Shown one piece after another: positions 1-64,000 of a stretch of 64,000 nucleotides of DNA (positions are counted from its first letter, which is position 1; each line of letters starts with the position of its first letter). The notes under the pieces are model-generated. The model was not told the origin of the DNA. It did not search any database and saw only the letters and a program-made list of their open reading frames with translations. The stretch spans positions 996 to 64,995 of the forward strand of contig JAQUHK010000002.1 in NCBI GenBank assembly GCA_028683655.1, in the 5' to 3' direction. Origin of the DNA: Alphaproteobacteria bacterium. GTDB taxonomy: Bacteria > Pseudomonadota > Alphaproteobacteria > UBA9219. The position numbers and the translations under genes were made by a program.

Positions 1-781
1 CTCCTGTTGTCGTCGAATAAACAGAAAGCACTTTATAGCCGCTTTGGTCTGGCTTCATCTTGGCGTCGATGATCTTGTAGGGAAGGCCACCACTCGTGAC
101 CTGGAAGGCCGGCAAGATGCCTGTAATAATGCCATTCTCGTCAAGCGTCCAAATCGTTCCCAAACCTGTTAGCTTGGTACACATGAATATTTTGGCACCA
201 AGGCTATTCCCTCCGGACCCATTGGTCAGATCCGCGTTGTCGGTCACAACCCACCCTCCATTCGCGGCAGTCGCAAAGGTGCCGCCGATCGCAGTGGATA
301 GGGTTCCAGTTAGTGAATCGACAGTGACTACGGCAACATTCCCGTTGGCAGTGCCCGATGAGGCTGTCGCGGTTGTTTTATCTAACCCGAAGTTAAATGG
401 TGCAGACTGTGGGCTTTCTGAGCCGTCCGAGAAACCAGCCGTCAGTGTGAAGGGGGTAATCGCCGCCGTTAGTGTAACATTGAAATCAGCAGCATAACCC
501 CCATCCGATTTGACATAGAACTTGTTTTTGTTCCCGTCGTTTATGGCTTTACTGGTTGCTGTCGCAACCAAGGCACCATCTTGGTACAACTTGTAGGAAG
601 TAACAGTAGGTTCACTGGGTGGGGTATATCCCCATTCAACATGGATACCCTGCGCGCTGACAAGTCGCGGAGCCAGAGCACTTGCGGCAACCAGATAAAA
701 AAGTGCTTTTTTGCCAATAGTCAGCCATCTCTTGGATAGCTGGGGCGAATGTTGGCTGCTCTCATCATGTTGGGTCTTCAT
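1..781 (-). CDS. Secreted/surface protein, partial (runs off window start); signal peptide then Thr/Ser/Gly-rich beta-type (Fn3/Big-like) repeats
   Basis: Minus-strand frame is open from ATG (revcomp of 779..781) to position 1. AGGTGA RBS (revcomp of 784..790) sits 5 nt upstream. N-terminus MKTQHDESSQHSPQLSKRWLTIGKKALFYLVAASALAPRLVSAQG is signal-peptide-like. The plus ORF 96..497 on the opposite strand is low-complexity. Confidence 0.5.
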   Translation of the reverse strand, partial: MKTQHDESSQHSPQLSKRWLTIGKKALFYLVAASALAPRLVSAQGIHVEWGYTPPSEPTVTSYKLYQDGALVATATSKAINDGNKNKFYVKSDGGYAADFNVTLTAAITPFTLTAGFSDGSESPQSAPFNFGLDKTTATASSGTANGNVAVVTVDSLTGTLSTAIGGTFATAANGGWVVTDNADLTNGSGGNSLGAKIFMCTKLTGLGTIWTLDENGIITGILPAFQVTSGGLPYKIIDAKMKPDQSGYKVLSVYSTTTG

Positions 782-1105
782 AACTCACCTGCAATATCGT
801 TCCTTGGGTGTATCTGAATACATTGGCAACTCAAGCATACTTTGTAAATGGTTGCAAGTATGGTTAATCACTTTTTTTCAGGTGTCCCAGCCTTCATGGC
901 CTCTCAAGAGGGCTGGCGTGGTGTTTCTTGGGCGGAAAGCCAATAACTCCCAGCAGAGCTGGGAGTTATTGGCTCCAGCTCACGAGATGCGAACGCAACG
1001 TGAACGGATATCACATATCTTAGGTAATGACAATTGGCTACCCATGAAGAGGCGGATGGATAGAGATTATTACAGCTGTAATAATTTTTCAGGGCAACCG
1101 ATCAG

Positions 1106-1168
1106 CTAACCCTTTGAAAAGCGTGGTGGGTGCGACAGGGATTGAACCTGTGACCCCTACCGTGTGAA
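1106..1168. repeat. Direct repeat copy 1 of tRNA-Val 3' half plus 3' flank (att-like, distal island boundary)
   Basis: ctaacccYttgaaaagcgtggtgggtgcgacagggattgaacctgtgacccctaccgtgtgaa recurs near-identically at 38852..38916 and 59031..59095. The last copy overlaps the intact tRNA-Val. Confidence 0.8.
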
Positions 1169-1346
1169 CGGACAAAGAAGGACGGAAATGCTGGAAAATC
1201 AGTGCGTTATTGTGCATCAAAAGTCGCCAAATGTCGTCTTGTGCAGCCCATAACTCACACATGACTCGCACAAACTTCTTTTCAGTTGTTATATTGCTAC
1301 CCCAGCCATGCTTGCCGGATTGATGATGTTAGGCGATGTTATGGGC

Positions 1347-1757
1347 TTATCCAATGTCGAGGTGCTGGATGAACTTCTTGGCTTTTTCTCTACCAAGATA
1401 ACATCTTAAGAACCAAGCTTTCTCACGGGGCGTGGCGGGGCGTAGTTCACCTAGAAAGGAACTCGTGAGAACAATTGTCTGGTTATCTTTGCCAAAGATT
1501 TTGCGGCGGCTGATGAGTCTCTCAATTTCTTCGGGGCTCTTGTTGGCTACCCATACCCGCGTTTTATTCAGCCATTGATAGTGGGGAAGAGAGTAGTCGG
1601 CGTCACAGTTGTCCCAAAATATAACTTTCTTCCCGTCTCGTGAGGGATACAGTGCACCAGCAAAGGGGTTCTCAGCCATCCTCGCACCACCATTATAAAC
1701 CGTGGCAATTGCCTGCAGTGGCAGGGAACCATTGTGCGGGCGTATCGGCGTTTCCAT
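1347..1757 (-). CDS. Hypothetical protein (136 aa)
   Basis: ORF only; no recognisable motifs. Confidence 0.35.
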   Translation of the reverse strand: METPIRPHNGSLPLQAIATVYNGGARMAENPFAGALYPSRDGKKVIFWDNCDADYSLPHYQWLNKTRVWVANKSPEEIERLISRRKIFGKDNQTIVLTSSFLGELRPATPREKAWFLRCYLGREKAKKFIQHLDIG

Positions 1758-2378
1758 TTAGAAGAACCTCAATAGTGTTTGGTAAGAACATCAGTTGTAT
1801 TGGATCGACAGAAAGCTGGGTCATGCCCTGCGCAAACAGCCGTTGTTTGTTGCACAAGGTGCCGAAGTTTTGGCAAGAAAAGCACTCTCGAACTGAAGAT
1901 GCGAGGGCGTCTTAAGCGCGACAAGCTGGTAGGCAGGGCCATCTGCATAAACAATCGAAGGCAGACTTTGATAATCACTTATGGTTTCGATCAGAGCTGG
2001 CATTTACAATTTCTACACATAAAAATGGCATTCAGTGTGACAGCGAATGACAACTGGCCCATTGTCTTTTTTTGTGTATCTGAACGTTTCCGCGGATAAC
2101 TAATAACTCTAACTGAATGAGATCAAAAGGAAAGACATTCTTTATGACAACTCATGCTTATCGATCCGTTGGGTTCATAGGCTTGTAACACATTGTTATA
2201 TATATGATCTCATTTAGGCCAATGACGTTAAATTAAGAAGAAAAACTAGACAATATCAATAGGTTGGGTCTATCTTCGCCTGTATCAGAGTCAAGTCAAT
2301 ATACCCGTAGTTTCTAAAAGTTTCCCTTTCATGGGGACAACTCATGAGTTCCTCTCGTAAGAAAGTTTGATTGATACA

Positions 2379-4688
2379 ATGAACCAAGCCACGCACAACA
2401 AGATAGTCTCCTTTGTTTGGGGCATTGCGGATGATGTATTAAGGGACTTATTCAAACGTGGCAAATACCCTGATGTCATCCTTCCGATGTGCGTGTTGCG
2501 GCGATTGGACGCCGTGTTGGAGCCGACAAAGCAAGCGGTAATCGATACGAAAAAGATGCTCGATGATGCGCGCATTACCGAGCAAGGGCAGGCTCTCTGC
2601 TCAGCCGCAGGACAGGCTTTCTACAACATTTCACGGTTTACTCTACGCGACCTCAAATCACGCGGAAGCCAGCAACAGCTATTGGCAGATTTCGAAGATT
2701 ATCTAAATGGGTTTTCTCAGAACGTTCAGGATATTCTTGAGAACTTCAAGTTCAGAAATCAGCTCTCGACACTTTCAAAAAGCGATGCACTCGGAACCTT
2801 AATCAACAAGTTCCTTGATCCTGAATTTGATCTTTCGCCCACTGGCATCGACAACCATTCAATGGGGACAGTATTTGAAGAGCTTGTCCGTCGCTTTAAC
2901 GAAGAGAACAATGAAGAGGCCGGAGAGCACTGGACACCTCGCGATGCCGTAAGTCTGATGGCAAATCTTGTTTTCCAGCCTATTGAGAAAGACCTCAAGT
3001 CTGGAACCTACCTTCTTTACGATTGTGCGTGTGGAACAGGCGGTATGCTAACCGTTGCTGAAGAAACGTTGAAGGGCATTGCTAAAAAACGAAAGATAGA
3101 TATCAACGCGGCTCTGTATGGACAGGAAATCAATCCTGAAACCTATGCTATCTGCAAAGCCGATATGATTTTAAAGGGTGAAGGAGAAAACGCCAATCAC
3201 ATCGTAGGCGGCGCTGAGTGGTCAACTCTTTCGCATGATGCCTTTCCGGCGCGAGAATTCGACTTTATGTTGGCCAACCCTCCTTATGGAAAAAGCTGGA
3301 AAAAAGATTTAGAGGCGATGGGTGGCAAAGATGGCATCCGCGATCCTCGCTTCAAAGTTATGCTCAACGATGAGGAATTGTCGTTAGTGACGCGGTCAAG
3401 CGATGGGCAGATGCTTTTCCTTGCCAACATGGTTTCCAAAATGAACGACAAGTCATCTTTGGGTAGCCGCATAGCCGAGGTTCATAACGGAAGCTCACTT
3501 TTCACAGGAGATGCAGGACAAGGTGAAAGCAACATTCGCCGTTGGATCATTGAGAGTGATTGGTTAGAAGCTATCGTCGCGCTCCCGCTTAATATTTTCT
3601 ACAACACGGGCATTGCAACTTACATTTGGGTGCTGTCGAACAGGAAGCCAAAACACCGCAAAGGAAAAGTTCAGCTTATTGACGCAAGCCAATGGTTTGA
3701 GCCGTTACGGAAAAACCTTGGCAAAAAGAGCTGCAAGTTAAATGAAGAAAATATAGACCGCATTATGCGCACATTTTTGGAGTTTAAAGAAACTCCGGAG
3801 TCCAAGATTTTCTCCAACGAGGCTTTTGGTTATTGGAAAGTGACCGTTGAAAGGCCGTTACGCCTGAACAGTCAGTTCTCAGTGAAGGCCATTGAGCCCT
3901 TGCGTTACGCGTCCGGTGATGAGGACATTCGAACCATTCTTTATGATGAATTCGGAGATAAGCTTTTCACCAACTTTAAATCCATTCTGCCCAGCCTTGA
4001 GAAGAGGCTTGAGGAATGGGGCGGCGATGAAGATCAGACTGATGCGGATGGTGATGAAGAAACACCCGCTAAGAAAGGGCTCGCAGAAAAGAAGAAAAAG
4101 AAGCTTCTTGACCCTAAAACGTGGGAGCGCGATGGGCGTTTGGTTGATGTAGCCAATAAGCTAAGAGCTGAGCTTGGCGATAAGCTTTATGATGACCACA
4201 ACGCATTCCGCGCCAAGCTCGATGAAGTTCTTAAACGGCTTGATATAAAACTTCCCGCTTCGGAACTGAAACAAATTATCAAAGCTGTGAGCTGGCAGGT
4301 TGAAACGGCTCCCCCCGTGATTGCAAAAGTTCATAAGGCAGGCAAGATAAAGGCTGACCCGATCCATGGGCTGTTTGAGGTTACGCTGAACGGTAAGGCG
4401 GCCATCGTTGAATATGAGACTGACAGTGATTTGCGCGATACAGAGCAAGTCCCCTTGCTTGAAGAAGGTGGCATCGAAGCTTTTATCCAGCGCGAGGTTC
4501 TTCCCTACACGCCGGATGCTTGGATCAAAGAAGGCGCAACCAAGATTGGGTATGAAGTCAGCTTCACCCGCCACTTCTATAAGCCAAAGCCACTGCGCAC
4601 GTTAGAGGAGATCAGCAAAGATATCCTCGCGCTTGAGCAGGAAACGGAAGGTTTGTTGGATGATTTGTTAAAAGGAGGCTCGAAGTGA
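2379..4688 (+). CDS. hsdM: Type I restriction-modification system, N6-adenine DNA methyltransferase subunit HsdM (long C-terminal extension)
   Basis: HsdM N-terminal domain pattern; DCACGTGGML motif I; LANPPYG (NPPY) motif IV. Track ORF starts at TTG 2367; first ATG is at 2379. Confidence 0.9.
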   Translation: MNQATHNKIVSFVWGIADDVLRDLFKRGKYPDVILPMCVLRRLDAVLEPTKQAVIDTKKMLDDARITEQGQALCSAAGQAFYNISRFTLRDLKSRGSQQQLLADFEDYLNGFSQNVQDILENFKFRNQLSTLSKSDALGTLINKFLDPEFDLSPTGIDNHSMGTVFEELVRRFNEENNEEAGEHWTPRDAVSLMANLVFQPIEKDLKSGTYLLYDCACGTGGMLTVAEETLKGIAKKRKIDINAALYGQEINPETYAICKADMILKGEGENANHIVGGAEWSTLSHDAFPAREFDFMLANPPYGKSWKKDLEAMGGKDGIRDPRFKVMLNDEELSLVTRSSDGQMLFLANMVSKMNDKSSLGSRIAEVHNGSSLFTGDAGQGESNIRRWIIESDWLEAIVALPLNIFYNTGIATYIWVLSNRKPKHRKGKVQLIDASQWFEPLRKNLGKKSCKLNEENIDRIMRTFLEFKETPESKIFSNEAFGYWKVTVERPLRLNSQFSVKAIEPLRYASGDEDIRTILYDEFGDKLFTNFKSILPSLEKRLEEWGGDEDQTDADGDEETPAKKGLAEKKKKKLLDPKTWERDGRLVDVANKLRAELGDKLYDDHNAFRAKLDEVLKRLDIKLPASELKQIIKAVSWQVETAPPVIAKVHKAGKIKADPIHGLFEVTLNGKAAIVEYETDSDLRDTEQVPLLEEGGIEAFIQREVLPYTPDAWIKEGATKIGYEVSFTRHFYKPKPLRTLEEISKDILALEQETEGLLDDLLKGGSK

Positions 4689-6787
4689 AAGCGACTGAAG
4701 CCAAACTTCTCGATTTCCTGAAGAAATCACCACAGTTCGTTATTCCGATTTATCAGCGTACCTATTCGTGGACAGAAAAGGAATGCAGACAGCTTTGGGA
4801 CGACATTGTTCGCACGGGTGCTGATGATCATATCTCGGTGCATTTTGTTGGGTCTATAGTTTACATCGATAAAGCTGACTCCACGGTCACAACGTGGGAG
4901 CCGCTACTCGTTATCGATGGACAACAACGGCTGACAACTGTGACGCTGCTCATTGCTGCGCTTGCCAATGCCCTTGGGGATAGGGAGCCAGTTGATGGTT
5001 TCTCCGCTGATGCCTTGCGGGGGTACTATCTTATGAACCCGTTGGAAAAAGGTGAGCGTAAATTAAAACTGCTCCTTTCCCAAACGGATAAAGCGACGCT
5101 AATCAACATTGTTTCGGGCCAAGATAGACCGAAAGAATATTCCCTGCGCGTCGACCAGAACTTCAAGCTCTTTGAGGGTTTGATTGCAGCAAACCAAAGC
5201 AATTTGGAGGCCGTGTGCAAGGGCTTGGTTAAGCTGATGATGGTGGACATCAAACTCAAACGTGGGGACGACAACCCGCAGCTTATCTTTGAAAGCATGA
5301 ACTCCACGGGCAAAGAACTAAGCCAAGCAGACCTAATCCGTAATTATATCCTGATGGGATTGGAGCCGGAACTGCAAACGAGGCTGTATGAGCAGTATTG
5401 GCGTCCTATGGAAGTGGATTTCGGACAGGAAGCCTATAGCAGTTATTTTGACGCGTTCATGCGGCATTACCTCACGGTGAAAACTGGCGAGATACCGCGC
5501 ATAGACGAAGTCTATGAGGCATTTAAGGCTCACGCCTGCTCACCTGCCGTCGTGGCCACTGGCATTGAAGAGATTGTAAAAGATATTCGTTCTTTTGCGC
5601 GGTTCTTCTGCGCCATGGCGCTTGGTGCTGAGACGGATAAGGAACTCAATCAAGCTTTCCATGATTTGCGTGAGCTGAAGGTTGATGTCGCTTATCCCTT
5701 TCTTTTGGAATTGTATGATGACTACGCCAATGGAAGGCTGAGTGTTGAAGACTTTGTTGCGGCTGTTCGCTTGGTTGAAGCTTATGTGTTCCGCCGTGCT
5801 GTATGCGCCATACCAACAAACTCTATGAACAAGACCTTTGCTACCTTTAACAAGGTTCTTAAAAAAGACAGATACCTTGAGAGCATTCAGGCGCACTTCC
5901 TCACGCTGCCATCCTATCGTCGCTTCCCAAGTGATGAGGAGTTCCGCCGAGACCTTGTTATCCGCGATCTTTATAACTTGAGAACCCGTAGTTATTGGCT
6001 AAGACGGCTCGAGAACCATGGGCGCAAAGAGCGTGTCGTGGTTGATGAATACACCATCGAGCATATTATGCCGCAGAACCCCAACCTGTCAGCGGCATGG
6101 AGGGAAGCCCTTGGCGCTGAGCATGAACGGGTGCAGGAGCAATGGCTCCATACCCTCGGAAATCTTACGCTTACGGGATACAATGCTGAATACAGCGACC
6201 GACCCTTCGTTGAAAAACGTGATATGAAGGGCGGATACAAGGAAAGCCCGCTTAAACTCAACGCAGGTCTTGGGCAACTCGAAAATTGGAATGAGACAGC
6301 AATCCAAGAACGTGCGGCGCGTCTTGCAGATCAAGTTCTTATTGTATGGCGTGCGCCAAAGCTAGATGCGGAAACGTTGGCTGCCTATAAGCCCGTTACG
6401 CCTGAGGGAACAGACTCTTTCACGATTGATGACCATCCACACTTACTCGCGCCTTCTATGCGAGAAGTTTTTGAGGCCTTTCGCAAGGAAGTGCTCGCCC
6501 TTGATCCCTGTGTCACAGAAACATTCTTGAAGCTTTATGTAGCGTATAAGGCCGAGACAAACTTTGTCGATGTGGTGCCACAGGCCAAAGGGTTCCGCCT
6601 TAGCCTGAATATGCGTTTTAATGAGATTAATGATCCCAAGGGACTTTGTCTCGACACAACAAACAAGGGGCGCTGGGGTAATGGTGATGTTGAAGTGCGC
6701 CTGAAATCGCTTGATGAGTTGCCCTATGTCATGGGGCTTGTTCGCCAATCCTATGAACGTCAGATGGGTGATGGTGTCCAATCATGA
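4685..6787 (+). CDS. DUF262/DUF1524 (GmrSD-like, ParB-like N-term plus HNH-like C-term) putative Type IV restriction nuclease embedded in the hsd operon
   Basis: IPIYQRTYSW and VIDGQQRLTT (DGQQR) motifs of DUF262. C-terminal YTIEHIMPQNP His-Me finger-like (DUF1524). GTGA overlap with the hsdM stop. Confidence 0.8.
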   Translation: MKATEAKLLDFLKKSPQFVIPIYQRTYSWTEKECRQLWDDIVRTGADDHISVHFVGSIVYIDKADSTVTTWEPLLVIDGQQRLTTVTLLIAALANALGDREPVDGFSADALRGYYLMNPLEKGERKLKLLLSQTDKATLINIVSGQDRPKEYSLRVDQNFKLFEGLIAANQSNLEAVCKGLVKLMMVDIKLKRGDDNPQLIFESMNSTGKELSQADLIRNYILMGLEPELQTRLYEQYWRPMEVDFGQEAYSSYFDAFMRHYLTVKTGEIPRIDEVYEAFKAHACSPAVVATGIEEIVKDIRSFARFFCAMALGAETDKELNQAFHDLRELKVDVAYPFLLELYDDYANGRLSVEDFVAAVRLVEAYVFRRAVCAIPTNSMNKTFATFNKVLKKDRYLESIQAHFLTLPSYRRFPSDEEFRRDLVIRDLYNLRTRSYWLRRLENHGRKERVVVDEYTIEHIMPQNPNLSAAWREALGAEHERVQEQWLHTLGNLTLTGYNAEYSDRPFVEKRDMKGGYKESPLKLNAGLGQLENWNETAIQERAARLADQVLIVWRAPKLDAETLAAYKPVTPEGTDSFTIDDHPHLLAPSMREVFEAFRKEVLALDPCVTETFLKLYVAYKAETNFVDVVPQAKGFRLSLNMRFNEINDPKGLCLDTTNKGRWGNGDVEVRLKSLDELPYVMGLVRQSYERQMGDGVQS

Positions 6788-8136
6788 TTGCTGATTTGAA
6801 GCCATATCCAGAGTACAAGCCAACCGATCAGGTTTGGATTGGTGATGTACCCGCGCATTGGAAAGTTTTACCAAATCGTGCGCTGTTTGCTGAGGTGAAG
6901 GATCGAGACAATGTTGACGAAGAAATGCTGTCCGTTACTATAAAACGAGGCATTGTTCAACAGAGAGCCCTACTTGCATCAGGATCGAAGAAAGACAGTT
7001 CAAATTTAGACAAGTCGGCTTACAAGCTCGTGCGGCCACACGATATTGCTTACAATAAAATGAGAGCTTGGCAGGGAGCAATAGGCGCATCAGATCTTCG
7101 TGGAATCATAAGTCCCGCTTATGTCGTTATGCGCCTACGTGAAGATTATAACCTCTCGCGCTATTTTCACCATCTATACCGAACGCCGCAGTTTGCAAAG
7201 GAAGCTGAACGATGGTCTTACGGAATAACATCAGATATGTGGAGTCTGCGGCCTGAGCATTTTAAAATGATTTATACTCCTGAGCCGCCACCCACTGAGC
7301 AGTTCGCAATTAACCGTTTCTTAGATTGGGCGAATGGGAGGTTTGAGCGGGCGATTAAGGCTAAACGCAAAATGATTGCGCTGTTGAATGAGCAGAAGCA
7401 GAGCATCATTCACCGTGCCGTAACCCAAGGCCTTGATCCCAACGTTCCCCTCAAACCCTCCGGCATTCCCTGGCTTGGCGATATCCCCGCTCATTGGAAA
7501 ATATCTAGGGTCAAGAACGAGTTTCGTTGTTTGAACACACAAAGAGTTCCTCTAAATGCTGTCGAACGCGGAGCAATGACTTCACGAATCTACGATTACT
7601 ATGGGGCATCAGGTATTATTGATAAGGTTGATGCTTTTCTTTTTAATGATGACCTGCTTCTGATTGCGGAGGATGGGGCCAACTTAGTGCTTCGCAATCT
7701 TCCCCTCGCGATAATTGCTAGGGGTAAGTTCTGGGTTAATAACCATGCACATATCCTTAAGCCGAAACGAGGCAGCCTTGTTTATCTCGCTCATCTTCTT
7801 GAGACGTTGAGCTACAATCCTTGGATCTCTGGAGCAGCACAGCCAAAGCTAACGCAAGATCGACTAATGTCTATTTCCATCGCGGTTGCACCACCAGAAG
7901 AGCAAGATGCAATTGTTGCTTATACGACTGAGCAAACTCGTCCGTTAATAACAGCCATTACACGCCTTGAACATGAAATAGAACTCCTTCGCGAATATCG
8001 CACACGGCTTGTGGCCGATGTCGTTACAGGTAAACTTGATGTGCGTGAGGTAGCAAGAAATCTACCTGATCTTCAGAAGGATGAAATTTTTCTTGAATCA
8101 GAGGGTGATATTATGTCCGAGTTGGAGGAGGCGTGA
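6784..8136 (+). CDS. hsdS: Type I RM specificity subunit HsdS (two target-recognition domains)
   Basis: Two repeated TRD halves with conserved central and C-terminal coiled-coil spacers (LITAITRLEHEIELLREYRTRL). ATGA overlap with the upstream gene. Confidence 0.85.
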   Translation: MIADLKPYPEYKPTDQVWIGDVPAHWKVLPNRALFAEVKDRDNVDEEMLSVTIKRGIVQQRALLASGSKKDSSNLDKSAYKLVRPHDIAYNKMRAWQGAIGASDLRGIISPAYVVMRLREDYNLSRYFHHLYRTPQFAKEAERWSYGITSDMWSLRPEHFKMIYTPEPPPTEQFAINRFLDWANGRFERAIKAKRKMIALLNEQKQSIIHRAVTQGLDPNVPLKPSGIPWLGDIPAHWKISRVKNEFRCLNTQRVPLNAVERGAMTSRIYDYYGASGIIDKVDAFLFNDDLLLIAEDGANLVLRNLPLAIIARGKFWVNNHAHILKPKRGSLVYLAHLLETLSYNPWISGAAQPKLTQDRLMSISIAVAPPEEQDAIVAYTTEQTRPLITAITRLEHEIELLREYRTRLVADVVTGKLDVREVARNLPDLQKDEIFLESEGDIMSELEEA

Positions 8137-8786
8137 CCATGCCGAATCCTCCCACAAACCCGAAGATATATCATATTGCTCATGTGGATCGTTTGGCTTC
8201 CGTTATAGAATCAGGGGGATTGCTATCAGACTCGGTTATGTGTCAACGGGCAGGAGCTGGAACCACGATAGGGATGGGGAAAATTAAGCAAAGGCGGCTT
8301 TCTTTGGCTATTGAGTGCCATAGAGATACATATGTTGCGGATTATGTTCCGTTCTACTTTTGTACTCGCTCTGTCATGCTATATTTGATATATATGGGGA
8401 ATCATCAGGACTTGACTTATCGTGGAGGGCAAGGCCCCATCGTTCATATGGAATCCGACTTATCTGAAGTTGTGGATTGGGCCAATGAACAGGGACGTAA
8501 ATGGTGCTTTTCTTTGTCCAACGCTGGGGCGTGTTATACTGAGTTCCGTAACGACTTAACCCAACTTAGTGAAATTAATTGGCCTGCTGTCATGGCTACC
8601 GACTTTCGTCAGGCCGATATCAAGGAAGGTAAACAAGCCGAGTTTTTGCTTCATGGTTACTTCCCATGGCATCTAGTTCGGCGGATCGGTGTACATTCAA
8701 CGGCTGTAGCGCAACAGGTATATGCTGCTACGCAAGGAGCTGATCATCGTCCACCTGTCGAAATACGGACTGAGTGGTATTACTGA
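8133..8786 (+). CDS. darT: DarT (DUF4433) ssDNA ADP-ribosyltransferase toxin
   Basis: KIYHIAHVDRLASVIESGGLL, YVPFYFCTRSVMLY, KQAEFLLHGYFPW and C-terminal EWYY match DarT hallmark motifs. Overlaps the hsdS stop (GTG 8133, or ATG 8139). Confidence 0.8.
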   Translation: MTMPNPPTNPKIYHIAHVDRLASVIESGGLLSDSVMCQRAGAGTTIGMGKIKQRRLSLAIECHRDTYVADYVPFYFCTRSVMLYLIYMGNHQDLTYRGGQGPIVHMESDLSEVVDWANEQGRKWCFSLSNAGACYTEFRNDLTQLSEINWPAVMATDFRQADIKEGKQAEFLLHGYFPWHLVRRIGVHSTAVAQQVYAATQGADHRPPVEIRTEWYY

Positions 8787-8803
8787 AAAGAGGGGAGGTC
8801 AAA

Positions 8804-9865
8804 ATGATTACATACAGAAAAGGCGATATCCTCTCGGCAGATGTTGAAGCTTTGGTCAATACCGTTAATTGTGTTGGCATCATGGGGCGTGGAATTGCGC
8901 TCCAATTCAAGAATGCGTTTCCTTATAACTTTAAGGCCTATGAAGAAGCCTGCCAAAAGGGTGAAGTACAGCCAGGAAGAATGTTTGTTCATGATATGAA
9001 CACTTTAGTAAATCCGCGGTATATTATTAACTTTCCTACCAAGCGGCATTGGCGGGGTAAGAGTCGCATGGAGGACATTCAGTCCGGCTTGCAGGCATTG
9101 GTCGAAGTAATACGCAAAAGAAACATTCGCTCAATCGCTATTCCTCCTTTAGGAAGCGGACTTGGTGGTTTGTCGTGGTTAGACGTTCGTCCCCAGATCG
9201 AAGAAGCCCTTAGGGGATTTAATAATCTTGAGGTTGTGGTTTACGAGCCTAATGGTGCCCCAGAAGCAAAGAATATGTCTAAATCAAGTGACGTTCCAAA
9301 AATGACAGCAGGGCGCGCGGCTCTGGTTGTCCTTGTTGATCGCTACTTGAAAGGGTTGCTCGACCCTTTCGTCACTCTTCTTGAGCTTCATAAGCTTATG
9401 TACTTTATGCAAGAGTCTGGTCAAAATTTGCGATTGAAGTATGTTAAGGCTCCCTATGGTCCATATGCTGAGAATCTTAGACATGTTTTACGACATGTAG
9501 AGGGGCACTTAATCTCTGGTTATGCGGATGGTGGGGACGCACCGGATAAGCAAATTGAACTCGTTCCTGGCGCAATAGCTGACGCTGAATTATTTCTTCG
9601 AGATAACGATGAAACCCGTTATCGATTTGATCGAGTGGCTAATTTGGTTGAAGGGTTTGAATCTCCTTTTGGGTTGGAGTTGCTTTCAACTGTGCACTGG
9701 ATTTCCACTCATGATGAAGGTGAAAAGACTTTAGGTAATATTATTCAGCAAACGTATGCTTGGAACGAACGTAAACGCCAGTTTAGTCCCAATCAAATAC
9801 AACTTGCATGCCAGGTTTTAGCCGATAAGGGTTGGTCTTCAGGCGTATTAACGAGAAGCGCATGA
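8804..9865 (+). CDS. darG: DarG macrodomain antitoxin (ADP-ribosyl-DNA glycohydrolase)
   Basis: N-terminal macrodomain MITYRKGDILSADVEALVNTVNCVGIMGRGIALQFKN. Strong RBS gaggggagg before the ATG at 8804. Sits immediately downstream of darT. Confidence 0.8.
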   Translation: MITYRKGDILSADVEALVNTVNCVGIMGRGIALQFKNAFPYNFKAYEEACQKGEVQPGRMFVHDMNTLVNPRYIINFPTKRHWRGKSRMEDIQSGLQALVEVIRKRNIRSIAIPPLGSGLGGLSWLDVRPQIEEALRGFNNLEVVVYEPNGAPEAKNMSKSSDVPKMTAGRAALVVLVDRYLKGLLDPFVTLLELHKLMYFMQESGQNLRLKYVKAPYGPYAENLRHVLRHVEGHLISGYADGGDAPDKQIELVPGAIADAELFLRDNDETRYRFDRVANLVEGFESPFGLELLSTVHWISTHDEGEKTLGNIIQQTYAWNERKRQFSPNQIQLACQVLADKGWSSGVLTRSA

Positions 9866-12800
9866 CGACGGACACGAGCGAAAAGGGTCTTGAAACTCTT
9901 ATCATCCGGCATATGACTGGCTTGGATGGCATTGGCGTTGCGCCCAATCAGGTGGCGGAGCAACCCAATGCCTCCGGCACAGGCTACCATGCTGGAAGCC
10001 CCAAGGACTTTGATCGCACCCATATACTCGATGTGCCACAACTCTTTGCCTTCTTACGTGCCACTCAACTCGCCGCCTTTGAAAAGCTTGGCATCGCCAA
10101 TGCTGATGATCCCAAAGACATTACTCGGTTACAGCTTCTTGCGCGACTGTCCTCAGAGATCGGCAAGCGCGGTGTTATCGATGTGATACGCAAAGGCATT
10201 GAGCACGGGCCTGTTCATTTTGATCTGTTCTATGCCACGCCCTCAGAAGGCAATGTTAAGGCGCAAGAGCTTCACGCCAAGAACCGCTTCTCAATCACGC
10301 GTCAGGTTGGATATAGCCTTGATGAGGCACGTCGCGCTCTTGACCTTTGCCTTTTTATCAATGGTCTCCCTATCTCAACGTTTGAGCTGAAAAACAGCCT
10401 GACCAAACAGACCGTCGAAGACGCCGTTGAACAATACCGCCGTGACCGCGACCCACGCGAACTTCTTTTCGGGTTTGGTCGTTGTGTTGTTCATTTCGCC
10501 GTGGATGATAGCGAAGTGCGTATGTGTACAGAACTGAAAGGGAAAGCCTCTTGGTTCCTGCCATTCAACAAGGGGTACAATGATGGAGCAGGAAATCCGC
10601 CAAATTCTACTGGCCTCAAGACGGATTATTTGTGGAAAGAAATCCTTCACCCGCAAAGGCTAACAGAAATTCTTGAAAACTATGCGCAGATTGTCGAAAT
10701 TAAAAATGAAAAGACGGGCAGGAAAAAACGCGTCCAGATTTTCCCTCGCTATCATCAGCTCCGCGTTGTCCGTAAGACTCTGGCGGATGTTCAGGCCAAT
10801 GGGGTCGGTAAACGCTATTTAATCCAGCATTCGGCGGGAAGCGGTAAATCAAACTCTATCGCGTGGCTCTCCCATCAGTTGATCGGTGTGAAACGTAATG
10901 ACAAGGAAGTCTTTGGTTCGGTCATCGTCGTAACAGATCGCACCATATTGGATGACCAGATTCAAAAGACCATTAAGCAATTTTTACAGGTTGGTGCCAT
11001 CGTCGGCCATGCCGAACATTCAGGCGACCTTCGTAAGTTTATTACTGAGGGCAAAAAGATCATCGTCTCTACGGTTCAAAAGTTCCCCTTTATCCTCGAT
11101 GAAATCTCCGCCGTTGGGGGCAAGACGTTTGCCATCGTGATTGATGAGGCTCATTCGAGCCAAGGCGGCAAGACCTCGACTGCCATGAGCAGAGCCCTAA
11201 GCAACCCAACAACCGAAGAAGAAGTTGATCCAGAAGATACCGTCAATGAGGCTTTGGAAAAGCGGATTGCTGGCCGCAGGATGCTCACGAATGCGAGTTA
11301 TTTTGCGTTTACCGCGACGCCCAAGAACAAAACGCTCGAAATGTTTGGTGAGGCTTTGCCACCGGATTCAGAAGGCAAAGTCAAACATACACCCTTTGAC
11401 AGCTATACAATGAAACAGGCCATTGAAGAGAGGTTCATCCTTGATGTTTTGAAGGCCTACACACCTGTTGATAGCTATTACAAGCTAATCAAGCGGATTG
11501 AAGATGATCCTGAGTTTGATGCTAAACGCGCCAACAAAAAGCTTCGCAAGTTCGTTGAAACTCATGATCACGCCATCCGCCTAAAGGCGGAGATTATGGT
11601 TGACCACTTCCATAATCAAGTTATCGCCTCCGGTAAGATCGGTGGGCAAGCCCGCGCCATGATCATCACGAATGGCATTGAGCGTGCGATTCAATACTAT
11701 CACGCGGTCAAAGACTATCTTGTCGAGCGAAAGAGCCCCTATCAAGCCATCGTTGCCTTCTCTGGTGAGCCAGAATACAAGGGCATCAAAGTCAGTGAAG
11801 CTTCCCTAAACGGCTTTTCTAGCAATGACATTGCGGACAGAATTCAAAATGATCCGTATCGTTTCCTGATTTGTGCCAACAAGTTCCAAACAGGCTATGA
11901 CGAACCGCTTTTGCACACAATGTATGTGGACAAGCCTCTTGCTGGCATTCAGGCTGTGCAGACCCTTTCACGGCTTAATCGGGCGCATCCGCAAAAACAT
12001 GACTGCTTTGTCCTCGACTTCCAAAATAACAGCGAGTCCATCACTCTCGCGTTTCAGGATTACTACCGCACAACTATCCTGAGTGAAGAAACCGATCCCA
12101 ATAAGCTTCACGACTTGAAAGCCGCGTTGGACGACGCTCAGGTCTATTCACCGCAACAGATTGAGACATTCGTCTCGCTATTTTTGGCGGGTGCAGAGCG
12201 CGACAAGCTAGACCCCATTTTGGATGTCTGCGTTGCAACATACAGTGAAGCCCTTGATGAAGATCAGCAGGTCGATTTTAAGGGCAAGGCAAAGATGTTC
12301 ACAAGAACTTATGACTTCCTTGCCTCGGTGATGCCGTACACGAACAGCGAGTGGGAAAGGCTTTCAATACTGTTGAACCTCCTTGTTCCGAAACTCCCTG
12401 CACCTAAGGAGCAAGATTTATCGAAAGGCATTTTAGAAGCCATCGATATGGATAGCTACCGCGTCGAGAAAAAGGCCGTGATGAAGCTTGCCTTAGAGAA
12501 TAAGGATGCAAGCATTGCTCCGATCCCATTGGATAACCGTGGTGGGAGGGCGGAGCCTGAGTTGGATAGGCTTAGCAACATTATTCATAGCTTTAATGAA
12601 AACTTCGGCACATTGTTCACGGACTCCGACCGCGTCGTAAAGCGTATCAGAGAAGATATTGTGCCTCAGGTGGCTGCGGATATTGCATACCAGAACGCCA
12701 AGCAGAACACCCCACACACAGCTCGCATGGCTCACGATCAAGCGTTAAATCGAGTTATGCAGGCACTTTTGAAAGACGACACACACGTCTACAAACAGTT

Positions 12801-12876
12801 TGTTGAGAACGAGTCCTTCAAACGCTTTGTCAGCGACATGGTCTTTGGGATAACAAACGAGGCTCGGCCAACTTGA
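9862..12876 (+). CDS. hsdR: Type I restriction enzyme R subunit HsdR (ResIII/SF2 helicase)
   Basis: Walker A HSAGSGKSNS; DEAH-like VIDEAHSSQ; motif III FTATP; QTLSRLNR motif VI. ATGA overlap with the darG stop. Confidence 0.9.
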   Translation: MTTDTSEKGLETLIIRHMTGLDGIGVAPNQVAEQPNASGTGYHAGSPKDFDRTHILDVPQLFAFLRATQLAAFEKLGIANADDPKDITRLQLLARLSSEIGKRGVIDVIRKGIEHGPVHFDLFYATPSEGNVKAQELHAKNRFSITRQVGYSLDEARRALDLCLFINGLPISTFELKNSLTKQTVEDAVEQYRRDRDPRELLFGFGRCVVHFAVDDSEVRMCTELKGKASWFLPFNKGYNDGAGNPPNSTGLKTDYLWKEILHPQRLTEILENYAQIVEIKNEKTGRKKRVQIFPRYHQLRVVRKTLADVQANGVGKRYLIQHSAGSGKSNSIAWLSHQLIGVKRNDKEVFGSVIVVTDRTILDDQIQKTIKQFLQVGAIVGHAEHSGDLRKFITEGKKIIVSTVQKFPFILDEISAVGGKTFAIVIDEAHSSQGGKTSTAMSRALSNPTTEEEVDPEDTVNEALEKRIAGRRMLTNASYFAFTATPKNKTLEMFGEALPPDSEGKVKHTPFDSYTMKQAIEERFILDVLKAYTPVDSYYKLIKRIEDDPEFDAKRANKKLRKFVETHDHAIRLKAEIMVDHFHNQVIASGKIGGQARAMIITNGIERAIQYYHAVKDYLVERKSPYQAIVAFSGEPEYKGIKVSEASLNGFSSNDIADRIQNDPYRFLICANKFQTGYDEPLLHTMYVDKPLAGIQAVQTLSRLNRAHPQKHDCFVLDFQNNSESITLAFQDYYRTTILSEETDPNKLHDLKAALDDAQVYSPQQIETFVSLFLAGAERDKLDPILDVCVATYSEALDEDQQVDFKGKAKMFTRTYDFLASVMPYTNSEWERLSILLNLLVPKLPAPKEQDLSKGILEAIDMDSYRVEKKAVMKLALENKDASIAPIPLDNRGGRAEPELDRLSNIIHSFNENFGTLFTDSDRVVKRIREDIVPQVAADIAYQNAKQNTPHTARMAHDQALNRVMQALLKDDTHVYKQFVENESFKRFVSDMVFGITNEARPT

Positions 12877-13139
12877 TAACTCTTAGCTCCATATAAAATT
12901 GATACGTTTGCCTTTAGAAGTTTTTCTAAAGAGGTGGGTGCGATTAAAATCTTCCTACGTTACCAATATCTGGCAACTTCCTACCTGTAAGTGGTAGATT
13001 AGCGCTTTTTAAACCATTGTTTTTCCTAATAGTTTCATGCGCTGGCTGGTACAATGCCTTCATTGGATTTTGCGTGATGGCTACGGATTTTAGTTAACAA
13101 ATAGTGAAAGCATTTTGACTTAACACATAAGGAGGAGAT

Positions 13140-13619
13140 ATGTTGGGAATAGCTTTTTTAGATTTCAGACCCCTTTCAATTCCAACGATTGACTGGGGCA
13201 AAAAGGTTCGGAGCTTTTTGAACGTGACCGAGAGTCCTCGCTTCACATATGTCATGTCTGTAATAACTACAGAAGATGATATGCGCGAGCCCACTAGTTT
13301 GGGAATGATTTATCGTGACGAATTGCTCGGCAAGACCTATAGCGCTGACAGCCTCCTTTTTGAGAAAAAAGGGAATACCCATAAATCTCTTTGCTCAGCA
13401 CTAGAAGTTGAACGTCCTGAACAGCTTAAAGCTAAAATGACCCGGGCTGCCTTTAAGAAAGCTGGATTGAAGCCGCTTGGTATTGACGTTGAAAATGATT
13501 TTGTTTCCTTCCTGAAGGAAACAGCCGAAAAGGCAGGGATCGTTTTCATAGATCGTAGGGCACGGACAGCTACTAATGGAATGTCGCCGAATGGCATTCC
13601 TGTATGCGCACTCGTCTAA
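13140..13619 (+). CDS. Hypothetical protein (159 aa)
   Basis: Good RBS taaggaggagat before the ATG; no recognisable domain. Confidence 0.45.
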   Translation: MLGIAFLDFRPLSIPTIDWGKKVRSFLNVTESPRFTYVMSVITTEDDMREPTSLGMIYRDELLGKTYSADSLLFEKKGNTHKSLCSALEVERPEQLKAKMTRAAFKKAGLKPLGIDVENDFVSFLKETAEKAGIVFIDRRARTATNGMSPNGIPVCALV

Positions 13620-13992
13620 TCATTCTCATTTCGGAGACTGACCATGTCGAAGTGTGCGTTCGTTGCGCCACCATCCGGGCTTGTGCCTGTTGATTACCGG
13701 AAGAACATCCAAAATCAGATTTTGGCGTGCGATCCCGCCATTGTATTGGCATGCAAAGACTATGTTGTATTTTATTCCGGCCCGTCCATTGCGGTTATTA
13801 ATGAACTCGGTTACATATCGTACAATAATAACGACAGATCAGCGATACTGGCCCACGCCCTTAGCCCTTGGTTCAAATATGGAAGAGCCTCTTTAAAGCG
13901 TTGTTCAAGAGGAAGTCCAGCAAACTCGCGGGCATTCGGGCGAAGGTCCAAGATCAAGCCCTCCGTATCCTCAACGCTTCCGTCTGCCCATG

Positions 13993-14517
13993 TTAAGCAA
14001 TCTTAAGCCGTTCAAGAGCACTAGGGGGGATAAGCCGTTCAAGATAACAAATTGGGGCTGATGATCCATCGGCAAAAAGGGCAATTGTTTTACTTTTAAT
14101 AATTGCCCCTCTACGAACATGGGCCTGTAGCCACTTCGTATAGTCCTCACGAATTGTAAACACAGATAAATGCTGCCCGTGAGAAAGAGCCCAGTTGTCA
14201 AGCATAGCAAGAAATACGCTTACCGCTTTTGATCCCCTGTAATTGGGATACACATAGGCCTCGCCATATCGGACCGTCATTTCGTCAACCTTATTTGCCG
14301 TCATCGCACCGACAAGAGATTCCCCTGAAAACGACCCTACAATTACATGGTTTGGCGTTTCCTTGCAGCGGGCCCCCCATTCGCTCATTGTACAGACCAG
14401 TTCCGTTTTGGGATTGCCTGTCGAATAACGGCTGTCAGGTCCCGTTAGCGCGATTGTGCGAAGCTGTTTATATTTCGCCGCGTCATTTTCATCCAGAAAA
14501 CGGAAAGTCATACTCAT
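13993..14517 (-). CDS. GNAT-family N-acetyltransferase (putative)
   Basis: VYPNYRGSKAVSVFLAMLDNWAL resembles GNAT motif A (R/Q-x-x-G-x-G/A). Confidence 0.5.
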   Translation of the reverse strand: MSMTFRFLDENDAAKYKQLRTIALTGPDSRYSTGNPKTELVCTMSEWGARCKETPNHVIVGSFSGESLVGAMTANKVDEMTVRYGEAYVYPNYRGSKAVSVFLAMLDNWALSHGQHLSVFTIREDYTKWLQAHVRRGAIIKSKTIALFADGSSAPICYLERLIPPSALERLKIA

Positions 14518-15158
14518 TCAACAATCTCCGCTTCTTTCCATGCCGCATCAAAAGCAAATCTATACGCTGCCGCAAATGGACCTGCTTTGTGAAGGACAAC
14601 ATAGGGGGGGGTCTGGTGATCGAAAGAAATAAGTGCCAGATTATCGCCATAGGCATAGAAAGAGACGTCAGGCATTCCAATAATTTTTTTCTGTCGTCGT
14701 AAATCAGCCCACGTTCGTTTGAAGTTACCATCGGCTGCCAAAATCCGACCTCGTATCTTGCCTGTCTTTGCAAGATCAAGCATTTTCTTGCGATAAGCTT
14801 CTATGTTCTTAACAGCTTTTTGAAACGCACACTCGTTTGTAATGGATGCAAAAACATCCCCACCAAATTGTTCGAGGTAAGCTTCAACCTGTATTAAGAA
14901 ATCATTAAACCTATCTCGCCCTTCAAAAATCTCAACACCGATCGGTGCGCGACGAACGCCTTCATTTTCGATAAACTCAACACCAGCGTTACGAAAAGCC
15001 ACTGCTATTTTTTCAATCGTTTCTCTCTTCGGCGAGCTTTCTTCATTTTCAATATAGTGGATCGCTGCTGTGCTTAATCCACTATGCTTCGCGAGATCAC
15101 TACGATCCCAACCTAAAAGGACACGCGCTGCCCGAATTTGCTTGCCTGAAACGTGCAT
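14514..15158 (-). CDS. XRE-family HTH transcriptional regulator with C-terminal unknown domain (paralog family member)
   Basis: N-term QIRAARVLLGWDRSDLAKHSGLSTAAIHYIENE shares its pattern with 15983, 17444, 29168 and 53523. Confidence 0.65.
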   Translation of the reverse strand: MHVSGKQIRAARVLLGWDRSDLAKHSGLSTAAIHYIENEESSPKRETIEKIAVAFRNAGVEFIENEGVRRAPIGVEIFEGRDRFNDFLIQVEAYLEQFGGDVFASITNECAFQKAVKNIEAYRKKMLDLAKTGKIRGRILAADGNFKRTWADLRRQKKIIGMPDVSFYAYGDNLALISFDHQTPPYVVLHKAGPFAAAYRFAFDAAWKEAEIVE

Positions 15159-15446
15159 TACCTTACCTCATAAAAAGTATGTGCAGTTTATACCATTGCA
15201 GCAATTAAGATTGAAAGAAAAATCGTTCGATATGACGTTCGCTACCCATTATGAGTAAAAGGATGCCATTTATTGGTAGTCAAAAGGTTACTATTTTATT
15301 AACCCTCCTAGCTTACGCGCCCCATCGGTATAATCGGATTATACTGGCAGGCTATATCGAATATACATTATTGTTGCTTGAACCTGAGCTTTACGCTATT
15401 GTCCAACACATGCATTAAGTCGAATTTTCAATTATGAGGATACAAA

Positions 15447-15617
15447 ATGATTGATTTTGAAACGATTTACAAAAAGCACGGCGAAGATTTTATCTGGAAT
15501 ATCATGCATATCTGGGAAAAAGACAACAAAGTTCAGCATTTTCATATGACACTAGAACAACGTTGGGAACATTTTATCCTCTGCACAGACACCGCAGCCC
15601 ATTCAGTGATGCATTAA
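15447..15617 (+). CDS. Small hypothetical protein (56 aa)
   Basis: ATG preceded by gagga RBS; below the ORF-track size cutoff. Confidence 0.3.
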   Translation: MIDFETIYKKHGEDFIWNIMHIWEKDNKVQHFHMTLEQRWEHFILCTDTAAHSVMH

Positions 15618-15627
15618 GGTCTGCGCC

Positions 15628-15963
15628 ATGACAAAACCTAAGAGCCTTTCCCCCGACCAGCTATTTGCTAAAGCCGTCAATCAGGTGGGCCGCGACCTTT
15701 CTTCCAGCGATCTACGCCTTTTGACTTCCGGCCTCGTGGCTCTGCGCGAAGCGCATGGAAAGCTTTTGAACGAAATCGAACTCAAAGCTCTTTCTGGCAT
15801 GATTGCCTTTGTGGCCTATTCACAAGAAGCCAACGAAACAACCGTCATGGCCGTTCTATTGGCGCATTTTTGTTTTGAAGACGTAAAAATGATTCCCTCG
15901 CGCCTGTATGATAGCGCGATGGATTTCTTGATGAATGTAAAGATGAAACACATCGTAAACTGA
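15628..15963 (+). CDS. Hypothetical protein (111 aa)
   Basis: ORF only. Confidence 0.4.
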   Translation: MTKPKSLSPDQLFAKAVNQVGRDLSSSDLRLLTSGLVALREAHGKLLNEIELKALSGMIAFVAYSQEANETTVMAVLLAHFCFEDVKMIPSRLYDSAMDFLMNVKMKHIVN

Positions 15964-15982
15964 TTTTTGGAAAACAAATTTT

Positions 15983-16672
15983 ATGAACACCGTGACCGCC
16001 GAACAGATTAGAGGGGCGCGATCCATGCAAAAATGGACACGCGAGGAAATGGCCGAGGCATCGGGGCTGTCTCGCAATACCATTTGCAATTTGGAATCCG
16101 GCGATCTTATTCCGCGCGGCAAGACGCTTGAGAAACTGTGCCAGGCCATGAAAGAGGTCGGGCTTGAGTTTACTGATGGCGGCGTTCGTCGCATAAGAAT
16201 GGATGTTGCGCTAATAGAAGGGGAAGACAGCGTTGACATTTTCCTCGACCTTCTTTTGAGCAAGGCAAAGAGCAAGGGGGGAGAAATCATCGGCATTTTT
16301 CCAACTCAAAAAGTTATGATGAAATCCCTTGGCATTGAAAACGGAAATTTTGAGCGTCTCAAAAAGATTCTGGTTCATGCCGATATGAAGGTTCTGTTAC
16401 GGGAAGCTGACGCGCCACAGTTCTTGCTCGACAAATTCCAGTACAAAATTGCACATGAAAGCTGCAATTGCGCCATGTCGTATTTTGTTTTTGATAATAG
16501 CTTTGCGATGGTGTTCCACGGCAACCGAGTACAATATAAGTACGCTGTTTTTAACAACACAGAAACAGCTATAGGAAACAGGATATATTTCAGTGGTGCG
16601 TGGATTGCTGCATCCTTCCGTCAAGCTTCGCGCCCCGTTCAACATAAGAAAGAAGAGCGTGCCCGCGCATAA
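15983..16672 (+). CDS. XRE-family HTH regulator paralog (229 aa)
   Basis: EQIRGARSMQKWTREEMAEASGLSRNTICNLESGD HTH motif; same family as 14514..15158 and 29168..29821. Confidence 0.65.
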   Translation: MNTVTAEQIRGARSMQKWTREEMAEASGLSRNTICNLESGDLIPRGKTLEKLCQAMKEVGLEFTDGGVRRIRMDVALIEGEDSVDIFLDLLLSKAKSKGGEIIGIFPTQKVMMKSLGIENGNFERLKKILVHADMKVLLREADAPQFLLDKFQYKIAHESCNCAMSYFVFDNSFAMVFHGNRVQYKYAVFNNTETAIGNRIYFSGAWIAASFRQASRPVQHKKEERARA

Positions 16673-16908
16673 CAAAAGGCGCATTAAGGCTTGAAGTCGC
16701 ACAATTCCCTGTGCGGCTTCTTTTTTGTTCACAGCACCGCATAATATGTTTGCGCTTTTGCACAACAGATTCAGCAGAACAACCAAATTGAATCGCAATT
16801 GGTTCTTATAACCAAAAACTTGGTTCCTGTGCCTTAAAATTGGTCTTCTTTTTTTCTCCTCAAACCGCGCATGTAATCCTTGTTGATATTGAACAAGGAG
16901 ATTTCAAC

Positions 16909-17436
16909 ATGACGATAGGCACGACAAACAAACACCTCATCCACAACATTCATGAACCGCTTTTCACGTTCGCTTGGGATCGCGCGGAGCGCGTCAATCT
17001 CATCCTTTTCAGCGAAGACGGTAACGAGGTTCTGACCGTGAAGAAAGGCAAAGACTTCGATATTCTACGCGGGGTCCGCGAATGGGACGACAACACGCTA
17101 GAAGATACGGCACGACGCGTGGCAATAGATCATGCCAGCGCAACGCTTGATGCGGTGACAATCTGCGCCGTGCTTTCAACTCAGGGCGAACTACTTTGTG
17201 AAGTCTCGTATGAACTTGTCATAACCGCCTTTGTCAAAAGTCTAGGGCCGCGCCGCGCATGGCAAGAAACAGAATGCGAATTCATCGACAAAGAAACATT
17301 TCTTAAACGCTATCGTTCCGGCGACCGTGAGGAAATGGAAGTGCTGATTGGTATGGCAGAAGATTTTCGGGTGCGCCGTAGAACAGGCAAAAATTACCGT
17401 GAGCTGTCACAAACGAAATTCTCACAAAAGGCATAG
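16909..17436 (+). CDS. Hypothetical protein (176 aa)
   Basis: GGAGA RBS before the ATG at 16909; track ORF starts upstream at 16840. Confidence 0.4.
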   Translation: MTIGTTNKHLIHNIHEPLFTFAWDRAERVNLILFSEDGNEVLTVKKGKDFDILRGVREWDDNTLEDTARRVAIDHASATLDAVTICAVLSTQGELLCEVSYELVITAFVKSLGPRRAWQETECEFIDKETFLKRYRSGDREEMEVLIGMAEDFRVRRRTGKNYRELSQTKFSQKA

Positions 17437-17443
17437 GACACAA

Positions 17444-17770
17444 ATGATTTCTCGACAGCCTATCCCTAGACAAATCAAAGCCGCACGGGCATTGCTGAGT
17501 TGGACACGCAAGGATCTTGGCAACGAATCCGGCATGTGCGCAGAAACGATCAAAAACATCGAATATGGCGTCTCTTCGCCAAAGAAAGAAACACTAGCGG
17601 CGCTTGTCGATGCCTTCGCCCGTCATGGCGTTCAATTTGTTCACTATGAGACGCTTACCGGCGGTCCAACGGAGAGGGCCTCGAAGTGCTCATTGAAAGT
17701 CATTTCTTATGTTGGCGCGGTTCATCTCACTGTTACCGCACCTGAAATCATGGAGGAAGATCATGATTAA
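17444..17770 (+). CDS. Short XRE-family HTH regulator (108 aa), same paralog family
   Basis: RQIKAARALLSWTRKDLGNESGMCAETIKNIEYG. Confidence 0.6.
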   Translation: MISRQPIPRQIKAARALLSWTRKDLGNESGMCAETIKNIEYGVSSPKKETLAALVDAFARHGVQFVHYETLTGGPTERASKCSLKVISYVGAVHLTVTAPEIMEEDHD

Positions 17771-18035
17771 CTGCATGCACCCAAGTCGCATTCTCGATCA
17801 AATCACCACCGCAACAGATAAACGGTTTGAGCTTGTCGCGTGTATTGCTGACGCAATAGTTGAAACGACAATGGAGGTCGGTTACTGCGCGCAGGTAACT
17901 CTCATAGACAAAGGCTTCACGCATCAAGATGTAGCATATCTCTGGCATTTTGCCTGTGCGCTTGCTGACGTTGAACTTAAGTGCAGCAAGAACGGCATTT
18001 GTTCCCCTTTCGAGAAGGGGGTGCGCTATGCATAA
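17763..18035 (+). CDS. Hypothetical protein (90 aa)
   Basis: ATG at 17763 preceded by ggaggaag; overlaps neighbouring genes by a few nt. Confidence 0.35.
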   Translation: MINCMHPSRILDQITTATDKRFELVACIADAIVETTMEVGYCAQVTLIDKGFTHQDVAYLWHFACALADVELKCSKNGICSPFEKGVRYA

Positions 18036-18315
18036 AACGAAAGCTTGCTCGTCCCCTGCCTACATTAAGAAAGAGAGAATATCAAAACCAACAGAGAAAC
18101 TAACGCATAGAGAAGTCGAAATTTTGACTTGGAGCGCGAGAGGCAAGACACGCTCGGAAATATCCATCATACTGTCACTTTCTGAAGAAACAGTCAAAGA
18201 TCATTTAGCAAGAATCCTTCGGAAGCTGGGAGCAGTTAATAAAGTGCATGCTGTTTCAATAGCGTGTGTTCTAGGACTGATTGTGCCCTATCAAGAAAGC
18301 AACTTGAACGAGTGA
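18028..18315 (+). CDS. LuxR/GerE-type HTH transcriptional regulator (DNA-binding domain only)
   Basis: LTHREVEILTWSARGKTRSEISIILSLSEETVKDHLARILRKLGAVNKVHAV matches the GerE HTH. Confidence 0.65.
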   Translation: MHKTKACSSPAYIKKERISKPTEKLTHREVEILTWSARGKTRSEISIILSLSEETVKDHLARILRKLGAVNKVHAVSIACVLGLIVPYQESNLNE

Positions 18316-18457
18316 ATAAGAGAACAATGCCCCCAAACGGGGGATAACAATTAATTTGGCAAAGTGCTATGGGATGATGGCGGGCTAACAGGCAAGACAT
18401 AGAAAACATGGACGCTTAGTATATAAAATATGTCAAAATTGTGGCTTGATCTTTATT

Positions 18458-18481
18458 CCAATGAGCAATAGGCTCATTAGG
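18458..18481. promoter_or_regulatory. Near-palindromic putative operator (CCAATGAGC-N5-GCTCATTAGG) about 55 bp upstream of the aaRS-like gene
   Basis: Inverted repeat ATGAGC / GCTCAT with flanking complementarity, seen directly in sequence. Confidence 0.3.
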
Positions 18482-18533
18482 CAAGGGCTTTTATGACGAT
18501 CAGTGGCTTATTTCTCAAACATAGGAGGAACTA

Positions 18534-19589
18534 GTGCTTAGTGGTGCTCAAAAAGAAGTAGACGTGGCTAATCAACCGATTATAACGCCTTGTAATGCTT
18601 GGAAGAACAAGGAATTCTACCTTAAAAATCTTTTGCAAGACCCTTGGTACGCCTTCACTTCAAAACTTCTGAGTGCAATCTACGTGGCAACACACGATTT
18701 CTTTGAAAAGAAATCTATCAAGCCTTTTGTTTTCCCGATTACAACGGGCTCTGTCAGCAGCCCCATGGGCATGGGAAGTGATTCTCTTCCTGTTCAGATA
18801 TCACTGAGGGGCAATGATGTCTTCCTAGCCGATTCCATGCAGTTTTCGCTTGAAGTCGGAACTAGGCTTAATCGAGATGGAGCGTACTATGTTATGCCAA
18901 CCTTTCGTGGGGAATCTGTTGATTCACGTCACTTAAATGAATTTGTTCACGCCGAAGTTGAGATTCCCGGAGTGCTTAATGACGTTCAAGATCTGGCTGA
19001 AGGCTATATCCGCCACCTCGTGGCTTACTTGCTCGAAAACTGTGAAAAGGAAGTAGCAGAAATTGCTGGAGACATTGATCATCTTCTTCTCTTGTCGGCG
19101 CGACGCGATCCTTTCACAAAAATTTCCTACAGCGATGCGATACAGGAAATTTTATCCGTGGATGGTGCGCTAGAAGATATTGGCACTGGGTTCTCCAACA
19201 TCACAGCTCTTGGTGAGAAAGCCCTTATGCGCAAACATGGCGACTTCATCTGGTTAACTCATATGCCATGGAGAAATGTGCCGTTTTATCAAGCACAATT
19301 GCAGGGCACCGCCTATTCGATGACGGGTGACCTTCTTGCCGGAATAGGGGAAATTCTTGGATGCGGGCAGCGTGTTGGCTCGCTAGCAGATCTTGAAGAG
19401 TCCCTGCGGGTTCACAATGTTAGCGCAGCGGGTTATGAGTGGTATGCTGAAATGCGTGATCTTTGCCCTATGCAAACCTCTGGCTTTGGCCTTGGAATTG
19501 AGCGATTTCTGCTTTGGGCAACACAAACAAATGATATCCGGAATTGCAGCCTCCTGTATCGTGATCACAACCAGATCTTTTACCCATAA
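18534..19589 (+). CDS. Class II (subclass IIb) aminoacyl-tRNA synthetase catalytic-core paralog / AsnA-like amino-acid ligase, no anticodon-binding domain
   Basis: Motif 2-like PTFRGESVDSRHLNEFVHAEVE (fRxE); motif 3-like SGFGLGIERFLLWAT. GTG start 6 nt after AGGAGG. Length 351 aa is a catalytic core only. Confidence 0.6.
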   Translation: MLSGAQKEVDVANQPIITPCNAWKNKEFYLKNLLQDPWYAFTSKLLSAIYVATHDFFEKKSIKPFVFPITTGSVSSPMGMGSDSLPVQISLRGNDVFLADSMQFSLEVGTRLNRDGAYYVMPTFRGESVDSRHLNEFVHAEVEIPGVLNDVQDLAEGYIRHLVAYLLENCEKEVAEIAGDIDHLLLLSARRDPFTKISYSDAIQEILSVDGALEDIGTGFSNITALGEKALMRKHGDFIWLTHMPWRNVPFYQAQLQGTAYSMTGDLLAGIGEILGCGQRVGSLADLEESLRVHNVSAAGYEWYAEMRDLCPMQTSGFGLGIERFLLWATQTNDIRNCSLLYRDHNQIFYP

Positions 19590-19620
19590 ACCTGTCTACC
19601 TTATATGAAAGGCCTTCACC

Positions 19621-20505
19621 ATGACTCTAGATATTGCATGGCCAAGCAGAGAAAAAAAAGATCGCGCTCGCGAAACAGTGGAATATTTCAATCCGAAAGC
19701 TAAAGATTATGACAAGACGGATGAACAGAGCTATTGGGTTTTTTCTGATCGACTCTTGTGGAGGTTGTTAAACGACCATATTTTGAGCGATTTGGCAAAA
19801 ATTAAGCCGTCATTTTCTCTTCTCGACGCAGGCTGTGGCACAGCGCGCTGGTCGTCAAAGATTTTAGAGGCTTACCCACAAAGTAGTGCAACTCTTCTGG
19901 ACATTACGCCAAACATGCTCGAAGTTTCTAAACAGAAACTTGAGAGCATGGGGCTTTCGTCACGAGCTGTATTGAAGCAACTGGATCTGAATGATTTAGA
20001 AGGCTTTCCGTTAAATCCACACGATTTGGCAATTTGTTTTCACAACGTGCTAAGTTTTGTTGTTGATCCTGCGGCAGTCATTCGAAGCCTTGTGAATAAA
20101 ATCAACGGTGGAGGAACGATATGTCTTGTTATTCCCAATCTTTTCCATGCCGTAAGTTTCAGCGCATCACTCGGGCGAATGATTGAGGTTAAGAGAGCCA
20201 TGAAGTCCTGCGCCGTCAAGTTTACAGATGAGGTTCCTGAGATGTGGGTATTCTCACCTGACAAAATCAAGAAAATCTTTGCATCTGCCGGTGTTTTGGA
20301 CTGCAGCGTCTTTGGCTTTCCCGTAACAGTATACCCACAGTTCGAAGAGACACAAATTGTAGGCAACAGCTCAAACAACAGCAAGCTTTTTGCAAATGAT
20401 GCTGCCGTTCAAACGTTGTTCGAAACTGAGCTGGTTTTATCAAACCAGCAAGAAGCGGCAGCACGTGGAAACAATCTGTTGGTAATTGCAAGAAAAGCAA
20501 CGTGA
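19621..20505 (+). CDS. Class I SAM-dependent methyltransferase
   Basis: LLDAGCGTARWS motif I (G-x-G-x-G). Confidence 0.7.
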   Translation: MTLDIAWPSREKKDRARETVEYFNPKAKDYDKTDEQSYWVFSDRLLWRLLNDHILSDLAKIKPSFSLLDAGCGTARWSSKILEAYPQSSATLLDITPNMLEVSKQKLESMGLSSRAVLKQLDLNDLEGFPLNPHDLAICFHNVLSFVVDPAAVIRSLVNKINGGGTICLVIPNLFHAVSFSASLGRMIEVKRAMKSCAVKFTDEVPEMWVFSPDKIKKIFASAGVLDCSVFGFPVTVYPQFEETQIVGNSSNNSKLFANDAAVQTLFETELVLSNQQEAAARGNNLLVIARKAT

Positions 20506-20569
20506 TCCTGTTTCTGGCATAACTTTATTATGAAATGAGCCACCGCATCAGCGGTTTATTGGGGGAAGA

Positions 20570-21859
20570 ATGCAGGCCAAAGATTTTTCGGATAGCTGCG
20601 CTCGTATTCGAGACGCCTTTATCCAGTCATTTCAAGATGCTCAGTTTGTCAATTTCGGCGTTAAGCCTCTAGTTCCGGAAGCTGATCAAAGCGTCATTTT
20701 TGTCGGTGCCTCTATTTCTGCTTTCAAACCATTCTTAACCAACCAATTGGTCTTTAACCAGAAATTCGATAACATGGTGCTTGTGCAACCATGTTTGCGT
20801 TTACACAATCTCAATAACCTTCTGAAGACACCTGTTCTTCAATACTACAGTTATTTCAATATGCTTGGCGCACTATGTCAACCATCTGCCGAAAAGCTAA
20901 CGATTGATGCCCTTGTCCGTTTCGTGGGTCAAATAATGACGAAAGGCATCATTAGAGCAAGCCGTCAGGAAACACCTTATTACTCAATATTCAATAATGC
21001 ATTCTCTATTGAACTTGACACACGTCCACCAGAATATTACAGCTGGATTTTTGGCACCAAAGAGTACATTGGGAAAGGCGTGACTCTTGCTCTTTCTAAC
21101 CACAACAAGAACTTCTGGCAGTTTAGCGTCAAAGATATTAGCAAGCCAGGTGCTGCTGCCTTGCCAGAAAACTTTGGAACAGGATTTCAGGATGTAGGCA
21201 ACCTTATCCGCCTATATGACCATAGTGGTCGACATATTGCGTCCGAAATTGGGCTTGGAATTGAAACAATTCATCAAGCTCAAAGTAATTGTGCGAGCCA
21301 GGTTGAAAGCTATGCGTACAAATCCATTCTTGAAAAGGTGTGTTCTAACGCCAGCGACCATTTTGTCGACTCAGCTGTTACATCGACAATCATCGTACAA
21401 GCAGGCGTGCGCGACGAAAATTCAAAAAGGGGTCAGCTTCTGAACAAAGCTGTGCGTAATACCGTATACACGGGATTAATAGAAGGGATGAATTTGGATC
21501 AAATAACGCGATCCACAGACACCTTGAATCAATTTTTAGGTGGCTCCCCATCAAACGCTGAAGACGTGCGCAAAATTGTAGAAAAGCAGTACTATGCTGC
21601 GATAAAGAATATTACAAATCTTGGCAGAGTTTTATCATCACCGCCCTCATCTGGGCGCGATGAGCATAGCCGAAAAAAGCTTGTAAAAAAAGTAATGAAC
21701 CTTGCTGATGGTGAATACTATATTCCGGATGTTGTGAGGGATCATCTTTTAAGCCAAAAAGGTCTGGTTGATCCTAGTCAGAATGGAGCTACTCCCTATC
21801 GCCCGCTTGACAGGCTGTTCCAGTTCATTCAGTCCAATCCTGCGCCAATTATGTGCTAA
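20570..21859 (+). CDS. Divergent alanyl-tRNA-synthetase catalytic-domain-like protein (paralog of 23076..24380)
   Basis: PLVPEADQSVIFVGASISAFKPFL and VQPCLRLHNLNN...YFNMLGA parallel AlaRS SLVPxNDPTLLFTNAGMxxFK and QxCxRxxxxHNDxxNVG...TFFEMLGN. The GDTGPCGPC block is absent. Confidence 0.45.
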   Translation: MQAKDFSDSCARIRDAFIQSFQDAQFVNFGVKPLVPEADQSVIFVGASISAFKPFLTNQLVFNQKFDNMVLVQPCLRLHNLNNLLKTPVLQYYSYFNMLGALCQPSAEKLTIDALVRFVGQIMTKGIIRASRQETPYYSIFNNAFSIELDTRPPEYYSWIFGTKEYIGKGVTLALSNHNKNFWQFSVKDISKPGAAALPENFGTGFQDVGNLIRLYDHSGRHIASEIGLGIETIHQAQSNCASQVESYAYKSILEKVCSNASDHFVDSAVTSTIIVQAGVRDENSKRGQLLNKAVRNTVYTGLIEGMNLDQITRSTDTLNQFLGGSPSNAEDVRKIVEKQYYAAIKNITNLGRVLSSPPSSGRDEHSRKKLVKKVMNLADGEYYIPDVVRDHLLSQKGLVDPSQNGATPYRPLDRLFQFIQSNPAPIMC

Positions 21860-21874
21860 AACGGGAGATATAAG

Positions 21875-22942
21875 ATGTCAGTGCTATTGAAAAATTTGGT
21901 TCGTCCGCGATGCCTTCAAGCCGGTGACTTAGTTGCTGCTGTAAGCTTATCTTGGGGTGGAGCTGCGATTTTTCCTCACCGGTATGAAACGGGCAAAAGT
22001 CAGTTTGAGCAGGCTTATGGCATCCGCGTGGTTGAGATGAAACATACGCTTAAATCTCCTGCGTGGATTGCTCAAAATCCGGCAGCAAGAGCCGATGACT
22101 TAATGGAGGCCTTCACAAATCCCGAAATATCAGGAATCGTGTCTGTCATTGGTGGCGATGATTCAGTGCTTATTTTGCCCTATTTGGATATAGGGGTAAT
22201 CGAGAAGAATCCGAAGCTATTTGTCGGTTATTCGGATACAACGGTAACTCATTTTGCTTGTTTAAAAGCTGGTGTGACAAGTTTTTACGGCCCCAGCATT
22301 ATGGCAGGATTTGCTGAAAATGCGGGTTTGCATAGTTATATGCGTCATTCTATCGAGAAAACCATGTTTTCACCTGAACCCGTCGGAACCATTATGCCAG
22401 CACAGGGCTGGACTACCGAACATCTTGACTGGGCCAGTCCTGAAAATCAAAAGCAGGCGCGAAAGATGAATCCTAATACAGGCTGGGTGTGCTTGCAAGG
22501 CACAGGCCGCACACAAGGTCGCTTGATTGGCGGGTGTGTAAGTACAATGCAGATGATTGAGGATACAAACATATGGCCAGAGCTTGATGTTTGGCGCGAC
22601 GGAATTCTTTTCTGCGAAGTCTCTGAGGAACTATCGTCAGCAGATGACTTCAAATTATGGCTACGCCATATGGGAGAAAAAGGCATATTGCAGGTTCTTA
22701 ACGGCATTCTCTTTGGGCGTCCCAGTGGACAAACGCCAAAAGCCGATTGGCATTTGTTTGACGAGGCATTTCTTTCGGTGATCCGTGATGAGCTTTCCCT
22801 GACAAGCCTTGCCATACTCTCACATCTGGATTTTGGCCATACGGACCCTATGTTTGTATTACCCTACGGTGTCATGGCCGAAATTGACTGTGACAAAACC
22901 TCGCTTGCTATACTTGAAAAAGCTGTGTTACCAAGGAGTTAG
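21875..22942 (+). CDS. Peptidase S66 family (LD-carboxypeptidase LdcA / microcin C immunity MccF-like)
   Basis: KLFVGYSDTTVTHFACLKAG contains the S66 GYSD catalytic-serine motif. Confidence 0.65.
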   Translation: MSVLLKNLVRPRCLQAGDLVAAVSLSWGGAAIFPHRYETGKSQFEQAYGIRVVEMKHTLKSPAWIAQNPAARADDLMEAFTNPEISGIVSVIGGDDSVLILPYLDIGVIEKNPKLFVGYSDTTVTHFACLKAGVTSFYGPSIMAGFAENAGLHSYMRHSIEKTMFSPEPVGTIMPAQGWTTEHLDWASPENQKQARKMNPNTGWVCLQGTGRTQGRLIGGCVSTMQMIEDTNIWPELDVWRDGILFCEVSEELSSADDFKLWLRHMGEKGILQVLNGILFGRPSGQTPKADWHLFDEAFLSVIRDELSLTSLAILSHLDFGHTDPMFVLPYGVMAEIDCDKTSLAILEKAVLPRS

Positions 22943-23075
22943 GAATGCAAAGGTGTGTTGGCGGAACAAGCAACAAGGTGTAAACTCTGGCGCAGGTTGA
23001 GATGTTTGGCGTGCTTTAGCGTGAGCCGAATAAATAGAAAAAAAGATACCAACTTAACAATGAAAAGGGGGAATT

Positions 23076-24380
23076 ATGACAACCACCACACAAATTATTC
23101 GTGAGCAATTTTTAGAGTTCTTTCAATCACGTGATCACATGATCATCCCTGGAGCCAGCCTAGTTCCCTCGAACGATCCAACTTTATTGCTGATAAATTC
23201 TGGCATGGCTCCTATCAAACCCTATTTTACAGCGGAAGCTGTGCCCATTAGCCCCCGCCTGTGCAATGTTCAAAAATGCATCCGCACTAATGACATTGAG
23301 GATGTCGGCGATCGTTCACATTTAACATTCTTTGAGATGCTTGGCAGCTGGTCGATTGGAGATTATTTTAAAGATGTCGCGGTAGAGCTTGCCGGAGATC
23401 TGCTGATGGGGAAGTTAAATATTCCTCAAAGTAAACTATATGCTACTGTCTATAAAGGAAACGACACAATTGGGCTAGCTTACGATGAAGAAAGCCATCG
23501 CGCATGGGAACGGTTGGGTTTCAAAAGCAATCAAATTGTTCCTCTTGGTGATGAAGATAATTTATGGGGGCCCGCTGGTGACACAGGGCCATGTGGACCA
23601 TGCACCGAGGTGTTCATTGATCTTGGCGACAAAACAGGTATTGGCAGCTATGAAGAAACTGGCATCTTTAACACACGCCGCTACATTGAGATTTGGAATG
23701 CTGGTGTCTTTATGCAGCTTAACAAAAATGCTGATGGCTCGTATGCCCCACTTCCATTTACCAGCGTGGACACAGGCGCAGGCCTAGAGCGTCTAACTAT
23801 GGCCATTAATGGCAATGAAAATGTGTATCAGGAGGAGCCGTACACATTACTTCTGACACAAATGCCTTCGGTTTTCTCGCAACATGAATGTCGTGTCGTT
23901 GCAGATCATGTGCGCGCCGCTTCACACCTTATTAGTGATGGTGTGTCGCCTGGGCGTAATGGCAGGGAATATATTACGCGACGCCTTATCCGTCGAATGG
24001 AAACAATCGCCGCATGTCATCGAACAAAGATTCCATATCCAGAACTGTTAAATGTCGTGCAGGCTAAAGACGGCAGAAATCACGAGGAATTTAAAAAAAG
24101 CGACGCCTTAATTAGAGAAGTTGTTGCGGCGGAAGTTGCCGTGTTTTCCCGCACACTGTCTTCAGGTCTTAAGGCATTCGATAAAGTTACCCGTAAGTTG
24201 AATGGATCAGCTGAATTGCCAAGCCAACATGCTTTCAACATCGTTACGGCTCATGGCTTTCCCTTAGAGGCCCTTGAACAAATTGCGACGACGCGTGGGC
24301 TGCGTATTGATCGACCAGGGGTGGAGCTTCTTATGGATCGACACAAAGCACTGTCACGCGGCGCGCCAAAACCAAAGTAA
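23076..24380 (+). CDS. Alanyl-tRNA synthetase N-terminal fragment-like protein (aminoacylation plus tRNA-recognition domains only; no editing or C-Ala domains), 434 aa
   Basis: Near-collinear match to the AlaRS N-terminus: LVPSNDPTLLLINSGMAPIKPYF, CIRTNDIEDVG, HLTFFEMLGSWSIGDYFK, GDTGPCGPCTEVF, RYIEIWNAGVFMQ, SVDTGAGLERL, RVVADHVRAASHLISDGV. Ends where the editing domain would begin. Confidence 0.8.
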   Translation: MTTTTQIIREQFLEFFQSRDHMIIPGASLVPSNDPTLLLINSGMAPIKPYFTAEAVPISPRLCNVQKCIRTNDIEDVGDRSHLTFFEMLGSWSIGDYFKDVAVELAGDLLMGKLNIPQSKLYATVYKGNDTIGLAYDEESHRAWERLGFKSNQIVPLGDEDNLWGPAGDTGPCGPCTEVFIDLGDKTGIGSYEETGIFNTRRYIEIWNAGVFMQLNKNADGSYAPLPFTSVDTGAGLERLTMAINGNENVYQEEPYTLLLTQMPSVFSQHECRVVADHVRAASHLISDGVSPGRNGREYITRRLIRRMETIAACHRTKIPYPELLNVVQAKDGRNHEEFKKSDALIREVVAAEVAVFSRTLSSGLKAFDKVTRKLNGSAELPSQHAFNIVTAHGFPLEALEQIATTRGLRIDRPGVELLMDRHKALSRGAPKPK

Positions 24381-24396
24381 TAGGCCTTTCCTCAAA

Positions 24397-24423
24397 AGAT
24401 ATAGCCTCGTCGAGGCTATATCT
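24397..24423. terminator. Perfect palindrome / hairpin after the mini-AlaRS gene
   Basis: AGATATAGCCTCG / CGAGGCTATATCT inverted repeat. No clear T-run, so it may be a terminator or a protein-binding site. Confidence 0.3.
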
Positions 24424-24525
24424 TGAAAGGAGACGTGCTGGACAACACACCTTTCTCATTATCTGTTGCGCACGTCGGATCGAGTAATTAGGAAAGGTTG
24501 ATAGATGCTTCTAATTAGAAATCAA

Positions 24526-24942
24526 ATGAAGGCATTTAAGAACACACTGCTTCTTGTTCTAGTTGCACAGGCAATCGTCGGATGTCGCGGACAAGAAAAA
24601 AACGACAAGCGAAGCGATTTTATGAAGCAGTGCATTTCATTCAGAACGAATGACAAAATTCATTCAGTCGTGTTTAAGCAAGGGCAAGTCGTTATAACAA
24701 GAAGCTTTCTTGCACCGACTAGATTTGAAAGTTTTTACGTTTGTTTAAATGAACCACGCTGTGAGGATAAATTGGAATCTTGGCATTTGGGACCAGACAC
24801 GACGGGTCGTTTTGTGCGGCTTGTGAGTCCGAGCTCATTACCTACTCCTACGATGGTAAAGCGTGTGGACAAAACCGAGCCATTGCTGGCCAGAGGGAAC
24901 GCATTTCACGCCACGATTAAAGAGTGCGTAGCTTATGAATAG
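24526..24942 (+). CDS. Putative lipoprotein (about 138 aa)
   Basis: MKAFKNTLLLVLVAQAIVGC is a lipobox-like signal peptide (IVGC). Confidence 0.4.
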   Translation: MKAFKNTLLLVLVAQAIVGCRGQEKNDKRSDFMKQCISFRTNDKIHSVVFKQGQVVITRSFLAPTRFESFYVCLNEPRCEDKLESWHLGPDTTGRFVRLVSPSSLPTPTMVKRVDKTEPLLARGNAFHATIKECVAYE

Positions 24943-24964
24943 GCCACAAAAACAAAGGAACACG

Positions 24965-26065
24965 ATGAAAAAGATTCAACGTAACAAATATCTAGCCTAT
25001 GCGAGCAACTTGAAGCGGGAAGAAATTAAACAGATTGCAACCTATGTGCTGTGGCTTCCCGATCAAATCATCGACTGCCATGCACACTGCAATCTGGACA
25101 TACATGTTAAATCTTTGTCCCCAACTGTCTACAATCATATGATGTCAACCTTTCCAAGTTTTAATTTGGATGAATCTGAATCTTGGACAAAAGTCTTGCT
25201 GCCCGGCAAGGACGTTCAGCACCTCCGTTTTCCACATGCTTTTCCTGGCATTGATCACAGGGCTGCAAACACGTATCTCTTGGAAAACTCGCCCGACAAG
25301 GACTTGGTCGCGATCTATGGAATCCCCAATGATATTCCCTACACAATTGAAACGCTTAATCATCCTCGCGCTTCGGCTCTCAAAATGTACTATTTATATT
25401 TAGATCCTCCAGCGAAAGATGTATATCAATTTTTTCCAACACAGGTTTTGAAAGAGGCTGAGCGTTTAAAAAAGCCGATCATTTTGCATCTTCCGAGCCC
25501 GCTCCCTCAATGCGTTGATCAAGTCGAACGTTTAGCACAAGATTTTCCTGAGCTGAAGATTTGCCTCGCGCATTTGGGTGTTTGCGAAACAGTTACCTCT
25601 GAATTGGAATCGGCCTTTCGGAAGATCAGGCCCTATCCCAATATCAATATGGACACGGCACTTGTGCCCTCTTCTAAAGTTGTAAGTTTGGCCTACGATG
25701 TTTTGGGTTTGAAAAGGATCATGTATGGTTCGGATGCCCCCTTAAATCTCATCCGTTCAGTTTGGTATCAAAATCCAGAATTAGGAACCAGATTGGCAAC
25801 CGAATTCCCCTATCATTGGGCAAACCCATCAGAATACGTTAAATATAAACACCTAGCGCTGAATTCCATTCATGCTCAATGGACGGCCTTGGGGGCGATC
25901 CATTCCTTTTTTGATGGGAAGTGGGGTCCAGAACGCATTCAAGCTAAATTAGCCATTTTCCACAGCAACGCCAAAATATTTTTTGGTTTTCCTGATTATG
26001 AACCCACACGGCCTTGTAATACTATACCCAACCTGCAGAACAGCAACGAACAAACATTGAAATAA
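24965..26065 (+). CDS. Amidohydrolase-2 / TIM-barrel metal-dependent hydrolase family protein
   Basis: IIDCHAHC metal-binding start, internal HLPSP and LAHLG, late GSDAP motif. RBS aaggaac before the ATG at 24965. Confidence 0.5.
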   Translation: MKKIQRNKYLAYASNLKREEIKQIATYVLWLPDQIIDCHAHCNLDIHVKSLSPTVYNHMMSTFPSFNLDESESWTKVLLPGKDVQHLRFPHAFPGIDHRAANTYLLENSPDKDLVAIYGIPNDIPYTIETLNHPRASALKMYYLYLDPPAKDVYQFFPTQVLKEAERLKKPIILHLPSPLPQCVDQVERLAQDFPELKICLAHLGVCETVTSELESAFRKIRPYPNINMDTALVPSSKVVSLAYDVLGLKRIMYGSDAPLNLIRSVWYQNPELGTRLATEFPYHWANPSEYVKYKHLALNSIHAQWTALGAIHSFFDGKWGPERIQAKLAIFHSNAKIFFGFPDYEPTRPCNTIPNLQNSNEQTLK

Positions 26066-26082
26066 TCTTACAGGAGAACGAT

Positions 26083-27105
26083 ATGACAACCGTTAATTTA
26101 AGTATTCGTGATTTTGGTGACCATGCCTGTTTATTTATTCCTGTGCAGCGAGGCGTTCGTGTTCTGTGGGAACTGACCAAACGCTGCAATCTTGCATGCA
26201 AACATTGCTTCGTTCCTCCATATTCTAAGGAACGCGGTGATCTTTCTACGGCTCAATGCATCTCAATCATGGACAGTTTTCCTCAAGCTGAAGTCACACG
26301 CATTATATTCAGCGGCGGCGAACCTTTGACGAGGCGAGACATTCCAGAATTGATCCAAGCATCAAATGCGCGAGGCATTCAGGCCGCATTGTGCACAAAT
26401 GCGACACTTGTTACTGACTCTATTGCAAGAGATTTATATCGATCTGGACTTCGCGAAGCTTTCGTCAGCTTAGATGGTGCAACAGCTGAAGTTCATGACG
26501 GACAGAGGGGCCTTTCCGGCAGCTTTGACAGGACTATCAAAGGGATCAAAACGCTTAAGTATAATGGTCTGACCGTTGATATCTCCTGTATTCCGACAAA
26601 GCTAAACATCCATGACTTGCAAGAACTTCCCCGACTATGCAGTTCGCTTGGCTGTTCATCAATAACTTTCGGGGGATGGTTTCCTAAGCAAAACATGCGC
26701 GGCACTGGCGGTGATCTGACGCCTGACGCTCAATCAATGACTAAGTTCCTTCACTCATTCCGAGAGGTCGGTGAGAAAGCCAACATGCCTATGCACACGA
26801 GCAGGCTTGTTCCTCACGCGCCGCTTGAAGCTTGTCCCGCTGGCGTATCTATCATTGGGATAGATGCCAGTGGCCACTACCACCCATGTCTCAATATTCC
26901 TACAACGCATTCCGAAATTACCGATGCGCTGAAGGCATCAATCACAGAAATCCTGAAGAGATTTAAAAAGATACCCGAACTGCCTACGTGCGCAAAAAAT
27001 TGCCCTAGCGGCGAAGAATGCTTTGGCGGCTGCCCAGCGGATAAAATCAATGGGGTAGATAGGGTATGCTCACAAAAAGGATTAGTTTCTTTACAAATTA
27101 GGTAG
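26083..27105 (+). CDS. Radical SAM enzyme with C-terminal SPASM-like Cys-rich domain
   Basis: CNLACKHC (CxxxCxxC) with downstream FSGGEPL. C-terminal CPAGVS...HYHPC...CAKNCPSGEECFGGC cysteine cluster. Confidence 0.8.
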   Translation: MTTVNLSIRDFGDHACLFIPVQRGVRVLWELTKRCNLACKHCFVPPYSKERGDLSTAQCISIMDSFPQAEVTRIIFSGGEPLTRRDIPELIQASNARGIQAALCTNATLVTDSIARDLYRSGLREAFVSLDGATAEVHDGQRGLSGSFDRTIKGIKTLKYNGLTVDISCIPTKLNIHDLQELPRLCSSLGCSSITFGGWFPKQNMRGTGGDLTPDAQSMTKFLHSFREVGEKANMPMHTSRLVPHAPLEACPAGVSIIGIDASGHYHPCLNIPTTHSEITDALKASITEILKRFKKIPELPTCAKNCPSGEECFGGCPADKINGVDRVCSQKGLVSLQIR

Positions 27106-27405
27106 ATTCCTTATCTCCACTTAAAACCGCAACGAAATTTGAGCAAGCGGCTTAGCACGGCTAACTGTCCGCCTCCTAGATAAGTATTAAGCGGCGTCGG
27201 GGATCGCCGCATCTAGATCATCGACAAATGTTTATTGTTCCAGCAGACCAGTAAGCAGGCATTACAGGGGAACCAGTCTGTGATGAGAGAGCATATTAGC
27301 GGGACCACATAGACACGTTATGGGAATCATACCTGACACAAAAAGACAGAATCAATGATAATCGACCGCCATCTTTTGTATCAGATTCAGATGGTTATGG
27401 CGACA

Positions 27406-27861
27406 TTAGATTTGGCCAGAATTTGCCTTAATAAGTCCAAGAAGAGCCGTAACACTGCTAAGCATCAATTTGGCGTCGCCTTCGGTGATTTCGTCAAGGA
27501 CGCTCCAATCATGCGCTTCGCGCAGACCTGCGACGGTGTCGATGACATGCTCAATATTTTGGCACTCATCGGGGGTTGAGCCGATATTGCGGGTGCTTTT
27601 CACAAACCTCTCGAAGACTTTGATAGAAGTGATGGCGGCAGCATTGTCATTATTGGCCGTATGCTGAGGGAGCTGTTTTTCTGTTGCCCGTTCTGCCTCA
27701 CAGCCGAGACTCGCCATATAGCCCGCGGCAATGCTGTCCGAAGCCCGATAAGCCAATCGTTCTGCTTCGCCATATTGTGCGGCTGTAAGCAACTCTCGCG
27801 CTTGCCGTAGCTGTTCCGTTGCTTGATCGAATAGGGTTTGGCTGTGCGCTGTCATCATCAT
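27406..27861 (-). CDS. Conserved island-backbone hypothetical protein (151 aa), helical
   Basis: Paralog at 51800..52201 (MMMTAHSQTLFDQATEQLR vs MMMNSHSQTLFDQATEQLR). Shared REAHDWS motif. Confidence 0.5.
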   Translation of the reverse strand: MMMTAHSQTLFDQATEQLRQARELLTAAQYGEAERLAYRASDSIAAGYMASLGCEAERATEKQLPQHTANNDNAAAITSIKVFERFVKSTRNIGSTPDECQNIEHVIDTVAGLREAHDWSVLDEITEGDAKLMLSSVTALLGLIKANSGQI

Positions 27862-29090
27862 GCCGCCAGTGAAAAAATCGGGTCATGTCTTGCCGCATCG
27901 GGACTGATAAGTTTAAGGGGCCGTGACGGCGCATTATGTTTTTGCGCCGCCTTGCGCAAGTCAAGGCTTGCCGTTTGCATCGGACGATTACCTAGCACAC
28001 GCTCTTTTCCGCCGATGGCTTTGATTGCGGCGGCAATCTCCGGCTCCTCCAAAACATGGATGTGCATCGGCGGTGTCATGACAGGTTCTCGACGTTTAGG
28101 GGCTAACAGAATGATGTTCTGGGCATCGAACAGGGCCGCAAAAACCTCTCGCACACTCCCGTCACAGGGGATTTGAGGACTTGGCGCGCTTTGGACAAGG
28201 CCGCCCCAGCTACGCTCGCCAATCTCTTGATCCGCTGCTTTGAGTATAGACGACACCACACATTCCAAAACACCTGCATTCGGCAGGCTGCCGTTGCTGA
28301 TAAACTGGCATTGCGTTACAGGCGTTCCCTTAAAGGTAGAAAGACCCTTGGTAAAGCTAGCCATCACCTTTTGCTTCGCATTCGGGCTTTCCCAACTCAC
28401 AACAAAGTTATTGGGATCAATCGTTCCGTCAGCCATCCGCACAAACTGGACATCCACGGGTACTTTGAATCTATCTTCAAGCCCATGCACGCTCTCAATC
28501 TTGAAAAGTGCACTCTCTTCATCCTTACCGAGATGCGCTCCCAACTTTTCTTGGATCGTGACAATACTTCTATTGTCCGGCGCAAACTCGAATATCTCAC
28601 CGACAGGTACACTGCCATCCTTGAACCCATGCGTTGCGTAGTAATCAATGCTGGCTTGAATAAGAGAGTGGCCGAGCCCGCCCTCTGGACGCCTCTTTGC
28701 ATATGGCTTCTCAAGAATTATCTTCTTCATCTCGGAAGGCAGAATGCATACATCCTCGCTATAAATCCCGCGATGAACATCGATGTCATTTCCGTTTCTT
28801 TGCAAAAAGAGTGAACGGAAATTGATCGTCGCACCAACAATCTTTGGATCGCAAGTATCCCATGCAGTGGCAAAGAATAACACTTCAACGTCGCCTGCAG
28901 ACATGACTTTCATGGCGCGTCGGAAACCAACAGCGTCAAATGTCGCTCCATGGATTTTGGCTTCATGTTGAATCGAGTCGCGCAGAATGCCGCTCAACGC
29001 ACAATTGTGGAGGATGTCTTTCTCGTTCTGGGGCAACACGGCGACGTTGAGTCCGCCCATGAGCTGTTGAAAGTTTTTTGTTTCAATCAT
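27858..29090 (-). CDS. Conserved island-backbone hypothetical protein (410 aa)
   Basis: About 75% identical paralog at 52198..53445. No recognisable catalytic motif. Confidence 0.55.
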   Translation of the reverse strand: MIETKNFQQLMGGLNVAVLPQNEKDILHNCALSGILRDSIQHEAKIHGATFDAVGFRRAMKVMSAGDVEVLFFATAWDTCDPKIVGATINFRSLFLQRNGNDIDVHRGIYSEDVCILPSEMKKIILEKPYAKRRPEGGLGHSLIQASIDYYATHGFKDGSVPVGEIFEFAPDNRSIVTIQEKLGAHLGKDEESALFKIESVHGLEDRFKVPVDVQFVRMADGTIDPNNFVVSWESPNAKQKVMASFTKGLSTFKGTPVTQCQFISNGSLPNAGVLECVVSSILKAADQEIGERSWGGLVQSAPSPQIPCDGSVREVFAALFDAQNIILLAPKRREPVMTPPMHIHVLEEPEIAAAIKAIGGKERVLGNRPMQTASLDLRKAAQKHNAPSRPLKLISPDAARHDPIFSLAA

Positions 29091-29167
29091 TGTGCGACAC
29101 CCAAAATTTGAGGAGCCAAAACTAATCCGAGTTTATCACAAAATCCTGCACATTCACTGGGGGCTTA

Positions 29168-29821
29168 TTACTTTCGTTTCTTTTTGGGCAGGCCGGAGCT
29201 TTTTGCCCAGAAAGCATCGAACTCACGAAGGTAACGCTGGGCGACCTGCTTGGAATAGATGGTTACGCATTCGCGTTTGGAGGCGTTATCTGTCAGCGGG
29301 ATAACGACATAGTCCCCATAAAGGTACCACGGGGCCACATCCTTAAACTCGTCATCAAGGAGCTTATAGCTGCAATAGCTGAGCGGTGCCCCCAGCTCAC
29401 CTTCTTGCACAAGAACCTTGGCATCCAGCCCTTCGATGGCTTCCATGCGTGCAATATGTTCGGCGGCATAATCGTCGGCAATCGGCATATAACGCGCATC
29501 CCCGAAATTGAACTGGCGAATACGACCACCTTTGCGCACAGTTTCGTAAATATGGTCGAGAAGCTGGCGATACCCAGTTTTTCCGCTGTAGGTACGCATC
29601 TGGTGCTTGCGGACACAAACGCCTTCATTCTCGGTAAACTCGATCCCTTCCTGATCCAAAACAGTCAGGATACGCGCTAGCGTTCTTTCTTGGGGCTGCA
29701 CGGTTTCATTTTCAATCTGGCGGATCGTCAGGCGCGTCAGCTCGCACTGATCGGCCAATTCTTCCATCGACCAACCGAGAAGCCCACGTGCGCCCCGTAT
29801 CTGTCTGCCTGTAATGCTCAT
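29168..29821 (-). CDS. XRE-family HTH regulator with C-terminal unknown domain (217 aa)
   Basis: MSITGRQIRGARGLLGWSMEELADQCELTRLTIRQIENE. Near-identical copy at 53523..54176. Confidence 0.7.
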   Translation of the reverse strand: MSITGRQIRGARGLLGWSMEELADQCELTRLTIRQIENETVQPQERTLARILTVLDQEGIEFTENEGVCVRKHQMRTYSGKTGYRQLLDHIYETVRKGGRIRQFNFGDARYMPIADDYAAEHIARMEAIEGLDAKVLVQEGELGAPLSYCSYKLLDDEFKDVAPWYLYGDYVVIPLTDNASKRECVTIYSKQVAQRYLREFDAFWAKSSGLPKKKRK

Positions 29822-30138
29822 AACGCTTCATCCTTCTAAAATAATCATTATGGTTGTTTATACCATATGAATATGAAGAAAGCGAGAACATTCTTATGGT
29901 GTAACGTTCGAAATCTGCAAAAAATGTTTGGTCTGGTCAACAGGAATACGGCTGAACTGCCTCATAAACGTTGTTTATCAATACATTAGCCGCTAAATCC
30001 ATTCTGAAAGCAATTTGCAATCATTTTGTATATTCGTATTGACATCGTAACAGAAAGGTGCTATGGTGCCTCTCAGATTGATAAGAAACTTTAGTAGCCA
30101 TAGCCCAAACCGATTTTTAGCACCAAAGGATGAAGACC

Positions 30139-30660
30139 ATGAAAAAATCCCTTAAGAGAACGACCCAGAAGGTCAGAGCGGAGCAGGCTCCATGCCCCGA
30201 ACGCTTCCAGCACAGCGGTGGGCTGCGCCGCGATCTTGTCAAAAGCAATGGCAAGAAGAAGCTAGATACGTTGCGTTACCGTGCCCGCTGGTCGAGCCCG
30301 CTCGACCGCTATTGTGAGAAGAAGCTGATCGGCTATGCCCAATATGAGGCGGGCATCCGGTTCTGGAAGGCCTATCACCACGCCGTGTCGGGCGGAGCCG
30401 CCTGTTCGGTGCGTGCCAGCCGCATCGATAGCCCTGCGCGGCTTGGTCTGCCGGATCGTTTGCGCCGCGCCCTAGCTTATGTCGAACAAGCCTATGCCGT
30501 CCTCACCGCCGATGTGCTTGGTGTTGTGATCGACGTATGCGCCTATGACCAGCCAGCAGCCAGCCCGCAGGAGCTAGGCCTGTTGCGCAAAGGCCTTGGC
30601 CGCTTGGCACAAGAATGGGGGATGGCGGCAACGGAGCTGTGCCAGCCAAGACGCAGCTAG
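30139..30660 (+). CDS. Conserved backbone hypothetical protein (about 173 aa)
   Basis: Paralog at 54496..55017. aaagga RBS before the ATG. Confidence 0.5.
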   Translation: MKKSLKRTTQKVRAEQAPCPERFQHSGGLRRDLVKSNGKKKLDTLRYRARWSSPLDRYCEKKLIGYAQYEAGIRFWKAYHHAVSGGAACSVRASRIDSPARLGLPDRLRRALAYVEQAYAVLTADVLGVVIDVCAYDQPAASPQELGLLRKGLGRLAQEWGMAATELCQPRRS

Positions 30661-30711
30661 CCCCAACCAGTTTTATACTCGGTCAGTCATTTTAAGAGAG
30701 AACATTAACGA

Positions 30712-30744
30712 CCCCCAGTCCGGCCAGACTGGGGGTTTCTTTTT
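30712..30744 (+). terminator. Rho-independent terminator (GC hairpin plus T-run)
   Basis: CCCCCAGTC-CGGCCA-GACTGGGGG followed by TTTCTTTTT. Identical element at 55070..55102. Confidence 0.6.
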
Positions 30745-30765
30745 GCCTAGATCAGATCGTGAAAA

Positions 30766-30789
30766 GGTTGGCGGCTACGCCTGCCAACC
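30766..30789. promoter_or_regulatory. Inverted repeat GGTTGGC-N10-GCCAACC upstream of mobC; candidate oriT / MobC-relaxase binding site
   Basis: Seen in sequence; conserved at 55124..55147 before the second mobC. Confidence 0.3.
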
Positions 30790-30832
30790 GTTCGCGTGAA
30801 TCTGATCGATAACCAAAGAAAGGAGGCCCCTT

Positions 30833-31417
30833 ATGTCCTCAGACACAAACAACCGCCCGCCCATCACCCCTCAGTTCCGGCACACAGCCCGCGCCGTGTG
30901 TCGACCCCTCGGTCTTTATGACAGCCTGAAAAATCAAGTCCCGCCCCAAAGCGGCGAGACACAAGAACGGTCAGACACTTTGTCTGACAAAAAAGCTAAA
31001 AGCTTCGCGCAAGTTGCGCCTTTGGTCAGACCACCAGTGGTCAGACCAAAGCCATGCGAGCTAAAGCTCGGAAGAGAAAGACCTCATCGCCTGATGGCAA
31101 GGTTCTCCGACGATGAAAAGGCTTTCGTTCAGCGGAAGGCAAAAACCGCCCGCCTATCGTTGAGCGAATATATCCGTGTCTCGGTCTTGGGGGATGTCTA
31201 TGTCTCGACCGTTGATCCGGAGCGGCAAAAGCTTCTGCACGATTTGAGCCGTGAGCTTGGTTATCAGGGCAACAACCTTAACCAGATCGCCAAACACCTC
31301 AATGCAGGCGGGGAGTCCCAGCAAGGCGAAGGCATGCTGGCGGCGATCTTTGACTCGCTTGTTGACGCTCACAATGCCGTGCGCCGCGCCATGGCAGAAA
31401 GGAAGCGTTATGAATGA
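30833..31417 (+). CDS. mobC: MobC-family mobilization protein (ribbon-helix-helix)
   Basis: RLSLSEYIRVSVLG and LSRELGYQGNNLNQIAKHLN match MobC hallmark motifs. Confidence 0.8.
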   Translation: MSSDTNNRPPITPQFRHTARAVCRPLGLYDSLKNQVPPQSGETQERSDTLSDKKAKSFAQVAPLVRPPVVRPKPCELKLGRERPHRLMARFSDDEKAFVQRKAKTARLSLSEYIRVSVLGDVYVSTVDPERQKLLHDLSRELGYQGNNLNQIAKHLNAGGESQQGEGMLAAIFDSLVDAHNAVRRAMAERKRYE

Positions 31418-32157
31418 TTATTAAATCAACCATACGCGGCGGCTATCTTTCGGCGGCCCAATATATGAAGGATATTGGCGAGAACGAGAAAACGCGCATT
31501 GTTGAACTGAGTGATCCAAAGGCCAAAGACCTTGACGATGCCTGTTATAAGATGTGGGTGATCGCTTGCCCAACCAAGGTTAAAAAGCCGCTTCACCACA
31601 TCAGCATCAACCCGATGAAGGGCGAGCATCTGACCGACAAGCAGGTTCTGGCCATCGCGGACAGGTGCGAAGAGGTTTATGGCTATAAAATGTTTCATCA
31701 CCAGCGTGTGATTGTCGAACACGTCAAGGACGGGCGGCAGCACTTTCACGTTATCTGGAACCGCGTGAGCCTTGTCACGGGCACGACAGTATGGCCGGGG
31801 CATCACTGGAAAAAGTCCAAGCAAGTCGCTCGCGAGATGGAAGTCAGGCTTGGCCTTAAACGACCACAGCCAAGGAGTACGGGAGCCAAGGGAAGCAAAA
31901 CGAGAACAGCAAAACCGCGTTCGACAGGCTTGCGATTATCGAATCCGGACAGGAAGTCACCTCAAACAAAAAGCAAGTCCACGCCGCCGCCAGCTCGCTA
32001 TAGACCGGAGAGAAAGAAGGCCGCGCCACCACCGCCTATGCAGCCCACGCACCCCAAGAAAAAACGCTGGCCAGAGCAAGCCATCATCGACTGGGAAGTC
32101 TGGGGTCATTTATGGCCGAGGCGCTTCTTCGCGCTCTGGCCGGAACTGACGATTTAA
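31414..32157 (+). CDS. MobA/MobL-type relaxase (relaxase/mobilisation nuclease domain)
   Basis: N-term MIIKSTIRGGYLSAAQYM (catalytic Tyr region); HHISINP; HFHVIWNRV histidine triad. ATGA overlap with mobC. Confidence 0.75.
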   Translation: MIIKSTIRGGYLSAAQYMKDIGENEKTRIVELSDPKAKDLDDACYKMWVIACPTKVKKPLHHISINPMKGEHLTDKQVLAIADRCEEVYGYKMFHHQRVIVEHVKDGRQHFHVIWNRVSLVTGTTVWPGHHWKKSKQVAREMEVRLGLKRPQPRSTGAKGSKTRTAKPRSTGLRLSNPDRKSPQTKSKSTPPPARYRPERKKAAPPPPMQPTHPKKKRWPEQAIIDWEVWGHLWPRRFFALWPELTI

Positions 32158-32594
32158 GGAGCTTCGTTGCGTTCGCCCAAATCCTGATAAAAACGCAGCA
32201 TATAGCCGTCCGGATCAAGAACGATAAATTGTCGGTTGCCGACATAAACATCATCGGCCCGATACCATTTTTCTTCAATGGGAAGGAAGACTGTAGCTCC
32301 GGCTTTTTGTACGCGAGCATAAAGACCGTCAACGTCATCCGTTTCGATTTGCAGGTTCATACCACGACCAAATGGAGGCTCCAGCGACGCGGCAGTCCAG
32401 CTCCTGTCGCTGCTGGGGACAAGTTCGTCGAGCATGATCCGTGCGCCTTGGCGTTCGAGCATGGCGAAGCCTTCTTCTTCTCGCTGATACTGAACCTTGA
32501 AACCCAGCACATCGAGATAGAAAGACAAGCTTCCCTTAATGTCGCGGCACATGAGTTCCGGTGTCAGGACTGTATACAAAAAATCATTACTCAT
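32154..32594 (-). CDS. VOC / glyoxalase-bleomycin-resistance family protein
   Basis: MSNDFLYTVLTPELMCRDIKGSLSFYLDVLGFKV is a typical VOC N-terminus. Island A only; a remnant is at 56433..56684. Confidence 0.6.
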   Translation of the reverse strand: MSNDFLYTVLTPELMCRDIKGSLSFYLDVLGFKVQYQREEEGFAMLERQGARIMLDELVPSSDRSWTAASLEPPFGRGMNLQIETDDVDGLYARVQKAGATVFLPIEEKWYRADDVYVGNRQFIVLDPDGYMLRFYQDLGERNEAP

Positions 32595-32863
32595 CACAAA
32601 CCTCATACAGAGAAAGGGGATCATGCCACCGAACCGCATTAAAACAAAATCATTTTACCTATCGAAACACAAACGCCGCGTTTATCGCGTCATGGAGGAA
32701 AACACAGCCACAGTATTCTTTTTATCAAAAACCCAAGCCGCCCTTTATGTCCTCGGACGGCAACTCATGAAGATGATGGACAAACAGCAATAAACCTCAA
32801 ACCCGCTCCGTAAGGAGCTTCTTTTAACCCACCCGCCGGAACGCCTTCCGAGCGGGATTTTTT

Positions 32864-33856
32864 ATGGAGAAACGCATGGAACAGACCAACAAATTTAACA
32901 TCTACAGCCACGTCACGGACAAGATCATTGCCGACCTCGAAAAGGGCGTTCGTCCTTGGCAAAAACCTTGGAACTCTGCCCACACAAGTGGGCGCATTGT
33001 CCGCCCGCGCCGTCACAATGGTCTGCCTTATAACGGTGTCAACATCCTGCTTTTGTGGAGCGAGGCCTATGACAAGGGCTATCAAAGCCCCACATGGATG
33101 ACTTTCCGGCAAGCGCAAGAATATGGTGGTCACATCCGCAAAGGTGAGAAGTCTTGCACCGTTGTTTACGCCAGCACCTTCAGCAAAACCGAACAAGACG
33201 AGACGACAGGCAAGGATATTGAAAAGGATATTCCCTTCCTGAAGGGCTATCGCGTCTTTAATGCCGAGCAAATCGAAGGCCTGCCGGAACGGTTCACAGT
33301 TCAACCAGAGACGAGCGAGCTTTCCAAACCTGAACGGCTTGATCTTGTCGATCAGTTCATTCGCAACACAGGAGCCGACCTGCGCCATGGCGGCGATAAG
33401 GCCTTTTATGCCGAAACGCCGGATTATATCCGCGTGCCGCGTATAGAGGCTTTCAAGGAACCCGAAAGTTATTACGGCACCCTGACGCATGAGCTGACGC
33501 ACTGGACAAAACACAAAAGCCGTCTTGAGCGGACTTTTGTAACCGACTGCAACGCGCCAAGAAGCTTCGGCGATGAATCTTATGCGAAGGAAGAACTCGT
33601 CGCCGAAATCGGCTCGGCGTTCTTGTGTGCCGATCTCGGCATCACGCCAGAAGTCCGTGAAGACCATGCGTCCTATATCGGTCACTGGCTCAAGGCTCTG
33701 AAAGATGATCGCAAGCTGATCTTCTCAGCCGCCGCCCATGCAGGCCGCGCCTCTGAATATCTGAAAGACCTGCAAAGCAAAGTCACGTGTGTGCCCACGC
33801 CGCCCAGTGCAGCCGCGCCAACGTTATTGCCCGCGACAACCTTGGCTCAACAATGA
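32864..33856 (+). CDS. ardC: ArdC-like antirestriction protein (N-terminal ssDNA-binding domain plus C-terminal zincin HExxH metallopeptidase)
   Basis: KIIADLEKGVRPWQKPW N-domain; HELTHWTKH zinc-binding motif. Confidence 0.8.
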   Translation: MEKRMEQTNKFNIYSHVTDKIIADLEKGVRPWQKPWNSAHTSGRIVRPRRHNGLPYNGVNILLLWSEAYDKGYQSPTWMTFRQAQEYGGHIRKGEKSCTVVYASTFSKTEQDETTGKDIEKDIPFLKGYRVFNAEQIEGLPERFTVQPETSELSKPERLDLVDQFIRNTGADLRHGGDKAFYAETPDYIRVPRIEAFKEPESYYGTLTHELTHWTKHKSRLERTFVTDCNAPRSFGDESYAKEELVAEIGSAFLCADLGITPEVREDHASYIGHWLKALKDDRKLIFSAAAHAGRASEYLKDLQSKVTCVPTPPSAAAPTLLPATTLAQQ

Positions 33857-33869
33857 TGGGAGGTTCTGC

Positions 33870-34289
33870 ATGACAGAAAACAATCCTTATCAAAGCATAC
33901 ACGGGGGCAGGGAAGAGCGGCTCGATTTTCCAGAATTAAAGGAACTTCCCAGTCTCGCCACCGCAAGTCAAATTGCCTGCTTTTTAAAATGTTCGAGACG
34001 GCATGTTTTGAATGAGTGCCATGCCGGACGCATTGAGTTCGTCAACATTGCAGGCCGTTTTTTAATCACACCACACAGTCTCAAAAATTATATTCAAGAA
34101 AGGATACAACCATGTCAAAGAGCAATAAAGGAGCCTATCTCAAATGGATTGAAGCGCGTAACGCGTGGTACATTGTCTGGTTCGAACACGGACGCGAGTA
34201 CAAGAAATCGACGGGCACTCGAAATCGCATTGAAGCTGACCAAGCACTCAGTTTGCACAACATCGAAAAAGACCAACCCATTGACATAG
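33870..34289 (+). CDS. AlpA/excisionase-like HTH protein (putative Xis); 3' end overlaps the integrase by about 177 nt in another frame
   Basis: ELPSLATASQIACFLKCSRRHVLNECHAGRIEFVNIAGRFLI is an AlpA-like HTH. The true stop is uncertain. Confidence 0.4.
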   Translation: MTENNPYQSIHGGREERLDFPELKELPSLATASQIACFLKCSRRHVLNECHAGRIEFVNIAGRFLITPHSLKNYIQERIQPCQRAIKEPISNGLKRVTRGTLSGSNTDASTRNRRALEIALKLTKHSVCTTSKKTNPLT

Positions 34290-35272
34290 TAAGCCCGACA
34301 CGCCGCATTATTGCAGATGTCCTTGTCTCATATGCTGAAGAACATGCCGTTCATGTTGCAAGCTCGACAACGATTGGCTTTAACATCAAGGCACTCATTC
34401 CATTTTGGGGACACCGTACCGTAGCCGATGTGCGCCCTGTGGCTTGCCGCGAATATCTGGCCTATCGACACAAGAATGCCCGCAGACAGGGTAAAACGCT
34501 TTCCGATGCTACTATATCACGGGAACTTGGGGTTCTCGCGGCAGCGATCCGACACGACTATAAACAGGGCCGCCTTGCTGCTCCGGCTCCCGTTTGGAAA
34601 CCAGCGCAATCTGCTCCGAAAGACCGTTGGTTGACGCGTGAAGAGGTCGCTCATCTGCTTAGAACTGCCCGTAACAAGAGGAGAGCAGACCACAAACATG
34701 AAAGTCGAACGCGCACGCACTCTTTCTCGCGTTGGCATTTGTCTTTCTTCATTCTTTTGGCTCTTTATACTGCTGCCAGAAAAGAGGCCATTCTGACACT
34801 GACTTGGTCACAGGTTGATCTTCAGAAAGGCATTATTGACCTGAACAAGCAGGGAGCCAAAATCACGAACAAACGTCGGGCCATTGTCCCCATACCGAGA
34901 AAGTTGATGACGTTTCTTCGTATTGCCAAAAGCCGTGCGCCTGAAATTTGCGACGACAAATGCGTGATGGATTACTTTGGCAAGCCAATTCTACGCATTG
35001 ACCAGAGCTTCCGTCGTGTTGTCGCAGATGCAGGATTGAAGAAGGTTACACCTCACACACTGCGCCACACAGCAGCAACATGGATGGCACAGGCAGGCGT
35101 GCCCATGTGGGTTATTTCAAAATACCTTGGCCACACCAGCACACGGACGACCGAGCGCATCTATGCTCATCACAATCCAGACTTTTTGGTTGAAGCAAAA
35201 GAGGCGTTGGAGAGGGGTGCAGGTAAGCAGAAAGAAGTGATCAAGAATCTTTCCACACCGTCACCATGCTGA
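34112..35272 (+). CDS. int: Tyrosine-type site-specific integrase (island A)
   Basis: TPHTLRHTAATWMAQAGVPMWVISKYLGHTSTRTTERIYAHH (R...HxxR...Y catalytic box). Confidence 0.85.
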   Translation: MSKSNKGAYLKWIEARNAWYIVWFEHGREYKKSTGTRNRIEADQALSLHNIEKDQPIDIVSPTRRIIADVLVSYAEEHAVHVASSTTIGFNIKALIPFWGHRTVADVRPVACREYLAYRHKNARRQGKTLSDATISRELGVLAAAIRHDYKQGRLAAPAPVWKPAQSAPKDRWLTREEVAHLLRTARNKRRADHKHESRTRTHSFSRWHLSFFILLALYTAARKEAILTLTWSQVDLQKGIIDLNKQGAKITNKRRAIVPIPRKLMTFLRIAKSRAPEICDDKCVMDYFGKPILRIDQSFRRVVADAGLKKVTPHTLRHTAATWMAQAGVPMWVISKYLGHTSTRTTERIYAHHNPDFLVEAKEALERGAGKQKEVIKNLSTPSPC

Positions 35273-35428
35273 TGACATGATGTATCAGAGCAGGCTCACA
35301 CCGTTATCCCCGCTGGCACAGGCCAGCGGGTGTAGCGCAGAGGCCGGTACACGGGGGTTCTCTGTCACCCTTCGCAAATATTTGTTGCTATGTTGCGTAA
35401 GAAGAGACTAGAGAACACGATCTGATCA

Positions 35429-35902
35429 TTACAGGTTATTAAATATGGGGTATCCACATCTAAGACAGTTTTCCAAGCCCAGTGCGCTGTTGTAATGGAC
35501 GCCACCGCCCCATCCACACTGTGGGCAAAATTCATCTATCTCAGTATCAAGCCACTCCCATGGACCTATATATTCTGGAACAGCATCGTTATCGCAGCCA
35601 AGAAACTCTCCTACATTTGCTTGAACGCAGATAAAAGATGACGTGCTTTCAGTCTTCAACTCATCCAGTACGTTCCATGGCTCAATGGAAAACCATTCGC
35701 CATTAAGCCTGTATTTTTCATACTTTTTGTGAAGTTGCTTTTCATGCGACTGGTCAGCAGTTTCAACCCAACCCATTATTGCAAGTTTTCTAGAATTTCC
35801 TGTCTGGAGTTGTATAATTCTGTCATTTGGAGCACGACTAAACCCAATCTTGATTCTAGAATTATCACTGTCCTCATTTTCGATAATAAAATATGTACAC
35901 AT
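35429..35902 (-). CDS. T5orf172 (GIY-YIG-like) domain protein with C-terminal zinc ribbon
   Basis: RIKIGFSRAPNDRIIQLQTGNSRKLAIMGW...HEKQLHKKYEKYRLNGEWFSI; CPQCGW...CLRCGYP. Confidence 0.55.
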   Translation of the reverse strand: MCTYFIIENEDSDNSRIKIGFSRAPNDRIIQLQTGNSRKLAIMGWVETADQSHEKQLHKKYEKYRLNGEWFSIEPWNVLDELKTESTSSFICVQANVGEFLGCDNDAVPEYIGPWEWLDTEIDEFCPQCGWGGGVHYNSALGLENCLRCGYPIFNNL

Positions 35903-35952
35903 ATAAAGCCCAATCTTGCTATAGCCATAAAAGGTTACTTACAAAAAAAACA

Positions 35953-36198
35953 TTAAGACTCTGGCCCTTCCTCATCAGAGAAAAAGTCAGCGACTTCAGT
36001 ATTTATATGCTCAACCATTGAGATAATGCTCTCCTTCTCTGTATCAGTAAATTTACCCTCCAACTCAGGCTCATCTAGCCTTCTTGTATTGATCAGATCT
36101 TTGATCATGTCGGTATAACTAAATGCTGTCTTTTCACCAGCAACCAGTTTATGAACCGATATTTCTAACTCTTCATTTTTGCTAAATACCAATTTCAT
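35953..36198 (-). CDS. Small acidic hypothetical protein (81 aa)
   Basis: ORF overlaps the downstream gene start by 4 nt (operon-like). Confidence 0.35.
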   Translation of the reverse strand: MKLVFSKNEELEISVHKLVAGEKTAFSYTDMIKDLINTRRLDEPELEGKFTDTEKESIISMVEHINTEVADFFSDEEGPES

Positions 36199-38522
36199 TC
36201 TTCACCTCGAAAGTCTTTGAGATTGTACTTCTTTACTCGCTTTTTAATTGATGATTTTCCTCCGTCTGCGACTTCGGCTACTAGGTCTACCACGCTCTTT
36301 CCACCAATACTGCCCTCTAGTGGATTTGAAGAGATAGTTATTTTATTATTATCATTAGTACACATCACTATGTTTTGGGCATCACCTAACATAGGTATTG
36401 TGGCGTTATGAGAAACAAGAATGATTTGTTTTTTTAATTTGCATTTCTTGATCGCTGAAAGTAGTCCTGCGTTAATATAGCTGGTGGCAAGGTTATCTTC
36501 TGGCTGATCAATTATTAAAGGCGCACAATCAGAATCCCATCCAAGCACCAAGTCTAGAATGACGGATGTCTTCCACCCAGCACTCAAATGATCAAAGTTT
36601 CTTCCGTCCTTTGTTATGATTTTGTAGGTTTTTTTATTCATTTCTGAAAACCTACGGTTCACATAGTTCTCGAACTCTTGATAACTAGTGATCTTAGGGT
36701 CTCTTCTCTTAAACCTGTCTTTAAACAAGGACTCTGGCGTTATTCCTTCAAATGAACCAATCTGTATATCTGCTCTAAGGGTTTCGTTTATTACCTCCAG
36801 AAAGCTGTTCTTAGATAACTCAAACTTATTCTCAATATGAAGTCTATGCCCCATGGAAACGATTGGTTTATTATCAATCGTTATTGAGAACTGAGATATT
36901 TTGTCCAGTGCTTCATAAAACTGTTTGTGGTATTTCAAATATTTTTCCATACTATCCAATAATTTTTGAAAGCTTTGCGTTCTCGATTTAACCTTTTGAT
37001 CTTCTTTCTCCTGAGCATTATCTAATTCTAACCTATGCTCCTCAATTACTTCTCTAACAGTTTTTTCAAGAAGAGAGTTATTGAACGCTTCAATTAATTC
37101 ATTATTTAGGGCCTCAACTAATTTAGTGTCGTGCGTTACGGTGGGATTGCTTGAGAGGATTCTATCTATTTCATCAAGAACTCTCTTGTGACGATCATAA
37201 TCTGCTTCTGAATAACCAATTAACTTCGACTCCCTATCATTTGGTAGAATAAACCGTATAGGATTATCATGAATTTCTTCTGTAACTATCAATCTAGATA
37301 AGGCGGGGATTTTGCTTAACGCTCCGTGCAATAATTCTATTTCTGTTATAGACTGAGCAAGGTCTGTTAGATTAGAGCTTAGGTCATGTAAGACATTTAC
37401 AATTTTTTGTCTTTCAACTTCATCGGGAGGGAAAACGCTTTTTAAAATTGAAATATTCTCAATAGTATTGTTGCGATCTCTGTGATCACAAACTTTCATA
37501 ATATAGTTCTGATTAAAATAATGTGGGTGTTGTCCTGATGGATTTTTAACCTCTATATCTTTTATGTTGTAAGGAGTTCTAATGTAATCACTCTCTTCAA
37601 TTTTATTCACAATTTTACGATACAAAGAATCAACAAATAATGATTTTCCACTAGAAGAACCGCCGATCACAACATTTAATCCAGGTGTCAGCTTTACGTC
37701 TATGTCAATATTTTCATTTTTGAGTGAGACCGATTCAATACATTCAACCCAAGCATCTGGTTTTTTATCATATACCAACCTAGATGATTCAGAGAGCGAC
37801 AACCTAAGACCACTGAATGTTGGAGATGCGAGCATCCATGTTGGGACAAAATTTGATGCCTCTTGACCTGCTTTACAATCAGGATAGGTTTCGGGCGTGT
37901 AATTGTCTGAGGCAGTGATTAGGTTTACAAACTCCTTTATGCCTAGACGCTCAAAATAGTTATGCGTTCTTTCTAAACCACTAGTTCCTCTCGCTGTAAA
38001 TCCATCAAAATGATTGTAATAGATATTTCTTTCCATGGTTTTGTCGAACTCGACCCCATTTGGTATCGATTTATCAAATGTAGAGTGGTTTTGTCCTCCA
38101 TGCGGAAGCAGTAAAAACTCATAATTATCGAAACAATTCATTATTGCTTCTAAACTTGGAACATCATCATCATTGGTAACAGTTTTTTTAGGATACAGAC
38201 TGTCTAGTTTTTTATTAACGTCATCAATAATTGTTTCGTTGATTTTTTCAGCGTTAAAAATCATATGACAATGATAAGGCCTGCATTCTGTATAGTTTCT
38301 TATATGTAGTTCTACACCGAGAAGGATATTGTCAACAGATTGAACAGCTTCCAAATATACCTTTTTGTTGATAAAGTTATGATCCGTTATGGAGATTAAG
38401 TATGGCTGTTCCTCTGCAATTTTTTCTATGCCTGCTATTAGCGCCTCCAAATCATAATTCTCATTAGGGCAGTCAGGATTCTCTGAAGTGTGGATATGAA
38501 CATCGATGAATACTGGTTGCAT
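36195..38522 (-). CDS. PHP-domain phosphoesterase fused to ABC/SMC-like ATPase (Ppl-like candidate anti-phage protein)
   Basis: N-term FIDVHIHTS and ISITDHN (PHP His motifs); Walker A GGSSSGKS; Walker B PLIIDQPEDNL. Confidence 0.6.
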   Translation of the reverse strand: MQPVFIDVHIHTSENPDCPNENYDLEALIAGIEKIAEEQPYLISITDHNFINKKVYLEAVQSVDNILLGVELHIRNYTECRPYHCHMIFNAEKINETIIDDVNKKLDSLYPKKTVTNDDDVPSLEAIMNCFDNYEFLLLPHGGQNHSTFDKSIPNGVEFDKTMERNIYYNHFDGFTARGTSGLERTHNYFERLGIKEFVNLITASDNYTPETYPDCKAGQEASNFVPTWMLASPTFSGLRLSLSESSRLVYDKKPDAWVECIESVSLKNENIDIDVKLTPGLNVVIGGSSSGKSLFVDSLYRKIVNKIEESDYIRTPYNIKDIEVKNPSGQHPHYFNQNYIMKVCDHRDRNNTIENISILKSVFPPDEVERQKIVNVLHDLSSNLTDLAQSITEIELLHGALSKIPALSRLIVTEEIHDNPIRFILPNDRESKLIGYSEADYDRHKRVLDEIDRILSSNPTVTHDTKLVEALNNELIEAFNNSLLEKTVREVIEEHRLELDNAQEKEDQKVKSRTQSFQKLLDSMEKYLKYHKQFYEALDKISQFSITIDNKPIVSMGHRLHIENKFELSKNSFLEVINETLRADIQIGSFEGITPESLFKDRFKRRDPKITSYQEFENYVNRRFSEMNKKTYKIITKDGRNFDHLSAGWKTSVILDLVLGWDSDCAPLIIDQPEDNLATSYINAGLLSAIKKCKLKKQIILVSHNATIPMLGDAQNIVMCTNDNNKITISSNPLEGSIGGKSVVDLVAEVADGGKSSIKKRVKKYNLKDFRGEE

Positions 38523-38851
38523 GTGTTAGTTCCATTCTGAATGGCAAAAGCATTTCATAAACTAACTTATTTAATCCAGATTCGCAGTAAGTTGTTTCAG
38601 AATGAACCAGCATATCCCCTGTTGTCTCATCCCGCATAGCAGGCAAAAAATAGGCAAAAACGACAAAACAGCCCTGAGGAGGATATATTTATCTGATTCT
38701 GTTGGTGTCTCCTACGGGATTCAAGCTTTCGGCCCCGAGTTTAGGAAACTAGAGGGCGTCCCTCATGTGGATATACATTTCAATAACGCGTTAACGATTT
38801 AACTCGCACGGAGACTCGCACAAACGAAAAATGAGTGATGTCGGAGGGTAT

Positions 38852-38916
38852 CTAACCCCTTGAAAAGCGTGGTGGGTGCGACAGGGATTGAACCTGTGAC
38901 CCCTACCGTGTGAAGG
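38852..38916. repeat. Direct repeat copy 2 of tRNA-Val 3' half (junction between islands A and B)
   Basis: 65-nt match to 59031..59095. Confidence 0.8.
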
Positions 38917-39097
38917 GTTTAAAAGTCAACACATACAGTAAGTTAGCACCCATTTCTTGATGAAGTTGTCGCATATTTTACACATAATCACACTGATTGT
39001 GTTTTACTGAAACACGGGCCCCATTCCGTCAGGTACTATCTAGCTATACTACTAACCAACGGGTTTAATGGGATAAATTACCATAACCTGTTTAACG

Positions 39098-41377
39098 TTA
39101 ACTAGCTTTAACAATACGCAATGTTCGTTTAGTAAAACCAGTCAGCTCTGTAGCATCAATGGATTCTGGTATTGTATCTGTCACGTTTTCACCATGGTGA
39201 TATTGCTTAGTATAATCGTTTATCTGATCCAACTCATCGTAAAGACCGGCAGCTGGGTGGATATCTCCACCTGCACGAATTTTTCCGACAATGTCACCAA
39301 GCCAATCTGAGTCCACGAATTGCACCGGATACGTGGTGCGCATATAGGTTTCCAAAACAGTCCGCATTTTACGGATGATGTCGATATGCTGACCTGCACC
39401 AGACGTTATAAACGCTTGTAGGTCATCTGTATCGGTTGCGGTGCGACCCTGACAGGCTTTTTCTAAGTCATGCGGCAGAATTTTGACGCCTTGCTTCTTG
39501 TTATCCGCCAGAATGATGGAGGCCCTATCAGAGGGTTGGCATTTATCCCAAAGCTGTTTGAGGAATGTCGGGTCGTGCGATAGCACAATCACCTGTGCAC
39601 ATAGACGGCCAACCTTGATGATCTCGTGGATGGTCTGCCTGCGACGGAAAGCATCCTGGCTGTTAAAGGGATCATCAAAAATGATAATTTTCCGTGCAAG
39701 CCCTGGGTCGCGTTCCAGATGCGCTAAGAAAAAGGCCAGAGCCAGCGTCGAGCGATCGCCTGCGCTCAAGGTGTTTTTGAAACTCGGTGTATTCGAAGGG
39801 GTGTTGCCGTTGCCGATGTCGATTTTCGTTCCGTTGATACCGAGTTGATAGGTTGATGTGGCGGAACCGCCTAAATAGCTGTGCTTCGTCTCTGCAATTG
39901 AAAAATCAGCATTAAAAGCTTCTAGAAATTCATTGATCCGCGCCTGATAGGGAGCGATGACTGTCTGTGTGTGGTTGTTAAGTTGATTCCTGATAACTTT
40001 CTTTTGAGTTTCAATATCGGCTTGCTCTGTTACTAGCTTTTTATATGCGACACAAAGAGGAACGACGGCGGCACTGAAGCGGGACTTGTTGAGCTTCAGC
40101 CTATTTAATTCTGCTGTGGTTGCAGGCAAGTCAGCCGTTCCAGCGGCGGTTTTTTGGTTTGAGACAAGAACGTTGGCGGCATCAACGGCCTTATTAAATG
40201 ATGAGATTTTGGATTTCATCACCTCATAGGTGGCAAGCGCCTGTAAAAATGTCTGATCGGTTTCAATAGCCTCCAACGGGGCATGTGCTTTCTTGTCTAT
40301 CAGTGCAGTAGCGGCTGTGCGCAGATCTGTGATTGCTTGTGCTAAATCGGGATGAATCTGCAATTCGTGCTGATCTAGAGCACAATATTTAGCCCAGTAC
40401 TCAATTGCGGCCCCGTGGTTTGCGTTGAAGGTTTCCAACTTAGCAAGAGCCGTATCGCCCATATTTAGCTCGATGCTATCCTTCGCTGCTTTGATGTCAC
40501 GGCGCAGTGTTTTGTACCTCTCGCTGAAGACGGATTTATAGGCCGCGATCAATGGAATATCCTTTGTGCCCTGACCGCAGAATGGGCAGGACTCTCCCGC
40601 ATGGTCGATCTGTTGCACGGCCCAACTCACGCCGTCTTTGGTTGTCATACCATGGGTGGTAAAATGAGTTTTAATCTGCTGTTCCGCATCCGTAGCGATA
40701 TCGTCGATTGTCCTGGCCAGAAGGTCGATGAAGCTGGTCGGCAATTCAGGAACGATGACTTTAGACAGTGGATTGCGTGCCTTGATGGCGGCAGATTCCT
40801 TTACGGCACTAAGCGTTTTCTCCTGTGCAGCAATTTTATGGTCAATATCGTCAATCTGCTGAAGAGAAAGGAAATCGTCTAGCTTCATGTTGCCTATATG
40901 CGGCTTTATGGCATTTGCCGCATTTTTCACTTCCGTCGTTTTCTTGCGGCCATCTTCGGCAAGGGCCTTTTCCTTCTCGGCCAAAGCAACACCAGCATCG
41001 CCAATAATTACACGATACAAGTTTCGCTTCTGGTCGCTGTCGACTACATCGCCGGAATGGACGTTCTGGGCTACAAAGGCACTATCAAAAATGGCAAGTT
41101 CCGGCCTAGCCGCATCCCAGGATGTTCCATTGAACGTTACAAGGCCGCTGCTGGTCAGAAGCTCGACAGAGGCAGCGTCAGTCACGCCCAAGGTCTTGCG
41201 TCCGATTACATGGGCAGGGTCATTCTCCTTCACCGAGCGGAGAATGGCGCAGATTGTGGTCTTACCGTGCCCGTTTGCTCCAAAAATAAAGCTGTGCTTA
41301 GCCAGCGAAGTATCGCCGACGCCAGCAGAATTGCGGAAGCGCCCCACATTCTTGATACCGACAATCTTTTTCAGCAT
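39098..41377 (-). CDS. Rad50/SMC-like AAA ATPase with central CxxC zinc-hook; RloC-like putative anticodon nuclease / abortive-infection ATPase
   Basis: Walker A GANGHGKTT; long coiled-coil; central CPFCGQG; Walker B IIIFDDPFNSQD. Confidence 0.5.
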   Translation of the reverse strand: MLKKIVGIKNVGRFRNSAGVGDTSLAKHSFIFGANGHGKTTICAILRSVKENDPAHVIGRKTLGVTDAASVELLTSSGLVTFNGTSWDAARPELAIFDSAFVAQNVHSGDVVDSDQKRNLYRVIIGDAGVALAEKEKALAEDGRKKTTEVKNAANAIKPHIGNMKLDDFLSLQQIDDIDHKIAAQEKTLSAVKESAAIKARNPLSKVIVPELPTSFIDLLARTIDDIATDAEQQIKTHFTTHGMTTKDGVSWAVQQIDHAGESCPFCGQGTKDIPLIAAYKSVFSERYKTLRRDIKAAKDSIELNMGDTALAKLETFNANHGAAIEYWAKYCALDQHELQIHPDLAQAITDLRTAATALIDKKAHAPLEAIETDQTFLQALATYEVMKSKISSFNKAVDAANVLVSNQKTAAGTADLPATTAELNRLKLNKSRFSAAVVPLCVAYKKLVTEQADIETQKKVIRNQLNNHTQTVIAPYQARINEFLEAFNADFSIAETKHSYLGGSATSTYQLGINGTKIDIGNGNTPSNTPSFKNTLSAGDRSTLALAFFLAHLERDPGLARKIIIFDDPFNSQDAFRRRQTIHEIIKVGRLCAQVIVLSHDPTFLKQLWDKCQPSDRASIILADNKKQGVKILPHDLEKACQGRTATDTDDLQAFITSGAGQHIDIIRKMRTVLETYMRTTYPVQFVDSDWLGDIVGKIRAGGDIHPAAGLYDELDQINDYTKQYHHGENVTDTIPESIDATELTGFTKRTLRIVKAS

Positions 41378-41397
41378 TACGCCTCCTTTGCTTTCTC

Positions 41398-44300
41398 CTA
41401 CGCCACCGCTTTCACCCCAATCACATCCATCAGCTTGCCGTAGCTGTCGACTACGTCGTACTTAACCTTGTCCTTTTCGATCTTCACGTTGATCTTATCG
41501 AAGAATTTGCGGGCGCATTCGATCTTCTTCTTCTCGATCTCGCGCAACTCCATGGACGACATGCTGCCCTTCGTTTCGGCGACGAAGTAGATATATTTGA
41601 CCTTACCCTCGGTAAAGGAGATGGCCCAATCGGGGTTATAGTCGCCCACAGGCGTAGGTATCAGGAAGCCACGCGGCAGCTTTGCATAGACGACAACCTC
41701 GGTGCTGGTGTCCAGTTCGCGCACAAAAGCGCGCTCGTTTTTGGAATCCGTGATAACGTAGTCGTAAATATGCTTCTTAAGCTTCTCGCTGGCCTTCGTG
41801 AAGTCCTGACGATTTTGTCCTGCGGTAAAGATGCTGGTGTCATAAGTTCCCGCTACTTCATCATAGGCAAGCTTCTCGACGATAATGGTAGCCTTCTGCT
41901 CATTGATCAGACGCGAGGCTTCGGCGATAAACTGTTCGGGGTTCTGTTTGAACTGCTCGAAAACAACCTTTTCTATGCCGCCCAGGATATCTGCCAGTGT
42001 TTTGCGGGTCAGGTGAACATTCTCGGCGATTTTGCCCAGCAGATCATATTTGACCGATGAAGCGATGGAAGCGTTTAATACGCCCGTTTCTGTATTCTTG
42101 AGCGTAAAGCCTTCGCCATCAGCAAGCTGAGCGTCGGTGATTTGGTCGCCCTGAATGCCGGCATGGATGGTGTATTGAAGAGGCGAGACTTTAAGCTCGC
42201 TGTTCAAGGTTGAAACGCATTTGCCGACAAGCTCGGTTGAGTCGAAATCAACACGATAGACAGCGCGCTTGTTGATCCGCGCCCACAATTCCTGAAACTC
42301 TTTCTTGTTGAAATTGTCGTTGAGTGGGTTCGGCTTGGGCTTTCGGTCGTCTCCAGGTTGGGGCAACTGGGATTCACTAAACACGCTGTCGATCAGGGCG
42401 ATAATGCCTGCCTCATGTGGTTTCAGATCGTCAGGAAGAGCCGCAAGCGTGCCGTCAGCCTTGGCCTTATGATAGGCTTCAGTGATCTTGTCATCCGTGT
42501 CCGTATAGTCGTTTTTGACAAGCCAGCGTTCGATTTGCTTCGCTAACGCCGCCGTGATCTCTAATGTACCGCCGTCTGCGGTCGGAATAATCTTGCCCGT
42601 AAAGTACTCTTCGTTGGCCTGGCGCGGGCGGGCAGAAAGAGAGTCGCTGATTTCTCGCTGAAGGTTGCCGACGAAGTCTTTGTAGCTCTCGCTTGCGACG
42701 ACAGTAAGAATGTTGATCTCATGCACCGTGGCGGGGTGATCCATGCGTTCACCGTTCTGGTTGACGGAGAGACGTAGGCCGCGACCCACTTCCTGACGGC
42801 GTGAGATAGTGTTATCGCTGTGCTTGAGCATGCACATGATAAAGACATTAGGGTTGTCCCAACCTTCGCGCAGGGCAGAGTGGGAGAAGATGAACCGCAC
42901 GGGCTCATCAAAAGAAAGAAGCCGTTCTTTGTCTTTCAGGATTAAATCATAGGCATCAACGTCATTGGACAACCCTGCGTTATCTCCACGAGCCTCAACA
43001 TCAGGGTCTTTGAGGTGTTTGGTTTTCTTGTCGATAGAAAAATATCCGGCATGGGTCGATGATGCGTCGATGCCCTCAAGATGCTTGCGCCAGTCGTGAT
43101 CATCCAACGCCAGTGTGCCCAGATATTCCTGCTTCGCGTTTTCGTATTCTTCTTCGAAAATTCGGGCATATTCGCCTTTTTCGTCATCGCGGCCATAGTC
43201 GCGGTACTTCACCACTTCATCGATGAAGAACAGTGACAAGACCTTGATCCCCTGCGTGAACAGTGCAGCTTCTTTTTCAAGGTGCGCTTTGATTGTTTCA
43301 CGGATTTGAATGCGGCGAATGGCGGCCTCGGTTACGTCGCCCGTGGCATCGCCCACCGTCAGAACTTCGCCGTTGGTAAATTCAACGGTATCTTGCGTGT
43401 AGTCGATCTGCGAGACTACGAAGCCCTTGTACTGGTCAAGGCTGCCTGAGAGGTCGTAAAGGTTGTCGCCCTTGTTCAAGCGTTTGACGACTCGTTTGAT
43501 CCCGCCAGTCTGCTTGATTTCCATCTCTACCTTAGCGACAGGCGGGGCGTTCTTCGAGATTTGAATGGATTCCAGATATAGGTAGGCATTCGTTCCCGCC
43601 AACCCTCTAACGGTCAGACCACGCACGGCGATCTTCTTGACTAGCTTTTGGTTATAGGCGTCCAGAGCGTCCAAGCGATGCACCTTATTATGCTCAACCT
43701 TATGAGTAGCCGAATAGCGTAGGATCATAAGCGGCTTGAACTTTGGCAGGGCATCCATTGTTGCCTTGCCGCCCATCTTTTGCGGTTCGTCAAGGATCAG
43801 GATCGGGCGATTGCTGGCAATAACATCAATGGGCTTGCGCGACTGAAAGTCGTCCAATTCATCATAAATACGTCTGTTATCTGCTCCCTTTGCATTAAAC
43901 GCCTGAATGTTGATGATCATGACATTAATGCCCGCATCGGAAGAGAAGCTCTCCAGATGATGTAGCTGCTTGGAATTATAGATAAAGAACCGCACTTTCT
44001 TGCCGTAGGCTTCCGTGAAGTGATCGGCGGTGATTTCAAATGATTTATAGACCCCTTCGCGGATAGCGATGCTGGGAACCATGACGATAAACTTGTTCCA
44101 ACCATATCGCTTGTTCATTTCGAAGATGGTTTTGATATAGCAGTAGGTTTTGCCCGTACCTGTTTCCATCTCCATGTCGAGATTGATTTTACATCCAGCA
44201 CTGACCGCAAGATGGTCGGACAAAGGCAGGTTCTGGCGTTTCTGCACGGCATGAATGTTCTGGATCAGCTGCGTTTCGGTCAAGCGAAGGTCGGCGTTTC

Positions 44301-44466
44301 TAAACCCTTCATATTCGGACTCTGGCCGGTAATGCTCACCTTTCTTTATGATACCGGGGTCAATGCGATAGGACGCGCCCGTCACAAGGGGCTGCCCCGC
44401 AAAGCAATCCACCACGGATTCCACGGCATTGGTCTGATAGGGCTGGACTTTAAATTTGAGCTTCAT
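41398..44466 (-). CDS. res: Type III restriction enzyme Res subunit (SF2 helicase plus C-terminal PD-ExK nuclease)
   Basis: [16 protein letters not shown]-box-like; C-terminal [10 protein letters not shown] endonuclease motif; N-term [11 protein letters not shown]. Confidence 0.8.
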
Positions 44467-44485
44467 GTTTGACTATCCAGTGGGT

Positions 44486-45535
44486 TCATAGTTTCCAACG
44501 TCTTTTGGGCGGCTTCTGTTTGCACAAGTCGAGCAATTCAGAGAAGCGACTTGGATCTATGGCTTGCCGCACTATCTCAAAAATAAATTTTTGTGGTTTT
44601 CTTGTTTTTTGGAAAACAAGAACGCATGGGCGGCTTCTATATTCAAGTTCGCTGATAGTAAGACGAGCTGTAGAGTTTTTGTTATGAGTAAATGTTAGTG
44701 ATCGCTGTTCTTTCGTAGCCATGTTTTCTAGTGTCAGCTCAATAGAACTTCCGACCTCGCCACCTAATCCAAAAAACCTTTGTGCGGCGTCCAACGGAAT
44801 TTGAATCTGACGACCCTCATTACTGGTTTCCCTAGGCATAACCTCCAGAATCATTTCTCCGCTACTGACCTTCGCGGTTCGCGGACCACGGCTAGTGGAC
44901 GACTTGGTTTTCTTTTTGCCACTGGTTCGCATTGACCATGTAAATGTTCCACCTTGAGAAATTTTTGCCCTTTTTTCGCCGTGTTTTTCCTTTTCAGTCC
45001 TGTAACTCTTTAGTAACTGGGGAGTGGCCAGCTCGCTAGCCTTATGAATTTCTTCATGCCAGCGCAGGAGATTGGCATCAGCCTTGGTAATTTTTGTGAC
45101 AGAAGCGAACTCGATGTTGTTCGCTAATCCGTCTTCTGTCAGGTTGTTGCTTCCGGACAGAATAGTGATGCTTGTTCCCCCCGAAAACCAGATGACTTTA
45201 GGATGGAATGTACCTGTGTAGTGGCGCATGAGACGAACTTCCATTCCGTCTCCCTGCATGGCTGCTATCGCATCAGCATCGGTAAGTGCGTGGTCGGTTC
45301 CGATATATGCTGTGACGGAACGATTTGAGGATTTACTCCAGCTCAATATGCTGCTGCGGAGCCGTCTCCATCCTGCGACAGTTACAGCGTAAAAATACAA
45401 TCTCAGTTGGGTCGAACTTGTTTCCGTACGACACAGGTTGATAGCCGCATCAAGAAAATCGGTAACGGCCCACGCCGCAGTTCTCATGGTAGGAGCTGGG
45501 CTTGTTAGGTCTACGGATTTGCGCCTAGCAATCAT
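44486..45535 (-). CDS. Phospholipase D-family nuclease (HKD motif)
   Basis: FHPKVIWFSGGTSITILSGSNNLT matches HxK(x)4D(x)6GSxN. Confidence 0.65.
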   Translation of the reverse strand: MIARRKSVDLTSPAPTMRTAAWAVTDFLDAAINLCRTETSSTQLRLYFYAVTVAGWRRLRSSILSWSKSSNRSVTAYIGTDHALTDADAIAAMQGDGMEVRLMRHYTGTFHPKVIWFSGGTSITILSGSNNLTEDGLANNIEFASVTKITKADANLLRWHEEIHKASELATPQLLKSYRTEKEKHGEKRAKISQGGTFTWSMRTSGKKKTKSSTSRGPRTAKVSSGEMILEVMPRETSNEGRQIQIPLDAAQRFFGLGGEVGSSIELTLENMATKEQRSLTFTHNKNSTARLTISELEYRSRPCVLVFQKTRKPQKFIFEIVRQAIDPSRFSELLDLCKQKPPKRRWKL

Positions 45536-47463
45536 ATGACTTTGACCTCTGTGACTGGGGAAATCTGCTTGAAGATTTGATCAACATTAATCTTCACTGC
45601 ATCGTTGGCAAAGCCGTTATCGCGGAAAACCACCCTCAGCGGCTTACGCGCGGCCAGTTCTTTCACAAAGTCTTCAGAAATGTCTGTATCAAAACAGGCG
45701 GCTAGCGCATTGCTGTCCACGAAATAGACTTGCTTGTTCAAAAGGGTTTCTCGCTCAATAGGGGCTGTTAGAAGGTGCGCACTTCCCCAATCAACAATTA
45801 CCTGAAAAAGCAAGTCTTCCGGTGTGCGGTCGGTTTTAACATAGCCTGTTGCGGCAACAAGCAAATTGTCCTGGTTCCAATCGTCTGGGACTCGCTTGTA
45901 AAAAGCATCATCCATGTTGGAAGTTGCGATTTTCAACACACGAAATCCGACATCTCCATTGAATAGTGGATTATCTTCTTGGATCTTCTTCCCAGCACGG
46001 CGGATGCGTTCTTTGGAAATTTCAGCAATGGTTTTGTAGCCCGCCTTGTATGCCTCAGATTTTGGATCACATTCTTCTGGCAGTTGGATCATAATGAACG
46101 TACGATTACCCCCATCCTCAGCATTAAGCCTCAGGACTGCATGAGCAGTGGTAGATGATCCTGCAAAAAAATCGACTACTATGGCATCTGGCGCATCGTA
46201 AGTAACAGCCTTGCAAAGAACGTGAATTAGGCTGGATGGCTTTGGATTATCAAATAACACTGCCCCAAACAGGCTTTCCAATTCTGAAGTTCCGTCTTCG
46301 TTCGTTCCTGATTGATATGTTTCTGGGCTAAGAAGGTTATGCATTTTCTTTACATCACCTCCCGCCTTAATGTGATTTGGACGAAATGGTGCTTTTGATA
46401 TTGTTATGGCCTCTCCTGCACGAATAATCTCATCGAGATAAGTCTGACTGTATCTAAATTCTCCTTCCAAACGAAAGGCATCGACGTTCAAATTGTCGAG
46501 CACATCGACCTTATCTAGTAAGCGCGTAATGATATTCCCCTCGCTCATGTCTTGAGGCTCATAAGAGGCCAATTTCTCAGAAAATCTAACTGATCTCGAC
46601 GGGAACGTAAGAACACCTATTGAATTGCCAGCATTATTAAGTGGGTACTTCTTTCCAGCTGTTGTGACGTCGACTGAGAATGGAGGTGCAAAGGCTCTAT
46701 TTTTGGCTACACAAACAACGTACTCAAACATAGAGCCGACATTCGAATGTAAAAAAGATGGTTTCTTTTTTCGTTGGCGAATAAACGTGGTTACAAAATT
46801 TTCTTCTCCAAATACTTCCTTGCACAATTTTAGCAAATTATCTATTTCATGCTCACCAATGCTGATAAAAACAACCCCATCATCTGACAATAAGTTTCTT
46901 GCAAGCCTTAATCTTGGATAAATAAATGACAACCAGTCAGAGTGGAATCTTCCATTGGTTTCCGAATTGGCCACCAACGGAATTCCATCTGAAGTTTTCT
47001 GGTTGCTTCGAACTTTGAATGTTTCCACATCCTCCGCAAAATCATCCTCATAGATAAAATCGTTTCCCGTATTATACGGCGGGTCGATATAGATCATCTT
47101 GATCTTGCCGAGATAGGTTTCCTGCAAGAGCTTCAAGGCTTCGAGGTTATCGCCCTCGATGAACAAGTTTTTGGTGGTGTCGAAATTGACGCTTTCGTCA
47201 CGCGCGGGGCGCAGGGTTTTGGCGATGGGTGCGTTGGCGGTGAGCAAAGCTTCGCGCTTGCCCGGCCAATTGAGATGATAGCGTTCCTGCGGCCCTTCCA
47301 CGATCTGGCCGGAGAGTTCCTGTTTCAGCAGGTCAAAATCCACCGCCAGCTTAATCGCACCTTGCGCGTCTTTCGCCTCGGTCACGCAATTCGGGAACAT
47401 CTCACGGATCCGGGCGATATGATCCTGCGTCAGGTCGTGGGTGTGCATTTTCAGTTTTTCCAT
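45532..47463 (-). CDS. mod: Type III-like N6-adenine DNA methyltransferase (Mod; beta-class)
   Basis: IYIDPPYNTGNDFIYEDDF (DPPY) precedes DFFAGSSTTAHA (FxGxG). Confidence 0.85.
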   Translation of the reverse strand: MEKLKMHTHDLTQDHIARIREMFPNCVTEAKDAQGAIKLAVDFDLLKQELSGQIVEGPQERYHLNWPGKREALLTANAPIAKTLRPARDESVNFDTTKNLFIEGDNLEALKLLQETYLGKIKMIYIDPPYNTGNDFIYEDDFAEDVETFKVRSNQKTSDGIPLVANSETNGRFHSDWLSFIYPRLRLARNLLSDDGVVFISIGEHEIDNLLKLCKEVFGEENFVTTFIRQRKKKPSFLHSNVGSMFEYVVCVAKNRAFAPPFSVDVTTAGKKYPLNNAGNSIGVLTFPSRSVRFSEKLASYEPQDMSEGNIITRLLDKVDVLDNLNVDAFRLEGEFRYSQTYLDEIIRAGEAITISKAPFRPNHIKAGGDVKKMHNLLSPETYQSGTNEDGTSELESLFGAVLFDNPKPSSLIHVLCKAVTYDAPDAIVVDFFAGSSTTAHAVLRLNAEDGGNRTFIMIQLPEECDPKSEAYKAGYKTIAEISKERIRRAGKKIQEDNPLFNGDVGFRVLKIATSNMDDAFYKRVPDDWNQDNLLVAATGYVKTDRTPEDLLFQVIVDWGSAHLLTAPIERETLLNKQVYFVDSNALAACFDTDISEDFVKELAARKPLRVVFRDNGFANDAVKINVDQIFKQISPVTEVKVI

Positions 47464-47467
47464 TGGT

Positions 47468-48157
47468 TCATTCGCTCCTTGATGTCTTGCCGGTCAAATC
47501 CGCGATCTCTTGCTGTATCGTGCGGATATTGGCATTGATTTCAACCTTGCGGTTAAACTGTTTCTCGCGGCCCAGTCGCGCTTCGGCTTTTGTGACTTCC
47601 TTCTGTCGCGCGCGGATGGCATCCACCCGCACGATATGATCGGATAGGCTTTCACCCTGTATCGCGGGATGCGGGATAATCGCCCGCAACAATTCGGCAT
47701 ACAGAGCCGCCAGATCAAGTGTGATGGGCAGAGCTGTGCGCTTTGCCTCTGCCGCAAGCCACGGCGTTTCAAAATAGCTGCTCAAGACCCACTTCGTGCT
47801 ATCGGCCTCATTCGGTCGTTTATAGCACGCCACGGCCTTGACCTTGCTGTCATAGGCCAGCTCAAACAGGATGGGAAACGGGATGGCCTTGTCGATACAG
47901 CGAAGAACGTCTTCCTTCAGCTCTCCCGTCTTGAGGGCGATGGTGAAAACCTGAATTTCCGGTACGGCCTTGGTGGCTTTGATGTTGATCGTCTCCGGTG
48001 CCAGTTTATACGCCCAGGCGATTTGATCCACCTGATCCACAAACAGCTTTTTCATTGCTGTGCTGGGGCCAGCATATTGGTAGATTTTTGTTTTAGGCAG
48101 GATGCGTCCAAAGGCGGCTTTCTGCGGATAGGCGAAGAGCGTCATGCGGTTATTCAT
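47468..48157 (-). CDS. Hypothetical protein linking the SNF2 helicase and Mod (229 aa)
   Basis: Short gaps to both neighbours; no motif recognised. Confidence 0.45.
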   Translation of the reverse strand: MNNRMTLFAYPQKAAFGRILPKTKIYQYAGPSTAMKKLFVDQVDQIAWAYKLAPETINIKATKAVPEIQVFTIALKTGELKEDVLRCIDKAIPFPILFELAYDSKVKAVACYKRPNEADSTKWVLSSYFETPWLAAEAKRTALPITLDLAALYAELLRAIIPHPAIQGESLSDHIVRVDAIRARQKEVTKAEARLGREKQFNRKVEINANIRTIQQEIADLTGKTSRSE

Positions 48158-51100
48158 TTTTCTTGGCCCTCCTGAATAACCAGAAAGGCGATCAGCTCAA
48201 AATCATCAAGGCCTGAGATGGCATTCACAAGTGCCGTAGTCTTGCCACCGCTGAATAGGCTGTCGAGGTCTTTTTCTTCCTTGACCTCAATCATCGAGCG
48301 GATGGCCGCACCTAGAAGGTCAGAATACGGCTTCATGTTTCGCCCGTCGTCGGTTTCGCTGTTAAACAAGCGACAGACGGTGGCGATTGGTTCGTCATAC
48401 CCTTTGCTGCTGGTGCGCACAAGGTCGAGCAACTTTTTGGCCTCGGTATGGTTGGCAATGATTTCGCCATCCTTGGCAATATAAATCAGATAATACGGAT
48501 GCAGGCGGTTTTGCTGGTTGATATTCACGCCGTTGTTGCGGTTGCGCAGTGCAAAAATGACGCCGGGCTTCAGACCAAGATCAGGCTCGGCAGAAACAAC
48601 GGCATGCATGCCCTTGGGCGCATCTTCCAGATCGCCATGCTGTTTTACGTAGTTGATCAAATCCATGCGGAAATCGTTGAGGCCAAGGTCTGTGATGGAA
48701 ACGCCTGTTTTTAAATCTTCTAACTCGATCACTTCTTCCTGCAAGCGGCGGAGCTGTTCCTTGCGGTAAGCAACTTCGCTGCTTTTGGCTGTCAAAACGT
48801 TATCGTCGCCCGTGGCTGTTACATCGGCGATGATCATGCGATTTTCAACGCGCTCTTTCAGATTGATATATTCGTCGAGCGAGATATCGGGCCAGTAATT
48901 GACAAGCTGGATGCTGGCGTTGGGGGAGCCGATACGGTCGATACGTCCGAAACGCTGGATAATGCGCACGGGGTTCCAGTGAATGTCGTAGTTGATCAGA
49001 TAGTCGCAATCCTGAAGGTTCTGGCCTTCGGAAATACAGTCTGTGCCGATCAGGATATCCAGTTCGCCCATTTCGTCGGGCATCACCAGAGTTTTTTCTT
49101 TTGATCGTGGAGAGAAGAGGGTGAGGACGGACTGATAATCATATCCTGTGCCGAGCGTTGATTTAGGCGCGCCTTGCCCCGTTACCACGGCGACGTTGAT
49201 GTCGGTTTGGATGCCTGCAATGTTTTTGTAGAGATACTGGGCTGTGTCGGCAAACGCCGTGAAGATCAAAACTTTCTTATTGCCGCCATTAATGGGGTTC
49301 GCGATCTTGCCGACGATCCGCGTTTTAAGGTCTTGGAGCTTGGCATCGTCTTCCGGTGTGATCTTGCGCATGGATTCCAGAAGCGTGTGAATTAGCTGCA
49401 AGTCGCCGTTTAGGTCGTCCTTCCAACGCGGGACATCCATGTCGGAGAGGCTGATCTTGACCTTGCCGCTGACGCTGTTACCATCGTCAAGCTCGTCGAT
49501 ATTGTCCTCGTCTCCCTCTAGACGGTCTTCTACGTCTTCAGTAAAGTCTGAGACGCCGATATCTTGTCCTGCCTCAAACTTAGCGATGGTGGTCAGTGTG
49601 TTTGTGAGCTTACCTTCCAGCGTTTCCAGCGTCAGGCGGAAGGATTCTACCGAGCTTTCCAGCCGCTTGAGCAGGTTGGTCGTCATCAACGCTTTGAGCG
49701 CGATTTCACGGTCTGCTTGTTTCAGTTTTCCACCACCACCAGATACTTCTGTATCATAAATGTCTTCATATTTTTTAAGGCGACTGGGTAGAATGTAGCT
49801 GATTGGCGCATATACTGCGAGTTTCAGTAAGGAAAGTTGGCCAAAAATATCGTTGAAACCCATCACATCGGTGCGCTGGGTCAATGGGCAATGGATGGAG
49901 ATGGGTTTCCGGCGTTCTGGGAACTTGCCAATATCCTTTGTGTCGTAGAACGTCTCGATATGCTTGCGCGAACGAGCGATGGTCACGCTGTCCAACACCT
50001 CGAAGAAATCGAAGTCAAGCTTGTCGAGAATGGCGCGGGCCGTGCGTTGTTCAGGCGGCAATTCCGACCAGGCGTTGAAAGCCGATTGCGCACGGCGGAA
50101 TATTTCCTCGATACTCCGCTTGGTTTTCAATTTTTCGTTGAGGGTGTCGGACTCACCCTCATAGGCCAGAGCTAGTTGATTTTTAAGGTCGTTGAAGCGA
50201 TTATTGACAGGGGTCGCCGAAAGCATCAGTACCTTGGTTTTAACACCCTCGCGGATGACCTTGTTCATTAGCTTCTGGTAGCGCGTCTCGCGCTCTTTGA
50301 AAACTTCATTGTTGCGGAAGTTATGGGACTCGTCGATGACAACCAGATCATAGTTGCCCCAATTCACGCGGTCGAGGCGCATGCCGAAGGATTCTCCCGA
50401 CGTGCGCGATAGGTCGGTATGGCACAGCACATCATAACCAAAGCGATCCTGCGCGAAGATATTGGTCTTGAGGTTCTTATTGTAGTTGAGCCAGTTATCG
50501 GCCAGCTTTTTCGGGCACAGCACCAGCACGGACTTATTCCGAAGCTCGTAATATTTGACGACCGCAAGGGCCGTAAATGTTTTACCCAAGCCTACACTGT
50601 CAGCAAGGATGCATCCGTTATAGGTTTCCAGTTTGTTGATGATGCCGACGGCGGCATCACGCTGGTAATTGAACAACTTTTTCCAGACTAGGCTTTCCTG
50701 ATAACCCGTGCGGTCGTTCGGTAGAACATCCTCGTTAATGTCTTCGAGGAACTCATTGAAAATGTTGTAGAGCATCTGGAAATAAATGCGCTCCGGCGCA
50801 TTCTCCTGATACACCGACTCGATGTGGTCGCAAATAGCACTAGTAACATCCTCCAACTTGGCGGGGTCGTTCCAAATCCTATTGAAAAGCTGGAGATATG
50901 TCGCGGTGTGTGCGCTGTCGCCGAAACGGTTGACAATATTGGAGACAGCATCACCTGGCTGATAACCCAAGTCCACGGCGGTAAAGCCATGCAGGGGCGC
51001 ATATGCTGTTTGCTGCTCATCATCTGCAATGCAGATAAACTGCTGCATCTGGGCCTTTGTTCGGTTTGAACGAAAGGTTGCCTTGTCTCGTATCCACTCC

Positions 51101-51426
51101 GCGCATTCCCTAGCTATCGCCCGTTGGGTCAGCTTGTTACGAAGCTGAATTTCAAACTCGGAGCCGTACAGGCTACTTTCACGGTTCGCCTTGGGAATAA
51201 AGAACTCGCGTCGTTCCTTGCGAACCTTATCCGTGACTTCGTTGGTAACAAACGTTGGGGCGGTGAAAATGAATTCTAGGGACTCGACCTTGGACAATTC
51301 AGCCTTCAACGCCTCGTAAGCATAAATCGAAAAACATGACGCCGCGATCTTTACCCTGGACTTCGGTGAAAGCGATGTCTTTAGGTCGTCGCCAAGTAGA
51401 GCATTTATGTTGTCGATTATTTTCAT
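48154..51426 (-). CDS. SNF2-family helicase (1090 aa)
   Basis: ILADSVGLGKTFTALAVV (motif I); VVIDESHNFRN (DExH); C-terminal helicase domain with QRFGRIDRIGS. Confidence 0.85.
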   Translation of the reverse strand: MKIIDNINALLGDDLKTSLSPKSRVKIAASCFSIYAYEALKAELSKVESLEFIFTAPTFVTNEVTDKVRKERREFFIPKANRESSLYGSEFEIQLRNKLTQRAIARECAEWIRDKATFRSNRTKAQMQQFICIADDEQQTAYAPLHGFTAVDLGYQPGDAVSNIVNRFGDSAHTATYLQLFNRIWNDPAKLEDVTSAICDHIESVYQENAPERIYFQMLYNIFNEFLEDINEDVLPNDRTGYQESLVWKKLFNYQRDAAVGIINKLETYNGCILADSVGLGKTFTALAVVKYYELRNKSVLVLCPKKLADNWLNYNKNLKTNIFAQDRFGYDVLCHTDLSRTSGESFGMRLDRVNWGNYDLVVIDESHNFRNNEVFKERETRYQKLMNKVIREGVKTKVLMLSATPVNNRFNDLKNQLALAYEGESDTLNEKLKTKRSIEEIFRRAQSAFNAWSELPPEQRTARAILDKLDFDFFEVLDSVTIARSRKHIETFYDTKDIGKFPERRKPISIHCPLTQRTDVMGFNDIFGQLSLLKLAVYAPISYILPSRLKKYEDIYDTEVSGGGGKLKQADREIALKALMTTNLLKRLESSVESFRLTLETLEGKLTNTLTTIAKFEAGQDIGVSDFTEDVEDRLEGDEDNIDELDDGNSVSGKVKISLSDMDVPRWKDDLNGDLQLIHTLLESMRKITPEDDAKLQDLKTRIVGKIANPINGGNKKVLIFTAFADTAQYLYKNIAGIQTDINVAVVTGQGAPKSTLGTGYDYQSVLTLFSPRSKEKTLVMPDEMGELDILIGTDCISEGQNLQDCDYLINYDIHWNPVRIIQRFGRIDRIGSPNASIQLVNYWPDISLDEYINLKERVENRMIIADVTATGDDNVLTAKSSEVAYRKEQLRRLQEEVIELEDLKTGVSITDLGLNDFRMDLINYVKQHGDLEDAPKGMHAVVSAEPDLGLKPGVIFALRNRNNGVNINQQNRLHPYYLIYIAKDGEIIANHTEAKKLLDLVRTSSKGYDEPIATVCRLFNSETDDGRNMKPYSDLLGAAIRSMIEVKEEKDLDSLFSGGKTTALVNAISGLDDFELIAFLVIQEGQEK

Positions 51427-51599
51427 GTGCGCTTTTCTTTTTCTTTAATCCACCGATCAATCTCGGTTTTACGAAAACGCCACGATCCACCTACCTTAAA
51501 TCCTGGAATCTCTCCCTCAGCGACAAGACTGTAGACGGTCTTTTCTGCCAATTTGAGCATTTCCGCTACTTCACGAACGGTAAGGATGTCGTCTTTCAT
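51423..51599 (-). CDS. AlpA/excisionase-family small HTH protein (58 aa) heading the SNF2 operon
   Basis: MKDDILTVREVAEMLKLAEKTVYSLVAEGEIPGFKVGGSWRFRKTEIDRWI. Stop overlaps the SNF2 ATG (ATGA). Below the ORF-track cutoff. Confidence 0.5.
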   Translation of the reverse strand: MKDDILTVREVAEMLKLAEKTVYSLVAEGEIPGFKVGGSWRFRKTEIDRWIKEKEKRT

Positions 51600-51799
51600 A
51601 GGTGTTATTGCCCGCTGCTGATTCTTTTTCTACAGCAGAAAATACGGCAAAATTCTCCAATCACAAAGCTAAAAGAGCCCAATAGTGCTGGTTTGCCAAT
51701 TAAACCATCGCAATATCGTTCATTCCTAATAAAATGGCAGCTATAGGGGTATCAATGGTAAGGCCACAATGCTAACACTGGGGCATTTTATAAACCCGC

Positions 51800-52201
51800 T
51801 TAGTCCATCAATGGAAACAAACACCTAGCATACTTCAGCACCTCGCCCACACGTTGCAGTGTCAATTCAGCATCGGCCTTGGATATGTCGTTAGGGAGGC
51901 TCCAGTCGTGGGCTTCACGCAGGACTTTGACGTCTCCTACGATGCCCCAAGCTTCCTTCATTGCATCGGACGTTGTTCTGGCATTCCAGATATGGGTTGC
52001 GAACTTCTCAAAGATTTCATCTGACGGGGTGGCAGGCTCATTGTCGAGCTGGGTCATGTAACTGGCCGCTATGGTATCCGATGCTTGCAAAGCCAGCTTT
52101 TCACTTTCGGCATATTGACCTGTTTCAAGCGCGGATTGTGCCAGCCGGAGCTGTTCCGTTGCTTGATCGAATAGGGTTTGGCTGTGTGAGTTCATCATCA
52201 T
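51800..52201 (-). CDS. Conserved backbone hypothetical protein (133 aa), paralog of 27406..27861
   Basis: See the paralog. Confidence 0.5.
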   Translation of the reverse strand: MMMNSHSQTLFDQATEQLRLAQSALETGQYAESEKLALQASDTIAASYMTQLDNEPATPSDEIFEKFATHIWNARTTSDAMKEAWGIVGDVKVLREAHDWSLPNDISKADAELTLQRVGEVLKYARCLFPLMD

Positions 52202-53445
52202 GCCGTTAATGAGAAAATCGGGTTGTATCTGGCCGCGTCGGGCGCAATGAGCGTCAAGGGACGGTTGGGCGCATCATGCCGCTCGGCAGCTTTGCGAAGA
52301 TCAAGGGATGCCGTTTGCATAGGCCTGCCGCCTAGCTCGCGCTGTTCTGCCCCCAAGGATTTAAGCGCGGCAACAATCTCTGGTTCCTGTAAAACATGAA
52401 TATGTATTGGTGGTGGCACAATGCCCAGCAAAGGGCTGGATCGCCTTGGCGACAACAAAACGATGTTCTGCGCCTTGAACAAAGCCGCATAAACATCCTG
52501 TAAACTCCCGCCGAGAGGAACAGCAGGGCTGGCCTCTTGCCGAGGCTTAGCGAGACTCCCCCAACCACGCTCACCGATCTCTTGCTCTGCCGCTTTCAGG
52601 ATGGAGGCTGCAACACATCGCAACACACCCGAATTGGGCATTTGGCCATTGCTCATAAACTGGCATTGCGTCACAGGCGTTCCCTTGAAGGTCGAAATGC
52701 CTTTGGTAAAGCTGGCCACCACTTTTTGCCGAGAGTCCGGACTTTCCCAACTCACGACAAAGTTATTGGGATCAATCGTGCCATCTGCACGCAGAACATA
52801 GCGAACCTCTACGGGTAGCTTGAATAGACCAGCAGGAAGGCGGCCACTGGCAATTTTCAGCAACGCACTGTCTTCACCGCGCCCAAGGGTCGCACCCAGA
52901 CTTTCCTGAACAGCGATAATCTTGCTGTTATAGGGAGCAAACTCGAAAGCTTGTCCCACAGGGATGATGCCATCCTTGAATCCATGCGTTGCGTAATAAT
53001 CTATGCTGGCTTGAATAAAGGGCAAGCCCAATCCGTTTCTTGGAAGAGACTTGGTTCGTGGCCTTTCAAGAATGATCTCGCGCATCTTTGCGGGAAGCAA
53101 AGCCACATCCTCGCTGTAGATGCCGTGATGAACATCTATGTCATTCCCGTTTCTTTGCAAGAAGAGTGACCGAAAGTTTATAGCCGCGCCAACAATTTTC
53201 GGATCACAAACATCCCACGCGGCAGCGAAGAACAAAACTTCCACATCATCGGTGGACATAGCCCTCATAACTTGGCGAAAGCCTACGGGATCGAATGCCG
53301 CGCCATGCACCTTGGCTTCGTACTGGATGGCATCGCGCAGCATACCGCCAAGCGTGCTGCAATGAATGACATCCGAGTCAATTTGCGGGAGAATGGCGAC
53401 GTTAAGGCCGCCCATGAGCTGCTGAAAGTTTTTTGTATCAATCAT
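52198..53445 (-). CDS. Conserved backbone hypothetical protein (about 415 aa), paralog of 27858..29090
   Basis: MIDTKNFQQLMGGLNVAILPQ start, same as the paralog. Confidence 0.55.
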   Translation of the reverse strand: MIDTKNFQQLMGGLNVAILPQIDSDVIHCSTLGGMLRDAIQYEAKVHGAAFDPVGFRQVMRAMSTDDVEVLFFAAAWDVCDPKIVGAAINFRSLFLQRNGNDIDVHHGIYSEDVALLPAKMREIILERPRTKSLPRNGLGLPFIQASIDYYATHGFKDGIIPVGQAFEFAPYNSKIIAVQESLGATLGRGEDSALLKIASGRLPAGLFKLPVEVRYVLRADGTIDPNNFVVSWESPDSRQKVVASFTKGISTFKGTPVTQCQFMSNGQMPNSGVLRCVAASILKAAEQEIGERGWGSLAKPRQEASPAVPLGGSLQDVYAALFKAQNIVLLSPRRSSPLLGIVPPPIHIHVLQEPEIVAALKSLGAEQRELGGRPMQTASLDLRKAAERHDAPNRPLTLIAPDAARYNPIFSLTA

Positions 53446-53522
53446 TGTTGCGACACCCATAATTTGAGGAGCCAAACTAATCCGAGCGTATCACAAAATC
53501 CTCTACCTGTACTGGGGGCTTA

Positions 53523-54176
53523 TTACTTTCGTTTCTTTTTGGGCAGGCCGGAGCTTTTTGCCCAGAAAGCATCAAATTCTCGCATATATCGCTGGGCGAC
53601 CTGCTTGGAATAGATGGTTAAGCATTCGCGTTTGGAAGCGTTATCTGTCAGCGGGATCACGACATAGTCCCCATACAGATACCACGGGGTCACGTCTTTG
53701 AACTCGTCGTCGAGGAGCTTATAGCTGCAATAGCTTACCGGAGCCCCCAACTCACCTTCCTGCACAAGAACCTTGGCATCCAGTCCTTCGATGGCAGCCA
53801 TGCGCTTGATATGCTCGGCGGCGTAATCGTCGGCAATTGGCATATAACGCGCATCCCCGAAATTGAACTGGCGGATGCGCCCGCCTTTGCGAACGGTTTC
53901 ATAGATATGGTCGAGAAGCTGGCGATAGCCTGTTTTGCCGCTATAGGTACGCATCTGGTGCTTGCGGACGCAAACGCCTTCATTCTCGGTAAACTCGATC
54001 CCTTCCTGATCCAGAACGGTCAGGATACGCGCCAGTGTTCTTTCTTGCGGCTGCACGGTTTCGTTTTCAATCTGGCGGATCGTCAGGCGCGTAATCTCGC
54101 ATTGATCGGCCAGTTCTTCCATTGACCAACCGAGAAGCCCGCGTGCGCCCCGTATCTGTCTGCCTGTAATGCTCAT
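53523..54176 (-). CDS. XRE-family HTH regulator (217 aa), near-identical to 29168..29821
   Basis: Paralog. Confidence 0.7.
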   Translation of the reverse strand: MSITGRQIRGARGLLGWSMEELADQCEITRLTIRQIENETVQPQERTLARILTVLDQEGIEFTENEGVCVRKHQMRTYSGKTGYRQLLDHIYETVRKGGRIRQFNFGDARYMPIADDYAAEHIKRMAAIEGLDAKVLVQEGELGAPVSYCSYKLLDDEFKDVTPWYLYGDYVVIPLTDNASKRECLTIYSKQVAQRYMREFDAFWAKSSGLPKKKRK

Positions 54177-54495
54177 AACGCTTCATCCTTCTAAAATAAT
54201 CATTATGGTTGTTTATAACATATGAATATGAAGAAAGCGAGAACATTTTTAGGGCGTAACGGTTGTGATCTGTAAAAAAATGTTTGGTTATCGCGGCACA
54301 AAACAGTCATATTTTCTCTATAACCATTATATATCAACATATTAATAGTGATAATCCGATATGAAAGCCTTTTGCAATCATTTTGTATATTCGTATTGAC
54401 ATGGCAACAAAATCGTGCTAGCGTGCCATCAGATCATTAAGAAACTTTATACGCGCACAGTAAAAACCGATTTTTATAACCAAAGGATGAAGACC

Positions 54496-55017
54496 ATGAA
54501 AAAATCCCTCAAGAGAACGACCCACAAGGTCAGGACGGGGCAGGCTCCATGTCCCGAACGGTTTCAGCACGGCGGCGGGTTGCGCCGCGACCTCATCAAA
54601 AGTCACGACAAGAGAAAGCCTTCCACGTTGCGGTATCGCGCCCGCTGGTCAAGCCCGCTTGACCGCTATTGCGAGATGAAGCTGATCGGCTATGCCCAAT
54701 ATGAGGCGGGCATCCGGTTCTGGAAGGCCTATCACCGTGCCGTATCTGGCGGAGCCGCTTGTTCAGCCCGTGCCAGCCGGATCGATAGCCCTGCGCGGCT
54801 TTGCCTGCCGGATCGTTTGCGCCGTGCCTTTGCTTGTGTCGAACAAGCCTATGCCGTCCTCACCGCCGACGTGCTTGGTGTTGTGATCGACGTATGCGCT
54901 TATGACCAACCGGCGGCCAGCCCGCAGGAGCTAGACCTCTTACGCAAAGGCCTTGGCCGTTTGGCGCAAGAATGGGGGATAGCAGCATCGGAGCTGTGCC
55001 ACCGAAAGAAAGGATAA
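54496..55017 (+). CDS. Conserved backbone hypothetical protein, paralog of 30139..30660
   Basis: Paralog. Confidence 0.5.
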   Translation: MKKSLKRTTHKVRTGQAPCPERFQHGGGLRRDLIKSHDKRKPSTLRYRARWSSPLDRYCEMKLIGYAQYEAGIRFWKAYHRAVSGGAACSARASRIDSPARLCLPDRLRRAFACVEQAYAVLTADVLGVVIDVCAYDQPAASPQELDLLRKGLGRLAQEWGIAASELCHRKKG

Positions 55018-55069
55018 CCCCAAACCCGTTTTATACTCGGTCAGTCATTTTAAGAGTGAACATTACCGA

Positions 55070-55102
55070 CCCCCAGTCCGGCCAGACTGGGGGTTTCTTT
55101 TT
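55070..55102 (+). terminator. Rho-independent terminator (copy of 30712..30744)
   Basis: Same hairpin plus T-run. Confidence 0.6.
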
Positions 55103-55189
55103 GCTTAGATCAGATCGTGAAAAGGTTGGCGGCTACGCCTGCCAACCATTCGCGTGAATCTGATCGATAATCAAAGAAAGGAGGCCCCT

Positions 55190-55774
55190 ATGTCCTCAGA
55201 CACAAGCAACCGCCCGCCCATCACCCCTCTGTTCCGCCACACAGCCCGCGCCGTGTGTCGCCCATTGAGTCTGTACGACAGCCTTAAAAATCCAGCCCCG
55301 CCGCAAAGAGGCGAGACGCAGGAACGGTCAGACATTTTGTCTGACAAAAAAGCTAAAAGCTTCGCGCAAGTTGCGCCTTCGGTCAGACCACCAGTGGTCA
55401 GACCAAAGCCATGCGAGCTAAAGCTCGGAAGAGAAAGGCCTCATCGTCTGATGGCACGTTTCAATGACGATGAAAAAGCTTTAGTTCAACGCAAAGCCAA
55501 AACAGCCCGTCTGTCTTTAAGCGAATATATCCGCGTCTCTGTTCTGGGGGATGTCTATGTCTCGACCGTTGATCCGGAGCGGCAAAAGCTCCTGCACGAG
55601 CTGAGCCGCGAGCTTGGCAAGCAGGGAAGCAATCTTAACCAGATCGCCAAACACCTCAACACACGCGGGGAGTCCCAGCAAGGCGAAGGCATGCTGGCGG
55701 AACTCTTTGACTCGCTGGTCGCCGCTCACAACGCCGTGCGCCGCGCCATGGCAGAAAGGAAGCGTTATGAATGA
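55190..55774 (+). CDS. mobC: MobC-family mobilization protein (island B)
   Basis: RLSLSEYIRVSVLG; NLNQIAKHLN. aaggagg RBS. Confidence 0.8.
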   Translation: MSSDTSNRPPITPLFRHTARAVCRPLSLYDSLKNPAPPQRGETQERSDILSDKKAKSFAQVAPSVRPPVVRPKPCELKLGRERPHRLMARFNDDEKALVQRKAKTARLSLSEYIRVSVLGDVYVSTVDPERQKLLHELSRELGKQGSNLNQIAKHLNTRGESQQGEGMLAELFDSLVAAHNAVRRAMAERKRYE

Positions 55775-56523
55775 TTATCAAATCAACCATACGCGGCGGC
55801 TATCTTTCGGCGGCCCAATATATGAAGGATATTGGCGAGAACGAGAAAACGCGCCTTGTCGAACTGAGCGACCCAGAGGCCAAGAACCTCGACGATGCCT
55901 TTCAAAAAATGTGGGAGGTCGCTTGCCCGACCAAGGTCAAGAAGCCACTTCACCACATCAGCATCAACCCGATGAAGGGCGAGCATCTGACCGACAAGCA
56001 GGTTCTGGCCATCGCGGACAGGTGCGAAGAGCTTTACGGCTATAAAATGTTTCATCACCAGCGGGTGATTGTCGAACATATCAAGGACGGGCGGCAGCAC
56101 TTTCACGTTATCTGGAACCGTGTGAGCCTTGTCACGGGCAAGACAGTCTGGCCGGGGCATCACTGGAAAAAGTCGAAGCAAGTCGCCCGCGAGATGGAAG
56201 AGCGTCTAGGCCTTAAACGGCCTCAGCCAAGGGGCAAGGCGATCAAAAAGACTACAAGCAGCAAAACGAGAGCGGTGAAACCGCGTTCGTCTGGATTGCG
56301 TTTATCCAGTCCGGACAGGAAACCGCCCCAAACAAAAAGCAAGTCCCTGTTACCGACGGCAAGCCACAGACCAGCGCAAAAGAAGTCCGAACCGCCGCCG
56401 CCGATGCAGCCCATGCACCCCAAGAAAAAACGTTGGCCGGATCAAGCCATCATCGACTGGGAAGTCTGGGGTCATCTATGGCCAAAGCGTTTCTTCGCGC
56501 TCTGGCCGGAACTTATTCCCTGA
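55771..56523 (+). CDS. MobA/MobL-type relaxase (island B)
   Basis: Paralog of 31414..32157. Confidence 0.75.
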   Translation: MIIKSTIRGGYLSAAQYMKDIGENEKTRLVELSDPEAKNLDDAFQKMWEVACPTKVKKPLHHISINPMKGEHLTDKQVLAIADRCEELYGYKMFHHQRVIVEHIKDGRQHFHVIWNRVSLVTGKTVWPGHHWKKSKQVAREMEERLGLKRPQPRGKAIKKTTSSKTRAVKPRSSGLRLSSPDRKPPQTKSKSLLPTASHRPAQKKSEPPPPMQPMHPKKKRWPDQAIIDWEVWGHLWPKRFFALWPELIP

Positions 56524-56781
56524 ACAGCAAAGGAGGAACATGCCACCAAACCGCATTAAAACAAAATCATTTACCCTCTCGAAACACAAACGCCGCGTTT
56601 ATCGCGTCATGGAGGAAAACACAGCCACAGTATTCTTTTTATCAAAAACCCAAGCCGCTCTTTACGTCCTCGGACGGCAACTGATGAAGATGATGGACAA
56701 ACAGCAATAAACCACAGACCCGCTCCGCAAGGAGCATTTTTTAACCCCGCCCGCCGGAACGCCTTCCGAGCGGGATTTTTT

Positions 56782-57774
56782 ATGGAGAAATACATGGAAC
56801 AGACGAACAAATTTAACATCTACAGCCACGTCACGGACAAAATCATCGCCGATCTCGAAAAGGGCGTTCGTCCTTGGCAGAAACCTTGGAACTCTGCCCA
56901 TACCAGCGGGCGCATTGTCCGCCCGCGCCGTCATAATGGCCTGCCTTACAACGGAGTGAACATTCTGCTTTTGTGGAGCGAGGCCTATGACAAGGGCTAT
57001 CAAAGTCCCACATGGATGACGTTCCGGCAAGCGCAAGAATATGGCGGTCATATCCGCAAGGGGGAGAAGTCTTGCACAGTTGTTTATGCCAGCACTTTCA
57101 GCAAAGCGGAAACAGATGAAACCACCGGACAGGATATTGAAAAGGATATTCCCTTCCTGCGGGGTTATCGGGTCTTTAATGCCGAGCAAATCGAAGGCCT
57201 GCCGGAAAGGTTCACCGTTCAACCAGAGGGCAGCAGTCTTTCCAAACCTGAGCGGCTTGATCTTGTCGATCAGTTTATCCGCAACACCGGAGCAGATTTG
57301 CGCCATGGCGGTGACAGAGCCTTTTATGCCGAGAAAGCGGATTATATCCGCATGCCTCGCATCGAAGCCTTCAAAGACCCTGAAAGCTATTACGGCACGC
57401 TGACGCATGAGCTGACGCACTGGACAAAGCACAAAAGCCGCCTTGACCGCACTTTTGCAACCGACAGCAACGCGCCAAGAAGCTTTGGGGATGAATCTTA
57501 TGCCAAGGAAGAACTCGTTGCCGAAATCGGCTCGGCCTTCTTGTGTGCTGATCTCGGCATCACGCCCGACGTGCGCGAAGACCACGCAGCCTATATCGGC
57601 CACTGGCTCAAGGCTCTGAAAGATGATCGCAAGCTGATCTTCTCAGCCGCCGCTCACGCAGGCCGCGCCGCCGATTATCTCAAAGACCTGCAGAGCAAAG
57701 TCACCTGCACGCCAACACTGCCCACAACAACGGTGCAGCCGTCTTTGTCCACAACAACCCCAGCCCAACACTAA
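56782..57774 (+). CDS. ardC: ArdC-like antirestriction protein (island B)
   Basis: HELTHWTKH; paralog of 32864..33856. Confidence 0.8.
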   Translation: MEKYMEQTNKFNIYSHVTDKIIADLEKGVRPWQKPWNSAHTSGRIVRPRRHNGLPYNGVNILLLWSEAYDKGYQSPTWMTFRQAQEYGGHIRKGEKSCTVVYASTFSKAETDETTGQDIEKDIPFLRGYRVFNAEQIEGLPERFTVQPEGSSLSKPERLDLVDQFIRNTGADLRHGGDRAFYAEKADYIRMPRIEAFKDPESYYGTLTHELTHWTKHKSRLDRTFATDSNAPRSFGDESYAKEELVAEIGSAFLCADLGITPDVREDHAAYIGHWLKALKDDRKLIFSAAAHAGRAADYLKDLQSKVTCTPTLPTTTVQPSLSTTTPAQH

Positions 57775-57789
57775 CAGATCGGAGGAAAC

Positions 57790-58149
57790 ATGGACGATCA
57801 AACCGTCGTCATGCCAGCGAGACACTTCACCGTGCAATCGCTGGCCGCCTACTGGGGCGTATCTCCCAGCCATATTTACAACCTGATCCATTCAAACGCC
57901 CTGCACCACATGCGCATCGGCAAAGCCATTCGTATCCCATCCATTTTTGTCAAAGAATTTCAGGAGGCAGCATGTCAATTAACAACGATTTCTACCGTTT
58001 GTGGCAACACGATAACGGAACTTGGTACATCATCTGGTCACCACAAGGCGAAGAAAAAACGAACGCCCGTGGAACAAAGCGCATATCAACGAGGACAGGA
58101 GATCGCCGTGAAGCGGAGCAATTCCGAGCCCAGTTCATCGCGGGACTAA
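57790..58149 (+). CDS. Excisionase-like HTH protein (putative Xis, island B); 3' end overlaps the integrase
   Basis: FTVQSLAAYWGVSPSHIYNLIHSNALHHMRIGKAIRIP is HTH-like. Confidence 0.4.
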   Translation: MDDQTVVMPARHFTVQSLAAYWGVSPSHIYNLIHSNALHHMRIGKAIRIPSIFVKEFQEAACQLTTISTVCGNTITELGTSSGHHKAKKKRTPVEQSAYQRGQEIAVKRSNSEPSSSRD

Positions 58150-59006
58150 ACAACGAAACACCAAAGGAAGAACCAACGATAGCAGAACTGTTAAAGCTTT
58201 ATAGGAATCAACATGGCGTCAATACGCGCTCGTTGAAAACGATTGATTATCATCTCAAAACACTTCGGCCTTTTTTCGGAGATTTGTTGCCATCCCACGT
58301 TAGTAATAATTTGCTGAAAGAATATGTCGCTCAGCGTGGCGTTAAGGCTGGCACAATTTTGCGCGAACTTGGTACACTTAAAGCCGCTTTACATTATGCA
58401 GAAGGCAACAGATGGATTGAGAGACAACCGCAGTTCATCATGCCAGTTAAGTCTCCGCCGCCGCGTGATCTGTGGTTGAAGAGGGAGGAGGTGGTCATGC
58501 TTATAGAAAAGGCAAAATCTCCACATATCGCTCTTTTTATCAAAATTGCTGTTTCCACTGCGGCGCGGTCAGGGGCGATCCTTGATCTGAAGTGGGATCA
58601 GTTGGACATGGAGCAGCGGATCATTGACTTCGGTAGGGGCTATGGCAACAAGCGTCGGTCTATCGTCCCTATGAATGACGCGGTTTATGAAGCCCTGCTT
58701 GAGGCAAAGGAACTTGCTCAAACGGATCATGTGATTGAGTACAACGGAAGGCCAACGAGAGCTATCAAAAAGGCCTTCAGCCGTCTGTGCGAGTCATGTG
58801 GGATTAAGGCCAGTCCCCACGTCCTACGCCACACGGCCGCGACATGGCTGGTCATGGACGGGGTGCCATTGTCTGAGGTTGCCCGTCTGTTGGGAGACAG
58901 TGAGAAGACGGTTGAAACCGTTTACGGCAAACACTCGCCGGATTATCTCCGCCGAGCTGTAACAGCCCTAAATCTCACGAAAAACAAGCCCGTGTTACAG
59001 CTGTAA
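57972..59006 (+). CDS. int: Tyrosine-type site-specific integrase (island B), adjacent to tRNA-Val
   Basis: HVLRHTAATWLVMDGVPLSEVARLLGDSEKTVETVYGKH. Confidence 0.85.
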   Translation: MSINNDFYRLWQHDNGTWYIIWSPQGEEKTNARGTKRISTRTGDRREAEQFRAQFIAGLNNETPKEEPTIAELLKLYRNQHGVNTRSLKTIDYHLKTLRPFFGDLLPSHVSNNLLKEYVAQRGVKAGTILRELGTLKAALHYAEGNRWIERQPQFIMPVKSPPPRDLWLKREEVVMLIEKAKSPHIALFIKIAVSTAARSGAILDLKWDQLDMEQRIIDFGRGYGNKRRSIVPMNDAVYEALLEAKELAQTDHVIEYNGRPTRAIKKAFSRLCESCGIKASPHVLRHTAATWLVMDGVPLSEVARLLGDSEKTVETVYGKHSPDYLRRAVTALNLTKNKPVLQL

Positions 59007-59030
59007 CACCGTTTCTGTGGGCCCACCACG

Positions 59031-59095
59031 CTAACCCCTTGAAAAGCGTGGTGGGTGCGACAGGGATTGAACCTGTGACCCCTACCGTGTGAAGG
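59031..59095. repeat. Direct repeat copy 3 (overlaps the intact tRNA-Val 3' half)
   Basis: See the other repeat copies. Confidence 0.8.
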
Positions 59096-59123
59096 TAATG
59101 CTCTACCGCTGAGCTACGCACCC
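59049..59123 (-). tRNA. tRNA-Val (anticodon CAC), 75 nt including CCA
   Basis: Reverse complement folds as a cloverleaf: acceptor GGGTGCG/CGCACCC, D-arm GCTC..GAGC, anticodon stem TTACC/GGTAG, loop TTCACAC, T-arm ACAGG-TTCAATC-CCTGT, then CCA. Confidence 0.85.
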
Positions 59124-59302
59124 ACGCTTTGTTTTCAGTGTGTTGGCGGGGCGTCGGGAGGTCCTGTCCAGCCTTGTAGGGCTTGGGATAGTGTCACGAC
59201 GAGCCAACGTCAAGACGGCGGTGATCGTCTTGGGCTGAGGAGGGCAAATAGACAGGATTTTACCCTTTGCTGTCAAGCACAAGCCTGATATTTTCTTCTT
59301 CC

Positions 59303-60025
59303 ATGGCCCATATTGTCACACCCGCCCTTAAACCCCATATCCTTGTTGTCGATGACGATGACCGGTTGCGTGAGCTTTTGGGCCTTTTTTTAAGTGAAAA
59401 TGGCTTTTTGGTCAGTACGGCGGATGGGGCAGCGGGGGCGCGCAGTAAGTTGGCTACGCTGGTCTATGACCTGATGGTTTTGGACATTATGATGCCGGGA
59501 GAGACAGGGCTAGAGCTGGCTTTTTCCCTTCGAAACAATCCTCAAAATCGTATTCGTGCCATGCCTATCTTGCTCCTTACCGCCCGTGGGGAGGCCTCAG
59601 ACCGTATCGGGGGGCTGGAGACAGGCGCCGATGATTATCTTGTTAAGCCGTTTGAGCCACGTGAGCTGCTCTTGCGGATTAATGCGATTTTACGGCGTGT
59701 TCCTAAACAAGGCGAGACGATGGCTCCTTTGAGGATGGGGAAGTGGATTTATGATCCGGCGCGAGATGAATTGCGAAGTGAAGATGAAACCGTACGGTTG
59801 ACAGACGGCGAGGCGGCGATGATGCGTTTGCTGGCGGCTCAGCCCGGCGGTGTTGTCACTCGTGAAGCCCTTGGAGATCGCGGTAGGGGAACGGTCAACG
59901 ACCGCACGATTGACGTTCAAGTGACGCGCTTGCGGCGTAAGATCGAAGGCGATATGCGCAACCCGCGTTATTTGATTACAGTGCGTGGTGAGGGGTATAT
60001 GCTGATGCCGGATGCGGAGGGGTAG
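59303..60025 (+). CDS. OmpR-family two-component response regulator
   Basis: HILVVDDDDRLRELL receiver domain with a winged-helix C-terminus. Confidence 0.8.
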   Translation: MAHIVTPALKPHILVVDDDDRLRELLGLFLSENGFLVSTADGAAGARSKLATLVYDLMVLDIMMPGETGLELAFSLRNNPQNRIRAMPILLLTARGEASDRIGGLETGADDYLVKPFEPRELLLRINAILRRVPKQGETMAPLRMGKWIYDPARDELRSEDETVRLTDGEAAMMRLLAAQPGGVVTREALGDRGRGTVNDRTIDVQVTRLRRKIEGDMRNPRYLITVRGEGYMLMPDAEG

Positions 60026-60029
60026 GCAG

Positions 60030-61355
60030 ATGAACACATTGTCATGGCGTTGGTTGAAAAGGCTGATGCCGAAAAGCCTTTATGTCCGCACGATTCTGAT
60101 TATCGTGATTCCGACTTTCATCGCGTTGGCCGTTGCTACTTTTGTCTTTTTTGATCGCCACTGGTCGACGACGACCAACAGGCTGGCCTATGCTGTTTCT
60201 GGCGATATTGCTGCTATTATCGCGCTTGCGGAAACGGTGCCGTCTACTGCGGCGCGACAAGAGGTTATTGACAAGATCGCCATCAGAACTGATTTGTTTG
60301 CTACCTTTGATGTAGGGCGCAAATTGGATCGTGATCCCAAGAAATACAGTAGTCCTCTGCGCCAAATCCTTGATGATGCTTTAAACGAGCGGGTGAGGTT
60401 TCCTCACATCATTGAGGCACGGCGCGAGACTGAAGAACTTGCCATTATGATTGAGACTCCTGATGGGCTTTATACGGTTCTAGTGCCGCGTAAGCGGCTT
60501 TATACGCCGACGACCGAGGTTTTTATCGGCTGGATGTTGGGCAGCTCCATTCTATTATCTGTCATTGCTCTGTTGTTCATGCGCAATCAGGTCAGGCCTG
60601 TCCGGCGTCTTGCTGAAGCGGCTGAGGCTATCGGCAAGGGACAGGACGTGCCTTGGTTCAAGCTTGAAGGCGCGACTGAAGTGCGTCAGGCCGGATCGGC
60701 TTTGCTGGTTATGCGTGATCGTATCCGGCGTTCGTTTAATCAGCGAACAGCGATGTTGGCAGGTGTTTCGCATGATTTGCGGACTCCCTTGACGCGAATG
60801 AGACTACAGCTCGCCATGATGCCGGAGGGAGCCCAGACGCGGGGCATTCTGTCTGATATTGGCGAGATGGAGGTCATGCTAGAGGGGTATTTGGCTTTCG
60901 CGAAGGGCGAAGAAGGCGAGGCGACAGTCAAAACGGATTTGGCCGCCCTGCTTGATGATATTGTCCAGACAGCCAGAAGACAGCACGAGCATGTTTCTTT
61001 CAAGGGATCGGAAGCAGTTATGGCGACAATCCGCCCCCATGCCTTGCGTCGCTGTGTGAATAATCTTATCGGCAATGCGTTGCGCTATGGCAAGCAGGCG
61101 CAGATTGCCTTGTCCGAACGTGACCACGCGATTGATATCGTGATAGATGATGATGGCCCCGGTATTCCCGAGGAGAAGCGAGAGGATGTGTTCCGCCCCT
61201 TCTGCCGCCTTGATGCCTCACGCAATATGGATACGGGGGGCGTGGGTTTGGGGCTGACAATTGCGCGTGATATCGCTCGCGCACATGGGGGCAACCTCGT
61301 CTTAGAGGACAGTCCGTTAGGTGGTCTGCGGGCACGGATATGGTTGCCGGTCTAG
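60030..61355 (+). CDS. EnvZ-type sensor histidine kinase
   Basis: Two TM segments; HAMP; H-box VSHDLRTPLTRM; G-box DDDGPGIP and GGVGLGL. Confidence 0.8.
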   Translation: MNTLSWRWLKRLMPKSLYVRTILIIVIPTFIALAVATFVFFDRHWSTTTNRLAYAVSGDIAAIIALAETVPSTAARQEVIDKIAIRTDLFATFDVGRKLDRDPKKYSSPLRQILDDALNERVRFPHIIEARRETEELAIMIETPDGLYTVLVPRKRLYTPTTEVFIGWMLGSSILLSVIALLFMRNQVRPVRRLAEAAEAIGKGQDVPWFKLEGATEVRQAGSALLVMRDRIRRSFNQRTAMLAGVSHDLRTPLTRMRLQLAMMPEGAQTRGILSDIGEMEVMLEGYLAFAKGEEGEATVKTDLAALLDDIVQTARRQHEHVSFKGSEAVMATIRPHALRRCVNNLIGNALRYGKQAQIALSERDHAIDIVIDDDGPGIPEEKREDVFRPFCRLDASRNMDTGGVGLGLTIARDIARAHGGNLVLEDSPLGGLRARIWLPV

Positions 61356-61691
61356 TGCAGCCTCCTTTTGCCCCGGTTTTGCTTCCTTCTTTGGCTGCTG
61401 TTTGGATTTGGAAAAAGCCGTTTAGAATCAACGATCCGAGGGGAAAATGAGGCCTGTGACGCAGCTGAGCCGATATTTGGTACGCTCATGGGCCTGTTCG
61501 CGAGTCTTTTTGGGCTAACCTGCTGATTTATAACAACTTTCCCAAAATCGAGGACAACAGCTAACTCATTGATCTAAAACAATATTCTGAATCACATCTC
61601 CACCGAGACATAAAACGACGAAGTTTGTCAGACTGGAGGATACCTGTTCCCTGTTTTCCCTGTGGGAGCGTGGGGCCTTCCCAAGGTGGGA

Positions 61692-63797
61692 TCAGCAGTT
61701 CGTTCCAGCTGGCAAATCTACTGGGCATACTTTGTGCGGTTCCTTGGCTTCGTCCAGGGCGTCAATGACAGTGCTGGCCGTTAGCAGTTCGGACAGGAGG
61801 AGGCCGCCCGGTACCTTGGGGCCGAAGACGGCGTTAAAGGGGATGCCATAGCGGCCATGTTTGCGCAGGAAGGCTGTGAGGGCCGGATCAGGCGTTGTCC
61901 AGTCTCCCTGCATCGCGATAACGTCTGGATCGTCGAAAAGGTGTTTTTGGACATCGCTGCGCGACAGGGTGAATCTTTTGTTGGCTTTGCAGGTGAGGCA
62001 CCAGTCTGCTGTGATATCGACGAAGACGGTTTTGCCTTCGCGCACATGGCGGTACAGGGCTTCTTCGTCAAATTTTTCCCATAGACCGCTTTGAGGGGCC
62101 AGCGCAGTGGGAACCGAGGTAATGAAGCCAAAACCAAGCGAGGCGATGAGAAGGAAAGCGATAACCGGCTTGGTGAGTTTAACAGCGATTGACCTGTGGT
62201 GCAGATAAAGCTGTATGATGATAACAAGCATCGCTGCCGCGATCCCGAAGGCAGCCCAAAGGCCGAGTTGTTCGCCTAAAACTGTTAGGAGCCAGACGGC
62301 TGTTCCGGCCAAACAGAACCCGAGAAGTTTGGTCAGCTTCCCCATCCATGGACCGGGTTTGGGGAGGCTGGAGGCTAGGCGCGGATAAAAGGCGATGAGA
62401 AGATAGGGAAGGGCCATGCCTGTTCCCAAAGCTAAAAAGATCGCCATTGTTTTGACAGCACTTGCTGCAAGCGCAAATCCCAGCGCGGTTCCCAAGAAGG
62501 GCGCGGAACAAGGGGTGGCCAGAAGCGTGGCCAGCATACCTGTGGCGAAATTACCGGCCAGTTGCGGATGATGGGTTGTGTCGATTCTGTCCATCACAAA
62601 GCGCGGCAACGTAATCTCGAAGAACCCCCAAAGATTGCACGCAAAGAGCGTGGTCAAAAAGATCATGAAAATGATGAATGAGGGCTGCTGGAACTGGACG
62701 CCCCAGCCGATCAAGGTACCGCCGTGACGCAGCAAGATCAGAATGACGGCAAGCGCGCCAAAAGAAAAAATGATCCCTGCCGCAGTCGCTGTGAAGGATC
62801 GACGTATGGTTGTGCGGGCGGCTCCTCCGTGTTTGATCACGGACAAAACCTTAAGAGACAAAACGGGCAGGACGCAGGGCATCAAGTTCAAAATAAACCC
62901 GCCACTCAGCGCAAGAAAAAGCATGGTCCAGCCGCGTGAATCGGGGACATCTTCGGGTGGAGGCGGTGTTTCTGGGTGTAGAGGCAGATCGACTTCAAGG
63001 GCCTTGTTGCCATTTGTGATGGTTGCTTTTAAAGGCAGTTCCGCCAGCGTTTGGCCTGCGCCCAGCTCGCCGGACAAGGCAGATTTAAGGATGATCTTAT
63101 CGGGTTTGTCTGTCGGGATTGTCTCTGGCTTGGCAAAGAAAACGGTATCGCCGCCTTCAAGGAACAGGTCAGGTTCGTGAAACCCGTTTGCGGTTTTAAG
63201 GGTAACGCTCACGCTGTTGGCATCGCGTGATACGCTGTCTAATGCGAGCGCATTCGTTCCGTGTGTCGCGGGCAGGTTGTTGAATCCTGTTTCGATAAGT
63301 CCGGCTTCGCTTCCTTTGGCTCCATCACCGGCGGGAAGGATGAGGGAAAGATCGAAATGTTTGGGAAGGCACAAGTCTTTGCAGATCAGGATGTTCGCTT
63401 TTATATGTAGAGCTGTCTCTTGTTGCGCCGTCTTCAGTTGAAGGTGCAGAGGAAAAAAGACATGGTCGCTGTAGCCAATTGTCTCCATGCCATATAGTTC
63501 GGCGCGGTGCGGTGCGGGATAAAGGAGTTTCAAGCCCTCAATGTTGTTGGAAGCGGACCAGTCAAGGGAGGGGGGGAGTCCGGCTTCTCCGCCGGAACGC
63601 CAATAAGTATGCCACCCGTCGGCAAGCGTCAAATCGAGTCCCAGACGAAGGTTAGACGTGGGGCCAACGGAGTCGGTTTCCGATACAAGGCGAGCCGTAA
63701 GGGTTTCGTCCCCGGCACTGTTACTTACAAGGGCCTGCGCCTTAGGCGCAAAGGACAAAATGAACAGGGCCAAGAAGAGAAAAAGTCGCCTTACCAT
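61692..63797 (-). CDS. dsbD: Thiol:disulfide interchange protein DsbD
   Basis: Signal peptide; TM Cys motifs MPCVLPVL and TPCSAPFLG; C-terminal thioredoxin WCLTCK. Alternative start at 63818. Confidence 0.8.
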   Translation of the reverse strand: MVRRLFLFLALFILSFAPKAQALVSNSAGDETLTARLVSETDSVGPTSNLRLGLDLTLADGWHTYWRSGGEAGLPPSLDWSASNNIEGLKLLYPAPHRAELYGMETIGYSDHVFFPLHLQLKTAQQETALHIKANILICKDLCLPKHFDLSLILPAGDGAKGSEAGLIETGFNNLPATHGTNALALDSVSRDANSVSVTLKTANGFHEPDLFLEGGDTVFFAKPETIPTDKPDKIILKSALSGELGAGQTLAELPLKATITNGNKALEVDLPLHPETPPPPEDVPDSRGWTMLFLALSGGFILNLMPCVLPVLSLKVLSVIKHGGAARTTIRRSFTATAAGIIFSFGALAVILILLRHGGTLIGWGVQFQQPSFIIFMIFLTTLFACNLWGFFEITLPRFVMDRIDTTHHPQLAGNFATGMLATLLATPCSAPFLGTALGFALAASAVKTMAIFLALGTGMALPYLLIAFYPRLASSLPKPGPWMGKLTKLLGFCLAGTAVWLLTVLGEQLGLWAAFGIAAAMLVIIIQLYLHHRSIAVKLTKPVIAFLLIASLGFGFITSVPTALAPQSGLWEKFDEEALYRHVREGKTVFVDITADWCLTCKANKRFTLSRSDVQKHLFDDPDVIAMQGDWTTPDPALTAFLRKHGRYGIPFNAVFGPKVPGGLLLSELLTASTVIDALDEAKEPHKVCPVDLPAGTNC

Positions 63798-63896
63798 ATC
63801 AAACTCCAGAAAGATCATAGTGATTCAGTTCTTTGTCTTTTTACGCCCTCTGGTGTAAAATGACCAGCGAGAGGCAAAACGAGGTAGGGATATCTA

Positions 63897-64000
63897 TGGC
63901 TGGCAGACCGGAACTCACAATGACCCCTCAAGGGGGATGGCTGACAGGCAAGATCCTTGTTGCCATGCCGTCGATGTTGGACCCCCGTTTTGAGAAAACC
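63897..64000 (+). CDS. YqgE/AlgH-family (UPF0301) protein, partial (runs off window end)
   Basis: MAGRPELTMTPQGGWLTGKILVAMPSMLDPRFEKT matches the family N-terminus (hhhAMPxMxDPxF). Confidence 0.45.

Follow-up and report, generated by a model that had tools for sequence, protein, structure and literature searches.

What does a compact, regulator-led operon do for a mobile island, and why should two neighbouring islands each carry one? Mobilizable islands that ferry defence genes are abundant, their control is poorly understood, and the window examined here (the whole stretch of DNA analysed, 64,000 nucleotides from an alphaproteobacterial contig) offers two such islands side by side. A sequence-only reading had proposed that a minus-strand operon of three genes, encoding an XRE-type regulator, a 410-aa protein and a 151-aa helical protein, forms part of the conserved backbone of both. 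The sections below consider what the encoded proteins are, how constant the operon is among related elements, and which functions fit it best.

Two tandem islands, each with one operon

Three exact copies of a tRNA-Val 3' segment (1114-1168, 38852-38916 and 59031-59095) bound two tandem islands, the last being the att repeat within tRNA-Val(cac), whose gene occupies 59049-59123 on the minus strand. Each island holds one operon, as had been proposed, and the open reading frames at 27406-29821 and again at 51800..54176 are as first described, as is their position at the boundary between backbone and cargo, beyond which defence cargo was found. ArdC is encoded on the same island backbone as the operon.

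Copy A (all genes on the minus strand) comprises an XRE regulator of 217 aa (29168..29821), recognised by a Pfam HTH_3 match; a two-lobed GNAT-fold protein of 410 aa (27858..29090), assigned from an AF2 model and Foldseek; and a divergent HEPN-fold protein of 151 aa (27406..27861), assigned from an AF2 model, Foldseek and homologues that match PF05168. Copy B, likewise on the minus strand, comprises a 217-aa XRE regulator (53523..54176), a two-lobed GNAT-fold protein of 414 aa when counted from its ATG (52198..53442), for which a TTG at 53475 offers an alternative upstream start giving 425 aa, and a HEPN-fold protein of 133 aa that lacks the disordered insert of copy A (51800..52201). In both copies the start of the HEPN gene and the stop of the GNAT gene share a 4-nt ATGA overlap; the HEPN gene is translationally coupled to the GNAT gene, yet dispensable.

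Folds of the three encoded proteins

The 410-aa protein had been described as having no recognisable motif, which holds for sequence profiles and fails for structure. Pfam, NCBIfam, PADLOC, PHROGs and PDB sequences (the last with phmmer and hmmsearch) yielded nothing usable for it, nor for the small protein or the C-terminal domain of the regulator, and the acetyltransferase profiles of Pfam and NCBIfam gave 0 matches to both window copies and to any of 67 family members. The AF2 model of the copy A protein (pLDDT 85, pTM 0.83) has the strand and helix order of a GNAT domain: DSSP assigns E15-20, H26-47, H53-64, E68-76, E83-99, E102-116, H138-154, E164-169, H174-182 and E194-198, which is the β1-α1-α2-β2-β3-β4-α3-β5-α4-β6 topology with its β4/β5 splay. 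Lobe 1 spans residues ~15-200 and lobe 2, which is without β1-α1-α2, spans ~213-377 and contains a variable insert at 295-340. When the model was compared with the PDB using Foldseek, 94 matches were obtained at E<=1e-3, and those listed were all GNAT-fold enzymes, the best being NMT, Eis2 and the tandem-GNAT protein MAB_4324; the BFVD library of viral structures again gave GNAT and NMT. Global TM to the best structural matches is only ~0.3, at 7-10% sequence identity, because the lobes pack differently from those of solved GNAT enzymes.

The features expected of a cofactor-binding site are also present. The motif A loop (Q/R-x-x-G-x-G/A, between β4 and α3) corresponds to P135-E-G-G138-L-G140, directly before α3, and the family has Pro in place of Q/R. 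Across 67 GNAT sequences, reaching down to 18% identity, G138-L-G/A140 is ~95% conserved (position 138 is 78% G and 10% S; position 140 is 82% G and 13% A), and the acidic residues E112 (95%), D113 (98%) and E168 (100%) are kept; lobe 2 has a second loop, Q262-x-x-S-N-G267. Judged on the model, the 410-aa protein resembles acyl-CoA transferases: it has two lobes of GNAT fold and retains the cofactor loop and acidic residues seen in active enzymes of that kind, the activity itself being predicted. A string reading ‘HEAKIH’ was considered as a metalloprotease motif and rejected, as its spacing is HExxxH and not HExxH and its first His is not conserved. The family is small, with 129 cluster representatives among 1.84 billion proteins, ranges from 380 to 452 aa with two lobes, and has no relatives in the E. 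coli genomes, PLSDB plasmids and INPHARED phages searched.

For the small protein, the impression of a HEPN-like character was vindicated. In the AF2 model of copy A (pLDDT 82) five helices form a bundle and residues 52-71 a disordered insert; the best Foldseek matches of the model are the HEPN domains 1ufb, 2hsb and 1wol (probability 1.0), followed by 3o10, 4nqf and 1o3u, with TM 0.5-0.7 and E values of only 8e-3 to 0.2. The PF05168 HEPN profile matches 41 of its 67 homologues (best 4.5e-6) and neither window protein, so that by sequence its membership of the HEPN group is a matter of transitive homology. A REAHDWS motif had been noted across the copies; it characterizes a subclade, and family-wide (67 members) L113-R114-E115 is the only invariant part of the region, most members having Tyr at the position of the motif's His. 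The canonical Rx4-6H is absent, with His or Tyr at +3 of R114 and no His at +5 to +7. On the model, and on the profile matches of its homologues, the small protein is a divergent, non-canonical HEPN-fold protein. Sub-threshold matches to FliS and DUF4398 were set aside, as they merely reflect long N-terminal helices.

The regulator has its helix-turn-helix at residues 5-59 (Pfam HTH_3, 1e-7), a family-specific C-terminal domain of ~155 aa that has no Pfam or PDB match, and a Lys/Arg-rich tail, PKKKRK in copy A. Its exact sequences are in NCBI as MDD2324491.1 (copy A) and MDD2324511.1 (copy B), and among E. coli genomes, PLSDB plasmids and INPHARED phages its relatives are HTH-level matches only. 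A role for the operon in replication or partition of the excised island is barely credible given these folds (HTH, GNAT and HEPN): homology to a replication or partition protein was searched for and none was found, with no NTPase, Rep, primase or ParA/B feature or match in Pfam, NCBIfam and plasmid collections.

Constancy of the regulator-enzyme pair and its control region

The window copies were compared with about 16 distinct related loci, namely those with readable flank. In all of these the 217-aa XRE gene lies directly upstream of the GNAT gene, at the divergent control region, so that the operon is not absent from related elements, and GNAT was seen only immediately downstream of this regulator. 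The pair is kept in the most distant loci, L028 (E=4e-10) and L029, and the XRE stop and GNAT start codons overlap in L018, L025 and L028. The pair is carried by mobilizable islands, by one integrase island and by one phage-like element, and the order and position of the operon are unchanged whether the recombinase is tyrosine-type, as in some loci, or serine-type, as in another. HEPN occurs in 11 distinct loci and is missing from about a third (L006, L012, L018, L026, L028 and L029). The proposed three-gene backbone operon therefore stands in part: XRE and GNAT keep the same order with any recombinase or cargo and are the invariant core, whereas HEPN is facultative. A type VII-like scheme, in which the sole role of GNAT would be that of an antitoxin modifying a HEPN toxin, was rejected, since GNAT is intact where HEPN is absent. 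Other genes are also found lodged in or beside the pair: epsilon/zeta is inserted between XRE and GNAT in L012, ParDE lies downstream of GNAT in L026, and in L006 a paralogue resembling the 217-aa XRE overlaps a canonical GNAT (Acetyltransf_1). DNA-pattern scans of metagenomes and genomes gave no more than 6 and 8 loci, respectively, with many duplicates among them, and the family is one of rare, tRNA-integrated mobilizable islands of uncultivated Alphaproteobacteria. The control hub of three or more kinds of mobile element is occupied by this unannotated regulator-enzyme pair.

This distribution bears on whether the module is simply cargo. GNAT might acylate an antibiotic, a metabolite or a signal, with the C-terminal domain of XRE sensing the substrate or product, in which case the module would be useful cargo outside the life cycle of the element. 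Resistance was the function favoured for Xre-GNAT pairs by Makarova, Wolf and Koonin (2009; PMC2701414), Eis-type two-lobed GNATs, a structural match here, acetylate aminoglycosides, and the ~155-aa domain could bind a ligand. The fixed position at the control region, the co-inheritance with the backbone and the independence of cargo are, however, unlike ordinary cargo, and allelic shuffling together with HEPN, zeta and ParDE neighbours points to conflict; such a small-molecule enzyme is improbable.

The divergent control region of copy A (29822..30129) was studied by nine-locus alignment, repeat analysis and promoter scanning, and that of copy B (54177..54486) by alignment with those of copy A and further loci; the nine-locus alignment contains conserved blocks. 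Upstream of XRE an extended -10, TGGTATAAA, is predicted at 29865-29857 on the minus strand, and an inverted repeat (29858-29872 / 29890-29904) overlaps it. In the other direction, facing the mobilization side and back-to-back with XRE, a predicted promoter, TTGACA-17-TATGGT (30039-30067, plus strand), would serve a 176-aa gene (30130..30660, plus strand) that stands opposite XRE in all mobilizable-island loci. The 11-bp hairpin that follows this gene (30710-30737) was considered as an oriT repeat and rejected; it recurs elsewhere, its structure conserved with compensatory changes and accompanied by a T-tract, and for this reason is taken as the gene's terminator. Homology of the 176-aa protein to DUF6456 (GafA-type) was also discarded, the collinear match being not significant (hhalign probability 1.2%), and a CCATWATG ‘operator’ was not accepted as independent evidence, since it is enriched mostly at homologous positions.

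Transcription of the operon leads away from the mob control region, which would suit establishment or anti-defence genes that are expressed early after transfer and counter the defences of the recipient, GNAT and HEPN then diversifying in an arms race; the fast divergence and recombination of their alleles, and ArdC on the same backbone, are in keeping with this. Neither oriT nor the direction of transfer was located, however; looking for the MobP nick-site core, ATCCTG, proved uninformative, and the 30710-30737 hairpin is a terminator. A regulator-first operon and a dN/dS of 0.10 lend no support to an arms race, and both a phage-like element and an island with only an integrase carry the pair as well, which leaves this explanation very improbable.

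Exchanged alleles, candidate functions and known systems

The two window copies differ unevenly along the operon. The regulators had been called near-identical, and are (97% identity), whereas the ‘about 75%’ given for both downstream proteins was an overstatement, the values being 67-68% for GNAT and 43-45% for HEPN. Across the element family XRE is likewise the most conserved gene, at 55-98% identity against 25-68% for GNAT. The downstream genes had been thought to be simply evolving faster; dS between the two copies, though, jumps at the XRE|GNAT junction, from ~0.44 in XRE to ~2.2 (saturated) in GNAT, and the gene trees are incongruent, copy B GNAT grouping with L005, to whose allele it is closer than to that of copy A, and copy B XRE grouping with copy A. 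Together the jump and the tree conflict show that a GNAT+HEPN cassette has been exchanged by recombination. Its genes are under purifying selection (dN/dS 0.10 for GNAT and 0.34 for HEPN), and the tandem islands hold different GNAT alleles side by side under essentially the same regulator.

The explanation that we tentatively place first is that of a repressor-led immunity operon, whose enzyme would be a maintenance or exclusion effector. XRE would repress or autoregulate the divergent promoters, and GNAT, aided by HEPN where present, would act as a conflict or maintenance effector, perhaps serving addiction or exclusion in a toxin-antitoxin or abortive-infection-like manner, co-expressed with and restrained by XRE in the manner of lambda rexAB on the cI transcript; co-resident islands would then bear distinct effector alleles under nearly the same regulator. 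Several observations count towards such an effector: the GNAT fold with its conserved active site and the HEPN fold; the constant place of XRE immediately 5' of GNAT, at a control region with conserved promoters; the addiction modules epsilon/zeta (L012) and ParDE (L026) lodged in the operon; the L006 XRE paralogue that overlaps a canonical GNAT; and the saturated GNAT dS, dN/dS of 0.10, incongruent trees and side-by-side alleles. GNAT toxins and Xre-GNAT pairs also provide precedent (PMC2701414). Against it, a regulator at 55-98% and an enzyme at 25-68% identity reverse the usual antitoxin/toxin pattern, and specific neutralisation by one regulator is hard to square with GNAT alleles only 62-68% identical. 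Known GNAT toxins are moreover ~170 aa, single-domain and RHH-paired, PADLOC and PHROGs gave no match, and the HEPN protein is without Rx4-6H and absent from ~1/3 of loci in which GNAT is intact. A regulatory partner would fit the strict control-hub position in three mobile-element kinds equally well.

That alternative, a post-translational switch, is doubtful but a close rival of the immunity-effector reading. GNAT would be an anti-repressor or co-regulator that acylates XRE, for example on its Lys-rich tail, and flips the element from quiescence to mobilization by an ImmR/ImmA-like logic in which acetylation replaces proteolysis, divergent GNAT alleles sensing different helper or host cues. 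The exclusive and very old XRE-then-GNAT linkage across three element kinds, always at the control hub, speaks for it, as do the overlapping stop and start codons and the PKKxRK tail, which is kept in 18/18 GNAT-partnered XRE orthologues and missing from 3/4 paralogues. Also counted on this side was the acetylation of a Lys-rich DNA-binding protein by Eis, which is among the closest structural matches. XRE-COG2856 pairs, too, were formerly listed as toxin-antitoxin-like (PMC2701414). An enzyme dedicated to a near-invariant substrate would not, however, be expected to fall to 25% identity or to be exchanged, as deep alleles, under one and the same regulator; the absence of the basic tail from the paralogue that is paired with a canonical GNAT likewise tells against the switch. 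A fuller version, in which the two-lobed GNAT would be an undescribed acyl-transfer anti-repressor that acetylates the XRE tail or HTH to turn the element on, the exchanged alleles and the 295-340 insert tuning each island's helper or infection cue, is rather unlikely; if it were true, two islands that share one repressor could each be induced independently through an allele-tuned GNAT. A GNAT that proved to be a toxin or exclusion effector would extend the GNAT toxins by a two-lobed class, and one that modifies its repressor would be a new way to switch a mobile element on. Since the fold, a set of candidate catalytic residues (E112, D113, E168 and G138/G140) and a defined control region are now in hand, the question can be put to a direct test.

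Comparison with known systems places the operon near several of them. GNAT-RHH toxins are single-domain proteins of ~160-180 aa with Pfam GNAT matches and an RHH/DUF1778 antitoxin. The GNAT-RHH modules TacAT, AtaRT, KacAT and ItaRT resemble the pair described here in that, on mobile DNA, a DNA-binding first gene is translationally coupled to the gene of a GNAT-fold enzyme whose cofactor features are intact; here, by contrast, the enzyme is two-lobed and of 380-452 aa, the upstream partner is a 217-aa XRE (HTH_3) and not RHH/DUF1778, and it is the DNA-binding partner that evolves slower. N-myristoyltransferase (NMT), mycobacterial Eis and MAB_4324 likewise have two GNAT domains in tandem on a chain of about 400 aa, but their lobes pack differently, the Eis-type SCP2-like third domain is missing here, and no family-level sequence signature shared with them was found. 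The small protein has the helical fold and the conserved HEPN-motif Arg of the PF05168/UPF0332 proteins (TT1696, AF_0298, ST0689 and TM0613), with R-E-A-[Y/H] instead of the canonical Rx4-6H, and unlike HEPN-MNT modules its partner is an upstream GNAT and not a minimal nucleotidyltransferase (no NTP_transf_2 match). In ImmR/ImmA of ICEBs1 and cI-rexAB of lambda the repressor comes first and is co-transcribed with its ImmA partner or the RexAB exclusion genes. The repressor-first operon divergent from transfer or lytic genes is common to these systems and to all loci with flank; the partner here has a GNAT fold, without the COG2856 Zn-metalloprotease fold or HExxH of ImmA, and has no RexAB homology, its chemistry being, if anything, acyl transfer. 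Similar in layout are the Xre-GNAT two-gene associations described as uncharacterised, toxin-antitoxin-like pairs (Makarova, Wolf and Koonin 2009; PMC2701414), which likewise join an XRE-HTH gene to an adjoining GNAT-fold gene in a compact, mobile unit; the pair described here differs from them in its two-lobed GNAT of 380-450 aa unseen by Pfam, the 155-aa extra domain of its regulator, its location at a control hub and the HEPN gene that is often next to it.

Two operon copies in tandem islands

The minus-strand operon that a sequence-only reading had placed twice in the window was confirmed as open reading frames in both copies, A and B, one in each of two islands. It encodes an XRE regulator of 217 aa (29821..29168 in copy A and 54176..53523 in copy B; 97% identity between the copies), a large protein (29090..27858, 410 aa, and 53442..52198, 414 aa from ATG; 67%) and a small protein (27861..27406, 151 aa, and 52201..51800, 133 aa; 43%), all on (-), and in both copies an ATGA holds the stop codon of the large gene and, overlapping it, the start of the small one. 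The identity of 'about 75%' previously given for the two downstream proteins is therefore too high for both. The 3' segment of the tRNA-Val(cac) gene (59049-59123 (-)) is found in three exact copies (1114-1168, 38852-38916 and 59031-59095), and therefore two islands have been integrated in tandem at tRNA-Val. These accreted islands measure ~37.7 kb and ~20.2 kb and their integrases differ (386 aa vs 344 aa). Each carries the operon, a divergently transcribed 176-aa gene, a NikA-like protein, a short MobP-type relaxase, ArdC and a tyrosine integrase.

In both islands, defence-related cargo adjoins the operon. GmrSD, a type IV restriction enzyme (4685-6787), and a Macro-domain protein (8774-9865) are encoded among the genes of a type I restriction-modification operon (hsdM, hsdS, hsdR; 2367-12876 (+)), and further cargo at 20570-27105 (+) encodes two alanyl-tRNA-synthetase-like (tRNA-synt_2c) proteins, an amidohydrolase and a radical SAM enzyme; the related island L005 has comparable cargo (13953-18796: radical SAM, tRNA-synt_2c, DCD, NUDIX), so this cluster recurs. 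The cargo of island B (39098-51599 (-)) consists of an HTH_17 protein, a 1090-aa SNF2 helicase, DUF4391, an N6/N4 methylase, a 349-aa unknown, a ResIII + RE_endonuc protein and an AAA_13 ATPase, and in L001 a system of this type comes after the operon (11672-19690). Integrase A is separated from the middle att copy by a 157-aa T5orf172/MUG113 (GIY-YIG-like) gene and a 775-aa ORF for which Pfam gave no match (35429-38522 (-)), an odd arrangement, as an island integrase normally abuts att. A ~460-bp segment between relaxase and ArdC (32150-32610 (+)), found only in island A, contains a 176-aa ORF (32112-32642) without a Pfam hit.

Predicted folds of the large and small proteins

The 410-aa protein and its relatives gave no match in any sequence library searched. 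The family is rare: a word-indexed search of 5.8 billion proteins returned 44 clusters, and an exhaustive profile search returned 129 among 1.84 billion representatives, all about 370-450 aa, with members annotated at source as 'hypothetical' from Alphaproteobacteria MAGs. The AlphaFold2 model built from a 44-sequence alignment was confident (pLDDT 85, pTM 0.83): lobe 1 (residues 15-200) is predicted to follow the GNAT order b1-a1-a2-b2-b3-b4-a3-b5-a4-b6, and lobe 2 (residues 213-377), which has a variable insert (295-340), to be GNAT-like again but truncated at its N-terminus. Comparison with the PDB using Foldseek gave 94 hits at E<=1e-3, the best to the two-lobed N-myristoyltransferase, Eis2 and the tandem-GNAT MAB_4324, together with single GNATs, and a viral structure library agreed independently on the GNAT fold. 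TM-scores were low (~0.3), so for this modelled protein membership of the fold is claimed and not of a family. The loop P135-E-G-G138-L-G140 lies directly before a3, at the position of motif A, and lobe 2 has a Q-x-x-S-N-G loop of its own. Across 67 GNAT sequences, down to 18% identity, conservation was found at G138 (78% G, 10% S), G140 (82% G, 13% A), E112 (95%), D113 (98%), E168 (100%) and N173 (78% N, 16% S). The predicted fold together with the conserved loop and acidic residues suggests that the protein is likely to be an active acyl-CoA transferase. An 'unknown 410-aa protein' thus becomes a testable enzyme with named residues which, with the corrected evolutionary inference below, is the main value of the analysis.

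The small proteins of the window, searched individually, gave no significant match, and 74 homologues were gathered by profile search, of which 67 were aligned. The earlier hunch of a HEPN relationship was borne out: 41 of the 67 individually match the Pfam HEPN family PF05168 (best 4.5e-6), and the AlphaFold2 model, a five-helix bundle (pLDDT 82), has HEPN domains as its closest PDB structures (TT1696, AF_0298, ST0689, sacsin HEPN and TM0613; probability 1.0, TM 0.5-0.7). Csm6-HEPN was matched by three of the 67 and AbiV-HEPN by one. Only A45, F86, L113, R114 and E115 are invariant; of the proposed 'REAHDWS' motif the R114 and E115 positions hold throughout the family, but the His is Tyr in most members, and Rx4-6H was not found in the family. 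As a HEPN the small protein is divergent and non-canonical, so it should not be presumed to be a nuclease.

Linkage and cassette exchange across related loci

Contig look-ups and genome and metagenome scans yielded ~16 distinct related loci and, in every one with available flank, the gene directly upstream of GNAT encodes an XRE orthologue of 215-218 aa; the codons of the two overlap in L018, L025 and L028. This linkage is kept for GNATs only 25-30% identical to those of the window and for that of L028, the most distant found (E=4e-10). The HEPN gene follows in 11 distinct loci and is absent, with GNAT still intact, in L006, L012, L018, L026, L028 and L029. In L012 (2223-4103) an epsilon-like 112-aa gene and a 508-aa Zeta toxin (PF06414, 3.5e-35) split the otherwise invariant XRE-GNAT pair, and in L026 ParDE replaces HEPN. 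The XRE-GNAT linkage and the varying third gene therefore define XRE and GNAT, at the control hub of the element, as the invariant core, and the third position as a slot for addiction-type genes. This replacement was noted for L026 (9490-10070 and 10943-11219) together with L027 (7932-8399); ~1.5 kb downstream lies another fragment belonging to this GNAT family, which may mark the edge of a further tandem element.

Identity to copy A across related loci ranges over 55-98% for XRE (both domains), 60-86% for the relaxase, 29-88% for the 176-aa gene, 25-68% for GNAT and 28-59% for HEPN. Between copies A and B, a DNA identity of 87-96% drops to about 70% precisely at the XRE stop/GNAT start (~29100), and is lower still, 37-56%, in the small gene. 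Nei-Gojobori dS is 0.35-0.54 for XRE, the 176-aa gene, NikA, relaxase and ArdC, but ~2.2 for GNAT and ~1.3 for HEPN, both saturated; dN/dS is 0.04 (XRE), 0.10 (GNAT) and 0.34 (HEPN). The same discordance is seen when either copy is compared with L006 and L009. The copy B GNAT is nearer to that of L005 (pN 0.107) than to that of copy A (0.190), whilst its XRE is nearest to that of copy A (pN 0.019 vs 0.059). Hence elements whose regulators are nearly identical have exchanged the GNAT+HEPN cassette by recombination at the XRE|GNAT junction, and the cassette has stayed under purifying selection; to describe the downstream proteins as 'evolving faster', as had been done, is incorrect.

Regulator, control region and possible function

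The regulator comprises an HTH (residues 5-59) and a ~155-aa domain for which no Pfam or PDB relative was found. Its basic tail, PKKxRK, is present in 18/18 orthologues paired with the two-lobed GNAT vs 1/4 paralogues. Such paralogues lie in cargo adjoining the operon (L006 11240-12500 (-) and 13351-14927 (+); L005 11677-13030 (-)). One overlaps a canonical 204-aa Acetyltransf_1 GNAT (26.2 bits vs a 20.7 cut-off) by 8 nt; a regulator of this type is therefore paired with a GNAT-fold enzyme in more than one case, echoing the association of Xre and GNAT genes described in 2009 as uncharacterised (PMC2701414).

The 308-bp divergent region contains blocks conserved family-wide. An extended -10 (TGnTATAAA) lies just upstream of XRE, in distant loci at so short a distance from the ATG that the mRNA would have almost no leader, and is overlapped by an inverted repeat; a promoter towards the 176-aa gene (TTGACA-17-TATGGT) forms a conserved block. 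Enrichment was also seen for the motif CCATWATG, but its occurrences mostly share homologous positions. We infer that XRE binds this region. The 176-aa gene (30130-30660 (+) and 54487-55017 (+)) has its own promoter and is without family assignment. It ends in a hairpin and T-tract (30710-30737) whose structure, not sequence, is kept in L001, L003, L010 and L015, and which is thus a terminator that makes the gene a separate transcription unit. Just upstream of nikA (30750-30812 (+)), nested inverted repeats, GATCAGATCG...ATCTGATCGA around GGTTGGC...GCCAACC, are 96% conserved in copy B and are a better candidate for oriT than this terminator hairpin. The relaxases, at 247-250 aa, are unusually short and consist of the nuclease domain alone.

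In mobilizable islands the divergent side carries a ~170-aa gene, then NikA, then relaxase; in L029 it carries a 74-aa gene and an integrase, and in L028 a DUF6456 protein with phage terminase, portal, protease and capsid genes. Recombinase type also varies (tyrosine in L001 and L005, serine in L004). DUF6456 has been discussed for the gene-transfer-agent activator GafA (PMC9638019). The 176-aa protein shares with the L028 DUF6456 (GafA-type activator) protein a collinear, non-significant alignment and an ER[F/W]QHSG motif, and may be the activator half of a switch.

The data place the operon as the repressor-led control operon of the element, with an obligately linked acyltransferase; a role in replication or partition is very improbable. 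The leading reading, a tentative one, is that GNAT, plus HEPN where present, could be a maintenance or exclusion effector co-expressed with and restrained by the regulator, because the operon has a TA-like grammar, keeps company with zeta, ParDE and HEPN, and has deep, recombining alleles, two different ones of which stand in tandem. A close rival, itself rather doubtful, is that GNAT would modify the repressor: it is favoured by the conserved Lys-rich tail and by a linkage that is exclusive and is seen at the hub in three kinds of element. That the regulator is far more conserved than the enzyme is awkward for repressor modification and the effector reading alike. Modification of a small molecule is unlikely, and a part in anti-defence or establishment somewhat more so.

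Literature searches found no description of this operon family. Its folds are known throughout (XRE-HTH, GNAT and HEPN) and Xre-GNAT adjacency has already been noted generically; what is new is the combination of a profile-invisible two-lobed GNAT, a dedicated regulator with an unknown domain, a fixed place at the control hub and an optional non-canonical HEPN.

Follow-up and report, generated by a model that had tools for sequence, protein, structure and literature searches.

The interval between the integrase of island A and the att repeat at the junction with island B raises two connected questions, namely why three minus-strand genes should be lodged in it and what these genes might do. 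Within the window, the whole stretch of 64,000 nucleotides that was analysed, integrase A ends at 35272 and the repeat begins at 38852, a distance of 3.58 kb that agrees with the 3.6 kb given in the first-pass annotation. Integrase B ends at 59006, leaving a gap of about 24 nt to its own repeat at 59031, and the 22 nt given earlier was therefore essentially right. All three intervening open reading frames reported there are present, and the features of the locus are as follows.

34112..35272, plus strand: integrase A, a tyrosine integrase of 386 aa (Pfam Phage_integrase, 1.7e-25)
35273..38787, no strand assigned: variable cargo slot of island A, low-GC, from the integrase stop codon to the conserved att-proximal motif
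35429..35902, minus strand: T5orf172/MUG113 zinc-ribbon gene, 157 aa (ORF list; Pfam)
35953..36198, minus strand: acidic partner gene, 81 aa, immediately 3' of the PHP-ATPase gene (ORF list)
36195..38522, minus strand: PHP-ATPase gene, 775 aa (ORF list)
38788..38826, plus strand: conserved att-proximal motif GCGTTAACGATTTAACTCGCACGGAGACTCGCACAAACG, just inside the att repeat and kept in relatives
38852..38914, plus strand: att repeat of 63 bp (repeat family D8), at the island A/island B junction

The att repeat is composed of 18 nt followed by the 3' 45 nt of tRNA-Val, with further copies at about 1106-1168 and 59031-59093 and an intact tRNA-Val(cac) gene at 59049-59123. GC content is 0.36 in the three-gene block versus 0.49 in the remaining window, and the block between integrase A and att is compositionally foreign. 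A scan for promoters and terminators gave nothing above shuffled expectation.

Cargo between integrase and att repeat

Relatives of integrase A at 70-96% identity adjoin tRNA-Val or tRNA-Gly genes, while integrase B shares 34% identity with integrase A. In four close relatives (L022, L023, L025 and L027) the interval is empty, the integrase lying some 125–140 bp from the tRNA gene; homology to the empty sites of L022, L023 and L027 stops at about 35233-35272 and restarts at 38789, bracketing the cargo of island A. In other integrase A relatives (L024, L026 and L029) the slot is filled by unrelated conflict-type genes, the kinds of cargo found there comprising HEPN/AbiU2, PIN-TPR-GreABC and PNP-nSTAND. 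Such alternation between empty sites and unrelated conflict genes bears out the earlier suggestion of an insertion hotspot next to att, several island relatives carrying cargo at that very position.

The motif GCGTTAACGATTTAACTCGCACGGAGACTCGCACAAACG at 38788..38826 is kept between the integrase and the tRNA gene in L022, L027 and other relatives, and occurs once in the window, where chance would be expected to yield 0 matches; it may serve to bind integrase or excisionase. At the cargo flanks, neither direct or inverted repeats nor a duplicated att-proximal motif were found. The interval is most plausibly a variable cargo slot of a mobilizable island that integrates at tRNA-Val.

The PHP-ATPase protein

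The product of the largest cargo gene joins a PHP phosphoesterase to an SMC/Rad50-class ABC ATPase with a short coiled-coil, as the first-pass domain calls had it. Its approximate layout runs from the PHP region (aa 1-260) through an ATPase N-lobe (261-365) and a coiled-coil insertion (366-545) to an ATPase C-lobe (546-775). A Pfam scan of the 775-aa protein alone did not detect the PHP domain, and the assignment follows from superfamily homology, because PF02811 is matched by 18 of the 40 aligned superfamily members and the metal-ligand residues D7, H9, H11, D47, H48, E71, H84, H141 and D206 are invariant across the 40; the motif set DxHxH, TDH, GxE, H, PH, SD[NC][HY] is present in the protein itself. 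For its last PHP ligand this clade has Tyr (SDNY208) where TrlF and most relatives have His, a change that may set its metal site, and perhaps its activity, apart from theirs.

The ATPase half is marked by a Walker A motif (G287-K293), Q338, a signature motif (S647-G649), a Walker B motif (D672-E675) and H705, with G287, G292, K293, Q338, S647, G649, D672-D676 and H705 invariant or nearly so in the same 40-member alignment. Foldseek returned the heads of SMC, cohesin, JetC, RecN, Rad50 and AriA as best matches (E 1e-6 to 1e-3). In the whole-protein search the ATPase head alone was recovered and the PHP half was not; since PHP residues 142-258 are low-confidence in the AF2 model (overall pLDDT 70.9), the PHP domain stands without structural confirmation. 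Sequence searches of the PDB, with the single sequence and with a profile, gave a marginal Rad50 match only (E about 0.1-0.2) and picked up neither a solved relative nor any structure of Ppl or TrlF. Weak PADLOC matches to GajA and LmuB fall at the Walker A region, and an exact look-up of the 775-aa sequence found none on record.

Comparable combinations of an ABC head, a coiled-coil insertion and a nuclease occur in Lamassu (LmuB/LmuA), Wadjet (JetC/JetD), PARIS (AriA/AriB), Gabija (GajA) and OLD. Those systems, however, use a TOPRIM, Cap4 or HNH partner, whereas the 775-aa protein carries its PHP domain N-terminally in cis; it also has no kleisin/KITE-like subunit, its sole partner being the acidic 81-aa protein, whose fold has no match.

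The acidic partner and the two-gene cassette

The PHP-ATPase stop and the start of the 81-aa gene overlap by 4 nt (ATGA). A gene of about 80 aa encoding an acidic protein lies directly downstream of the PHP-ATPase gene, overlapping its 3' end, in 11 of the 11 independent loci examined, which span Alpha- and Gammaproteobacteria, Planctomycetes, Desulfatiglandales and Bacteroidales. It is the only neighbour that these loci have in common, the third gene differing in each, and the constancy of the small gene defines a conserved unit of two genes. The PHP-ATPase and 81-aa genes thus form a translationally coupled two-gene cassette.

The 81-aa product is a small acidic protein, as first described, with a pI of 4.43 and 20 D+E against 9 K+R. 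Its AF2 model (pLDDT 88.6) consists of three strands, a helix, a strand and a helix, followed by an acidic C-terminal tail. Foldseek against PDB and BFVD gave nothing significant for this model, and the sequence has no match in Pfam, NCBIfam, PADLOC or PHROGs and no homology to the 103-aa L017 protein or the L041 ORF, both located downstream of distant PHP-ATPase relatives.

Relationship to TrlF, Spaf_1101 and Ppl

Among named NCBIfam families, the 775-aa protein scores best against TrlF (NF045780, 944 positions), at 187 bits for a cutoff of 350, followed by Spaf_1101 (NF045781) at 110.9 bits for a cutoff of 475 and Ppl (NF042955) at 74.6 bits for a cutoff of 1000. The TrlF match, below its cutoff, falls in two stretches that cover both halves of the protein; relatives within the clade score 192-206 bits against the same model, versus 617 and 518 for the genuine TrlF proteins P0262 and P0270. 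The Spaf_1101 match spans residues 232-767, while the Ppl alignment is confined to residues 633-764, on model positions 754-880 of 882. PADLOC v2 gave no full-length model match for the protein, its top match being Ppl (PDLC02208; 58.7 bits, 7.9e-17), with residues 640-764 aligned to positions 771-890 of 894.

More than 1,162 homologues share 60-82% identity with the 775-aa protein, and its clade, which comprises more than 1,100 clusters at 90% identity, is tight (at least 40% identity) and set apart from relatives at 25-30%. Identity across phyla is as high as 54-63%, which points to horizontal transfer. The subfamily was absent from the E. coli genomes, plasmids and phages searched, and literature searches on the TrlF family, Spaf_1101 and Gao_Ppl turned up no description of it. 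Within the TrlF/Spaf_1101/Ppl superfamily the pair forms a distinct and highly conserved subfamily that has no name in PADLOC or NCBIfam, and the 775-aa protein, though distantly related to Ppl, is not itself a Ppl.

Each of the three families is informative in a different way. TrlF has the same architecture of PHP and ABC/SMC-like ATPase, shares the motifs DLHxHT, TDH, GxE, PH and the Walker B sequence IIDQPEDNL, and is found on plasmids, in a P2-like phage and beside R-M genes; its identity to the 775-aa protein is nevertheless only about 20-27%, its length about 944 aa (some 170 aa more), and its last PHP motif SDNH instead of SDNY. The TRL operon also encodes a protein of about 79 aa (TrlR), similar in size to the 81-aa protein; trlR lies upstream, whereas the 81-aa gene lies downstream and overlaps, and the TrlG-type neighbour (AlbA_2/HATPase_c_4) is absent from the window and from all 11 loci. 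Spaf_1101 belongs to the same superfamily, the 775-aa protein lying far below its cutoff, and the literature describes no function for that family. Ppl is likewise a fusion of PHP and an ABC/SMC-class NTPase, clearly homologous in the C-terminal ATPase lobe, and is carried, like the pair, on mobile and defence islands; at about 882-894 aa it acts as a single gene (PMC11482910), whereas the 775-aa protein is some 110 aa shorter and accompanied by its partner of about 80 aa.

The T5orf172 zinc-ribbon gene

The third cargo gene encodes a T5orf172/GIY-YIG-like protein with a zinc ribbon, an earlier call supported by both Pfam models tested (PF10544 and PF13455), for which the protein passes the gathering thresholds: MUG113 at 1.6e-11 and 45.1 bits (cutoff 22.3), and T5orf172 at 7.5e-8 and 33.3 bits (cutoff 20). 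The zinc ribbon is C-terminal, of the form CxxC...CxxC (C126, C129, C146, C149). The protein belongs to a family of its own, of 154-165 aa, in which the catalytic-like core and all four Cys are invariant, and it differs from stand-alone T5orf172/MUG113 proteins of the GIY-YIG superfamily as a compact form with this four-Cys ribbon. Its matches among phage PHROGs are annotated as homing endonuclease or have no function assigned, and against known defence models it has just a weak match to PDC-S57 (1.7e-4).

No T5orf172 homologue is found in the other 10 independent loci that carry the PHP-ATPase pair, and the family occurs in the pair's absence in L036-L038, beside neighbours (ArdC/TraG/RES, SIR2-HerA or Kiwa) that are not conserved. 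The gene is stand-alone cargo that recurs by itself on other mobile and defence islands, horizontally acquired independently of the PHP-ATPase pair.

Defence reading and alternative explanations

The explanation that we favour, with moderate confidence, is that the slot holds two independent modules, of which the PHP-ATPase pair is most likely an anti-phage or anti-mobile-DNA nuclease. The defence-like character ascribed to this cargo in the first-pass annotation is upheld by the foreign GC content of the pair and by its mobile and defence contexts. The islands of the window also encode type I and type III R-M, GmrSD and a PDC-S06 ATPase; elsewhere the neighbours of the pair include SMODS, TIR, HNH and toxin-antitoxin pairs (L004), nSTAND and PIN_12 (L006), and integrases, transposases, MmeI-type R-M and SLATT/DRT genes (L008-L013), and the cassette is lower in GC than its flanks in 10 of 10 loci. 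Wider superfamily contexts are similar: the relative P0189 sits inside an hsdR-hsdS-X-hsdM operon, one TrlF gene lies downstream of an Eco57I-type gene, and a P2-like phage carries a TrlF-like gene flanked by gpA and gpQ. Counting against a defence reading are the cross-phylum identity, unusually high for a defence gene, the failure of PADLOC v2 to match the protein over its full length, the Tyr at position 208 of the PHP site, the poor modelling of PHP residues 142-258, the tie of TrlF, the nearest named family, to temperature-restricted growth in Photorhabdus and not to phage defence, and the existence of loci, such as Shewanella L001, that are not obviously defence islands. Altogether, by analogy with its relatives, the pair probably has a defence function.

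The best available working model is offered by Ppl, an experimentally demonstrated defence gene and an NTP-inhibited ssDNA 3'-5' exonuclease sensing 3'-OH ends, for which phage protection and exonuclease activity are described for the E. coli protein (PMC12904381, PMC11482910) and which thus represents an NTP-gated PHP exonuclease acting at DNA 3' ends (PMC12904381). By analogy, the ATPase head of the 775-aa protein would engage nucleotide as well as DNA ends or structures and would gate a putative PHP nuclease, whose activity, substrate and nucleotide gating are predicted from this likeness. The 81-aa acidic protein, made in fixed proportion, could then serve as a regulatory partner, either an inhibitory or 'safety' subunit or an adaptor.

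A more far-reaching version of the defence reading, which we put forward only tentatively, is that the pair constitutes a new and widespread two-component immune system missed by defence-finder models. The acidic subunit, possibly as a nucleic-acid mimic or as a latch on the basic ATPase C-lobe, would keep the Ppl-like nuclease switched off as long as infection had not removed or titrated this subunit, and the His-to-Tyr change in the PHP site would signify another chemistry or substrate than in Ppl and TrlF.

Rather unlikely, but compatible with abortive-infection defence and overlapping with it, is a toxin-antitoxin, addiction or growth-restricting module in which the PHP-ATPase is a toxic nuclease and the 81-aa protein its antidote, the pair serving to stabilise the island or to restrict host growth under stress. 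Overlapping, translationally coupled small and large genes on a mobile low-GC cassette, often found among toxin-antitoxin pairs (L004), would suit such a module, as would the Photorhabdus TRL operon (trlR-trlF-trlG), in which TrlF and a 79-aa protein are encoded together and which restricts growth at 36 C. The TRL phenotype, however, maps to trlG (AlbA_2/HATPase_c_4), a gene absent here; none is attributed to trlF, for which no mutants were recovered. Moreover, the order of the small and large genes is reversed between the two loci, and the 81-aa protein matches no antitoxin or DNA-binding family.

Very improbable is a hitch-hiking housekeeping repair factor, a single-chain SbcCD/Mre11-Rad50-like protein in which PHP replaces the Mre11 phosphoesterase. 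The ATPase head does resemble Rad50 and RecN, the PHP domain of PolX and Pol III is a proofreading exonuclease, and one homologue is labelled 'putative ATPase involved in DNA repair' in UniRef. The distribution of the gene is nonetheless patchy and strain-specific, on islands beside integrases and transposases; its GC is foreign in every host, it occupies a slot that sister islands leave empty, its cross-phylum identity speaks for horizontal transfer, and neither NCBIfam nor the PDB yields a significant match to a repair family.

Equally hard to credit is a single three-gene defence system. The three genes do share one strand and one low-GC block, with a gap of 50 nt, and the same trio recurs in a second assembly (L020); that assembly, however, contains this very island, its proteins identical and its int and ArdC neighbours unchanged. 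With T5orf172 missing from all other independent pair loci and occurring alone elsewhere, and with a different third neighbour of the pair in every locus, this explanation was rejected.

The weakest proposal, that the 775-aa protein is a genuine single-gene Ppl antiphage system, is effectively refuted at the family level: the resemblance noted in the first-pass annotation stands for the PHP-then-ATPase architecture, the superfamily and the top PADLOC match, but the protein fails both Ppl models, aligning to them over its C-terminal lobe alone, scores higher against TrlF and Spaf_1101 than against Ppl, and is paired with a conserved partner gene at every locus.

Implications

The PHP-ATPase fusions Ppl, TrlF and Spaf_1101 constitute a little-explored branch of SMC-like nuclease immunity, and to our knowledge Ppl is the only one among them for which a mechanism has been described. 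Furthermore, the int-att interval is a clear case of a well-delimited cargo slot, one that sister islands leave empty or fill, the occupants being differing conflict genes. If the pair does act in phage defence, the PHP-ATPase family would gain a two-component variant, and with it a tractable way to learn how such nucleases are made to spare self DNA.

A two-gene PHP-ATPase subfamily

Three ORFs, all on the minus strand, occupy the interval between the integrase of island A and the right-hand repeat, in full agreement with the first-pass annotation:

35429-35902, minus strand: 157-aa T5orf172/MUG113 zinc-ribbon protein
35953-36198, minus strand: 81-aa acidic protein
36195-38522, minus strand: 775-aa PHP-ATPase

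The latter two form an unnamed two-gene subfamily of their own within the TrlF/Spaf_1101/Ppl superfamily of PHP-ABC ATPases. Searched exhaustively with HMMER, 1.84 billion representatives yielded 5,414 relatives of the 775-aa protein, among which a tight full-length clade (identity at least 40%, E <1e-150) is sharply set off from other full-length relatives of ~770-950 aa at 25-30% identity. The 775-aa protein has more than 1,162 homologs at 60-82% identity, all ~775-790 aa long and nearly all unannotated, with hosts including Shewanella, Cellvibrionaceae, Pseudohongiella, Cycloclasticus and Endoriftia. Genome scans extended the host range to Planctomycetes, Desulfatiglandales, Bacteroidales, Woeseiaceae, Agarivorans and a further alphaproteobacterium. 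Library searches assign the protein to none of the three named families of the superfamily: Pfam reports a weak AAA_21 tail only, and its NCBIfam scores lie below the cutoffs for TrlF (187 bits against 350), Spaf_1101 (111 against 475) and Ppl (75 against 1000), as do those of the distant relatives, except genuine TrlF (518-617 bits). The protein is not the Ppl suggested earlier, failing the curated cutoff and aligning over its C-terminal part only; Ppl is the best PADLOC match, but it covers residues 640-764 against the last ~120 of 894 model positions. Strict Ppl membership is effectively excluded, as is a housekeeping role in repair.

At the N-terminus, an alignment of 40 superfamily members shows invariant D7, H9, H11, D47, H48, E71, H84, H141 and D206, which correspond to the PHP metal ligands (motifs DxHxH, TDH, GxE, H, PH and SD). 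Pfam missed a PHP domain in the 775-aa sequence itself, but because the ligand set is invariant and 18 of the 40 members match PF02811 directly, the assignment is secure by homology. The last motif reads SDN-Y208 in the clade, with an invariant tyrosine, versus SDN-H in TrlF and most relatives, a substitution that may have altered the metal centre. The ATPase portion comprises two lobes split by a helical insertion of ~180 aa and carries Walker A (G287-GSSSGK293), Q-loop (Q338), signature (LSAGWK), Walker B (IIDQPED) and H-loop (SHN) motifs. Sequence search detected no solved structure of a relative; the AF2 model (pLDDT 70.9) matched SMC2, cohesin, JetC, RecN, Rad50 and AriA heads in Foldseek (E 1e-6 to 1e-3).

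The small partner contradicts the earlier view of a single-gene system. An ORF of ~71-81 aa homologous to the 81-aa protein lies directly downstream in every independent locus, usually overlapping the stop codon (ATGA in the window), and profile comparison recovered it (E 3.9e-5) even in the most divergent locus, at 45% identity. All-against-all comparison of flanking ORFs from 11 loci yielded no other recurrent neighbour; the conserved unit comprises two genes. The small family is acidic throughout (pI 4.05-4.70), with 26 invariant positions, and is confidently predicted by AF2 (pLDDT 88.6) to adopt a β-β-β-α-β-α fold that ends in a disordered acidic tail; neither a fold match in PDB or BFVD nor a sequence match in the family libraries searched was found. 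Translational coupling, acidity and strict co-occurrence would fit an inhibitor, latch or adaptor.

On an Agarivorans sp. chromosome (L012, NZ_CP194041.2, 6001-9646), a ~1.2-kb insertion, probably an IS element inactivating the gene, breaks the PHP-ATPase between residues 653 and 707; the downstream partner gene is intact. A distant 807-aa relative (28% identity; L017-L019, 4001-6737) lies within a type I restriction-modification (R-M) operon in the order hsdR-hsdS-[PHP-ATPase]-[103 aa]-RhuM-hsdM, and the product of the 103-aa gene directly after it could not be matched to the 81-aa protein. Across the superfamily, small genes downstream of the PHP-ATPase may be common yet diverge quickly.

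Tandem islands and their cargo

On this contig from an Alphaproteobacteria MAG, the pair resides in the first of two tandem islands, A (~1169-38851) and B (38915-59030), bounded by 63-bp repeats:

~1106-1168, 38852-38914 and 59031-59093: three repeat copies, each the 3' 45 nt of tRNA-Val plus 18 nt
28204-33118: mobilisation module, island A
34112-35272: tyrosine integrase A, ending 3.58 kb from the island A repeat
52559-57036: mobilisation module, island B
57972-59006: tyrosine integrase B, ending ~24 nt from the island B repeat
59049-59123, minus strand: tRNA-Val(cac)

The mobilisation modules (NikA-like protein, MobA relaxase and ArdC) are common to both islands at 78-96% DNA identity. The integrases, despite their common tRNA-Val att site, share only 34% identity, and this combination of like modules with unlike integrases suggests module shuffling between island families.

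Further cargo is found in both islands. Island A carries a plus-strand type I R-M operon (hsdM 2367-4688, hsdS 6784-8136, hsdR 9832-12876), with a GmrSD-type modification-dependent endonuclease bearing a DUF5655 domain (4685-6787, plus) embedded between hsdM and hsdS. It also contains two paralogous AlaRS-like ORFs (20570-21859 and 23076-24380, plus; 429 and 434 aa) that match class II alanyl-tRNA synthetase over its N-terminal catalytic region only (PF01411; 7e-12 and 4e-113); such truncated genes are unexpected as mobile-island cargo. Island B opens just past the att junction with a minus-strand block (39098-47463) in which a 759-aa AAA_13 ATPase, matching the PADLOC candidate PDC-S06 at 1.2e-67, is followed by a type III R-M system (res 41398-44466, a 349-aa gene, mod 45532-47463), so that defence cargo flanks the junction at 38852-38914 on both sides.

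A variable cargo slot next to att

The earlier interpretation is supported in part; the insertion hotspot next to att that it proposed is borne out as a genuine variable cargo slot by alignment of empty and occupied sites among relatives of integrase A, which are encoded at 14 metagenomic loci.

Integrase-tRNA intervals in relatives of integrase A
L022, L023, L025, L027: ~125-140 bp, empty; tRNA-Val(cac), tRNA-Val(gac) or tRNA-Gly(gcc)
L024: 4.7 kb; HEPN/AbiU2 gene and unknowns
L029: 4.2 kb; one 1302-aa PIN-TPR-GreABC protein
L026: begins with a 1032-aa PNP_UDP_1 and nSTAND NTPase; tRNA absent within 8 kb

In the window the breakpoints fall at the integrase stop codon (~35233-35272) and at 38789, directly before a conserved motif (38788-38826) that every relative has ahead of its att core, and the interval is compositionally foreign (GC ~0.36 versus ~0.49 elsewhere). 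No flanking repeats that would explain cargo insertion were found around the slot in the window. In the sister island L024, the att-proximal motif (TTAAC..TTTAACTCGCACGG-like) flanks the 4.7-kb cargo at ~9149-9180 and ~13757-13790, which hints at entry by recombination at this motif; unlike L024, the window has no second copy. Five integrases 72-96% identical to integrase A (L022, L024, L025, L027, L029) lie beside differing tRNA genes, namely tRNA-Val(cac), tRNA-Val(gac) and tRNA-Gly(gcc), which indicates that a single integrase lineage has switched targets.

The T5orf172 gene is separate cargo within the slot. Its product scores above the Pfam MUG113 and T5orf172 thresholds, and its family, of proteins 154-165 aa long, keeps the GIY-YIG-like core and all four zinc-ribbon cysteines invariant. 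A homolog is absent from every other locus with the PHP-ATPase pair, the sole other co-occurrence (L020) being the same island in another assembly. Its relatives have no conserved neighbours, lying in an ICE beside ArdC, TraG and RES (L036), beside SIR2-HerA (L037), or beside Kiwa KwaAB and an AAA_15/21 ATPase (L038). On this distribution, the gene is independent single-gene cargo, unrelated to the adjoining pair. Between the convergent integrase A and T5orf172 genes, an imperfect hairpin at 35302-35337 (CGTTATCCCCGCTGGC / GCCAGCGGGTGTAGCG, 4-nt loop) may be a bidirectional terminator, a candidate that lacks a T-run and was not called by the terminator scan.

Possible role of the pair

Superfamily relatives occupy classic defence positions, one within a type I R-M operon and another following an Eco57I-type gene. 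The P2-like temperate Yersinia phage vB_YenM_42.18 (L040, OM046624.1, 1769-4387) also encodes a TrlF-like PHP-ATPase, under the annotation 'chromosome partition protein Smc', between replication gene A (gpA) and portal gene Q (gpQ), an interval that is a known cargo hotspot in P2. The neighbourhoods of the pair are rich in integrases, transposases, R-M, SMODS/TIR, nSTAND, SLATT and toxin-antitoxin genes, and the GC of the cassette is consistently foreign across loci. Within the same superfamily, Ppl is a validated antiphage gene, whose product a 2026 review (PMC12904381) describes as an NTP-inhibited PHP exonuclease that acts 3'-5' on ssDNA and senses 3'-OH ends, and an anti-Ppl protein of a phage is known (PMC11482910).

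Several points temper a defence role: the only phenotype of TrlF, temperature-restricted growth in Photorhabdus, maps to trlG rather than trlF, conservation within the clade is unusually high for an immune gene, and the metal centre may differ through the H-to-Y change. A toxin-antitoxin or addiction module is a live alternative that overlaps in part with defence. From the superfamily shared with Ppl, the positions of relatives, the mobile and defence-rich neighbourhoods and the foreign GC, we infer that this two-gene subfamily would serve in defence.
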